DNA of 64,000 nt from Schmidtea polychroa (GCA_044892525.1 CM097886.1:126790001-126854000), one strand, 5' to 3'. Counted from the first letter of the stretch, positions 1 through 64,000 are shown. A program made the numbers and translations. Notes: generated from the sequence alone by a model not told the origin.

Positions 1-3000
1 AGTGGAGAAGGCGAGAAAATTGTGTTTGAAAAGAGCACTTATCCAACCGGAAATGTCGAGGAATGGATGCTGGAAATAGAAAATATGATGAGAGAATCAT
101 TGAGAATCATTATTGGGAAAGGCCTGGTTAATTACAAGCAAGTAAGGATTCATTTGAATTCATAATTAGTTTGCTTCCATTATGAAGAGAGAGGTATTTT
201 TGTGGGATATTTCGTTTGTCTCGAGCTCATCTTCTGACCATATATTATATCGATGAGATGCGAAGAATTTCTTTTTATGATTTTTTTGCAAGTGACCCCT
301 TGAGATCCTTTTATCCGTTAAGGTTCATTGACTTCTTTGGAACTTTCATCGATCCCTCTCTTGAATGTACTTGCCTTATATCTTTTTATTAAATTCACAA
401 GTTCACAATTTGTTTATCTTATAGATTCCTAGAACTGAATGGGTTTTGAAATGGCCAGGACAAGTCGTTATAGCTGGTTGTCAAACATATTGGACCCAAG
501 AGGTGTCAGATGCTCTGGAAACTCGAGATTTGAAAGGGCTTTATGTGAAATTACTTGAGCAATTAGACGGTTTAAGGGCCGTAGTAAGAGGCGACATGAC
601 TAAAATCGGGCGCATGACACTGTCAGCATTGATAGTGATAGAAGTGCACGCTCGGGACGTTGTCAACAATATGATTACAGAAAATATCCAGAACATTAAT
701 GATTTCGAATGGATCAGTCAGTTGCGATACTATTGGATTGAAGAAAACCTGAAAATACGTGCTGTAAATGCCGAATTTCAATATGGTTACGAATATTTGG
801 GTAATACAAGCCGCTTGGTTATTACACCTCTTACCGACAGATGTTACCTCACTTTGACTGGCGCACTTCATTTGAAATTCGGAGGCGCGCCAGCTGGACC
901 AGCCGGTACTGGTAAGACCGAAACAACTAAAGATCTGGGAAAGGCATTCGCTATTCAGTGTGTAGTTTTCAATTGCAGTGATCAGTTGGATTTCATGGCT
1001 ATGGGGAAATTTTTCAAAGGTTTAGCATCAGCTGGAGCGTGGGCTTGCTTTGATGAATTCAACCGGATCGATATAGAAGTGTTGTCTGTGGTGGCTCAAC
1101 AGATCGCCACCATCCAGAAGGCCCAACAGCAACGGCTAGATAGATTCATGTTTGAAGGCATGGAGTTGATATTGAAACCAAGTTGTGCTGTATTTATTAC
1201 TATGAATCCCGGATATGCCGGTCGCACGGAGCTGCCCGATAATTTGAAAGCATTATTTAGACCCGTAGCTATGATGGTTCCGGACTACGCTCTTATCGCT
1301 GAGATCTCATTGTTTTCCTTCGGGTTTTCTGATGCCAGGACTTTGTCGAAGAAGATTGTAACAACATTCAAATTATCGAGTGAACAACTGAGTTCTCAGG
1401 ATCATTACGATTTCGGAATGCGTGCAGTGAAGAGTGTGATCTCTGCAGCAGGAAACCTTAAACGACAGAACACAACAATGGATGAAGTTGAGATATATTT
1501 ATTGTTGATATATTTATGGTGGCCGTTTTGTACAGGAATTGATTTGCTTGCGGGCTATACGAGATGTGAATGTACCTAAATTCCTCATGGATGATCTGAA
1601 ATTGTTCAATGGAATCGTATCCGATTTATTTCCAAATATCAAGTAGGTTGTTACTTTTGTTTCTGATACTCAAATATTGAAAGTGGGTGGGTATGCATAT
1701 TGTATATCATCTGATCCCCCTCACTGCCAGAGGGTTCNNNNNNNNNNNNNNNNNNNNNNNNNNNNNNNNNNNNNNNNNNNNNNNNNNNNNNNNNNNNNNN
1801 NNNNNNNNNNNNNNNNNNNNNNNNNNNNNNNNNNNNNNNNNNNNNNNNNNNNNNNNNNNNNNNNNNNNNNNNNNNNNNNNNNNNNNNNNNNNNNNNNNNN
1901 NNNNNNNNNNNNNNNNNNNNNNNNNNNNNNNNNNNNNNNNNNNNNNNNNNNNNNNNNNNNNNNNNNNNNNNNNNNNNNNNNNNNNNNNNNNTTTAATGTA
2001 AGTTGAAACGAAGTTGATATTTGTTTATTGTTTTGTTTGTTATTGTTTATGTAAACTGATAGTTATTGTTGTTGACAGGGAGGAACCGATTGATTATGGA
2101 GACTTATTGATATCCATTCAAACTGCGGCCAGGAAAAAAGGATTGAAAGACGTTACAGGTTTGAGTGATCCGCATTATTAGTTTTTGTTATAAATTCCAT
2201 CGATTATTCAAGGGTTTGTGGATAAATGTATCCAACTATTCGAAACAACTGTTGTCCGCCATGGTTTGATGCTCGTGGGGCCGACTGGTTCAGGAAAAAC
2301 TAAAGTTAATAATTGAATATTTATTCTTATTATTATATTTCCCACAATTACAGTGCTATGAGGTCCTTCAATCTGCCCTGTCTTCATTGAAAGATCAAAT
2401 ATCCCCAGACGGGTCACCATTCCAAACAGTTCACACTTACGTGCTCAATCCTAAATCCATAACAATGGGTCAATTGTATGGTGAATTTGATTTAATGACG
2501 CATGAGTGGACGGACGGAATATTGAGCACTCTTATTAGACAAGGAGTGACGGCTAATGGGCCTGATAAACGATGGTACATTTTTGATGGGCCGGTCGATG
2601 CAGTCTGGATTGAGAACATGAATACTGTTCTCGACGACAATAAGAAATTGTGTTTGAGTAGTGGAGAAATAATTAAGTTATTAGAAGAGATGACAATGAT
2701 GTTTGAGGTTGCTGACTTGGCAGTTGCTTCACCGGCTACTGTCAGCAGGTGTGGAATGGTTTATTTGGAACCGAGCATCCTTGGACTTGCTCCGTTCGTT
2801 GAATGCTGGATCAGAAGTTTACCAGATGCCATTTATCCTCACAGAGAGCGAGTTCAGAAATTGTTTGATCTTTATTTGGAGGTTGGTGTGACTGATGACA
2901 TTGCATGAATGAATACTATTAATCATTATTAGGAAACGGTTGACTTCATGAGGCACAATCTTCGGGAGATCGTTCCCACAACTAACGGTCAATTAACTTT

Positions 3001-5475
3001 CAATATGATCAAACTAATGGACAGTTTCATTCATCCATTTGTTCCCAGTGACGTGAGTTTTATGATTTTTCTTTTCACGCATATATTGCATCTGGTCTCA
3101 CTTTGTTTGCTAGTTTCACCAAATTTACGTGTCATGGTAGCGGCTATTACACCGCGTTGCATTTGATAAAGATCACCTATAATATAAAAGATTATCAATA
3201 AATAATACTATAAGAAACATACAAACTCATCTTTGTAGTAAAAATTCATTAGCAGTTACACTTGCCAATTTATTATAGGATTACAAAAAGCGTTGAAAAA
3301 ATTAATGAAACATGCAAAAACGGTGTATGGAGTTTTTATAATGAAACAAGCAAGCGATAAAGTACTCCGCCTGAAAAAGATACCCATTTTAATCAAATAT
3401 TTGTTTAATGAAATTTAAAAACATCTCTGAAGAATTACTCGAAATATATTTCCATTTTGAAAAATCAACCATAAAAACTCTCTATATTTGACTTTCTTAA
3501 TTTCACTCAAAACTAAAATTTCAATATGCGTTCTCAATGCTATGAAATATTTATTATTACGTAAAATCACTTTTATTTGCGTGAACAAACGAAACCCTGA
3601 ATTATGTGATCATGATAATGTGATAATGATAATCATGATTAATATATTTAAAATATAATTATCTCTTTAATCCGAAGTTAATGAATAGATAAGAATTTAT
3701 ATTGAAATAAGGAAATAACACTCGATTTGACATATCAATATTTTTTAATTAACCCACTTTCCGTGATCGGATCGATCTGAAATTTTGATAGCATGCAGTG
3801 TTCTCGATAACGAATCCACTTGCCAGATTTCAGCTTAATCCGATCACGGAAAGCAGGTTAATTTGACCTCTCAACATTTGCGTGCCACATACAAACATCA
3901 ACGAAGTTAATATAGAAAGAGTAAAAATTGAAGAAAAAATTCATGAGTTTTAATTGTTAATAATTATTGTTCAAAAATCATTTATACTATAGTAAATTAT
4001 GATCAATTGACTTAATAAATTTTTAAATTTTGATATTTATTTAATTATTTAACCGTTTGCGGACGGAATTAATTTTAATAAATAGGGTTCCATATGGTCG
4101 GTAATTTTTTAGTATACGAATTCCCAATATCGCAGTATGATTTTTTTTTAAGTTTAGCCAGCACAGCTGGTCAGCATACATTGTTGAACGTCTGGAACAA
4201 AATTCGTGGCCAGCTTTGCTGGCCTACCGTCCGCAAACGGTTAATAAATTTAAAAATTTTTTGGAAATAATTTTGCTATTAAAATCGAAATAAATATTTA
4301 TTAAAAAGCTCGACTATGACTCCAGTAAATATATCAAAAACACCGATATATTTACTGATTCAGTGTCAAGCTTTTTAATAAACACAATATAAAAGAAATC
4401 AGTGGTGAAATTTGAAAAAAATTTCTAATAATACCACATAAATAGATTAAAATGTGAAACTTCTTTAATTTGTAATAAAATCTTCACAATAATTTGTATG
4501 GAGTAATAACTCATTTTTTTGTATGTAAAAACTTGCCAATACACTCAATAAAATTTTCATCAAATATAACGCGGTGTGAATATAACGCACCATGTGAATG
4601 GGGGGGGGGTCACTGAGCGGTTAATTTTCTAGGATCACCTAAGTTTATTTTATCACTTTATAGTTAGATGATATAACGCGCCCTCCACTATTTTTGGCAT
4701 CTCACAATTTTTAAACATTTTTGTAGATCCCATTTATGGTAAATAATAGATGGAGCACCACAGCTTTCATTATTTTATAGTTTGTAATTAATAAATTGTT
4801 AATTATTATTATTATTATTATTAATGTAATAAAATGAAATTTGAGAAACACTCTCCATTTAGTACAAATGAGACTGGATTTTATACGATTCCTTTATTTG
4901 TGTACATAATAAAAATTAATTAATTAATAATATTATAATTTCACAGTTATCAATTGAAGCGAAAACCAGCAAAAAGAAAGCAGAAAGACAAATGGTTAAT
5001 ATTTTATCTTTATTTTGATTTTAGCCCAATGAGATGATGCTGTATGATGAATTTGTGGTGGAGTTGGTGGGGATGTCAGTAAGTTGGGCATGATTCTTGT
5101 ATATGTTAATATGTATGTTTTATTCATTTGTTTTTTAGGTTTGGTTTTGATCACTGATTGCATGCCTCTTTATTTTGTGTTGTTTTCCATTGTTCACTTC
5201 TTTTCCGTTTAGGTTTGGCTCCGTCATTCATTTATTATTCCTATTTGTTTTGCGACGCTGTCAAATTAGAGAGGAATTAAAACTGATTCTATAAATCTTT
5301 TTCTCCATATTTCTAAATTCATAGGACGAAGATAACTACGAGTCCCATTTCTATTTAATGCAATATTGGTATAAAATAAGGAAAATGCTATCCTACATAA
5401 TTGAATTGTTGTAATTGTTCACATTTATTCTTTTTAACAAGATTCCATTCCGTTTTATTAATATTCATTTATTAA

Positions 5476-5548
<73 letters not shown>

Positions 5549-5915
5549 GTTATTATTAGTGATGATTTCTTGGTAGCAGCATTTATTATTTAAAACAATA
5601 AAATGATAATTTAAGCCTTTTGCTGCAAATAATGTATTTAATGAAAAAATTTTCAACTAAAAGATTAATTAATAATATTATTTTTTATATTATTATTTTT
5701 TTTTATTGTGTTATGATTAGTATAAAGTGATAATTTCTTGGTAGCAGCATTTATTATTTAAAACAATAAAGTGATAATTTAAGCCTTTTGCTGCGAATAA
5801 TGTATTTAATGAAAATATTTTCGACTATAAGATAGTCCTTGTCAATCTATCTTACAGTCGAAAATATTTTCATTAAATACATTATTCGCAGCAAAAGGCT
5901 TAAATTATCACTTTA

Positions 5916-6001
<86 letters not shown>

Positions 6002-9000
6002 GATGTTGTTGTTGTTGTTATTAAACAAGTAAATCATAAAAGAAGCCTTTGCTGCAAAATATGTATTAGATGAGATACATATTTTATTTTTTAGATACAT
6101 ACATAAATATTTTGCAGCAAAAAATAAAGCTACCAAGAAATCATAATTTTATATTATTATTTAGTATTTTTTTTAATATATTGTTATATTTATTTATAAT
6201 TATTATATTTAACTATAATCAAATTATTAGCAAAAGAACAACCAAAATTTAAAAGCTCCTTTGCGACCACTTAAAATGAAAAAGTTTAACAAGGTTTGTA
6301 AAAAACGTTTCCGATAAATTGATAGTTTTTTTTATTTTGAAGTTTTGTTAATTTTTATCTCGTATCCGAAATTGTGTTATTCTTATTAATGAAATTGATC
6401 GGATCTCACTAATAGGCCGATCAAATCCCCGATGAAGTCGTCAATAAAATTGGAGAGGCAGTTGAATCTTGGTTCCTGTTCAGTTTGATTTGGTCTTTTG
6501 GCGCCTCCTGTGATACAGATAGTCGGAAAAAGTTCGACACGTATTTGAGGCGGAAAATGTCTACACAACTGGTAATAATAATTGAGCATCTATCTTTGCA
6601 GTGTGTGTCAAATATATCTCACAGATATTCCTGCCTTTTCCTGAAGAAGGATTAGTATATGATTACCGATTTGATCACGGTGGCACTTTATCCTTGAATA
6701 GAGAAGAGGAAGAAAACGAAGAGGAATTAGTCAAAGAGAGAAAAGTTATATAATTTAACTGAAATGCATAAATGATTGACGGTGCTAAATTCAGATAAAA
6801 TGGGTTCATTGGATGGCAAACATTCCTGAATACATCATCAAGCCGGACATGAAATATTCCGACATCATTGTTCCCACAATTGACAATGTGAGATTGATCT
6901 CCATCTCAGAGCAGCTTCTCATCAGCAAGAAACCAGTCATGTGTGTAGGTCCCACTGGCACCGGGAAAACCTTGTCGATTTCCGACAAGCTGACCAAATA
7001 TATGCCGCCTGAATATGTTTCTGAGTTCATAGTTTTTTCGGCAAAGACCACCGCAAACCAAACTCAAGATCTAATTGATAGTAAATTGGATAAAAGACGC
7101 AAAGGAGTATTTGGTCCACCGATGGGAAAATATATTATATTTTTCATTGATGACTTGAATATGCCAGCACTAGAAGTGTTCGGATCTCAACCACCGATTG
7201 AGCTGATTAGGCAGTGGTGCGATTTCAAGGGATGGTACGACAGGAAGGCTATCGGAGAATTCCGCTCTTTGGTAGATATCAACTTCATTGTATCGATGGG
7301 TCCTCCAGGTGGCGGGCGTAATCCGATTACACAACGGTTAATGAGGCATTTTAATTTGCTCGGTTTCAATGAACTGCAAGAGGAAAGCATGAAAACTGTG
7401 TTTGGCACCATTTTGAAATTCTGGATAATGCGTGCTATCCCGGAATTGCATCCATTGGAGGAAGTCCTTGTCAAGGCCTGCATTGACGTCTACATGGCTA
7501 TACAATCACAGATGTTACCCACTCCAGCGAAAAGTCATTACACTTTCAATTTACGGGATCTTTCCAAGGTTTTCCAAGGTAACATAAATGCTTTAGTGAA
7601 TATTGAATAATAATAAATTGCTCATGTTGTCATCAGGCATTCTAATGTTGGAACCGGAATCGTTGACCACCGTGGACCAAGTGTTGCGATTGTGGTTTCA
7701 TGAATCATGTCGGGTATTCCAAGATAGATTGGTCAATGACCAAGACAGAGAATGGTTTAAGAATCTCCTTATTGCCAAACTGAACACCGATTTCAATCAG
7801 AAATATGAAGATGTAGTAAAGGTTGAGCCGCTGTTATATGGGGATTTCATGTCGGTCGCTATTGAAAACAAGAAATATGTGGAATTCGTTGAATACGACA
7901 AAGTAGATTGATGATTGCCAGCAATTGTTAGCAACTAACAAAATCGCTCATTTCAGATGCTGAAAGTTATTGAGGAGAATTTGGAAGATTTTAATCAGAT
8001 CAACACTGCCAAGATGAATTTGGTTCTCTTCATGGATGCAATAAGGCACGTTTGTCGGATAGCTCGCATAATTCGGCAGCCGCTTGGTAATGCCCTGCTC
8101 CTTGGAATGGGAGGCAGCGGACGACAGAGCTTGACAAAACTGGCTGCTCATATGTGAGTGGTATTTATGGGATTGTACAGTGGATAATTGCATATTTCTT
8201 TTCCCAGGGCTGAATATGACTGCTTCCAGATTGAGTTGTCGAAAAATTACGGTGTTGCAGAATGGAGGGATGACCTGAAAAGAATCATGCTTGCTGCCGG
8301 ATTGGAGAATAAACCAATCGTTTTCCTATTTTCCGATACCCAGGTATCTATTCATTATTTATCTATATGTATTCATATTGTTATGTCTCTGTCCACCTTG
8401 GTGCAGACTAAAATTGTAAGATTTTGACCTATCACTCTATTTTGGCATGAATATTTTTATTTTCACAAATATTTATTATTTTCACACATTCAACACCACT
8501 TGAGAGTTTTTGATTCCAATTCAAGTCCTGGGTAACTCTGTTGGGTTGCGCGTCATTCACTAATAATTGATTCACTGTTTGGTTGTTATATTTGATTTTT
8601 ATCATACATTCTTTTGGGTGCGCAAACATCTCATCTCCTATTGGCGCATATGTATGAGACGGGCAAGTAGGCATTGGCTGCATGGTATAACTACTGTAGA
8701 TAACTACATTGATAGGATAATATTATATTATATATTTAGCTTACAAATTTTAAAAACTTAATACATTTTTTCTATTGTGTTCTAATATAGTATTTTATAT
8801 ACCGGATGAAAGAGGAAAATGATATTTATCTAATGGCTTATTATTCAATGTATTCTCATTTAGATAGATATCATTCTCCTCTTTCATCCCATATATAGAT
8901 TACAATATTAGAATACAATAGAAAATATTTATTAAGTTTTTAAAATCTTTAAATAATAAAAATTATGTGCAGAAATAATTTCTAAGACTTTTCAGTTTTT

Positions 9001-12000
9001 TGAGCTTCGACCCTTGTGAAGTCTTGTAAGATATGGTCCAACATGTTCTTCATGATGGTGCTAATCTTTTAAATGATGTTTGAGAAAATGAAAATTTTAT
9101 ATTATATATATATATAAAAGAACTTAGCAGCAAAGAGTCATTGATAATAATATTTCAATTATTCAGATCAAAGACGAATCATTCCTTGAAGACTTGAATA
9201 ATATCCTCAATTCTGGTGATGTTCCCAACTTATACAGTTTCGACGATCTTGAACGCATTTATGGTGACATGAAACCAATTGTACAAGATTTGGGATTACA
9301 GGCGACTAAGACTAATTTGTTTTCTGCGTATACAAAGAGAGTTCGAATAAATTTACACACGGTAATAACGATGAGTCCAATTGGGGAAATATTTAGAGCG
9401 CGATTACGTCAATTTCCGGCACTTGTCAACTGCTGTACTATTGACTGGTTTAGTCAATGGCCTCAGGAAGCATTAGAATCGGTTGCTTTGAAATTTCTAA
9501 ATGATATTCCCGAACTAGAAGTTTCTGAGGAGGTTATCAGGGGCCTCATGTATACGTGTAAAGAAATTCATCAGTCAGTTTCAAATTATTCAGAAAAATA
9601 CAGACAAGAACTATCAAGATATAATTATGTTACTCCGACAAGTTATTTGGAATTACTGGGAATATTCTCAAAGATTTATGCTAGAAAGAAACAGGAACTT
9701 AAACAAGCCAGAGATCGTACGAAAAATGGCCTTGACAAGTTACTGTACACCGAAGAGATAGTACAGAAATTACAAGAGGAGTTGGAAATAATGAAGCCAC
9801 AATTGGAACAAGCGGTGGAAGAATCTAAAGCCACTAAAGAAGAAATTGAAAGAGATTCGGAAATGGCAAAAGAAACTCAAGTTGTAGTTACGAGAGAAGA
9901 GGCTGTTGCTGCTAAAAAGGCAAAGGAGTGCGAAGTAATTCGTGATGACGCTCAGCGAGATTTAGATGAGGCTTTGCCAGCTTTGCAAGAATCTTTGGAA
10001 AGTCTTAAGAAATTGAACAAGAATGATATAACTGAGGTCAGAGCAATGATGAGGCCTCCAGAAGGAGTGAGACTTGTCATTGAAACTGTTTGCATTATGA
10101 AGGATATTAAGCCAAAAAAGATTCAAGGTGATAAACCTGGAGTTAAAATTGATGATTATTGGGATGCTGGCAAAGGTCTTCTTCAAGATCCTGGCAAGTT
10201 TCTCGATTCCCTTTTCAATTATGACAAAGACAATATTCCTGACCCTGTCATTCAGAAAATTGAACCTTATATTGCTTCTGAATCATTCACTCCGGCTGCA
10301 ATTGAAAAGGTCAGCAGAGCTTGCACTAGTATATGTCAGTGGGTAAGAGCTATGTATAAATATCATTTTGTGGCAAAGGGAGTTGCTCCTAAACGAGAAG
10401 CATTAGAAAGATCATCAAAAGAATTGGAACAGACGAAGAAAATTTTGAAAGAAGCTAGAGCAAAACTGAAAGCAGTTGAAGACAGGATCTTAGGATTGCA
10501 GGAAAAATTGGAAGCTTGTGCTCGTCGTCAAAAAGAGTTGGAAAACAAAAGTGATCTGTGTGAAGCTAGACTGACTAGAGCTGATAAACTTATTGGAGGT
10601 TTAAGTAATGAGAAGATCAGGTGGCAAGATTCTGTGGTAAATTTGGAATTTCTCATCAATAATATTGTCGGAAATGTCCTCGTATCAGCCGGCTATGTGG
10701 CATATCTAGGTACTTTCACTGGAGAGTACCGGAACAGTATGTGTCACGAATGGAGTACTGCATTGAAAACATACGGAGTGCCGCACACCGATAAGCCAGC
10801 TGCTAACTTAGTTGATACATTTGGAGATCCAGTAAAGATAAGGAATTGGCAAATTGATGGTTTACCTAAAGACACTCTGTCAATTGAAAACGCGGTTATA
10901 GTAGAATTTTCTCGGCGTTGGCCTCTATTTATAGATCCACAAGGGCAGGCAAATCGCTGGATCAAGAACCTGCAAAAGGAAAACGGTCTTGATGTCATTA
11001 AATTATCTGACAAAGACTTTCTACGAAGTCTGGAAAATGCGATACGATTTGGAAAGCCGTGTTTGATGGAAAATGTCGGCGAGGAATTAGATCCAGCATT
11101 GGAACCGATTCTATTGAAACAAACTTTCAAACAACAAGGAGCTGTTGTCATTAAATTAGGCGATGCCATTATCCCATATCATGACGATTTCAGGTTCTAT
11201 ATCACCACGAAGCTTCCTAATCCCCACTATACCCCTGAGGTTTCTACGAAAGTCACTATTGTAAATTTTACACTCTCACCAAGCGGATTGGAGGATCAAC
11301 TGCTGGGAATGGTCGTTGCAGAGGAGCGACCGGATTTAGAGGATGCCAAAAACCAGCTGATTGTAAGCAATGCGAAGATGAGGCAGGAACTGAAAGAGAT
11401 CGAGGACAAGATATTGTACAGGTTGAGTGTAGCTGAAGGTTCCCCAGTTGATGATATCGATCTTATCCAAACCTTGGAAGCGTCAAAATTAAAGTCCAAC
11501 GAAATTGAGGCAAAAGTCATAATTGCGGAACAAACTGAACGTGATATTGACGAAACTAGAAGCCGTTACATTCCAGTTGCTGTTAGGACTCAAATTCTTT
11601 TCTTTTGTGTTGCTGATCTGGCCAAGATTGATCCAATGTACCAGTACTCATTGGAGTGGTTTCTGAACATTTTCAAAAATGGGATTACGAATGCGGCAAA
11701 AGCTGGTAGGACCATTTAATGATCCATTTGATCTGTTATTTTTTGAGTTGTATAGATACTCTCACCGAACGAATCGACAACATCAATAACTATTTCACCT
11801 TCAGTTTATATTCAAATGTCTGCAGGAGCTTGTTTGAGAAACATAAACTCTTGTTTTCATTTCTTTTGGCCACCCGGATCTTGCAGCACGAAGGGAAGAT
11901 CGATTTGGTAATTTCTGATTGGCCCATTTATAAGTTATCGGTATTCCGTTGACATTCAGGCTGAATGGAGGTTTCTATTGGCCGGTGGATCAGTTAAAGC

Positions 12001-15000
12001 TAAAGACCTCCCAAATCCAGCTCCTGAATGGATTTCCGACCGCGTGTGGAATGAAATATTGACTCTGGCGTCATTGCCAACCTTCAGTAATTTCCCCGAG
12101 GAATTTATTCACAAATATCTCAATGATTACAAACGGATTTTTGACAGTCTGGAACCTCACCGGGAGAAATTGCCAGGTGATTGGTCCGATATCTGCGATC
12201 GGTTCCAAGTCCTTCTAGTTCTGCGGTGTTTGAGAATGGACAAAGTTACAAATGCAATGCAGGATTTCGTGGCTCATTTCCTTGGTGAACGGTTCATTGA
12301 ACCGCAAACTGCCGATCTGACATTAGTGTACAAGGACAGTTCTCCAACCACTCCATTGATTTTTGTCCTATCACCAGTTCGTCACTGTCACATTATTGAT
12401 GATGATTTTATCATTTAATTTTCTTCAGGGAACTGATCCTGCGTCCGACCTTTACAAATTTGCTGATGACATGAAGTTCAGCAAGAAACTATCGGCCATT
12501 TCACTGGGACAAGGACAGGGACCACGTGCTGAGGAGTTGATAAAGAATGCTATGGAGCGTGGTAAGTGGGTATTTTTCCAGAATTGTCATTTAGCACCGT
12601 CCTGGATGCCGAGCTTGGAGCGATTGGTGGAGCAAATCGACAAAGACAAAGTTGGTAGCAACTCGTGTATTTGTTTATAAAATAGTTATAGGTGCACCGC
12701 GATTTCCGGTTGTGGCTGACGAGCATGCCAAGCCCAAAGTTCCCAGTTTTTATCTTGCAAAACGGCAGCAAGATGACGGTAGAGCCCCCACGAGGCATCA
12801 AAGCGAACTTATTAAAGTCATACACGAGTTTTAATGATGACTTCCTAAATTCAATTGCAAAGGCATTCCGGCACTTTCCTATTAATTTTCCTTAATTATC
12901 ATTTAGAATACCGAATGGAGACATTTGCTTTTATCTCTTTGCCTATTCCATGGAGTCCTGATTGAGAGGAAAAAATTCGGGCCACTGGGCTTCAATATTC
13001 CGTACGAGTTTACTGATGGTGACTTGAGGATCTGTATAAATCAATTGGGCATGTTCCTCACAGAATATACGGATGTGCCATTCAAGGTCGGTNNNNNNNN
13101 NNNNNNNNNNNNNNNNNNNNNNNNNNNNNNNNNNNNNNNNNNNNNNNNNNNNNNNNNNNNNNNNNNNNNNNNNNNNNNNNNNNNNNNNNNNNNNNNNNNN
13201 NNNNNNNNNNNNNNNNNNNNNNNNNNNNNNNNNNNNNNCTCCAATACACAGCCGGTCACATCAATTACGGCGGTAGGGTCACAGATGACTGGGACAGGAG
13301 ATGTGTCATGAATGTTTTGAGTGGGTTCTACAATCCGCAGGTGATGACTGAAGATTATATTTATTCGCAAAGCGGTATTTATCGGCAGATTTCCCCTTTG
13401 ACAGATCATACTGTAAGGGCTTCTATTTGAAAATGGAAATGGTGTTATTGATGGGATATGATATTATTAGGGATACATGGCCTATATCAGGTCGCTGCCT
13501 ATCAATGATACTCCCGAGATATTCGGTCTCCATGACAACGCCAACATTACATTTGCTATTAATGAGACCAATAATTTGCTGGATGATTTGCTTAAATTGC
13601 AGCCGAAAATGTCGACAGCTGGTGGTAAATCTCGAGAAGAAATTGTTGAGGAAGTTTCAAAGGAAATCTTACAAGGAATGCCTGAAATTTTTAATATTGA
13701 AGACATCTCAAAACGATATCCAGTGATGTATGAGCAATCGATGAATACGGTTTTGATCCAAGAGGTTATAAGGTGAGCAACAGATGGTGTAATGGTTACT
13801 ACTGAAATTATGTTTGTTTGTTGGTTGGTTGGTTGGTTCTTTGATTCGCTTATTCGTTCGTTTCTTCGTTCGTTCGGTCATTCATTGGGTAGTGACTAGT
13901 TAGGAATATCTATCGTGATAGCCATTTGGTAGCATTTCGGCAAGTTTCTTTCAGTTATTTTTTGTAAGGAATATTTTATCAAGGGAAACTTTTCTGGAAT
14001 TTTTCCTTGATCTTGGTTGTCTGATGATCTGTCATTGTGCAAATTTAATTATACCGCAAAAACTGAATAGGATTTTATATTGAGATTAATTGACACAAAT
14101 CTTCATATTGATTACCAGTTGTGCTTTTACCCATTCCCTGGGTTGAATAAGCATGACCCTTGAATAATCCATCTGTGACACAATTTGTTTAACCAAGGGT
14201 ATGAGTCGATATAAATTTCAATGTCGTTTCTGATAGTTATACAATTTCATTTCTATAATAGATATAACCGACTGCTCAACATCATCAAATCTAGTCTCAG
14301 AGACTTATTGAAAGCTATCCAGGGCCTGGTGGTAATGTCAGAAGCTCTGGAGAACATGTCGAATTCTCTATATGATAACAAAGTGCCTGACAACTGGGCA
14401 TCAAAAGCATATCCCAGTCTCAAACCTTTAGCTTCGTGGGTGATAGATCTTCATCAGAGAATATTATTTATACAAACTTGGATCGACAATGGTATTCCTC
14501 CGGTATTTTGGATCAGTGGCTTTTTCTTTCCCCAAGCTTTCCTAACAGGAACGTTACAAAATTTTGCCCGGAAAAAAATTATCTCAATCGACACAATATC
14601 ATTTGGGTTCAAGGTATTTTATGAATTTATTATTACGGCCGGCATTTTACGGGGCATTCAGGTCATGGTGAAGGCTTGGCCCGAAATCAGTGAGATACCT
14701 TCAGATGGCTGTTACATTCGAGGCTTGTTCTTGGAAGGCGCCCGTTGGGACATGGGGAAAATGCAATTGACAGAGTCACGACCTAAAGAATTATTTACGG
14801 AAATGCCAGTCATTTGGCTAATTCCTTGCGCCAATCGATCAATTCCACCCTCGGAAATATACGAATGTCCAGTTTACAAAACCCTAACCAGAGCCGGTAA
14901 TATTGATAAATTTTTTAATTTTGTTATAATTCTGTGCCAGGCACTTTGTCTACGACCGGCCATTCCACGAATTTCGTATTCTCAATAGAAGTGCCGACCG

Positions 15001-15062
15001 ACAAGGACCAGAAACACTGGATCAAGCGAGGGGTAGCACTGCTATGTGCCCTCAATTATTGA
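1..15062 (+). CDS. DNAH1: Axonemal inner-arm dynein heavy chain 1, 5'-partial, multi-exon (about 23 introns in window; long introns at about 3052-6415, 8344-9168, 13773-14259)
   Basis: Spliced exons give continuous dynein motor: AAA1 P-loop [13 protein letters not shown]2 [12 protein letters not shown]3 [11 protein letters not shown]4 GMGGSGRQS, stalk/MTBD exon 9169-11705, and C-terminus [12 protein letters not shown]...[15 protein letters not shown] (TGA 15060-15062), which matches the DNAH1-type ending as I recall it. Confidence 0.95.
3753..3857. mobile_element. TTAA-flanked 105-bp MITE (piggyBac-like) in DNAH1 intron
   Basis: TTAA|CCCACTTTCCGTGATCGGAT...ATCCGATCACGGAAAGCAGG|TTAA: about 30-bp imperfect terminal inverted repeat with TTAA on both sides. 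Confidence 0.7.
4053..4240. mobile_element. TTAA-flanked 188-bp MITE (piggyBac-like) in DNAH1 intron
   Basis: Perfect 14-bp TIR CCGTTTGCGGACGG...CCGTCCGCAAACGG with TTAA target duplication on both sides. Confidence 0.85.
4564..4690. repeat. Probable Tc1/mariner-pogo type TIR relic
   Basis: Three copies of ATATAACGC(G), a motif typical of pogo/Tigger-like terminal repeats; no intact ends. Confidence 0.3.
5476..6150. repeat. Foldback complex: direct and inverted copies of an about 105-bp unit interleaved with (TTA)n tracts
   Basis: 74-bp arms 5762-5835 and 5847-5920 (1 mismatch, 11-nt loop); direct copy at about 5561-5665; degenerate copies at about 6045-6150; (TTA)n at about 5477-5558 and 5914-6022. 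Confidence 0.9.
8746..8946. repeat. Imperfect 200-bp palindrome (MITE-like) in DNAH1 intron
   Basis: About 88-bp arms 8746-8835 and 8857-8946, roughly 85% complementary by eye, about 21-nt loop. Confidence 0.8.
13812..13890. repeat. Degenerate (TTGG)n/(TTCG)n tetranucleotide tract in DNAH1 intron
   Basis: tgtttgtttgttggttggttggttggtt...ttcgttcg...ttcgttcgttcgg. Confidence 0.75.
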
Positions 15063-15186
15063 TTGTGTTACAGTTATATGTTTTGTGTATGCATGGGACA
15101 ATTGTTTCCGTTATTGTAGATTTATTATTATTATTGATCACAGACATTATTGTAACAGTCGGCAGCTTGATAGACATTTAGATGTG

Positions 15187-15237
15187 AATAAACAATGAAA
15201 ATGTGTTGATTTTAAAAATGTTGATATTAAAAATAAA
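15187..15237 (+). terminator. Candidate polyadenylation signals of DNAH1
   Basis: AATAAA at 15187-15192 and 15232-15237, 125-170 nt after the stop codon. Confidence 0.5.
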
Positions 15238-15290
15238 GCACAACAAAATTAGATTTTATTTGAATCCGTAAATGCTCTTCCTTACAAGCT

Positions 15291-18200
15291 TTATGCGATC
15301 ATTTCGACAGAGTTGGAGGAATGATAATCTATATTTAATTTGTTTGATCCGTTTAGATTGTGGCGGAACGTGTTCAGATTCTGCGTAAACCTGTAACAAC
15401 ATGTAATCTTCTATTGCAACTTCACTTGATCTTTACTTGTCTCTGTTCCGGATACTCAGAGAGCAGTTGACATCCTCCATCAACTTCTCGAATGAACTTT
15501 TCATCGTTTCCGGTGACCCTGACGACAAGTAGCACTGCTGGAGGTCCTCGAACGCCTGAAATTGAGAAAGAGAGGGTTGCGTGATAACATAATTTAAACC
15601 TTGTTATTTAATAAGATAAGGCCTAATAGTGGTCGAGACATAGCCCACTGGTTCTTGCATTCAGGCTGCATGAGCGCTTGAAATAAATTCTCCATGCTCC
15701 TCGATAGAATCGTGTTCAACTGACCAGTTGATGACTCCATCAACATGCAGTATTTATCTCGGGATTCTGATTCCCGCCTGCTCAAGTGCTGGGAGGTCAT
15801 CAGGAAATGGTCGATTGAACCACGCACATTATCACTGAGATGTATATTTGCAGAATTCGGGTGGGATGGCTTGATAGCATTGTTGGACACGACCTGACTT
15901 TGAGCAAGACGTAACAGGAATGAAGCTATGTTGTCAAGGCAGGAACAACAGCTAGATGAGACTGTCAGAGCTATAATAGGAATGAGAGGATGAGAACTAA
16001 TTACAAAACTAATTACAGGTAGATGTTAAACCATCACAAATTGTATTGACGAAATAAAGAATCATTTCTGGCTGTTGAGTACCGAGCCAAATAAGGTGAT
16101 CCTGTGTTAATGAGTCGGCCAGACAATAATATGAGCGGGCCAATTTCGGATATGCCTAATAAGAAAATAGCTAAATTAGATATACCATAATCATTAATTA
16201 TTATCCGCACCATCATATCAGCCGGTGGAATGCTGACCATCAATTGCAGGAATATTAACAAACACTTTTCTAACGAATCATCAGCATAAAGTGCGAACGC
16301 TCCAAGGTTAACATAGTTTCCAGTTAGCAGATTGCGCAAGATGTCAATGCAAGCTGTCGTTTCCTTTATATAGAGCAAATATTGTGTTTTGTTTGAGCGA
16401 ATTGACGCGAGACGTTCGTGAGTAATTTTTTCGCCTAGATGCAATAAAATGCGGTAAGCATGCGATTCGCATACAAATAATCGTGTCCATCCAATTTACC
16501 CACAAATATGTATCGATTATGCGCTAATCATTCACACGACAAGGTCCAAGTTCAACCAGTCGATTGCCCCCACCACTTCTCAATTGCGTCATTTTAATCG
16601 TTCAGATTAATTATTATTTTAATATTCTTTGAATTATAATATCAGCTTCATTGGCATCAGGAAACAAAATCATCAGGCATATTGCTTGGACACGATTGCA
16701 ACAATGACAAATAAATCAATAAATAAACTAACCATAGCAAATCAAAATCCGGGAGCACACGCGGAACATTAGTTCCCCACTAGGAGAAGCGACCTGTGGT
16801 TGCAAACGATTATTCCTGCTGAGTGATAATTCCCCTGCCAGCTTGAGACAGCCCAGTGACAGGCCGCACGGCTCAGTGGGACCCCAGAGATCGATGGCCA
16901 CCAGCAGGTGGGACAGCATAGCGGGATACAACCAATCAAATAGCGCCTGAAAAGAACATTTGCTGTGACAAGCAGTGGCGACTCCTCTCACATCCCTAAT
17001 GAGTGCCAGTAATGCAAGCTTGCTAGTAGCTACCTGCTGATCGGAATTGGAACTGGTGATAACGGTTGCCAAAGCCTGGGTGAGCGAATCACAGGCATGT
17101 GTTAATGGACCCATGAATCCCAGGAATACAGCCGGTTCTTCGGAGTGTGGAGATAAAAGAAAGAGTCGAGTGAGAGAAGCATAAAAACAAGTGCGAGGAT
17201 TGGAACTGGCCCCTGTGATATTGGTGGTGAGCTGGACCGCATTGTGCCGATACAAATCACCGTTGCTAATGCCTCCACTGATGCCGCTACTTCCACCACA
17301 GCCAGTAATAGAATGATTGCTAGGGATGCTGCCAGTGCCAAATGCGACTTGTTGTGGGTCCTGGCACGAATGCATGAGGAACGGAAGTTGCATCGGGGAA
17401 TGATTCTCTAGCAACGATATTACTACAGGCAATTTCATCAGCCGTTTCGCCACGGCGCCCAATGACAACTCGTGCAGCAGTGCCAATGAACGTGATATCA
17501 CTGGCTTGCTTAGGCCCGCCCAGCACCGCAAATTGACTAGAATTTTCTGAATTAGTGTTTCAAGGAGTGCGTTGTCGTCACTGATGGTGATCCGTTGCTG
17601 GAGAACCTCATACAATCGGACTGCTCGGATGCAGCTCTCTCCACATAGGTAGACTCGTCGAATCTGGTCAAGGAAAGCGAGTACGGCAACCTCAAGGCCT
17701 GCCAGAGCTTGGATGAGATGGGCATTGCTGCCGAGGCATTCGGTATCGATCATACCGGCCAATTGAAGGACACGGGCGACCAGTTCCCCATCCAATCGGT
17801 CATTATCATCACTGGATCCCGCGCAGCCGATACGGCCGCTGATGCAGGCTCCCATTAACAAAACCAGCCAGCAGAGCTCCCGTAATCTAGTAACTGCGTT
17901 CTGGCTCCCCTCAGTCGAAAATCGGGCAGCAGTCTCATCAAAAAGCGTTACTAAGCGACTGACACTTAATCCGTATTGGCAGCGAGAGAGGACCGCGACC
18001 GCCTCCAGTTCCTGGGGCACACTAACTGCATCTTCTAGATCTCCCCATGGTCCGTTACTGTCCTGGGATATGGCGGCCCGCATGCGCGATCGTACGTACG
18101 CATCTAGAACAATTGGACAGTGTGTGTCCAAAAGATGAGGCTGACTACAGCGCAGGTACGGAAGGCTGGCTACTAGGCGTTGCCACGTCAATAGTAGATA

Positions 18201-20396
18201 GTGCTGGCTGTTGCTGCTGTCGCTATCACCGGCCTCGAGAGATCTGACAGTGAATTGAGCCAGCAACTCAATGAAACGTGAATAACCCGTCAACGTGACG
18301 AGCTCACCCAACTGGAAATTGCTCTTCAATCGGCACACAAGTCGGCACAGCTCATGGTAACAGCTGGCATCGTCAAGTGCCCCACCGTTCCTAGAGAGAA
18401 TATCACAAACGCCATTCACGAGCTGGCCGAGGAAAATCTGGCGTTCATTATTATTAAAGAAGGATCGACGGAAGGAGGCAGCTTGCACGAGACAGGCCAA
18501 CGCCTACAATAGAGATCACACAATGATATTGATTGCAATCATTCGGCTTACAAGGTGGCCTAAGCTGGCCGGCAGATTTTCGTACAACCGAAAAAAGAGT
18601 GGCACCGGATCAGGAATGTCACTCGGACTCAGAAATGCTTGTCTCCAGTTTGTGGGAACCTGAACGCTCATCATGTCATCACTGACCTCCTCACCGCCAC
18701 ATGTGCCAATGAAATCGTACGACAAGCAAGACAGGGTCAATTTTAGGCTATATTGCACGATGGAATGCTAATGGGAAGAGTTACTTTATTTATGCTACAA
18801 ATTTATGGAAATTAAAAGGTAAACCAATCAGCAAATTATCCATATCAGCCAGTCAATCAGATAATAGATATAAACAAACGCACATAAATATAACAACAAC
18901 CAGTCAGATACCAGACAATATATATAATGTCAAACAATTAGCTAGGAGCACAATCACAGTAACCAATCCACCATTTCTTTCATATACAACAATAACCAAT
19001 CAAAAAGCACCCAGTAAACCAATCAACTAATAGAAACACACACAAACACACATAGCAACCAATAAATTATTATCTCACCTGCATATTGTCATACAGATTC
19101 AGCGATTTGATATTAGTCGACATCTTGCCCAGTAGCTCGACTGAGGTGATGAAAATGCTGTAGAGCTGATTCTCGCGGAAATTGTTGGCGATCTTGCGCA
19201 TGACAATTGTGGAGCGGGTGATCTCTCCCTGGAATGCAATATAGATATAGATATAAATATCAGCAGCACCAATCGTCACTCTCACTTCATAGCTCTGGTT
19301 AAACTCATACACAAGGCTGTACAGGATCTGCACTGCTATTAGCATCGGTTTTGGTTGGCCACTCTAAATGACAGTCAATAACAGATAATATCAATCAGTC
19401 TCTCCCTCTTCCTTTCTCCTCCTCTTTTGCCTCCTCCAATTACCTTGATCATCTCCATCATCGGCTCGATTACTTGTCGAAACACAAAGTTCTCCTCTTT
19501 ATTCGTATCTAGCCAACCGAGCTTCGTGATTCGACAGATTAGGCCAACAATGGCCCGGACGACAAAATCCGCGAGCTCCTCCCTCTGCATGAGATAATTC
19601 AGACACAAATTCCCTGCCGATCGACGTAACAATCAATAATTATCATAAATTGTGCATAAAACTATATTAATTATCAATCTACAGATCAATTGACAGTTGA
19701 AATACAGTTATCTATTTATATTTATTATGGTTAATTATTGATTTTATTATTCTTTGATTTATTTATCCATTATATTCCATGGTCGACATGATCAATGCAA
19801 AGTCATTGCGCGAACGTGACAGCTACAGAATGGAGACCAAAATGGTGGTAACATTGGGAAAGCTGATAGCAATATTATGAGGAATCTGAAAGAGGGTAAC
19901 AACTCAGAATGGATTGCTAGTTTATAGAACCGAATAAATTACATCAACAATTCCAATTTATTTCATTAAATAACATTTGAAAAGCAAATAGAAATATTTG
20001 TAGTTCAAATAAATAATTTTAACATTAAATTTGTCTGAAATTGCCATAAAATTTGCACGTCAGAAATAAAAATGATGATTACAATCAAATCAAACCATTG
20101 TCCTTACTTATTTCTAATCTTTGGTCAACCGATAATTCAATTTGACTTTTATTCAATAGCTTTGATAGAGTTGAAATTGCAACCAATTGCGAATAATGGG
20201 ACTAAAATATTTTAATTAAATAAATCAAATTTGCAATTATTATTGTTACATTTCCTCGTTCCAATAACAATCGGCTAGTTTCAAACCCATTTACGGAATC
20301 CGACAAACTCAAGCATGCTTGTTCAGCTCTAGATCTTATTTCAGAATTTTCCGATTCATACGCATTTTTGCAGTATAACTCTAATTCTTCAATAGT
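15291..20396 (-). CDS. XPO7: Exportin-7 / RanBP16-17 family nuclear export receptor, multi-exon; the small first coding exon upstream of 20396 was not located
   Basis: Exons join via GT-AG introns: TIEELELYCKNAYE...LLLERGN | SHYSQLVAISTL...QRLEIR | NLCLNYL...RITKLGWLD | ... YDFIGT...VQVPTNWR | LACLVQAASFRRSFFNN...RLKSNFQLGELV (1.77-kb exon) | ...GNYVNLGAF | ...SIRNRDKFTQNL; stop at 15291-15293. Confidence 0.93.
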
Positions 20397-23300
20397 CTAC
20401 AGATTATGACAATTTTGTTAGAAATATCATTGCATTAATAAAAAAATGAGTAATTACTGTCATATCTTAAATTTTTTGAAATTCTAAAATCTAAACACTG
20501 AATAAGATTTATTGATCTACTCAATAAATTATTAATTGATATGAATTTAATAAAATACTCAGATAATAGAATATTAATCTGTATAAAAAATTATAAATTA
20601 AATTAACTATCTGATTAGGATAATTAAAACAATCCTTATAATTTTAATTAATATATTATCTTCACATATATTAAGGAAATCTTGAACTTTTAGAAATACT
20701 AAATAATCATTCATTGTAATTTAATAAAATGATATGAAATTTTCTTAAAAATACATATAATGCTCTATATTAGGTGCTTTTCTAAAATATTTTAATTTAT
20801 TAAGCAGTTTAAACTTCTTTAGAATACTTAAGATGTAATAAAAAGACATTAACTAAAAAAGCTACAAAATAAAATTTTAATTATTATCAGATAATAATAG
20901 CAAAACTGACAACTCTTTAGGTCCTAGACTATTTTGTTTCCTTAAATAGAAATTTTTACTAACCAGATGTTAAATTACCAATATGTAGATTATAGGATAA
21001 ATAGCTGAAAAAATCTCACTTGCCTATTTTAAGTATTACAACTAACATAACACTGGTATATATAATCCCTTTGGTATATCATAATCGAAAATCTACTTGA
21101 TTCAAAACGCTGAGCATAAAGTGTGAGCATACCGATATTTGAGAATTCATTCCGTGTGCTCTTGAACATGTACAATTCGATTCAAAAGCTTTAAGTAGTC
21201 GATAATTTGATTCAAAAGTCGAGCATGTAACGTTAGAAGCTTCGACCAAATAAGCAATCATTGATTCGACAACAGAAGCTTATGGAATTTTATTTAAACA
21301 TTTATGGGCATTTGGATACTAAACTTTCATCTCAACAGTTAGGCATTTAAAATTACCTTTAAGAATTTTGGCACCAGGAATTTCCAAACAAAGTCATAGC
21401 CTAAAATCGTTAAAATGCATAATATTTCTAAAATCTTAAAATTCAAGACTTGGATATCATTTATAAAAATATTTATTTTCAATTCATAACTATTCATAGC
21501 ATTACAATCCCCAAATTTTATTTCTTTACTCGAACTGATTTCGGTCACAATTTCAACGGTATTGTTGGGCTAGAACCACAAATTGATTGTTTGCTTTAAT
21601 AAGTAGAAAATACATAGCATAGAAACCACACCAAGTTGAATTAAAATCCATGATCATACATCAAATAATACAAAATAAAATACACAACACATTGAGAATA
21701 AATAAAACACGTATAATAAATTCAAGAAACGCAAGAAGTTGCAATCACCAACACAGTTAAGAGAAAAATAATGCATCCAAAAGATCTGTCAATTAGAAAA
21801 TAAAAGAATAATAAATAAACTAAATAATTGATAATATAAAAACTTAGGAATGATTATTGGTCTTATTTACATAAGAAAGACCATAATCAAATTAATTAGG
21901 GATGTTATGGCTCGTATTTACACACGAAGGAGCAGTGGAAATGAGTGCATACTTTAAGAAAAGGAACAGGAAAAAAAATTATATAAAAAATTAAACGAAA
22001 TAAAATAAAGAAATAAATTAAAATAAAATTGAAACAAAATATTTCCATTAAAATTGATAAAATAATAAAAAGTAGAATAAAATTAGTTAAAATTATTTAA
22101 ATTATAAAATTTATAAAATTAAATGGTTAAAATTAATAAAAATTAAATGATTTAATTAAATAAATCAATAAAATTAAATTTCAAAAAATTACACACACTT
22201 ATATATGTGTGTAACGAAATTCTGATTGGATATAGTGGCAGAGAATGCAATCAAAATCATTGTAAATACTGATTGCAAATTCAGTTAAATAACATAACTT
22301 GAACTTGAACATTGACTTGTTTTAACATAAACACTAAGTTACATGGAATTTTAAACTTTTCAATTCAGACAAAAAATTTTGATTTGTTCTCAGTTTTTGG
22401 GGTATTTTTATTTTGCATAAATTAATTTTTATCCATGTAGTAATGTTTCAATTAAATACATTTTTCACATTCGATTTAATTTTGTTGTTTTTTTATTGTT
22501 CATTTCTTTAACGTGGTTTAAATTAAAATTTTATTAAGTAATTTTAATAGTTGGATGGACTGAGAATTATGCCATATGTCAAGGGCAAAGGGGACTAACC
22601 GTCCTCTTACCCAACAGACGGGGTAATTTTCAGACATCCGTCAGCAGAGATTAAGAGAAGGATTCCACGAGGGGACCGCCTGAGTCTACAACTGATATCT
22701 TTTTATTGAAATTTATTAAAAATGTAGATTTTGAGTAAACTTTAGTAATTAGAATCAATTTAGGACAAAATTAGAAATGTAGGCAGATCCCTGCACAAAG
22801 GTTTCAAAAATAACATTGAAAAACATCCAGTTATGAAGACCATAATTAATGAATAAATGACAATAATCTAAGAAAGGAATAGCTAATAAGCAATGACTTA
22901 AGACCTCTTCTATCGCCAGTCCAAACTCGAAAAAGAAAAAAGAAGTAGTTTTAGCAGTAGAGCTCACCTGCTCATTGATTTTCAGCCATTTTGTACATCA
23001 CCAGCATGGTCGTGACCATGGGTAGGTAGATGGTATAAAGTAAAATAGTTATGAAGGCGTTTAGGAAGGAGTCGATTCAAAATCCATAAGTAACCCTAGC
23101 ACATTTAAATGACACACCCCTAAGCGCCACCAGGTATAAAATAAATATATTCTCCCAATCGGTTTTATTCTGTATTATTTATTGTTTTAAACGATAGGAA
23201 AACCAAGATGAAGTGTCAATGGAGGTACCAACACAGCACATAAAAAGCAAAAAGTTCATTTAAAATAAATTAAATACATTAAACAAAAATAAAAAAATAA

Positions 23301-25474
23301 CAAGAGAAAATAAAAGTAAAACAAAAGTAATAAAATCAGAAAATACAATAAGTTGCACATGTATAATAGAAAAAGGGCAATAAAACAACGAAAAATCATC
23401 GCGAAAAAAGACACAAAAAACAGGAAAACACCTGCGTATCTAGGCGAAAAATGGTGTATAAATAGCAATGTATCGACCAAGCAGGATCAAAAGAAAAAGG
23501 GAATAATTATAAAAAATATATTAAATTAAAACAAAAAATTAAAACAGCCGATCATAGCTATTGGAATTTATAAATAAAATAATAAATTTTAAAATTAAAA
23601 ATATACACCCTAGCTTGATTCTGATTGGTCAGACTAACAGCAAAAAAGCTAAATAAGGAGTTGCCTCCATGGACATTTCATCTTATCAAAAATTTGTTTT
23701 AGAACTTACGTCTAGCAAACTTCAAGCCTATTTTCAATTCATCTTGAGTTTTTTTCAGTAGTCATAAACTTTGCGAAACACCTTGCAATACGATCGAGTT
23801 TAGAAAATCTCATTGTCATTTATCGGAAACTCAGTAATTTTATTTTTTTGCATTTGATATTTGTAAATCTTAGTTTTTCGGTGTAATTTCATGTTATTAA
23901 TAATATATTGTAAAAATTAATTGTTAATAACGGTTGGGTTTAAATATTTCAAGTCGGTAGCCTTCGACTCTTCGTGTCTTTTTAATCAAAACAATAAATT
24001 ACCCAAAGTATATTGGAATCACAAAATTATATTTCTCTCGACAATAAATAATCAATAACCATCTTCTTCAATTTATATTTATCATTTACTGAATTGCTTA
24101 CAATAATGAATGTTTTTTGGAAATTTATTTTAGCCATTTTAGAAATAGCTTTCAGGTAAGATATTTAATTTTAGGTAAATTTTAAGTCTTGAATTTTGAT
24201 CCATGTAGATATGAGATCATTGTTCAAGTTCTTAAATTTTTGCTTTTAGTCAACATTATAATTATAAATTATTTCTAATTAATTTTCAGGGATTTTTGAT
24301 ATTTTATGACATTTATTTTTAGTCAAGTTTTTTGTAATATTTTCGAAAAAATGTGAGTCAGATATGTTTTTAATTATAATTAAATAAATGAATTACCAAA
24401 AAAATGTATTTTTCTAAAACATTTTGGGAAAAATCCCCGAATAATAAAAATAAAATAATTTTTGTATTTTTTTTTCTGAGCTCAATATGAGGAGCTTCTT
24501 TCAGGAAAGCAAATCTGGATTGAAAAGTCATTGAACCAAATTCATCTGCTCTTGAAAATTTCATAAAAAATATATTTTTAAAAATTTTCAGTGCTCTTTT
24601 ATTATCTAAAAATTGTCTAAAATAGAATTATTACGTAACTCAGCGGTGCGTTTCGATGAATCAAAAGTTTGTATGTATTTTTTAGTATGTGTTGCGCTTG
24701 TGTGTAGCTTTTAATTTTTCTACCACTTTTCAGATTTCTATAGTATAAGATGTATCTGACTGCACTCTAAATGAGAACATCAACGTGAAATCAAACTATG
24801 TATGTATGTTTCTATAATGTAAGCTTATTGATTTTTTGTTATATTATAGGAAACAGTTCTCAGTGACGTTTGGTGTATATTCTAATAACATAGTGTAAGA
24901 GTTGTAACATTGAATAATACAACGTCACTTTAATAAAAGTAATGACAGAAATGACATCGCGATAAACTACTAAAATAATAGTAACTTTAATGAATTTTTT
25001 CATCAGTGCTGATTTTTTAGAGTTCGTCTTTGATATAAAAGTGTTTTTATTGTTGTCACCGACTGAAATTTCCTGATATATTTCTGCTATTTCAGTAAAA
25101 ACAAAACCTAAGCATTCAAATCTCTAAGGTATAAAAATTCAACTAAAACATATATCTTTGTTTTAAAATTATTTCTTAAATTTGTTTTTAAGGCGAAATT
25201 TAATGTGAAAGATAACTAAAAAATTTCAATTCTGTAATTGATTTAATTTTGAAATACCTACAATTGTGAAAATTGCTATTCAAATTTCATAATAGGTTTG
25301 TTTTATTAATTCCGTTGCTAAGAAATTTATTATTTTACTACTGCTTGTAGTGGCAGGAAAATAAATTTAAATTAGTGCATTATTTAAGCAAAATTTAAGT
25401 AATATATAATAAATTAATACTGTAAAATATTATCAGATATAATTCGTATAAAATGAATATTACTAATTTTCGTA

Positions 25475-28400
25475 ATGAGTAGAGGAATTAGAGATTTGAG
25501 AGAAATTATCTGTGTTTCTCGTCTATGCAATGTTTATCAAAACGAAGATATTCTGGATATTCCTGAGCAGTATTTAGACGAATGTGTGAATAATACTCCT
25601 CAGTTTATCAAACCTGTTGGTAAGCTTTTAAATTCGAAGTCTGTTGATAAATCAAATGGCAAGTCACCATGCAAAAGCCCTCGAACTAAAGCTGCGTTAC
25701 CAAATATAAAAAATCTTTCAAATAGCGATAATTTACATGAATTCACGAAGTATTTCGAAATGATTGATGAAAAATTGCTCAGTGAATGGCTGTGTAAAGC
25801 TAATAAGCAACTCCATGAATTGATTGAATGGGCTCAAGATAACAATGCCTTCGTTAATTTCACTAATTTCTGGCTTGTGGAATTGCCATCGAACCAACGC
25901 CGAGAACTATTTGCTATGGAATATGGAATTTTAGTTGAACAAATTAAAATCGGCTTAGTAAAATATATTCACAACAAAAGCATTAGCGATAAATTAACAA
26001 ATCAACTGATATTGATTTCATTTTGGGAGTATCAGTTGCATTTTGTATCCTCATCCAGCGGATATTATCTTTTTCTTGAATATTTTGACGGCCTTGTGTC
26101 TATTGGATGTGAAAGTTACAAATCAATTCTCACTAATGTCAAATTTTCCACCCAAAATAAGCATCTCATCCAAATTCTACTCACCATTCGAGCTCTAGCA
26201 CTTGTTTCAATTTGGACGTCGGTGATTAATTTTTATCGCAATCTGATTGGTCGAGGTGATGTCCAATTGAAATCGGTTGGTATTCATTTATCCGATCATT
26301 CCGATGTCATGTATAGCCGAATATGCATGGCGATTTGGTAAGATTTTTAAAATTTCATTGATTTTATGTTGTTTTTTAATGATTTCTTTATTCAATTATA
26401 TGACTTAATTTATCTGAAAATCCTCATCCAATCAATTATACGCATGATATGAACATGACGAATAATAATAAAAATTTAATATAAAGAAATATTATATTGT
26501 TCTATAATATTGTTGGTTTTAATTGTTATATTATATATTACATTAGATCAGGGGCTAGCAACCGTTTTTTGTCCTTTAAAACCTTTCTTTCAAAGATGAT
26601 ATATGATGACTATATTTATTTGCAAATCCTGATGAAACGGTTTGTCTCTTCATTGTTGGAAAATTAGCGAACTTTTGCTTTTTCAAATGAAAAATTAAAT
26701 GATAGCAACATTATTTTCATTTGAAAAGACTTGATTTCTGCTAGAAGTTCATGTGCAAAAACATTTTTGCAGTGTCGCTTCACATTCATTTCATTAAGCC
26801 TTTAAAGGATGGCAACTGTGAATGCAAAATCTGACAGGCATTCTGAATTTTTCATCTAAGCTGCCAAATCAGCTGTTTTATATTTAATCTCCCGAAACAA
26901 CATTGTTTCATCCTTAAGATTCTATTTTCTTTTCAAAACTTCTTCATCTTCAAAACGTTTATATTCAGATTCCAAATTTCCAAGAAAGGATTTGAATTGT
27001 CGATGTTTTAGTCGCCGGGCTCTTATTATATTCATAGAGCTAATAACACTGTCAATCAGTTTGAAATCGCGTACAGATTTAAACAAACTTCCTCGAGGGA
27101 TGATATATAGGAAATGATAATATGGTGTGACACCGATGTAAGATTTTCACTAGATCATAATGTTTCTGATCAGAATAACATTTGCAGCTACTAAAGATAG
27201 AGAACGATATGTAGTTACATTGGCAAGTTTATTTAGTAGTAATTCAAACATGAATATGGCATTATCAACATTATTATATAAATCTTGTCCCGTTGTATTG
27301 TCCTTCCAATGCTCCAAGAACTTTAATTCATATATGTGCGTGCACATATAAATAACTATTAATTAACTAAGATTTTTATGTTTTTCAAAGATATATTTAA
27401 TATGCACAAAAATCTACAAATTGTTAGTTGTGTTTCCCCAAAAGCCGCTGACTACTAAATTAACGAAATCAGTTATTCGAACCATGCTCAGATAAAGAAA
27501 AAACGCTGGATCTAATGCTTCTCAGTGCTGTATTAAGAAATGGATCAAGAAGGAGGGTGTTTCCCAAAGTTTACGCGGTCGATTAGATCAAGTGCGATCC
27601 AACGTTCCTAATTAAATTCGCTCTAATATTTAGTCCAACGAGCAAAACAGACAGAAATGCTGTTTCTCGTGGTCGGGTGTGCGATTACCTTTAAATTAAC
27701 AAATAAATAGATTTAAATAACTTTATGGTTAAAAATATACAAATTTTTTCTAAGCTGATATAGCTTGCTCGTTTATGATTTCTGAAATTCTACTCGTTCC
27801 TTTTATATGAACTTATCTGACAGCTGGAATTGGATTTCTGTTCCACAGCTGGAGTTATTGTAATCTACTACCGTTAGTTTCTGTTAATCTCTTCTCCACA
27901 AAATATTTCCGCAGCTATTAGTTATGCTTATTTAATCTTTATTGATTGTAAGCTCAGCTAGAATATTTCTTCTCTATTTCTCTCAATACTTATATCTATA
28001 CTTATCTCTATACTTATATCTAGATATAGTAATTATATATTACTAATTATATATATATATATATAATTATTTATAAATTACTTAATATAGTATTTTACCT
28101 GTATTTTTTATTAATAGTAATTATTTATTCTAATTAAAGAAAATATTTATTTACCTAACTTATTTATAGTAATTAATTCTAATTATAGTAATTATTTGTT
28201 TTATTTAATTATTTATACTTATTATTATTATTATTATAATCCTAGCCTCTATATGGCTATTGAAATTTCTCCCTGAGCGAGCCCAACCCCAACATCTAGG
28301 CTCTAATATAGTTTACACTTTTAGTATACTTGCACGTGAGATTTTCACAAATGTTTTGAATTCTATTTTTTTAGATTTTGATAAGATTCATCGACGTAGA

Positions 28401-30392
28401 ACAATGAAATTTTTTTTGTCGGCAAATATTGATTTTCTACATTTTGGGGTTAACATTTTCAATATAATCTAAACTAATAGATATTTTCAATGCCCTGAAA
28501 TATTCATAGTCCATCAGAGCATGATAGGGGAGCGTCTGATTACTGACCGCTGATTACTGACCGATTAACCAATGAAATCATTTAGCCATCAATTCATCCC
28601 AACATTGCAATATTGGATTAATAAAAAGAAAATCAACTTCCGAGAATTCCGCGATGAGCAAGGCAGAAATTTGCTGATTCTTGCTGTCAGTTACAACAGT
28701 CTTTCAGTTGTTCAGTATTTTGTCAGTAATGTAAGAAATTTAATATATATATTGGTGCATTTTATCAAGGCCCGAAGTTCCCCTTACATGTTTATAGTGC
28801 TCCAAATGTCCCAATGCACTAGGGATATCCATGCTATATGCATTTTCTGTGATAGTATATTTTCAGCCGTCCCAATCCGGGAAATTTCAGTGAATATCGA
28901 TCTCTTTGAATTATTACCATTGGCCGAGAATGCGACTCTGTGGGCTTTTATATCCCTAACCTAATAAGGCATAGTAAGACATTGATTAAGAATCCAATAA
29001 CATTTATATAACATTCCGATCAATGTGAAACCTAAATATCCCAATAATTTTCAATTTTTAATTTATTATAATAATATTTTGAAATGATTAATATGCATAA
29101 ATAAAGTAAGGACTAATGATAATTAAAGCTCATTCTACCGGGTCATGGACAACAAGAAACCATTTCCTACTTTTACTATTTTCTCTCCGTCTTTAGTATT
29201 GATTTGCTGCTAGCTTCGTACTCGCGATAAAGTCCCAGATTTCTAGTGTCTTAATACTATATTTCTCAATGTATTACAGACAATTCCCAATTGGCTTGCT
29301 AAGATATGAAAATTTTCACCATTCCTAGTTGTCATGGGGAGAAATTCCAGAAAATAAGCTCAACATTTCAAATATAGATTTGTGATATACGAGTAATTTA
29401 GAAAATTTCGATCGATCAGATATGTTTTCCTGTTCCACCACTTTGAGTATTTTATATCAATTTGGCTTGATAACCACTCTCTGCTTCATTGATTGTTTAT
29501 TATTGAGCGAGTTCCATATAGATATGCCGGGTTTGCATGTTTTCACTCTGACATGATGATGATTGAATGATTGAATGCCGTTCCATTTGTCTTGGTAATT
29601 TCAGCTCTGCCTCTGCATTAGCTTATTTGGTATGCATAGTTATTATTTGCCTATACATTAATCTGTAGCTCATTCAATATCTTGTTATATCCTATTGACA
29701 GCAAACCAACATATATTCAGTTGCTCACGTTAAGTAATTGGTGCTTTTCTAGGATTTTACCGTACCAAGCGATTGGATTACCGAAAACTGACCACCTCAT
29801 GTTCTATGCGTGAATTGGCTTGTACCGTATTCTGAAAGTCAGCGATAAAGGGTATAATAGCATTATAACATAGGAAATGGGGAGGGGTCGAGAGGGAAGG
29901 GAACGCTTCGTGATATAATATTAATAAATAACCACACATTTCAATAACTAGTATGATGTGAGCGCGGTCATAAATTGCGTGAGCAACACCGGGAATTCTG
30001 CTCTACATCTTGCGGTTTGCCAGAGCAACTTTGATATTGTGAAATTGCTGATTGATAACGGGCATGCCGATGTGAATATTGCCAATGCCAATTGTGACGA
30101 TTGCACTCCCCTACATATGGCAGCTATGTATGGTGAGATCTTGTTGATTCAATATGTTACTGCCGTTACTTTCTTCATTGCAGGTCAGCAGGATATTGCG
30201 CGGTATCTGGTTGAGCATGGCGCTAATACAGACCTGGTAACCGGCAGCAATTCCACTGCCATTGACATGGCTAACTTATATGAGCAGCATGAGATTGCCA
30301 AGCTATTGCAGGATGATAAGCACGGTCCACAGCCCCCAGCTGGATCAATGTCATTCCTTAACAGATCTGATCGAGTCATTGTTGATAAATAA
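25475..30392 (+). CDS. Uncharacterised protein: about 290-aa N-terminal domain plus C-terminal ankyrin repeats (4 coding exons: 25475-26337, 28586-28730, 29952-about 30133, about 30184-30392)
   Basis: Exon phases join in frame (ATT TG|C CAT; AAT|TAT); ankyrin motifs GRNLLILAV, GNSALHLAV, CTPLHMAAMYG, STAIDMA. Confidence 0.8.
26549..27350 (-). mobile_element. Decayed hAT transposon (Charlie/SPIN/GTF2IRD2-like transposase fragments) in ankyrin-gene intron
   Basis: hAT-like terminus CAGGGGCTAGCAACC at 26549; minus-strand fragments LANVTTYRSLSLVA (ITTDGA-like), HSECLSDFAFTV, KRKFANFPTMK with stops and frameshifts; second TIR/TSD not found. Confidence 0.65.
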
Positions 30393-31624
30393 TAATAAAG
30401 TCGACTTGTATTTATTATTGATTACATTTGCAGGAGAAATAAATGTTTTTATGCAGGAGAATTTCGGTATTTGTTGGTGGGAATCTATTCAAACCCGTAA
30501 AGAAATACGAAAGATTGTTGGATACCCAATGAAAATGCAAATATGTGACTTGAGGTTTAAATAATTAATTATAACAGAGTTTCTAGAGTTCGGGGATTGA
30601 GTAGGCCAAATGATTTCATCTATTTAATAACCATTACATGAAGGTATTTGCTGATCTATCTGTCAACATAGTTCACAGTTGACGCACTATGCATTGTGGT
30701 ATCCGTTTTGTCGTGCCTAATGATTTGCAGCATCCATTAGATTTGTACGGGTTTTCACACAAATTTTCCTTAGTCCTTTCAATGCTTGACATATTTGGTA
30801 TCTTTTTCATCGTTCTTCATGGAATAAATCATTAATATTTGTTATTCTATACCTAACTAAAAATTAGAAATAGTTACATTCAAATTAAATGCGTAAAATT
30901 CCGCAATTCTTTAGTAGTATTCCATTTATGGACCTAATCATTTGAGTCATCAAAGTTTTCTTGTTTTTCTAATGTTCGTTGAATATTACTGACAATCAAG
31001 CTGAGTTAAATATTTCATGAACGGAAACTACCATTTTACTATAGATATTACAATAGCAACCTCTAAGTCAGTCATGTCATCAAACAGCCCGCAATTATGT
31101 TTACAGGGAAACAATTTATTTGCTCATGATTTAATTCAAAAGATAAAGCCTTTTCAAAAGAAGCTTAACTTTTTTCTAGAAATCAGGTTGAATGCAAATT
31201 TGGTCATTTTCCATCATTAGAGATTATATCTTTAAATATTTCTAGGGGAAAAGTTCAAGAACTTAATAAAGGAGCAAGAAAATGTACAATTTTTATAATC
31301 ATTTGAATAATGGAAAATGCAGAAATTTAAAAAACATTTATCAAGAAAAATTTGGCAATCTTCAGCTCAAATGACATTTGGGAAGAAATGTTTTTAATAA
31401 ATCTAAATAAAAGTACGATTTACATTTTGAGGCTGAGTATAAGAACTACAAGTATGGAGCCAGATATGAAGAAAATAATAGTCAATCCAAAGCGCCTCAA
31501 CATGTGACATTAGTTGTGTTAATTTATTATTCTAAATGACTTGCACTTATGCAATTTCCATAATAACACTTTGTTTACTTAAATGAATATTTTTGTATAA
31601 CACATTTTTTAATTATAATAGTTC

Positions 31625-31698
31625 GCCTGGCCCGTAAAAGAATGTTTAATTTCTAATGAAGTGCGGAGACTAAAATTGCTGACCTAGGTAATGCATGA
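31625..31698 (+). pseudogene. Possible SR-protein kinase (SRPK) exon relic
   Basis: Translates PVKEC...TKIADLGNA* (31669-31698), matching the SRPK subdomain VII motif VKIADLGNACW with C replaced by a stop; isolated and very short. Confidence 0.3.
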
Positions 31699-32776
31699 AA
31701 TTTCTTGTTAGACCATAAAATTGTGAAATTATTAATCAGTTAAATTCCTAATCCAAAACCGCGAAGTTATAATAAACGGATTGAATAAAACATTAAGAAA
31801 ACTCGACAAATTTGTTTGGGTCATATAAAATACACGAAATAAAAATATAAAAAATTACAAATTATCAGAATCAATTAAAAATTAAAAATAGAAATTAGTG
31901 ACAAGATTTTGAAGGTTCATAGAAGGGTCAGGACTCAAAACATGAACTAAATTAATTATTTGAGCTAAGAAAATCCCATAAATCAGGAAGTATCCAACTG
32001 AATGTCAGCTTAGCAGACACAAATTTTAATAAGCTGCCTGGACATTGGTTTAACGAGGCAATATGGGACTCGAATGGTTACAATTCAGGATTAACAAAAA
32101 AATTGCAGTCGAACAAAAAAAGCGCCAGTTACTCAAAGAAAATAAATTAGTCAAGGAGCAGCAGAGAAACAAAGAAATTTCTAAGTTTTAATTTCTAAAT
32201 AAATGTGATATCTATATGGTACCTACTCAATTGATATTTAATTTTATTTTGTATTAAGTTATTTGATTGGGGTTAGGGTTTTATTTACTTACTCATCAAA
32301 CAATAGAAGTCGAATTGAGAGCTAATTCCTATCAACAAAACTATTAACAAATTTAATGTCTAAGTTTAGTTAAAAGACGCAATCTTAAATTTTCAAAACA
32401 AAATTTATTTCATAAGAAAAAATTGATGACAAAGAAATAGGTAAGAAATTGATGAATAACTTCCATAAATCATCATTCATATCTAAATGCTTTTGGAAAT
32501 GTTTCAGAATATCAAATGCAAAACTCATAAAACAGCACTGATTCACAGATCAATAAGAAGTAATTCCTTGGATAAATAACTATATCACCAGGCCTACTCA
32601 TACATAAATCGAAATTCTCAACCGCAGCCAACACATTACCTGATGATCTGACCAAAATTTCCCCTTGCATCATGCCCGAAAAACAACAAAAACACAGCTC
32701 TATATATTTATTAATATCATTATCATCATCATCTTGAACTGATCTAACCGACTGCCGCAGGCTGCAAATCAATATT

Positions 32777-35700
32777 TCACATTTTGCTTTTTTTGCGGGT
32801 CTCTGCCTCCGATTCTGCTGACGAGTTTTTTGATTTGGTGATTTCGTACCGTTTAAGGACGGTTCTGATTTGTGACAGAAGGAACTGGTCCGTGTCGTCG
32901 ATGGCTTGCTTGCCTGCAATTATAATATGTGTGACAGTGGGCAATTAGATTTCATTGACTGATTCCATTACCACGGGCCATAGCTTACGGCCTACACAAT
33001 ATTTTTGGATTTATCTACCATTGCTAGGCAGCATAAAAATGAAAAGGACAATCGATATAGCATCATTAGTGACGTCGTGTAACAAACAAAAAATTGGAAA
33101 GTATAGAACAAACACTAACCTTCAGTCGTCATAGTGACACCATTGACAACGGCTGTTGAATCATCCATCTCCGCCATAGCCAAGAGGAGGGCACGCTGCA
33201 CATCTGTCAACCGCTTAGGCGGTTGGATCCGAATGTTCAGGTAGTGATCTCCGTACCCAAACGAGTTCATCCTGGCGATCCCTTTGCCAGGCAACCGGAT
33301 CCGATCGTGACTGCAGGAGCCTTTTGGTATCTGGATAACAGTAATAACGTCAGGTGCATCGCGCAAAACAAATAACTCACATCGATGGTTATGTCCCCAT
33401 AAATGCCAGGAACGCTTAGTTTGCCTCCTAATGCAGCCAAAGGCAAAGACACATTGACATCCGAATGCACGTCAGACCCGTCACGACGGAAAGTTTTGCT
33501 CTTCTCCACTCGTACAGTAACCCACAGTTCCTGTACCGCGCGTTCCCCTAGCGAGACACGGAGACTCTGTCCATCCTCGACTCCAGCTGGGATCGATACT
33601 CGAATTGTTTTGCGCTGTGATACCTTGCCGCGGCCCTTGCAATCATGGCAAGCGTTCTTGATGATCCTGCCAGACCCGCCACAACGCGAGCATGTTGAGC
33701 GCATTAGGAAGGGACCAGAATTCACGCTCTGCATCCCGCTACCTTGACATGATGGACAGACAGTACTGGAGGTGCCAGGCTCACTCTTGCTGCCCTTACA
33801 TCTTCCGCATTCTACCATCAGATTCAGATCCAGTTCCTTATTCACCCCGCAGGCAGCCTGATTGAATGTCAAGTTCACCGTCACCTCTTGGGCCCGCTGC
33901 ATACCATCATCGAACCCTGCAATTTATCACTTTCGTCATTAGCAATAAACAAATGGGAAGAGAAGTGGGAAGGGAAATGCCAAAATTTGACTGACTGTAA
34001 AAATCGAAATAACAAGGATCCGATTGGTTGGAGTATTTAAAGCACTAAATAAATGACTCGCGTCCCCTTGAATGCGCTGCCCAATCCCTCGCGACAAAAA
34101 GATCTTGTTAATCTGGAAACCCCATAAAACAATAATCAATTATAAACAGCAGAATTTTACCGAAACTGATTCTGCTATAACGCGCATTTATCAGTCGTTT
34201 TCGAATTTCCTCTAAACTATTTACACTATTGTGCTGCAATTCTATATCCAGTCAAACCCATGAAATTCCAATGGAAATCGCAATAACATACAATTTATTA
34301 CTACATATCTCCTCCTACTGTCATTGTCATAGGATATATTTGAATAAATCTGCTTCTCATCACAATTAGAGCTTCCAATACCGGACAAAAATTTGAATAC
34401 CGGTATTTCGGTATTATATTTTATAGAAACCGGTATAGGTATTCAAAAATGGGACAAATCGAAATACAAAAGAATAAATAAAAAGTTCAAAAACTTTTAT
34501 CGTTTAAAGTAACAAAATGGTTAAAATCGATTATTTAGTATTAAAATATGACCTCAAAAAACATAAATTATTTAAAGTTTCGTCATTTAAAGAAGAAAGA
34601 ATTTTGGTACATAAAATCCCTGAAGAAGAGAAACCCAGTTTAGCTTCCACGCTTGTTGGGGGAATAGTTAAAATATAATCATAAACCAATTTCAGGTTAA
34701 TACCACGCGTGCCGCCTTCCTCAAATATTTCTATTTGTTTTTAGCACACTTTTAATTTTTAATTCATTGTTTATGGCCATATCCAGCTGTTCTTGTAATG
34801 TTAAATTCATAGGTGACCCATTATAATTTTTATGACATCTTCGTCAATAGCTGTTTCAGGTTCAGAAGCTGATGGTTTGGTTTCAGCTGGGGTTGATGAA
34901 AGCCGCTGTATAAGACTCACATTGAAATTTACTAAATCTTTTTTAATTAACCTTTCACATATAATATCAGAACCAAGAATCTTTTGAGCTTGATCTCCTT
35001 TATGAAGATATTGTATTAGATTAGATAAGTTTGAGCGTCTTTCTTTTATTCTTGGAATTAAGGAGGTCTTCATATTGTTACATAATGGGGTTGTGCCCAG
35101 ATTTTGCAGCTAAATGCTAGTATGGTATCAGCCGACTGAAGATATGCATCTCTTCTACATAAAGCCTCTACAGCCAATTTCACGGGCAATAACATATCCA
35201 CTGTTGATGAAATCAATTCTAATTCTGATTCCATAAAAAACAGTTGAATTTAAGTCGATCAGGGCTTTTTGTATGGAATTTTTATTTTATAAAAACGTTC
35301 TAACATGAAAAGTAAGCTGTTCCACCTGGTCTTATTATCCAAAATCAAAGATAACTCCTTTCCATATTCAGTTTTTACATAAACTTGGAGTATCCCATTT
35401 TTTATAGTTGAACGTTTGAAAAGCTTTACAACTTTTCTAACTTTACTTATCGCTGGACCCAAATTATTTGCAAGGTCATTTGAATTTTGCGGGCTTTTAA
35501 AAATTCTTAATCCGTCAAAATCTTCTTTATTGTTTTCATCATCAGATTCAAGATAATCAGCTGTCAAATCCACAAGTGTAGTTTTATATAAAACATCAAC
35601 CACGGCCAGTTGGACTCCATGGGCCAAACAAAGTTGTTGGTCGATGGATATTAATTGTCCTACTTTTTTTTATAATCGAAGCACCATTCGTGGTAATACA

Positions 35701-36809
35701 TACGATATCGCGACCAATTTTTAAGTTGTGTTCTTTCAATATATTATCAATTAATTTTACACACATTTCTCCTGGGAGCCGTCCATTGACTCGCGCTAAC
35801 CCCAAATTCCAGAATTTGTTGTGAGATAAACATTAATGTTCAAATAACGTCTATTTCTAATAGAATTCCACTCCGGTTTGTTTAATCTTGTTTTTAGTCT
35901 AAATTCATCTGAACTTAAAGATCTGAAAAGTATTTTTGGTCGAAGGGAAAATTTACTGAGATACCGGTATTCATTTTTCGTTATCGGTATTTGAAATTTG
36001 TACGGTATACCGGTATTGGAAACCCTAATCACAATTATAGAATTTATTTATTGTTATTGATGTATTGATGATCAAAACTATATCATCGATACCTTGGTAA
36101 TCGATTGGTTACTTGCGTCACATACTTAGAATTTCTCAGCTAAAGGCTGCAATTTTTATCAAATCGACGAGATCTATTTTTATTTATGAGATCAATTTAT
36201 TTAGCATTTTTTTAAAAAATAAAATTCATTTTTACTACTTAGCACACATATAAATTAAAAAGAGATGTAACAAAATTAATGATTTTCTATTTATCAATTT
36301 CAAACTACCTGATTCATTATCCACTCCAAAATCGAAATCAGAAAAGAAACCTTTATCCTTAAACAAATTACGGAACAATTCCTCTGCGGTTGTCCTGGAA
36401 AAGTTGCTACTAAATCCTGATTGAGCACCAGCAGATCCATATGTGTCATATTCTGTTTTTTTATTTGCATCACTCAACACTTCATACGCTTCACTGGCAT
36501 CTTTAAATTTTTCTTCAGCTTCTTTGTTGTTTTTGTTAGTATCAGGGTGGTATTTTTTTGCCAGCTAAATGTTATCATTTAATCTTATTATAAATGCAAT
36601 AAACTAACTTGATAATATGCTGATTTAATTTCTTTTGGTGAAGCATTCTTGTTAACTCCTAATATTTTATAATAGTCCTTTTTCAAATAATTTGATGAAT
36701 GAAATTTTGACACTAAAAGAATTATTTCACCAAATTTTAAATATATCATCAACTTACCAAAATGTTTTTGTGAATTTGTCAACCTAAAAAGATATCGAGC
36801 AATTGCCAT
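32777..36809 (-). CDS. DNAJA3: DnaJ homolog subfamily A member 3 (Tid1), mitochondrial Hsp40, multi-exon
   Basis: Basic presequence-like N-terminus, J domain (DYYKILGV...LAKKYHPD), G/F region, four CxxCxGxG zinc-finger motifs ([32 protein letters not shown]), C-terminal domain LPGKGI...GDHYLNIRI; last exon 32777-32913 ends KKSKM*. Confidence 0.92.
34367..36027 (-). mobile_element. Internally deleted hAT DNA transposon in DNAJA3 intron
   Basis: TIRs TAGAGCTTCCAATACCGG / CCGGTATTGGAAACCCTA, perfect 8-bp TSD ATCACAAT (34359-34366, 36028-36035), subterminal ATACCGGTAT palindromes, broken transposase ([41 protein letters not shown]). Confidence 0.93.
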
Positions 36810-38312
36810 AATGAGTCTTTTAATAAAGTGCTTAAATCAGACTTTTTAAACAATAGCATTAAATAAAATTATTAATTGAAAAATATAAAGATTATATAAT
36901 TAATATAATATAATATGTATTTGAATTTATGTCTTCTTATATTTTTAATAAATTTATAAAAAATATTTTCCAAATTTTGACAAAAATTTCAAAACATTTC
37001 GAAATCAAATATATTATAATACCGTTCATAAATTAAAATAAAAACTAAAGATTCATGTTTAAAAATGACTTGAGAATTTTTAATTCGTTCTCCCTCTCGA
37101 TTTTAATATTTTAATTATTATTATTTTATTTGTTACGCAAGTGCTAAATTAATTTTCTAATGGCAGAAATACCAGTATTGAGATGATATTTCACAAAATT
37201 AAGCGGGAAATGCTCTATGAAGCGGTTTAGGTGCGGTCACTCGACTCATAAGTAGATGATGTCCACTCTCCTCTGAGAGGAGTTAGATGCAGTTCATTTC
37301 TGCGACAAAATATAGTTTCAAAAACAGCATACTTAAAAATCGAATAATGAAAAGAAAGACTTGTGGAGTAGCGAAACGAGCATATACCTCTACAGTAGCT
37401 GAAATTGCCCTCAATTGAAGTCGAAAGATTTAATTATTTAACGAAATAGTATTCTTTATATCATCATTGATAGATTTTGTTCAAGTTAATGATTATATAA
37501 TAAATTTTTTGAACCATGGTGATTCCACTATAAATGCTGAGTATAATTAAAAATTCTAGATATCGGCGAAATCCGTCATTCACTTATTTCTTCATCAAAA
37601 TTAATTCTTCGTTATCATCAACGACTAAATTTTTCTAAGACACAATATCACTCAGGGATACTCAAAATCTGAGTTGTTACCACGCCCAACATCATAATTC
37701 AAGGATTCCCAGCGGCCAGAGATCATTATATGTGAAGACAGACCTAAACCCACTTTTCATAGTCATAAAATTCGTATACATGTTTATATCAATTTTTCTC
37801 TATTTGAGTGGTTTCAATGAGATCATTACGTCCGCATATCATCACCTGTATCACAATTATAGTTTTGGCCCACATCATCATTATTAGTATTATCATCCTT
37901 ATATTTGTTGTTGTGGTTGTTATCAATTACCAATTGTTGCTGTTATGGTCATTTTCATTTGCATGACAATTCGTGTCCTCTCACTCTTAGTTTAGCTCAC
38001 CTAAGAAACAAAGAAAAAAATTAAATTATGAAAAAACAAATTTCGAATAAAAATTGACAGGCAATTGCAGGCAATCATAAATTACATATAACACTGCAGT
38101 GAGAAATATAAAAAAATTGAATTTATTTTGATTTCTTACTATCGAGAGGTCTCAAGTACTTCATTTGATAATGTAAAAATGTCAAGTAAATCAACACTAA
38201 AGAATCCATCGAGTGCAATAGGTGTTCATACTATTATCTTCACCGCAGCTCGACTACCTGATATACCTACCCCATAAAAATTTTTGTTTTATTGCTACAA
38301 AAAGGTAATGAT

Positions 38313-38480
38313 ATTCACACTATAGTGAAGAGGTATCTTTGATCATAAAGATTTTTTGTACACAGAATCCAACTTTCGTTAAAAAACCATTGCACCAAAG
38401 GGTATTTGGATTCACACTATAGTGAAGGGGTATCTTTGGTTTTTAAAATTTTTGTATACAAAATTCAACTCTCGTTAAAA
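38313..38480. repeat. Two-copy tandem duplication, period about 97 bp
   Basis: ATTCACACTATAGTGAAG(A/G)GGTATCTTTG...AACT(T/C)TCGTTAAAA at 38313 and 38410. Confidence 0.8.
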
Positions 38481-38481
38481 G

Positions 38482-40640
38482 GCTAAAGTATTTTTAGATC
38501 TATAAAAATGCCTTATATCAAGTTGACCTACAAGATAAATCTAGATTAAAAACAGCACTTACCGTAAATAATACACAATTTTGTTTTAATAGTATGCCCT
38601 TTGGCATTGCAACTGCGCCTACAACATTTCAAAAGCTCATGAATAAGGTATTAGGACTACTGAATGGTAAAGACGCTGTTGTTTATCTTGACGACATATT
38701 AATATTTGCGTCTTCCTTGCAAGAACATCATAAGAGAATAAAAGTATTTACAAGAATAAGTGATTCTGGGTTAAAAATCAGTCCAGAAAAATGTTATTTT
38801 ATTTAAAAAGAGATAAAATATTTAGGGCATGTCATAAACGACGAAGGAATACTCACTGATGACAACAAAATTATCGCGATTAAAAATTTCGAAACCCCAA
38901 AATGTGTTAAAAATTGACGAAGTTTACTTGGATTAACAAATTATTATCGTCGATTAAAAATTATAGTATGTGTCATTACGACCTTGTTTGTTATTTTATT
39001 GTTATTTATTATGGTTTTATTTGTTATTTATTATTTGGTATAAGTTGTGATTGAGAATGTTTATATTTAGGAAATTTGTAGAGCCCAACAGAGTCTCCTT
39101 TAAAATTTATTGTTTCGGGATAGCTGAGGTACTTGTGTTTAAACTGTTGAGCGGATAATAATTGCAAATAAATATCAAAGAAACATAACCAATGATGACC
39201 GATTCAACGTTTATTAAATGAACAATAATATTATCGACCTTAAGATTTCGAGATCTGTTTGAGAATATTTATTTTTTTAAGTTACACAAAATTTAAAAGT
39301 TTATCTTGGATTAAATTACAAGATTTCTTTTTATATCTGATTAACGTTGGATGTTTGATGGTTGAGGATAAATTGTTCTGAATTATTAATTAATATAGAA
39401 AGATTCTTAATAGGGTTTCATCGAACTTTTTTTCTTGAACTTCTTTTTCCAAATTTCGGATTATATAATTTTTAAATTTCTTTATGGATTATTATTTTTT
39501 TGTCAATTCTCTCTAGCAATTATTTATTATAGAGAGTTAAACTATATAGTTTAACTATATCCCGATTCCATGCACATAATAACGAATAACCCAACAATGT
39601 TTTTACAAATCCTAATTACAAATAAAAAAAACTAACACCACACTACATTATGTATTCAAAACCACTTGAAAATTTTGTGCGGTGTAAATCAGACAAAATT
39701 TATTTAGACAAATGAATGCGAAGAGGCCTTTCAAGAATTAAAGAAAGGATTAATAAAAGCTCCAATTCTTGTATTCCTTGACTTTACAAAGGAATTTATT
39801 TTGAACACAGATGCCATTTTCGACAAAATTGAAGCAGTTTTATCACAATTAGATGAAAATGACAAAGAAAGAGTAATTTCATATGGTTCGCATGCAATAA
39901 ACAAACACGAAATGTCGCTCGAAAAGAATTATTAGCAATAATTTATTTTACCGAACATTTCAAACAATTTCAAACATAATTCAAACGATTCACGAGGAAC
40001 CAAAAACAGGAAAACTAAAAAAAAAGATTCTAGCACTCATGTGTCAAGAAGATGGAAAACTGGGGCAACAAGATTCTAAAGAAATAGAAAATATAAAAAT
40101 AGATATACTAATTCAAATAAAGGTAAAATATGGATTCCAGGCGAAAGAAAAAAAGAATTTGTTTTGTACACCCATAAAACTTTGTGTCATGCCGGAGTAA
40201 ATAAAGTCCACGAATATATTTATAGGAAATTTGACATGAGAAACAGACAAGAATTTACTAAAGAAGCAGTCGGATCGTCCGAAAATTGTCAAAAAATAAA
40301 GGCAATGATTACTCAAACAGCAGAAAAAACTAATTAAACCTACAAAAGTTTATTTATTTGAATCAATTTTCGTTGAGTTTTGTGGCCCAATGAAAACTAC
40401 TAAGAGTAAAAAGAAGTATATTTTGGCATTTATAGACTAATTTAGTAAATATATCTCTTTATGTGCCGTTTATGAGCAAAATAAAAAGTCATATGCAATA
40501 AATATTAACGAAAAATGGATTTTGAAATTTGGGTGTTCCGAGGAGTATTCATTGTGATAGAGGAAAGGCATTCGAGTCAGCTTTATTAAATTTGCAGAGA
40601 AACACGGTATTAATCTAGTATATTCAAGTTCGTACCTCAA
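38482..40640 (+). mobile_element. Ty3/Gypsy LTR retrotransposon pol relic (RT, RNase H, integrase) with stops and frameshifts
   Basis: MPFGIATAPTTFQKLM, VVYLDDILI, KYLGHVI, LGLTNYYRR, APIL...FILNTDA, HKTLCHAG...SENCQK (HHCC region), FCGPM...YILAFID. Confidence 0.92.
38971..39647. mobile_element. Probable solo LTR (677 bp) inserted into the Gypsy RT
   Basis: Insert begins TGTCAT and ends CTACA (TG...CA), flanked by GTATG / TTATG (4 of 5 TSD match); pol resumes (KNYS|...SKPLE) across it. Confidence 0.65.
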
Positions 40641-40847
40641 TATTCTCCTTTTTTCAAGTGACAAAAGGCAGTGCCGAAAATTTGTGAGTATCAAAAAACA
40701 TCGATATATTACTGATTTATAGTCTACAAGCTGTCTTTTTAATAAATTCAATGGAACAAATAATCAGTGGTGAAATTGAAAAAAAATTTTTATAAATAAA
40801 ATAAAATTATATTTAAAAAGTTTTTTATTTAATTTTTTGTTCAAAAG

Positions 40848-40852
40848 TAATG

Positions 40853-40930
<78 letters not shown>
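40848..40930. repeat. (TAA)n microsatellite
   Basis: About 27 TAA units. Confidence 0.95.
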
Positions 40931-40937
<7 letters not shown>

Positions 40938-41249
40938 AAAATTTGGGAATTTTTTGAGTTGGGAATATTTTGTAAACATCTTATATATTTCCAATACGTG
41001 TTATTTTCTATCAAGTTGTGTTATAAAAAGTAGTAGATGGTATATATTTTCTACAAGTATTGTTATTGATTTTTTTCTAAAATAGTGATCTATATGATTT
41101 TTAAAAGATATTTTAAATATAAAATTGATTTCTATAATAAAGTGTGACTTTCTGTGTGACTTTCATATTTCTAATTACTTTAAGTTGACCTTCATATTTT
41201 TTCAAAAATTTTCCAACTATTTTATTAAAGCTTTTTTTCATTGTCCCAC

Positions 41250-41430
41250 CATGTGTTGAAGAATATGAATTTATTTCTATAATATAAGGTTATCTATGTT
41301 TGATAATATATGGAAGTTGATAATATACTGATGCTATTCACTGCCTCGTCATGTGTTGAATTATACGATTTTTATTCTATAATATAAGACTAGTGTGATT
41401 ATCATAATATAGAAGTTGTTATATTATGGC
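41250..41430. repeat. Two-copy tandem duplication, period about 100 bp
   Basis: CATGTGTTGAA...TTCTATAATATAAG...ATAATATA.GAAGTTG at 41250 and 41350. Confidence 0.7.
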
Positions 41431-44400
41431 GTAACCTAAATTTTAATTTAGCGACTTTGGAACTCATTTCCATCGAAACTAAACATTTTTTTTATATATA
41501 AACACCATATATTTCCGTGATCTACATAATATTTTGAGTCGATCTAGATATTTACCTGGGGGGTGTGGTGTGAATTGGACACTACCATCTGCTTTGGTGG
41601 ACATTCAAAAGTTTGGATACCCTCGCGTGCTAAAAATATTTCACATTTAATTTATTGTTTAGGATAATATATACTGAATTACTTAACATCTTCAAAGCCT
41701 AAGCAAGAGGTAGGCACCCAAAATGCGCTGGAGTACCACAAAATAGGTAAATAAAAGTACTGGACAATGCGTATGACACTGAAATAAAACTAAAAATCTA
41801 TATTAAGACAATTTTATTTAACTATAATATTCAGAGTATATTCACATTGTATAATTTACAAACTATAAAAACATCAACGCAAACTACCTGAAACGACAGT
41901 TTTGCATAAATTCTATCACCTGAATCTAGCCAAAAAATATTTTTAATTATTCTCAGTAATGGAAAGTTAAAGTACTAAAATTTTCATAAATAGTCAATTT
42001 TGAAGAGTGCCACCAATAAACCTATGCTATATGTTGCCGACTACTGACCTAAGTCATCTCACGCACTTTCATCAGTCTTATATCAGAATACAATGAATCC
42101 ATTCAAACATGTCCTCCACGAGGAAACTACTCGGACATTGCAGGCACGATTTCTTTTTGTTTCTTATACAATTCACTTACTTATAAACAAACAATCATCT
42201 GGGCTGTTGCCGGATCTCTGTAAACTTCATCAAAATATGTTTAGATCTTTGTGAAAGTTAAATTATTCAAATAAAACTTCCTTATGATGTCAGAGAACTA
42301 TTTTTTTTGTCATGTTGATTTATATGGATAGCAGACTTCAATTATGTGCCAAATGTCCCCAATATTTGATAGAGATCATTTGCGAATGACACTTGACAAT
42401 AATGATGTCTTTATATGAATTTTATTTAACAAGAAACCCATTCAGTTGACATTGCTATTCCAATTTTTGATAATTTGATTGCCGAATTTCATGTTAACAA
42501 GACTACAAACAAATTCCAAATTCAGAGAAAGCTTTAAAACTTTTTTAATCCCAAGTTTCACTTAAGTGTAACATGCATATACTGGTTGGGTTCAGCAAAA
42601 TTTGGAACCTCATTTAGAAATACAGTTTACCAATTGGTCTTGTAAGATCAGATTTCTTGTGGAATTTATGGAGCAATCAGAATTTTATTTTAGGACAGAA
42701 ATATTTTTTCCGTCTAAGCTTTACTCTGAAATATTTACATTAACTTTTCTTTAAAGATTGTCTGTGAAAATTTTGCGTATAACAGTAAAAATAAAGCATT
42801 ATAATAATATTATAATTAAATAACTGATAATTGTGACATAAAAAATTTCAAATATTTAATTCTCAAAATTTTTACCCTACTATATGCCGTATCAGTTACA
42901 CATGAATGATAATTCCAATTGGTCCACTGCTGCAGAGTTTCTCGTCCAATGATAACTTGTCACCAATAAAGTTACTGTATAGGATATGCCAGCTGTTGCA
43001 ATGGGCACACTGGTATATTAGTTCTAATTAATTCGTCTTCACATCTACTACTTTTATTAAAAAATAATTTAAATAATGTATTTTTAAACATATTTAATAA
43101 TAATAAATGTAGTCATGTAGGATTTTAAATATAATAAATTTAATAAAATTCGTACAGGTACTGAAGATGTTTCTAAAAATGTTTTCTGTTTAGAACTTAT
43201 TAAAAAAATTTAATAAAAAAAGTACATTGATAACAAGTTTTTTCGATAAGGGTACATCAAAAGAGACTGAGAATCAAAGCACTACTGTGCGCCATATTAA
43301 TTATTTTCCATAAAAAGTTGCATGTGTCCAGGTGAATTACACATAATAAGACTTATATTTAGACTTGTTTTAAATTTCTAACGCGTATATTTCTTGAAGA
43401 TTTTGTCTTCAAGTTATGAGAAAGATAAAAAAGATAAATTACTTCCCCTTGGTTATGTCAATTCTTATCCTACAATCAGATCTAAAAATAAAGATTTAAT
43501 GTAAATTTACCAATTATTAAATGCAATGTTAAAACTCAAAAATGTAACAAAATAAAATTTGGCTTTATTGTATATTTCGACTCTTCGTCCTGCTCCGCCT
43601 TCTCAAAATTTAGGCATAGCTTTCTAAAAAACCTAATTGATAAAGTAGAATACTATTTGCAGTAAGGGTGAAATATTGGTAATAAATTCATTGGACCGCA
43701 AATGTTTCTAATGACCAATCAAACAACGAGACCAACCATTCACCAAATCTTTTCTCAATGATTTCACAAGTGAATACAATTTTCACGAGATGTCCGATGA
43801 AATCTTCATATCAAATAAACAATTCCTTCCAATAATTTTTTTGCCCATATAGTGATGATAATTGTTTATTCAGTCAGATAATGCAACCGTATACGAATGC
43901 TGGAGGAATTTGGTAAAATAAACAATATATCCATCCAAACGTTAACCCGGCTTTTCTAATTTAAACATTTCCAGGTCATTTTTCATTTGATTACATCGCT
44001 TAATTGACATAACTGTGGAATAGGGGGTCAATAAAGGGTTATGTTTAGTAACAACCAATGAAATTAAATCTATTGAAAATCGTCCATAGAAAGAGACTTT
44101 TAACAATGGCGATTCTGTAGCTCTTACCTACCACTCATCTGTGTATATAATGAAAGAAAACCTAAGGACTCAAAGACATACAATAAATTCTTGGAATAGA
44201 TGGAAGAAAACTATACTATTTGAAAACATCAATATGGGACTAAACCTCAGGCACATTTCAAAACCACAATGCAACAGTTTTGGGATGGAGACTTAGCCTA
44301 TTTTTCACATAATTTGCTAAACCTTAAATTACAAAAATGTAACTTTATCGCGACAAAAATTACAAAACATAAGGTCTCACCTGACAATTCATGAAAATGA

Positions 44401-45504
44401 GTGTCAACCCTAACCTAAAACGAATTGCAATTCTGTCTAGTCACAGCGATTGATTAGCAATAGCAAGGGGTTTCACAATAACAATAAACATTGTCAATAG
44501 AAATAATTTATCAACCTCATGCCTCCTAACTAACGGAGACATCTGTCAGATATTGTAGGAAGGAATTGAATTCGAACAAAACTCTAGGAGCTGGTAACTG
44601 GGAAATTCATTCACATCACCGAATTGGGGGAGCTCGCGTCATCTTGTGCAAATATTATCAACATCAACAAAACTCAATTATGTTTCCTAATGTGTTTATC
44701 CTTGTAAATGCTCCCGTTTATTCTAAAAACAAAAATTTTGAAATTCATTATAATCTGTTGACAGAAATTGTTTCTATGACAACAAAAATTTAATTGAATT
44801 CTCTCAATGACGCATTTCTGCTCCTATGAAAAACTTTTCTTTTCGTTGGATTCTCATCGACAGACTCAGAGAAAACGGTTGAAAATAATAATTTTTGTAA
44901 CGAAGAAGAGAGAAATTTGATATAGATAATTTTGCCATTTAATTATATCTATAATTTTAATTTTTTCCATCGGGACTCACTAGTGCAATTTGGAAAGTAC
45001 TCCCAAATGGGCTGCTGTACTTTGAATGTGTCACAATATGATATCCTTTCTCCCATGTTGCCACAACCGAGGTGGGTTTCCAAAAATGTAGGATAAATTT
45101 GCTACTATAATTATCCGNNNNNNNNNNNNNNNNNNNNNNNNNNNNNNNNNNNNNNNNNNNNNNNNNNNNNNNNNNNNNNNNNNNNNNNNNNNNNNNNNNN
45201 NNNNNNNNNNNNNNNNNNNNNNNNNNNNNNNNNNNNNNNNNNNNNNNNNNNNNNNNNNNNNNNNNNNNNNNNNNNNNNNNNNNNNNNNNNNNNNNNNNNN
45301 NNNNNNNNNNNNNNNNNNNNNNNNNNNNNNNNNNNNNNNNNNNNNNNNNNNNNNNNNNNNNNNNNNNNNNNNNNNNNNNNNNNNNNNNNNNNNNNNNNNA
45401 AGGATTAAAATAAATATATATTTATGGCCATCAAAAATGATCCCGTGTCCATGAAAACCTGTGTAATAAATAATCAAAATCCAAAATTTACAAGTAAATC
45501 CTGA

Positions 45505-46245
45505 CTACATTCTCACAAAGACAAATTCATTGTAATGTTGCCACTTACTTTCCTCTGAATCTTGTCCAGGCCGATTGTCTGAACCGGCAGAATTTGTGCC
45601 AGATCCACAGGAACCAACCATTTTATATCCACATAAATATAACGAATCAAACGCCTGCTCCAGAACGTTATGTTTGAGAAAGAAACGTGCTGAATATCTG
45701 TCACCTTTAGAACCTGCATATCCACAATCTGGATCCCTGCTCATATTCAACGTATCTTGGAAAACTTCCTTGCAAGGAGAAACCTTTCCACTAACAAGGA
45801 TTCTCGACAATTTCCTAAATTTCACATCGGCTAATCCATCCCTTCCGAACGCAAAAGTGCCCCGATAGCCAAGCGTGATTACATTTGGACCATTATGTTG
45901 GATTCTTTTCTCTAAATTCTCCACCATTTCATTAATTCCGAAGTAAACTGCCTCATTTTTCAATGCCGAAGTTTCTCTAAACGTGTCGGGAAGATTGAAT
46001 TTCGATTCTTTGTTTTTTTTACATCGCAAAAAATCTATTATGAATCGAAAAAGTGTTCCATTTCGATCTATGAAGAGTCTTTTCTTTGAATCGACTAGAG
46101 AATCCGTCGGCTGTTTGAGGTATTGCAGCACAAGACTCGCAAGGTTCGAGTTCGGATATTGGTCAACGAGGGTGGACTTGAACGAAGCGTACGTTACACC
46201 ACCAATATTGAGTTCCACGACTTTGTCATCTGATTTGCTCGACAT
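45505..46245 (-). CDS. Single-exon BTB/POZ (T1-type) protein of the KCTD8/12/16 family with H1 domain
   Basis: 246-aa ORF: VVELNIGG...LFIDRNGTLFRFIIDFLR...EAVYFGI (T1/BTB) followed by ITLGYRGTFAFGR...FRKLSRILV...LSRDP-like MSRDPD...RFFLKHNVLEQAFD...YNEFVFVR (H1 domain). Confidence 0.9.
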   Translation of the reverse strand: MSSKSDDKVVELNIGGVTYASFKSTLVDQYPNSNLASLVLQYLKQPTDSLVDSKKRLFIDRNGTLFRFIIDFLRCKKNKESKFNLPDTFRETSALKNEAVYFGINEMVENLEKRIQHNGPNVITLGYRGTFAFGRDGLADVKFRKLSRILVSGKVSPCKEVFQDTLNMSRDPDCGYAGSKGDRYSARFFLKHNVLEQAFDSLYLCGYKMVGSCGSGTNSAGSDNRPGQDSEESKWQHYNEFVFVRM

Positions 46246-47152
46246 TGTATGGAAAAATATGAGATGAACTCAACTGGCTTGTAACAAGATTTTAATAGGT
46301 GTTTTACCTGCATTCGAGAGAACAGGAATTGTCGAGTGGCATCGTAGACAAATTACAGACATCGAAACACACATTTCAATGGCATACACACCTGTCCACA
46401 TACACACGCACAAGCTCAATGAGTCGTCGCAACTGATGAAAAAATCCCCGTCGATTTTCTGACTGAAGCATGATGGAATCGTTAATGAAACATTAATCGA
46501 TAAATTGTGCGTGTTTACCAACTGAAATCGATATTCCATTTTTATTAATTTTTTTATTAATTTAATTAAATTACGATTAATTTCTCGGTAATTTCTATAA
46601 TCTTCAATTTTCAGAACATTCTTGTCGTCATGGTAACCGATTAGAAAATACGGATTTCTTGCGATTTTCAAAGACAACAAAATTGCTTTTTCGAATGAAT
46701 TTATTTTCCTCGCATTAATTCTTATCCAAATGCTTGTGAAAATAATTGAAAACAAAAAAAAATCCAAAGAAAAAAATTCAACAGGAATGTCAAATTATGT
46801 CTGAAAATCTGAAAATTTATTATCGAAATGCACATGCAGGCGATTTCCAGGTATCGATTGATTTTCAAAGCACACACAATGCTGCCAGCCGCCGGCACAC
46901 CGACACGGTGCCACAGCACACTTGGCAATTGGGATTTGTGCACACATACTCGCACAGTGCCGAATTTCACAATTCAACATTTTATCAGATTTTTCGACAC
47001 TATTTAAAAGTAAAATCCGATCAAATTTTTTATCATTTTTTCTTCAATTTTCACCGTTAAATTATCAAATAAGTAAGTGAAGAATTTCCTGAGATTTTCC
47101 CATATCCAATAACTTAGTTAAAGGCCGACGAATTGATTTGCATTTTTTAGGC
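46246..47152. promoter_or_regulatory. Candidate bidirectional promoter region shared by the KCTD gene and filamin, including a filamin 5'-UTR intron (about 47072-47150)
   Basis: Head-to-head start codons 907 bp apart; GC-rich patch at 46880-46960; GTAAGT donor near 47072 and TTTTTAG acceptor two nt before the filamin ATG. Confidence 0.5.
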
Positions 47153-49074
47153 ATGGCAGATGATGGATATGTCGACGAAATCGAAGAGGTTCTCGATGAC
47201 AGCCGGCCTGAAGAAAGGGACCTAGCTGAAGACGCTCAATGGAAAAAAATCCAAAAGAATACGTTTACAAGGTGGACAAATCAGCATTTGAAGCTAAGTG
47301 GAATGCAGATCAACGATTTGCAATATGATTTGTCGGATGGACTGAAACTGGTAGGTCTAATCCAGGTGTTGTCATCCCAACAGTTCAAGCATGTCAATAA
47401 GCGACCAACTTTCAGAACTCAGAAATTGGAAAACGTTACCATGGTTATGAAGTTCCTTGAAGAGAGCGAACAATTGAGATTGGTTAATATAGGTTAGTAA
47501 TAATAATGAATTCCCCTTTATTCCAAATATGCTCCAATCAATTTCACATTTCAGGGGAATTTATTCCCCCAAATTGTTGATATTAATATATAATTATATT
47601 ATTTGTGTCCACCATCTCATAATTTTTGACGATTTTAGATAGCTCTGATATTGTTGATTGCCGGTTGAAACTTATTTTGGGTCTAATATGGACCTTAATC
47701 TTGCATTATTCGATTTCCATGCCGTTATGGGAAGGAGAGGAACCCATTGCAAAGGTAATATTATTTATTTCGAAGGTGTTTGAATAATTTCTAAAAGGAT
47801 GCCAAGGGTAAGGGACCATCTCCCAAACAAAGAATTCTGTCATGGTTGAATAGCAAAATGCCAGACAAACCAGTAAAAAATCTAACACATGATTGGAATA
47901 ATGGAACGGCAATCGGAGCATTAGTTGATGCTTTGGCTCCAGGCCTTTGTCCTGATTGGAGTGATTGGAATCCAAAAGATGCTTTAAAGAATGCCAAAGA
48001 AGCAATGGATTTAGCCGAAAAATGGCTTGATGTGGCCCAATTGCTGAAACCCGAGGAAATGGTTGATCCAAGAATTGACGAGAAAGCTTTGATGACTTAT
48101 TTGAGCCAGTTTCCAAAAGCTAAATTGAAAGAAGGAGCACCTTTAAGACCAAAAACAAACCCAGCCCGAGTGCGCGCATATGGACCTGGATTGGAGAAAA
48201 CTGGCAATGCCATCAAGGCTCCGGCAAGATTCACTGTTGACGCGTTCAGCGCTGGAACTGGAAAATTAGAAGTCATGGTTTTAAATCCTAAAGGAGCTAC
48301 AGAACCTGTACATTTGATTTGAGAAATCTTTATAAATTAATTTTAAACTTTAGAGCGCCATCGAGTTGAAACCAAACCAAACTCAGATCTATGCTTGTAC
48401 TTACACTCCAACTATGCAAGGAGAATATAGGGTTATCATCAAATATGCCGGGAAAGAAATTCCAAATTCACCTTTTGCAGTAGATGTTGAAGGAATTGCC
48501 GGGGATCCAAGTAAAGTCACGGCTTCAGGACCAGGAATAGAACTCAAAGGCAATGTAATGGGAAAAAGAACATTTTTCAATGTATTCCTAAACAGTATGA
48601 TTAATGAAAGGAATGGATTATTATAATAAATAATGTTAATAGACGCAGGATTTGGGAATATCGAATGCAAGATCAAAGACCCTCAAAATCGCGAAGAAAT
48701 TGTCAAGCCGCTTATAACCAAGCAAACAGAAACTAATTATTTAGTGGAATACACACCAATTTTAGGTGGTCTTCATTCAGTGTCAGTGCTTTTTGCTGGA
48801 CAGCAAATACCTTCGTCCCCCTTTTCAGTTGAAGTCGCTACAGGTCAGCGATACATACTATTTTTCTTGAAAATTTAACAAATTTTATTCAGATTCAGGA
48901 AGAAAGCCTCATCCACTCGAGAGCCATCCAATCATGCAAGGCAATGGGAAACCCGGAGGGATTGTGCCAGAGTCTACCCTACCGTTAAATACGACCCCCA
49001 AGAAAACAGATGATAGTATTACCATTAAACCAAACAAAGGTAAGTTCAGCTATATTTAAGGATAATAATAATAA

Positions 49075-49143
<69 letters not shown>

Positions 49144-52100
49144 TAATAATAATAATAATTTCTTTTGTGATGGTCCGATAATATATTTTTACCAAAGCAA
49201 TATTCCAAAATATCCAAATGATATGATCGAATATTTAGAAATTTGTTTATTTAAATAGCCAAAAATGGCAGCCGGTGAAATGATCAGCACCGATGGGAAT
49301 CAACAGCCGGAAAATTTCTGAATCATTTGAAGTGTGCAGCACGTGTGGGATCCTGGGAATGCTATATAAATAGATTTGTTATGACTGGTTTACTCGCCTA
49401 CCTACACAGTACCAATGGTGGCGGCAACATTTTGACTTAAAANNNNNNNNNNNNNNNNNNNNNNNNNNNNNNNNNNNNNNNNNNNNNNNNNNNNNNNNNN
49501 NNNNNNNNNNNNNNNNNNNNNNNNNNNNNNNNNNNNNNNNNNNNNNNNNNNNNNNNNNNNNNNNNNNNNNNNNNNNNNNNNNNNNNNNNNNNNNNNNNNN
49601 NNNNNNNNNNNNNNNNNNNNNNNNNNNNNNNNNNNNNNNNNNNNNNNNNNNNNNNNNNNNNNNNNNNNNNNNNNNNNNNNNNNNNNNNNNNNNNNNNNNN
49701 NNNNNNNNNNNNNNNNNNNNNNNNNNNNNNNNNNNNNNNNNNNNNNNNNNNNNNNNNNNNNNNNNNNNNNNNNNNNNNNNNNNNNNNNNNNNNNNNNNNN
49801 NNNNNNNNNNNNNNNNNNNNNNNNNNNNNNNNNNNNNNNNNNNNNNNNNNNNTTCCAATTTAGAAGCCGTCTATGTGACTGGACGTGGAATTCAACCAAA
49901 AGGTCTAAGAGTTAATGAACCAACAGAATTTGTTGTTCACACAGAAAATGCAGGTCCAGGCAAAGTACAAGCGAAAGTTGTTGGACCAGGTAAATATTTG
50001 ATTCACATATTTATCCAACAAATATAATTATAATTCAAGGAGGCTTCAATGAATCTGTAAAAATAATTCCAAACAATGATGGTACATATTTATGCGAATA
50101 CAAACCTACGAAAGTTGGCCAATATGTCGTGATCGTTGAGTTTGGCATTGGTCAAGTCCCGAAAAGCCCATTCAAAGTCGATGTATCTGGAGTGTCCAAA
50201 TCAAAAGTAATTGCATATGGGCCAGGATTGAAATCAGGAATTGTTAATACTCCGGCTCCTTTTACGGTGGAATCTCACGGATCTCCAGGAGAATTAGGTG
50301 AGAATGATTCATTTATTTTGGTTTCAAATATAATTTCGATTAGGATTTGCGATTGAGGGACCAAGCGAGGCCAAAATAACTTGTGCTGACAATGGAGATG
50401 GAAGTGCGGCTGTTCAGTATTTACCAGTACTCCCTGGAGAATATGCAGTACATGTTCTATGTAATAAGGAAGATATTAAAGGTTCCCCATTTATGGCAAA
50501 AATAAGTGACTTGCCAACAGTGAAATTCGATGCAACAAAGGTTTAAATAAACATTCAATCGTGACTCCTTTTATCCTTTGGTAAATTTTAGGTGAAAGCA
50601 TTCGGTCCGGGGCTGGAGCCAAAGGGAGTTCAAATTAATAAAGAAACCAATTTTACAATTGATATAAAGAATGCTGGTGCACCGGCGGAAGTCAAGACAT
50701 GGTGCATTGACATCAATGGAAATGAAGTTCCAATAAAGATAACGGACAACCGCAACAGCACATTCACATGCACTTATACAACCAAATTTATTGGAAAACA
50801 TACCATTTACATAAGCTATGGAGGATTCCAAATTCCTTCTAGTCCATATAAAATAGATGTTTCTGGAGAAATCACTACCGGGAATGTAATTGCATCTGGA
50901 TCCGGTCTAGAATCGGCGACTGTTGGGAAACCAGCAACATTTATAATTGACACTAAACCAGTTGGAGGGGACACTGGACCCATAACTGTTGAAATTATGA
51001 CCGAAGATAAAAAGAAAGTTCCTTTCCAATCAAAGGATAAAGATGGAATTCGTGAGATTCAATATACCGCCACTGGGACATTCCAAACCAAATATACAAT
51101 ACAAATATCTTACAAAAACAAACCAATCAACAACAGCCCATATATTGTACCAATTTATACAACTTCTGTTACAGGTTAATTCTCATTCCAATATTGTCGG
51201 CTATTAACCTATTATATAGGAGCTGCGTACGCAACGGGCCGAGGCATTCAACCGAAAGGCATTCGAGTTAATGAAGAAGTCACCTTTTATGTGCACACGG
51301 AAAAAGCTCCTCCAAACGGAACCGTCAAAGCGAAATTAATTGGGCCAGGTAAATTTGTTTATATGAATTTATTTCTATATTACTTTTAGGAGGTGTTCAA
51401 GGAACAATTAATATCACAAAGGAATCTGCTAATGTTTTCAAATGCCAGTACAAACCCACAAAGATTGGAAGTTATGTTATTACAGTAGACTATAACAACA
51501 CTCCAGTAACCGGAGGTCCATTCAAAGTCCAAGTTGATGCAGAAATTCAATCAAAAATTAAAGCCTACGGTCCAGGATTAGAGAAATGTGTCGTCGGAGT
51601 TCCAGCTCCATTCACTGTGGAGACCAACTATGAAAATACTCAATTAGGTTTTGCAAAATGATGGATTTATTCAAGTTTACTTGATTTTGTAGGGTTTGCT
51701 ATAAACGGTCCTGGTGAGGCAAAGGTTGACTGCAAAGATAACGGAGATGGCAGCGTATCTGTGGTCTATCATCCCACAAAACTCGGAGAGCATGCAGTCC
51801 ATATCACAGCCAATGAACAAGATATCCCAAAATCCCCTTACATGGTCATGGCAACGGAAATTATTACACCGAAAGTTGACACCAATAAGGTTACTAGCTA
51901 CCTTTACATTTATTTATTACAAAGCTAAATATTCAGATTAAAGTTTTTGGACCGGGAATTGAGCCGACTGGTAATGTGGCAGGAAAACAAACAAACTTTA
52001 CAGTTGACGCCAAAGCATACAAGGACAAGAAACCAGTTGAGGTAAACTGTTTCGACAGTGATGGCATAGCCATCCCAGTTCAGGTGGTGGAAAATCCAGA

Positions 52101-55100
52101 TTTCACCTACTCGTGCATATACACTCCATTGACACCTAAGAAACATACAATTTACGTTTCCTATGCCGGGTATGAAGTACCCAACAGCCCTTACAAAGTA
52201 AATTTGTAATCAAGCAATTTTAATTAGATTAATCATAAAACCAGGTAAACATTGCACCAGGTCAAATTGGCAGTGTAAAAACAAGCGGCCCAGGTTTAGA
52301 GAAGGCCACGGCTCAACAGCCCACATATTTTATTATTGATACAACAGAAGTTGGATCACAAACAAGCGCACTTTTCATTGACATAAAGATGAGTAAGGGT
52401 CAACAGGTACCATTCAATTCAAAAATTACAAAGCCAGGAATCTGTGAAATTTCCTACACTCCTGTTAGCAAAGTTGATGACACCCTCACCATAACTGTAA
52501 ATTATCAGTCAGAACCAGTTAAAGGAAGTCCATTTAAAGTTAAAGTTTCTAGCACTGGAACAGGTAGCAGTGGTGATAACATTTGAATATTGAAATTGAT
52601 GAAAAACCTTAGACACATCAAGCGGAAGGGTTTATGTTACTGGAAAAGGAGTCCTGCCAAAAGGAGTCAAAACCAATGAACCAGTATCCTTTAAAGTCCA
52701 CACTGAAAAGCCGACGTCTAATGATAATCTAAAAACAAAAATTGTTGGACCAAGTACAAAATTTAAAACTTTATTCATTTAGACTTGCTTACTTAATTAG
52801 ACGGGATCCCGGTAACAGTACAAACGAAAAAGCTAACACCAGAAGTATACGAATGCCAATATAGCAGTCCATTGGAGGGAATGCATATTGTCTCCGTAGA
52901 TTTCAATGGCAAACCTGTGGATAAGAGTCCATTTAACGTATAGATAAAAATTAAAATCTCATTATTATTTCCCATATATATATATATAGGTAACACTTAG
53001 TCCTCAAAAGCCATCAAATATCAAAGCATACGGTCCAGGATTAGAAGGAGGAGTGGTGAATGTCCCTGCGGTTTTCACTGTCAATCCGAATGGCGAAACA
53101 TCAAAACTTGGTGAATGCAACATATACCAATAAGCTTTATATTAATAATACTTAGATTTCCAAATTGAAGGGCCAAAGGAAGCCAAGATCACTTGTAAGG
53201 ACAATGGAGATGGGACAATTGGAGTACAATATCTTCCAGTTGAAAAGGGAGAATACATAGTCCATGTTTTGTCTAATAACGAAGAGATTCCTAAGTCTCC
53301 ATTTGTCGTTGACATAGAGAATGCACCTGAAAGCAGCGTCCACCCAGAAAAGGTTCAAATTGTAAACTGCATTGTGTATTGTAACAAATCTAATTCTAAA
53401 GGTAAAAGCATACGGACCTGGTTTGCAAACCCCTGGGGTTGTTATAAGCAAACCAACTCAGTTTACTGTTGACGCCACTCAAGCAGGACCATTAAAACCT
53501 GTGATGGTTAAGTGCTACGATAAGGACGGTAACTTAATTCCAATTCAAACGTCACCAGTGTCGAATCAAGTAACAACAAACACATACAACCCAACAAATC
53601 CAGGCAAACATATGATAAGTGTCGCATATGGAGGAGTGCAAATTTCTAACAGCCCATTTACGGTAATTTACACACTGAGTGATTTTGTAAATGAAAGAAT
53701 CTATCAGGTTAATGTCGGACAACAAACAACCACCGATGTTGTAGCGTACGGTCCAGGTCTGACAGCGGCAGAACAAAACATTCCCACGAGTTTTACTGTA
53801 GATGCGACTGGAATCAACGGCAATACGAGCCGGATCCAACATTCTATTGTTGATGAGAAAAACCAAAAACTGCCAACAAAAGCGACAGAAATTGCTCCAG
53901 GAAAGCAAGAAATTTCGTATACTCCTAATAAGCCAGGAGTCAAAACCTTTACTGTGAATGTTACCTACGACAACAAACCAATCAAAGGAAGTCCATTCAA
54001 AGTCCCAGTGCAACCGAAAAAAGATAAAGATGGTATAATCACATTTTGAAACAGAAAATCTATTATAATTCACTCTAGTAACCGTAACTGGACGAGGAAT
54101 CCAACCAGTCGGTCTGAGAGTTGATGAAAAAGTCAGTTTTAATGTAGAAAGTAACGAACCAGTTGCCGTAAATGATTTCAAACCAAAGATCGTCGGACCA
54201 GGGGGAGTTCAAGACAAACCAACCGTCACCCAAGTCTCACCCAATAAGTTACAATGCACATACGTTCCATCGAAAGTAGGAAATTATTCCATTATCACAG
54301 ACCTAGAAGGGAAACCAATTGATAAATCACCATTCAAGGTAAATGAAATAGACAATAAATAAAAATTAATTAATATAAAGGTTGACATTGCTCCAAAATC
54401 AAAATCCTTAGTGAGAGCATTCGGATCGGGTCTAGAAGGAGGTCAAGTAAAATCCCCAGCAATATTCTTCGTTGAAACAAATGGAGAAACTGGGAAAATT
54501 GGTACAATAATTAAGACTATGGAAAGATAACATAATTATGCATTTCTTTAAGGATTCGAAGTCAAAGGTCCGAGTGAAGCAAAATTGTCATGCACAGATC
54601 TTGGAAATGGAAAGATTCAAGTCGAATATCTACCAGAATTGCCTGGAGAATACAGCGTTAGAGTTCTTTGCAATGATAATGATATCCAGAACTCTCCATT
54701 CATGGTACCCATCACTCCAGCTTTGTTAGACAAATGCGATCTAACCAAAGTTTGAGATCAGTTATAATAAATATGGCTTAATATTAATTTCCAGGCCAAA
54801 GTATTTGGACCAGGAATCGAATCGAAACCTTTACCAGTTGACAAAGAGACCACGTTTACAGTGGATACTCTAGATTGTGGACCAGTATCACCAGCAGTTG
54901 CTAAATGTTACGACAAACAAGGAAATGTGGTCCCTGTAAAATCAACGAAACAACCAAACGGATTAGAAACATTTGCGTATACTCCAAAAAGAAATGAGGA
55001 TCATGTTGTTCAAGTCTTGGTCGATAATAAAGAAATTCCGAAGAGTCCATTCAAAGTGATACATACGAATGTATTGTAAGTTCATAACGCATTTATTGTC

Positions 55101-58100
55101 AGGTCAATATTGGCCCAACTACTGACAAAGAAGTAACCGCTTACGGACCAGGTCTAACCAGTGCTGAACCGAATACCCCAACAAGTTTTGTGGTCGACGC
55201 AACCGCTATCAATGGTACTACAAATAAGATAAAGCACTCGATTGTTGATGATAAAAACCGAACTGTCCCAACAAAGACATCAGACATTGCTCCTGGTAAA
55301 CAAGAGATTTCATATACACCTTCGAATGCCGGAATTGCAAACGTCACTGTGAATGTATCATATGATGACAAACCAATCAAAGGAAGTCCATTCAAAACCC
55401 CAGTTCAGCCGAAGAAAGACAAAAATGGTAACTTGATAATGAAACTTCACTATTATTAATCCTTGGATGTAGTGACTGTAAGTGGTCGTGGGGTTCAGCC
55501 GATCGGATTGAGGGTCGATGAGATTGTGAATTTCACAGTTGAGTCAGATGTACCTATTGATGCTAAAGATTTGAAACCAAAGATTATCGGACCCGGGGGA
55601 GTTCAAGACAAACCAACCGTCACCCAAGTCTCACCCAATAAGTTACAATGCACATACGTTCCATCGAAAGTAGGAAATTATTCCATTATCACAGACCTAG
55701 AAGGGAAACCAATTGATAAATCACCATTCAAGGTAAATGAAATAGACAATAAAAAAAAATTAATTAATATAAAGGTTGACATTGCTCCAAAATCAAAATC
55801 CTTAGTGAAAGCATTCGGATCGGGTCTAGAAGGAGGTCAAACAAAATCCCCAGCAATATTCTTCGTTGAAACAAATGGAGAAACTGGGAAAATTGGTAAA
55901 TTATTTCCTATTTTATAATAATTTCCTACTATATCATTTATTTTTGTAATCCTTGAATCTTCATTTTCTTTCCTAATATTCCACGATCCTGTGAGACAAT
56001 CTGTGCTTTCAGGGCGATAGGGGTAATGGTTGAGGAGGCTGAATCGTAAGAGATTTTCTTTCTTCTATAAAATACATAGAGATAGTTTGTTTCTTCTTAA
56101 AGGCACGAAAACCTCTCAATAGTTGCATGCGTTGAATATCTCTTTGACTGGGTCTGTAGTAGCTTTAGACCTACTAAAGGCTCGTAAACGAAAACTCAAA
56201 ATGATGGAATTAGCAATTAAAACTGGAAGGTGTTAATTTCGAACTCCTTTCTAACCTTAGAGAAATTTGGAGAAATTTCATCAAACCTCCAAGAATAACA
56301 ACGATAATAGTGCAAGCTTCTACAATAAATTTTGCATTTCTATCACAATACCAGAGCAGATTCAAATATCAAGAGTGATTCCGGTCTACAAAGAGATCCA
56401 GGTCGTCTTTTCTCAAATTGAATTGGCCATTGAATAAATATGGGTTCATTTATTCATTCTTTATCATTCGAATGCTTTCTTTATCACTCCCAATGAATAT
56501 TATTCTTGGTGGAATTTCCTTTAGGAATGGTTACTCTGGCAAATATAACTTTTGGGGCGAATTTGGTTCCATTACCCGTAACACCTAATACCACTGTCGA
56601 ACCCCACTTTCCAATCTAGATTTGCCAGAGTAACCATTCCTAAAGGGAAATTCCACCAAGAATAATATTCATTGGGAGTAATAAAGAAAGCATTCGNNNN
56701 NNNNNNNNNNNNNNNNNNNNNNNNNNNNNNNNNNNNNNNNNNNNNNNNNNNNNNNNNNNNNNNNNNNNNNNNNNNNNNNNNNNNNNNNNNNNNNNNNNNN
56801 NNNNNNNNNNNNNNNNNNNNNNNNNNNNNNNNNNNNNNNNNNNNNNNNNNNNNNNNNNNNNNNNNNNNNNNNNNNNNNNNNNNNNNNNNNNNNNNNNNNN
56901 NNNNNNNNNNNNNNNNNNNNNNNNNNNNNNNNNNNNNNNNNNNNNNNNNNNNNNNNNNNNNNNNNNTCATTAAAAATATCTGTTAAGTCGAAAAAAAGAA
57001 TTTGGATGAAAAAAATGTTGTGAACCTTTTTAGTTTCAATTAGCGAAGGGATAATGGGAGATATTCTCTATTTATATGTAAAATATTCTCTACGGAATTT
57101 CCTAGGTGGCATCATGCACTGAAAATGCCACAATAATTCCCATGTGCTGAACACATCACTCCATCTAGGCAAGTGCGACTAAGTGGTTCGGTGTAATTGG
57201 ATATTAGTATTTCCCGTGTTACATATTCACTGAATTTGCATCCCAGAATTGGTATCGGTGAACATTCATATTAACCGGGCTGCTCGGTACATTTCCCATT
57301 CTAGACATCTGATCTATTACCTATCCCTTTCACATTTAGCATTTTCACCCGTTAGATTTCTTATTATGGATTTACATTGGGTTTGCAAACAAAATGTCTC
57401 AGTACATAAAAGTTCGTGTTGGAGTCCCTAGGGAGAGGAGGGCCAGTAAGGCGACAAATAATTCTACATTTTATATTTTATAATAATTTTCAAAAGCTAA
57501 TAAATAATGAACATTTGTTGGCAAAAAAACTATAACTGTGTGACTTAACTATGAAGGCAAATGGCCGCTCATTCCAATTCGATGGCGCGGAGGGAATCAT
57601 TTGGTTCACAAACATGACACAAAAGAAAGAATGTAGTCACATATCCATAAGATACAGAAACAGAAATTTTGCCAATTGAATGAATTCTAGATTGGCTGTT
57701 TGTCCAATACCTACCAATCCCTCATCTCGCTGCCCCTCATTACAGTACCCCACGACATCTAGGTTTACCAACGTAATTTAGGATGCAAATAATGTAACTT
57801 GACAGCAACAAATGAGCGGTGCGCAAGGAAATTAAATCCAAAAGAGGGACAAATAGTCAGAAAAATTACCATATGCCCACCAGAAGGTGGAAGTATTTCA
57901 CAAACGATATTGATAAAGATTTCTTTGCTGCCCTTCAGCAATATTTGATTCAGATTTCCCGAACATTTCATTCAGATTTCTTTGAAATCTTTTGACTAAA
58001 ATCTATTAAAATATATATACTAGAACATAGGCGATTAAATCAGTTAAATATCAAGTGGAATTGATAGAATTTGCTTTCTTCAATACTAGGACACTTTCTG

Positions 58101-61100
58101 GACTACGATCGGTAAATGCTTAAGAAACATTCAAATCCTTGAAATGGAAGGAATTCACTTTTAAACAACATTTAGTTAACTGTCGTAGGGGGGCGGAAAC
58201 TATATTTTTTATCATTGAAGGATAAATACACCTTATAACCAGAGATTCAATGAAGTGTTTTAATTAGTAAAATACTTAAGGATTCGAAGTCAAGGGTCCG
58301 AGTGAAGCTAAATTGTCATGCACAGATCTTGGAAATGGAAAGATTCAAGTCGAATATCTACCAGAATTGCCTGGAGAATACAGCGTTAGAGTTCTTTGCA
58401 ATGATAATGATATCCAGAACTCTCCATTCATGGTACCCATCACTCCAGCTTTGTTAGACAAATGCGACCTAACCAAGGTTTGAGATCAGTTAGAATAAAT
58501 ATGGCTTAATATTAATTTCCAGGCCAAAGTATTTGGACCAGGAATCGAATCGAAACCTTTACCAGTTGACAAAGAGACCACGTTTACAGTGGATACTCGA
58601 GATTGTGGACCAGTAACACCAGCAGTTGGTAAATGTTACGACAAACAAGGAAATGTGGTCCCTGTAAAATCAACGAAACAACCAAACGGATTAGAAACAT
58701 TTGCGTATACTCCAAAAAGAAATGAGGATCATGTTGTTCAAGTCTTGGTCGATAATAAAGAAATTCCGAAGAGTCCATTCAAAGTGAGACATATGAATAT
58801 ATTGTCAGTTCATAACACATTTCTTGTCAGGTCAATGTTGGCCAAACTACTGACAAAGAAGTAACCGCTTACGGACCAGGTCTAACCAGTGCTGAACCGA
58901 ATACCCCAACAAGTTTTGTGGTCGACGCAACCGCTATCAATGGTACTACAAATAAGATAAAGCACTTGATTGTTGATGATAAAAACCGAACTGTCCCAAC
59001 AAAGACATCAGACATTGCTCCTGGTAAACAAGAGATTTCATATACACCTTCGAATGCCGGAGTTGCAAACGTCACTGTGAATGTATCATATGATGACAAA
59101 CCAATCAAAGGAAGTCCATTCAAAACCCCAGTTCAGCCGAAGAAAGACAAAAATGGTAACTTGATAATGAAACTTCACTATTATTAATCCTTGGATGTAG
59201 TGACTGTAAGTGGTCGTGGGGTTCAGCCGATCGGATTGAGGGTCGATGAGATTGTGAATTTCACAGTTGAGTCAGATGTACCTATTGATGCTAAAGATTT
59301 GAAACCAAAGATTATCGGACCCGGGGGTGTTCAAGACAAACCAACCGTCACACAAGTATCACCCAATAAGTTACAATGCACATACGTTCCATCGAAAGTA
59401 GGAAATTATTCCATTATCACAGACCTAGAAGGGAAACCAATTGATAAATCACCATTCAAGGTAAATGAAATAGACAATAAATAAAGATTAATTAATTTGA
59501 AGGTTGACATTGCTCCAAAATCAAAATCCTTAGTGAGAGCATTCGGATCGGGTCTAGAAGGAGGTCAAGTAAAATCCCCAGCAATATTCTTCGTTGAAAC
59601 AAATGGAGAAACTGGGAAAATTGGTACAATAATTAAGACTATGGAAAGATAACATAATTATGCATTTCTTTAAGGATTCGAAGTCAAAGGTCCGAGCGAA
59701 GCAAAATTGTCATGCACAGATCTTGGAAATGGAAAGATTCAAGTCGAATATCTACCAGAATTGCCTGGAGAATACAGCGTTAGAGTTCTTTGCAATGATA
59801 GTGATATCCAGAACTCTCCATTCATGGTACCCATCACTCCAGCTTTGTTAGACAAATGCGATCTGACCAAAGTTTGAGATCAGTTAGAATAAATATGGCT
59901 TAATATTAATTTCCAGGCCAAAGTATTTGGACCAGGAATCGAATCGAAACCTTTACCAGTTGACAAAGAGACCACGTTTACAGTGGATACTCGAGATTGT
60001 GGACCAGTAACACCAGCAGTTGCTAAATGTTACGACAAACAAGGAAATGTGATCCCTGTAAAATCAACGAAACAACCAAACGAATTAGAAACATTTGCGT
60101 ATACTCCAAAAAGAAATGAGGATCATGTTGTTCAAGTCTTGGTCGATAATAAAGAAATTCCGAAGAGTCCATTCAAAGTGAGATATATGAATGTATTGTC
60201 AGTTCATAACACATTTATCGTCAGGTCAATGTTGGCCCAACTACTGACAAAGAAGTCACCGCTTACGGACCTGGTCTAACCAGTGCTGAACCGAATACCC
60301 CAACAAGTTTTGTGGTCGACGCAACCGCTATCAATGGTACTACAAATAAGATAAAACACTCGATTGTTGATGATAAAAACCGAACTGTCCCAACAAAGAC
60401 ATCAGACATTGCTCCTGGTAAACAAGAGATTTTATATACACCTTCGAATGCCGGAGTTGCAAACGTCACTGTGAATGTATCATATGATGACAAACCAATC
60501 AAAGGAAGTCCATTCAAAACCCCAGTTCAGCCGAAGAAAGACAAAAATGGTAACTTGATAATGAAACTTCACTATTATTAATCCTTGGATGTAGTGACTG
60601 TAAGTGGTCGTGGGGTTCAGCCGATTGGATTGAGGGTCGATGAGATTGTGAATTTCACAGTTGAGTCAGATGTACCTATCGATGCTAAAGATTTAAAAGC
60701 AAAGGTTGTTGGACCAGAGGGTATTCAAGACAAACCAACCGTCACACAAGTATCACCCAATAAGTTACAATGCACATACGTTCCATCGAAAGTAGGAAAT
60801 TATTCCATTATCACAGACCTAGAAGGGAAACCAATTGATAAATCACCATTCAAGGTAGATTGAAACATTTTAAACTTCACCATTATTATGTACATAGGTT
60901 GATGTGGCACAGAAATCAAAGTCACCAGTAAAAGCATTCGGATCGGGTCTAGAAAGGGGTCAAGAAAAGTCTCCTACAATTTTCTTTGTAGAAACAAATG
61001 GAGAAACTGGGAAAATTGGTACAATAATTAAGACTATGGAAAGATAACATAATTATGCATTTCTTTAAGGATTCGAAGTCAAAGGTCCGAGTGAAGCAAA

Positions 61101-64000
61101 ATTGTCATGCACAGATCTTGGAAATGGAAAGATTCAAGTCGAATATCTACCAGAATTGTCTGGAGAATACAGCGTTAGAGTTCTTTGCAATGATAGTGAT
61201 ATCCAGAACTCTCCATTCATGGTACCCATCACTCCAGCGTTGTTAGACAAATGCGATCTAACCAAAGTTTGAGATCAGTTATAATAAATATGGCTTAATA
61301 TTAATTTCCAGGCCAAAGTATTTGGACCAGGAATCGAATCGAAACCTTTACCAGTTGACAAAGAGACCACGTTTACAGTGGATACTCGAGATTGTGAATC
61401 AGTCACACCAGCAGTTGCTAAATGTTATGATAAACAAGGAACACAACTTCCTCTAAAATCTGAAACGCAACCAAACGGTGTTCAACAGTTTGCATATAAA
61501 CCCAAGTCTGATGGTGAACATATTGTCCAAGTATTGATTGATAACAAAGAAATTCCTAATAGTCCTTTCAAAGTATCCCTTCATAATGTATTTTTTTATT
61601 CATTTCATTTTTCAGTTAAATGTTGAAAATGTGAAGCCCGTTGAAGCTAAAAAGCTATCCGATGGAATTATGGTATATGGACCTGGCCTTAAAGATGCTG
61701 ATATTAATTCTGATTCTCCAAACCATTTTTATGTCGACTGTCGACTCTGCGATAGCCCATCTTCCTCCATTCCGAAGGTTGAACTCTTTGATGATAACAA
61801 CAAAGTAGTTCCATCAGAAATTAAACCTACAAAAACTCCAGACCTTTATGAAGTTACTTATAAACCTCTAGAAAATCCCAATAACAAAGCATTGCATCCT
61901 AAAGTGACAGTGGGAGGCGAAGATATCCCAGGAAGTCCATTCACTATTCCATTAACTAAAAAGGATGAGGATTCCAATTATTGTGGAACATTAGAAGATT
62001 TGAAACCAAGTAAATAAAATGTCTGCTTTGTAAGATAATATATTTTGATAGATGTAAAACTACAATTGCCTCAGACGTTTAAGGTCAAGTTGAATGAAGG
62101 AACCAAATCAACACCATGTGTAACAATTTCGGATAAAAATGGAGTTGCAGTTGAGCCAGTACTTGTTGAAAAAGTGAGCCCGAACACATATCAAGCTACG
62201 TACACTCCAATCCAACCTGGCCAGCATATAATTTTGGCCTCGGCCGATGGGAAACCTGTTGCTAAAACTCCCGTTGTCGTGTCAGTTGTGGAGGAAATAC
62301 CTGAAAATGTTGAGAAGATCAAAGTAGAAGGTCTTGCACCGAGTAAGATCTTTTATATTATTTTTCAGATTAGCAAAATTTATTTTAGTGATTGAAGTTA
62401 ACGCTCCTCAAACCTTTAAAATTTTGTCGCCAGAAAAGACAATTAATCCTGATCTAGTTGATGTTCAAGTTTTAAATCCAACCAATAAAATCATTCCGAT
62501 TCTCAAAGAAGCTGTGCGAGATGGAACAAAAGTTACATATGTTCCAGAAGAAAATGGACCACATACTATTGGATGCTGGGTTCAAGACCAACCTATCAAT
62601 GAAACTCCCTGTATTGTGAAATCTCTTCCAAAAGCCAATATTCATGAAGCCATAAACAAAAAACCAAGTCCAGCCACATTAGCCGTTGAAGAACAAGGTA
62701 AATTTGCTTTCATTTTTGATTTGAATACTACTTTATATTTAGGAAGCCAAGTAGGCAAGCCTTGTTCCTTTACAATTGTGAAGGACAATATTAATGATGA
62801 CATACATAACGTCGATGTTGTCGTTTTGTCACCTGACGACCATCAGCCTATCCCTGTCAAAAAAACAAAATTGCCCAAAGGACTTTTATGTGAATTTGTA
62901 CCAAAGAAAGCCGGTCCATATTCATTGGCAGCTTCTGTTGATAATACTCCCATTAAAGGCTCACCCGAAACAATAGTTATCCTAGAAAGTTCATTAATAA
63001 AAGAAGAACCAATCTTGCAAGAGCAAATTAAAACCTTGAAAGCTGGAAATCCACATAATCCAACACAGAAAGCCAATCCTGGAAAGAACAATAAACCTTA
63101 TACCGCATTAGAAGAAGCCATCAAGGAAATGAAAGTTAGTGAATAAAGTAAATAACATTAGTAAATATTATTGTAGGAAGCCGCTGTCGAAACCAGCAAG
63201 TGGCCACAAAGCAAACCTGATCAACCATCTTCAAAGGTTTTAGTTTATGGAGAAGGACTAGAAAAGGTTGCTGCTAAAGAAAAGGCAACCTTTACCATTG
63301 ATTCTAAAGATGCCCCGTCAGCTCCAATTGGAGTAACAGTTGAAGGTCCTGGTGAGGCAATTATTGATTGCGTGGACAATGGTGATGGAACATGTGGTGT
63401 TGCATATGAAGTACCAGTACCAGGATTGTACACAATTAATGTCCTCTACGATAATGTACACATTCCTCAAAGCCCAATTATTGTGCCAGTTTATCCTAAG
63501 GACAATAAAAATTTAGATTTGTCTACAATAACTACCTCTGGTCCTGGACTCAGCCCTGAAGGTTAGGAAATTAATACGATAATGCATCTTCAAATAACTT
63601 CTAGGAGTATTTAAAGATTGTTTCGCTAAATTTACCGTAGACGCTTCTGAGGTCAGTCCAAACGGACAGGGAACTGTTAAAGCGCTGGTTCAAAGCCCAT
63701 CTGGTAAACAAACTAGTGGTCTAATAGACAATCTTAAAAATGGGAATTATGTAGTTCGATACACGCCTACAGAAGAAGGTAATACTTCATTATTAATTAT
63801 AAACCGTCACCCTATATGTAGGCCCACATAAAATTAATGTGATGTATGAAGGACTTCCTATTCAAGGGAGTCCTTTTGTTGTGAAAGCTAAACCTGGATT
63901 TAATGCTCAACTAGTGACAGCAAGTGGACCCGGACTTCATTCATGTAAAGTTAATGAGAAAACTCAGTTTATTGTCGATCTTGATGGAGCAGGTCACGGA
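47153..64000 (+). CDS. FLN: Filamin (actin-binding CH1-CH2 plus Ig-like repeats), 3'-partial, with expanded repeat rod
   Basis: ATG at 47153; [15 protein letters not shown]...[18 protein letters not shown] (CH1), PKQRILSW...[12 protein letters not shown] (CH2), then about 36 Ig repeats of the type V.AYGPGL...SPF.V, all joined by frame-consistent 40-60 nt introns except two long ones; no in-frame stops seen in the exons. Confidence 0.95.
49062..49159. repeat. Compound (TAA)n(TAC)n(TAA)n microsatellite in filamin intron
   Basis: Direct reading of sequence. Confidence 0.95.
56318..56392 (+). mobile_element. Non-LTR (LINE, CR1/L2/Jockey-like) reverse transcriptase fragment in filamin intron
   Basis: [25 protein letters not shown] resembles the LINE RT domain-0 motif FN.SL..G.FP..LK.AKVIP.YK. 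Confidence 0.5.
56469..56696. repeat. Long inverted repeat abutting an assembly gap
   Basis: Arms 56469-56544 and 56620-56696 (76/77 bp, 1 mismatch, 1 indel), 75-nt spacer. Confidence 0.9.

Follow-up and report, generated by a model that had tools for sequence, protein, structure and literature searches.

A 64,000-nucleotide stretch of Schmidtea polychroa DNA (GCA_044892525.1 CM097886.1:126790001-126854000; hereafter the window) ends inside a filamin gene in which a group of four Ig domains recurs many times over. How did this array arise, and do all of its copies enter a single protein? A sequence-only reading had recognized seven four-domain cassettes (domains a, b, c and d) and had proposed either a giant filamin or an array used combinatorially by splicing.

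Gene identity and domain architecture

All features described below lie on the plus strand. Matches to PF00307 (CH; 47138-47497, E 2.5e-12, and 47846-48322, E 2.9e-14) and to PF00630 mark a filamin architecture, with a two-CH N-terminal actin-binding domain and a rod of tandem Ig repeats in the same transcript. The actin-binding domain, comprising two calponin-homology domains on several exons, was placed at 47156..48160 by PF00307 and by an exon model that missed the second CH1 exon near 47623-47784. It is followed by Ig1 and Ig2 (48170..48897; 77 and 60 bits with the repeat HMM), whose best matches are the Ig1 and Ig2 of reference filamins; Ig1 also groups with oyster Ig1 in the domain tree. 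A neighboring KCTD gene has its closest matches at 86-96%, with beetle and the annelid Dimorphilus at 56-57%.

The cassettes had been described as directly following Ig1 and Ig2. This order is correct, but a non-Ig linker exon of 49 aa (48893..49039) intervenes between Ig2 and cassette 1, and the RNA contig letters before 49862 equal positions 49008-49037. In one RNA contig (X2) the 49008-49039 exon is joined to cassette 1 with 1578 nt upstream of the joint, which would be the predicted N-terminal coding sequence as judged from its length only. When aligned to the first halves of the seven a domains, the 49-aa exon behaved like shuffled sequence (z -0.9 to 0.2), and a relic half a-domain was rejected. 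The intron that follows (49040..49863) contains an assembly gap (49443-49852) and an (AAT)n/(ACT)n microsatellite. RNA contigs of both studies, X1 and X2, splice 49039 directly to 49864, which rules out further exons or a cassette within this gap for the dominant transcript.

From 49866 to the end of the window, 40 exons joined across GT..AG introns form a single stop-free spliced frame of 3334 aa. Apart from one enlarged intron in cassette 5, the introns are short (40-52 nt). A repeat HMM built from the window recovered 33 full Ig domains in this frame at 61-101 bits each, which together with the Pfam matches confirms the filamin repeats by the PF00630 check that had been suggested. Of these 33 domains, 28 make up the seven cassettes, in the order a, b, c, d each time. 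The cassette starts read earlier (49864, 51220, 52613, 54079, 55473, 59201 and 60595) all proved to be acceptor-flanked exon starts in one continuous frame, and the quoted motifs of domains a, b and c (for example, AYGPGL.GG, LPGEY.V.VLCN and FTVD) are present in the sequence.

Cassette 1 (49864..51174) has a 1164-nt CDS with domains a, b, c and d at 49869-50197, 50207-50513, 50592-50873 and 50886-51167, and its three introns were all seen as GT..AG joints in RNA contigs. Joints of cassette 2 (51220..52563; CDS 1164 nt) were likewise found in RNA, from which the exon end at 52563 was set, and every exon of cassette 3 (52613..54032; CDS 1182 nt) is covered by RNA contig coordinates. Cassette 4 (54079..55427) is the young unit U4, and a single-copy RNA contig reaches 159 nt inside it. 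Young hybrid units form cassettes 5 (55473..59155) and 6 (59201..60549), the latter 98% identical to cassette 5 in amino acids. Cassette 7 (60595..62009) departs from the young repeat at 61441, so that the second half of c and the whole of d are old and diverged; a loose end in the DNA runs X8 and X16 is identical to the window from 61442.

Beyond the array lie three degenerate Ig repeats without the usual first strand (62052..62993; 61-65 HMM bits, matching from model positions 6-12) and a hinge-like non-Ig linker of about 67 aa (62994..63236; no Ig match in residues 3043-3111). The last stretch (63237..63994) encodes an Ig9-like repeat of class-A type, an Ig11-like repeat and the start of another Ig, as assigned by best matches, tree and HMM. 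The earlier count of 33 Ig repeats ahead of the Ig9-like repeat at 63237 was thus reproduced as Ig1, Ig2, 28 cassette domains and three degenerate domains. Altogether about 3860 aa are encoded within the window. The gene continues past the window edge at 64000, and its C-terminal half, including the dimerization repeat, lies outside; a total of 45-50 repeats is an extrapolation beyond the window.

Orthology of the cassette domains

Class-A ligand-binding repeats of filamins comprise Ig4, 9, 12, 17, 19, 21 and 23. To this class the b domains belong both by sequence group and by their C-D strand motif, which is retained in all copies. When the domains were placed in a tree together with those of fish, crinoid, amphioxus and oyster filamins, all seven b domains fell in the Ig4/9/12 clade (SH-aLRT support 99), and b exon 2 matches structures and peptide complexes of Ig17, Ig19 and Ig21 at 40-78 bits. 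Domain b is also the best conserved of the four, with 44-64% identity to Ig4 orthologs.

The proposed correspondence of a, b and c to filamin domains 3, 4 and 5 held firmly for the first two, a grouping with Ig3 (support 99) and b with Ig4 (98). For c, the Ig5 assignment is carried by a clade in the best tree and by a structural match, while its tree support is weak; c and d are short domains, and their placement in the tree is weak for that reason. A clade of d with Ig6 was not rejected (p-AU 0.67), and the sequence of d is compatible with an Ig6 origin. The a domains are monophyletic (98), whereas the b, c and d labels need one change each on the tree. Each of a, b and c has 4m9p as its top solved structure, matching the first, second and third domain, respectively (chain residues 11-92, 136-193 and 201-289). 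This structure represents the Ig3-5 module (PMC4170960), a compact unit in which Ig4 is stabilized by its neighbors (PMC4170960). A further PDB entry for this module is 3V8O. Best matches, tree and 4m9p thus agree on three consecutive Ig3, Ig4 and Ig5 orthologs per cassette, with the c-Ig5 clade being the weak element.

Intron positions, age and selection

Shared intron positions had been put forward as a mark of descent from one cassette. Three positions, b-internal, b/c and d/a, are indeed common to all seven cassettes in place and phase, and b exon 2 measures 197 nt in every copy. The remaining three are not universal: the a-internal intron occurs in cassettes 1-3 only, the a/b-linker intron in 3-7 only and the c/d intron in 2-7 only, with cassette 3 alone having the a-internal and a/b-linker introns together. 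Common descent fits the three universal positions and the single clade formed by all a domains (98), and the combination of position-wise domain groups with a shared exon structure corresponds to duplication of a genomic segment of the Trichoplax type.

The cassettes are of two ages. Pairs among the five old cassettes share 35-49% amino acid identity; dN/dS is 0.16-0.30 in those with measurable synonymous change, and synonymous sites are saturated in the other old pairs. Cassettes 4-7, on the other hand, are not independent old copies: they make up a mosaic array of recent origin that repeats every 1394 bp. Within it the young units share 94-98% amino acid identity. Cassettes 5 and 6 are recent mosaics assembled from parts of cassettes 4 and 7, and they differ from each other at 1.9% of exon sites (dS 0.046, dN/dS 0.25). 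The first 140 nt of cassette 4 have just 64-74% identity to units 5-7. By these substitution patterns, all cassettes are under purifying selection.

Such figures bear on the idea that the array is a decaying, non-functional duplication whose pseudo-exons yield no working protein. Tandem repeats are generally unstable, and in cassette 5 the in-frame stop of the a/b intron is gone. Against this, 3334 codons run without a stop or a frameshift, the measurable dN/dS values are low as given above, and spliced transcript contigs come from two independent RNA studies, so that we regard decay as exceedingly improbable.

Transcription and splicing

RNA evidence was drawn from assembled contigs of two studies, X1 (2016) and X2 (2017); in such contigs rare isoforms drop out, and depth is a rough mean and not a copy number. 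Transcript contigs of 6743 nt (X1) and 5248 nt (X2) run through cassettes 1-3 into cassette 4 with every intron removed. Contigs joining the end of d to a downstream-type a are deeper than the single-copy contig by factors of 3.65 (X1) and 3.14 (X2). A transcript with the whole of cassettes 4-7 should have three d-to-a junctions, and a junction depth of 3.1-3.7x fits inclusion of all cassettes and not a choice of one in seven. No single molecule was seen to span cassettes 4-7, and their order and number in the mRNA therefore rest on these depth ratios.

Alternatively, the cassettes could be mutually exclusive or combinatorial variants, the usual protein being a filamin of ordinary length with one chosen Ig3-6 variant. 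Skipping of whole cassettes would keep the frame, since all cassettes have phase-1 intron borders and lengths that are multiples of 3 nt, and minor isoforms could go unseen in contigs. Nevertheless, no cassette-skipping joint occurs among the 15 joints listed of 25, and the dominant contigs of both studies are serial, from cassette 1 through 2 and 3 to 4. Downstream-type a has more than 3 times the depth of cassette-4 a, and not a lower depth, and conserved elements resembling docking sites are not evident in the 40-52-nt introns. Mutually exclusive choice of the Dscam type has one member per transcript, whereas the dominant contigs of the two RNA studies carry cassettes 1 to 3 in series and then the beginning of 4. 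We therefore consider alternative cassettes very unlikely. Of the two interpretations raised at the outset, spliced contigs through cassettes 1-4 and the junction depth ratios favor the giant protein; combinatorial splicing found no support in the contigs, which rare isoforms could escape.

Assembly gaps and the number of young units

Even with the old cassettes real, the number of young 1394-bp units may be a product of assembly: units 5 and 6 could be two alleles of one unit placed in tandem, or further units could have been collapsed into or hidden by the gap in unit 5, giving six cassettes, or eight and more. Units 5 and 6 differ little (the 1.9% given above), and one of five gaps in the scaffold lies inside unit 5. 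There the b-internal intron (55896..58280) is enlarged to 2385 nt, compared with 45-51 nt elsewhere, by unique sequence with a gap at 56697-56966, beside which a hairpin (56469-56696) ends exactly at the gap edge. This gap could hide further units. Furthermore, junction sequences by the a/b intron and b exon 2 in X16, from another study, are missing from the window, and some RNA contigs in the young units reach depths of up to 5-6x single copy.

Other observations speak for the assembled number. The d-to-a' junction depth of 3.1-3.7x in two RNA studies fits three junctions, and thus four units, better than two. For the c/d intron, X8 yields three separate variant contigs at depths of 24-29 against 80.6 for the shared d segment, which also fits three to four units; both lines of depth evidence are rough. 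Copy number was taken from X8 and X16 only as contig ratios inside the young units, and these were given little weight, most contigs at cassettes 1-3 having depth 0 in the two runs, a possible effect of filtering. Finally, the insertion sets unit 5 apart as a distinct locus, with both of its ends present in X8; X8 may be the source sample of the window itself, and its evidence would then not be independent. Both the 49443-49852 and the 56697-56966 gaps are intronic, and the exons flanking the latter stay in frame. On balance, a wrong unit number appears unlikely, though it is a stronger candidate than alternative splicing.

Contigs of X8 contain both outer exon junctions of the 2.3-kb block within the enlarged intron, one on each side of the gap. 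No terminal inverted repeats, long ORF or second copy of the block were detected within the window, and a recognizable transposon was rejected on these grounds.

Proposed origin and function

We consider it highly probable that the locus is a functional, transcribed filamin gene whose rod 1 grew longer through repeated tandem duplication of a four-Ig segment. The duplicated genomic segment would encode an Ig3-type repeat, an Ig4-type repeat of the class-A ligand-binding type, an Ig5-type repeat and a fourth, Ig6-compatible repeat. An order of duplication is suggested by the domain tree and the nested gains and losses of introns: cassette 1 would have separated before cassette 2, then cassette 3, and then the ancestor of 4-7, giving the five old cassettes. 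The chimeric units 5 and 6 would be later additions, formed when cassettes 4 and 7 recently underwent unequal crossing-over or gene conversion, which would also have homogenized parts of these two cassettes. With the cassettes carried one after another in the mRNA, the subunit encoded in the window would reach about 3860 aa.

The gene is predicted to encode an actin cross-linker whose N-terminal rod is much extended and in which each subunit has seven putative Ig4-type peptide-binding sites instead of one in that segment. Each of these sites may be packed in a compact Ig3-5-like module. More tentatively, and at rather less than even likelihood, the array may still be evolving by unequal crossing-over, with rod length varying between individuals or strains and the seven Ig4-type sites acting as a serial multivalent ruler for receptor clustering or force sensing. 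If so, the gene would provide a natural dosage series of the N-terminal filamin module, about whose role little is known so far.

Much less is known about what the filamin Ig3-5 module does than about the function of the C-terminal mechanosensor pairs. Seven copies under purifying selection, five of them ancient, argue for the module as a selectable functional unit, of which the Ig4-type repeat is the best-conserved part, and the seven sequence variants make up a comparative set for studies of structure and binding. In the young mosaic units, unequal exchange can clearly be seen to be ongoing within a coding array, and the duplications can be dated without recourse to sequence divergence from the nested gains and losses of introns. 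The locus is also a warning to annotators: its product is a single protein of 3860 aa or more, which short-read assembly and gene callers are likely to break.

Comparison with known filamins

Vertebrate filamins A, B and C have 24 Ig repeats. Like them, the gene described here encodes a CH-CH domain and PF00630 repeats, with an unchanged succession of Ig1, Ig2 and then Ig3-, Ig4- and Ig5-type repeats, an Ig4-type repeat in the ligand-binding 4/9/12 clade, and Ig9- and Ig11-like repeats further on. However, the Ig3-Ig6-type block occurs seven times and not once, Ig2 is followed by a non-Ig exon of 49 aa, and the Ig9-like repeat comes only after three degenerate repeats and a linker of 67 aa. 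At about 3860 aa, the part encoded in the window is already longer than a complete vertebrate filamin (2627-2711 aa for the fish FLNC used in the comparison).

Lineage-specific expansions of filamins in Trichoplax and Hirudo were reportedly described by Light et al. in 2012. The filamin of Trichoplax adhaerens has 36 domains and that of Hirudo medicinalis 35, both as lineage-specific expansions (PMC8275333 and its supplement). The mode of growth, a cascade of multi-domain tandem duplications, is the same in Trichoplax as here. Compared with both, the S. polychroa gene reaches about 36 repeats by the window edge, with probably more beyond, and has in addition a still-active young layer of units at 94-98% amino acid identity.

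Giant filamin-like predictions also occur in public assemblies, with 75 (P0003), 71 (P0015), 58 (P0011) and 50 (P0006) Ig domains, and P0012 has 13, of which 12 are Ig3-like. These are unannotated predictions known here from their sequence alone. They share with our gene very long PF00630 arrays that are clearly periodic, with units of 3 to 9 domains. In contrast, their units are built of other repeat types, such as 2-18-12-13-17 in P0003, and have at most 23-32% identity to the present gene. In a protein profile search of the full library, identity over the aligned stretches did not exceed 35%, BLAST against those matches gave 43% over a 389-aa alignment at best, and a word-index search with c1 and d1 gave no match; the closest fragments were P0089 and P0095. 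The S. polychroa gene is an unusually long example of a type of filamin expansion known from earlier reports on other invertebrates.

Gene structure and layout of the cassette array

The window has a G+C content of 35% and contains five assembly gaps. Besides the filamin gene, it carries a dynein heavy chain gene on the plus strand (446-14988, with exons of up to 841 codons), a DnaJ-type zinc-finger exon on the minus strand (33267-33902) and a minus-strand, single-exon KCTD8/12/16-like gene (45505-46245), which has relatives at 86-96% identity and finds its best named matches in a beetle and an annelid (56-57%). The filamin gene begins near 47150 on the plus strand with two calponin-homology domains (PF00307), followed by filamin repeats (PF00630). 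Training a small dynamic-programming gene model on the clear exons yielded one stop-free path, running from 49866 to 63994. After manual correction of two in-frame introns and RNA-based correction of two splice sites, the final version comprises 40 exons and 3334 codons, with introns of 40-52 nt, all GT..AG, plus one of 2385 nt.

Searched with a repeat HMM that was iteratively built on domains of the window itself, the final model contains 33 complete Ig repeats and the beginning of a 34th. The first 28 of them form seven runs of four types, a, b, c and d. The corresponding plus-strand cassettes start at 49864, 51220, 52613, 54079, 55473, 59201 and 60595, and their coding lengths are 1164, 1164, 1182, 1164, 1164, 1164 and 1233 nt, respectively. 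All seven starts are identical to those listed in an earlier, sequence-only reading of this DNA, which had also placed about 33 repeats ahead of the Ig9-like repeat; that count is correct and comprises Ig1, Ig2, the 28 cassette repeats and three degenerate ones. Ig1 and Ig2 lie upstream of cassette 1 on the same strand. Between Ig2 and the first Ig3-type repeat there is an expressed non-Ig exon of 49 aa (48893-49039, plus strand), rich in proline and lysine and without similarity to the first half of domain a. Cassette 7 is followed on the plus strand by three degenerate Ig repeats, devoid of the usual first strand, and then by a non-Ig linker of ~67 aa; this segment (62052-63236) may represent an unusually placed hinge. 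The plus strand continues with an Ig9-like repeat (63237) and one resembling Ig11, after which the gene exits the window.

Identity of the cassette repeats

Filamins of killifish (FLNC, 24 domains), crinoid, amphioxus and oyster were cut into domains with the same HMM; the oyster numbering is off by one, its Ig2 having been split into two matches. The best match of every a domain is Ig3 in all four references, while that of every b domain is Ig4 in the crinoid and oyster; the fish and amphioxus references give a few b domains a slightly better score for Ig9. The c domains of cassettes 1-3 mostly match Ig5 best, and the d domains gave weak matches only (20-38 bits). In a maximum likelihood tree of 118 domains, the seven a domains and seven Ig3 orthologues make up a starred clade (99), as do the seven b domains and seven Ig4 orthologues (98), nested in a starred clade of Ig4, Ig9 and Ig12 (99). 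Monophyly of the a domains has a support of 98, and they branch as a ladder in the order 1, 2, 3, then 4-7. Domains c and Ig5 form a clade with weak support in the best tree, and constraining d with Ig6 gave a likelihood above that of the quick free search and was not rejected (p-AU 0.67).

When a, the second exon of b and c were compared with solved structures, the three-domain filamin structure 4M9P came out on top each time, matched at chain residues 11-92, 136-193 and 201-289, respectively, and thus in its domains one, two and three. According to PMC4170960, 4M9P and 3V8O are structures of filamin domains 3-5, which make up a compact three-domain module where domain 4 is stabilised by its neighbours. 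Domain b is the best conserved, with 44-64% identity to Ig4 orthologues versus 31-48% for a, 27-51% for c and 26-44% for d, and the alignment shows that the C-D strand motif of the ligand-binding class is kept in all b copies. Taking these best matches, tree groupings, structure matches and conservation features together, the proposed equivalence of a, b and c to filamin domains 3, 4 and 5 holds, the c-Ig5 link being weakly supported in the tree.

History of the array

All seven cassettes have introns at three common positions and in the same phase, namely inside b, at the b/c boundary and between d and the next a, and the second exon of b measures 197 nt in each. These shared introns and the constant exon length show that genomic segments, and not cDNA, were duplicated. 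Descent from one cassette fits these three sites; the other introns are only partly shared, in a nested pattern. The intron inside a occurs only in cassettes 1-3, that in the a/b linker only in cassettes 3-7 and the c/d intron only in cassettes 2-7, so that cassette 3 carries both the a-internal and the a/b-linker introns. This nesting agrees with the ladder of a domains and provides an independent order of events. The segment 49864-62009 neatly illustrates how introns come and go within a single gene.

Pairs of old cassettes share 35-49% amino-acid identity, with saturated synonymous sites and dN/dS of 0.16-0.30. Cassettes 4-7 constitute a young array with a 1394-bp period and patchwork identity. 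Over its first 140 nt, unit 4 is only 64-74% identical to units 5-7; these three share 86-100% identity with one another in that stretch. Unit 7 is diverged at positions equivalent to 54358-54497 of unit 4 and departs permanently from the repeat at 61441, a point at which the DNA runs also show a loose end. In units 5 and 6, a 5' end of the unit-7 type is joined to a remainder of the unit-4 type. In the simplest reading, two moderately old cassettes, 4 and 7, would have given rise by unequal crossing-over to the chimeric units 5 and 6, with conversion tracts between units 4 and 7, other orders of events being possible. The youngest pair, units 5 and 6, shows 98% amino-acid identity, a dS of 0.046 and a dN/dS of 0.25, the latter based on small counts (12 synonymous and 10 non-synonymous changes).

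Transcription and splicing

Contigs from two RNA runs of different studies, X1 (2016) and X2 (2017), and from two DNA-like runs, X8 and X16, were mapped to 49853-55472. A 6743-nt contig of X1 and a 5248-nt contig of X2 span cassettes 1, 2 and 3 with every predicted intron removed, and after the two splice-site corrections the contig record coordinates account for every exon. Both extend another 159 nt, into cassette 4, before the repeat interrupts the assembly. The X2 contig has 1578 nt ahead of cassette 1, the same length as predicted for the coding sequence from the actin-binding domain through Ig1 and Ig2 to the linker exon; judging from this length only, the transcript very probably begins at the filamin N-terminus. 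The X1 contig has 3073 nt before cassette 1, extending ~1.5 kb beyond both the predicted N-terminal coding length and the X2 contig; the surplus might reflect a long 5' UTR, additional exons upstream or a neighbouring transcript merged into the contig.

Within the young array, a 470-nt contig runs from the end of d (55427) back into an a domain of the type found in units 5-7, at 3.65 (X1) and 3.14 (X2) times the depth of the single-copy contig; an mRNA that included all of units 4-7 would be expected to have three such d-to-a junctions. The suggestion that the array is used combinatorially by splicing is disfavoured by the serial cassette 1-3 contigs running into cassette 4, and no cassette-skipping joint was found among the joints listed. 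Since contigs lose rare variants, constitutive inclusion is well supported as the dominant form, with minor isoforms possible. Contig depth is likewise no copy number, so the count of young units is uncertain by about one either way; depths of variant contigs in the X8 and X16 runs would fit three to five units. RNA loose ends at 50340 (b exon 2 of cassette 1 only) and 52547 (end of d2 only) lead to sequence absent from the window, and these contigs probably derive from paralogous filamin genes.

Assembly gaps and the enlarged intron of cassette 5

Two gaps bear on the array. The gap at 49443-49852 touches its start and is intronic in the dominant transcript, as the X1 and X2 contig letters just upstream of 49862 are identical to 49008-49037. 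The same intron holds a long (AAT)n/(ACT)n microsatellite (49057-49166).

The gap at 56697-56966 lies inside the 2385-nt plus-strand intron 55896-58280, which splits domain b of cassette 5 in the same codon phase as the 45-51-nt intron of the other six cassettes; the flanking exons, 55775-55895 and 58281-58477, encode the two halves of b and join in frame. The extra 2.3 kb occurs only in cassette 5. No other copy of this block was found in the window, and it has no terminal inverted repeats and no long ORF. A 228-nt hairpin (56469-56696; arms of 54 and 33 nt, 94-96% complementary) stops exactly at the left gap edge, 56697, and may be either a genuine foldback or an artefact of assembly from which the gap arose. 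The flanks of the gap may be contiguous, or it may conceal further units. Contigs of X8 contain the outer junction at either end of the block; this run is possibly the assembly's own sample and thus not independent support. At the equivalent junctions X16, from another study, has different sequences that are not in the window, which hints at structural polymorphism between samples. In the a/b-linker intron of the same cassette (55733-55774) an in-frame stop is lost, with AAA here versus TAA in cassettes 4 and 6, and its retention would add 14 residues with the frame intact.

Protein size and comparison with known filamins

The filamin is intact, under selection and transcribed. Its window-encoded part amounts to ~3860 aa: the 3334-aa part corresponds to 358 kDa, and the N-terminal part adds ~530 aa. 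If the remainder resembles ordinary filamins after Ig11 (~13 more repeats), extrapolation would give a total near 48 repeats and above 5000 aa, within the roughly 45-50 repeats put forward earlier. In a working model drawn from established filamin biology, the protein would use its N-terminal domain and a presumed dimerising C-terminal repeat beyond the window to cross-link actin, and the seven-fold Ig3-6 block would lengthen rod 1. This rod segment would contain seven copies of the predicted Ig4-type peptide-binding repeat, each possibly within a compact Ig3-5-like module. The seven-fold multiplication described in the sequence-only reading is thus confirmed and its interpretation supported, with the exception of the total size and the splicing alternative.

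Protein library searches found no close relative, the best match being a 469-aa fragment at 43% identity. Expanded filamins have been described in Trichoplax adhaerens (36 domains, with a clear cascade of tandem multi-domain duplications) and Hirudo medicinalis (35 domains) (PMC8275333 and its supplement, re-analysing Light et al. 2012), and a full-library search returned unannotated filamin-like predictions with 50-75 repeats built of other multi-domain units. From these published expansions and predictions, this kind of filamin is already known, and the gene in the window is a new, long example of lineage-specific filamin expansion. Its own particulars are the duplicated unit, composed of the Ig3-5 module and one further repeat, and the combination of five ancient conserved copies with a young layer that is still being reshuffled.
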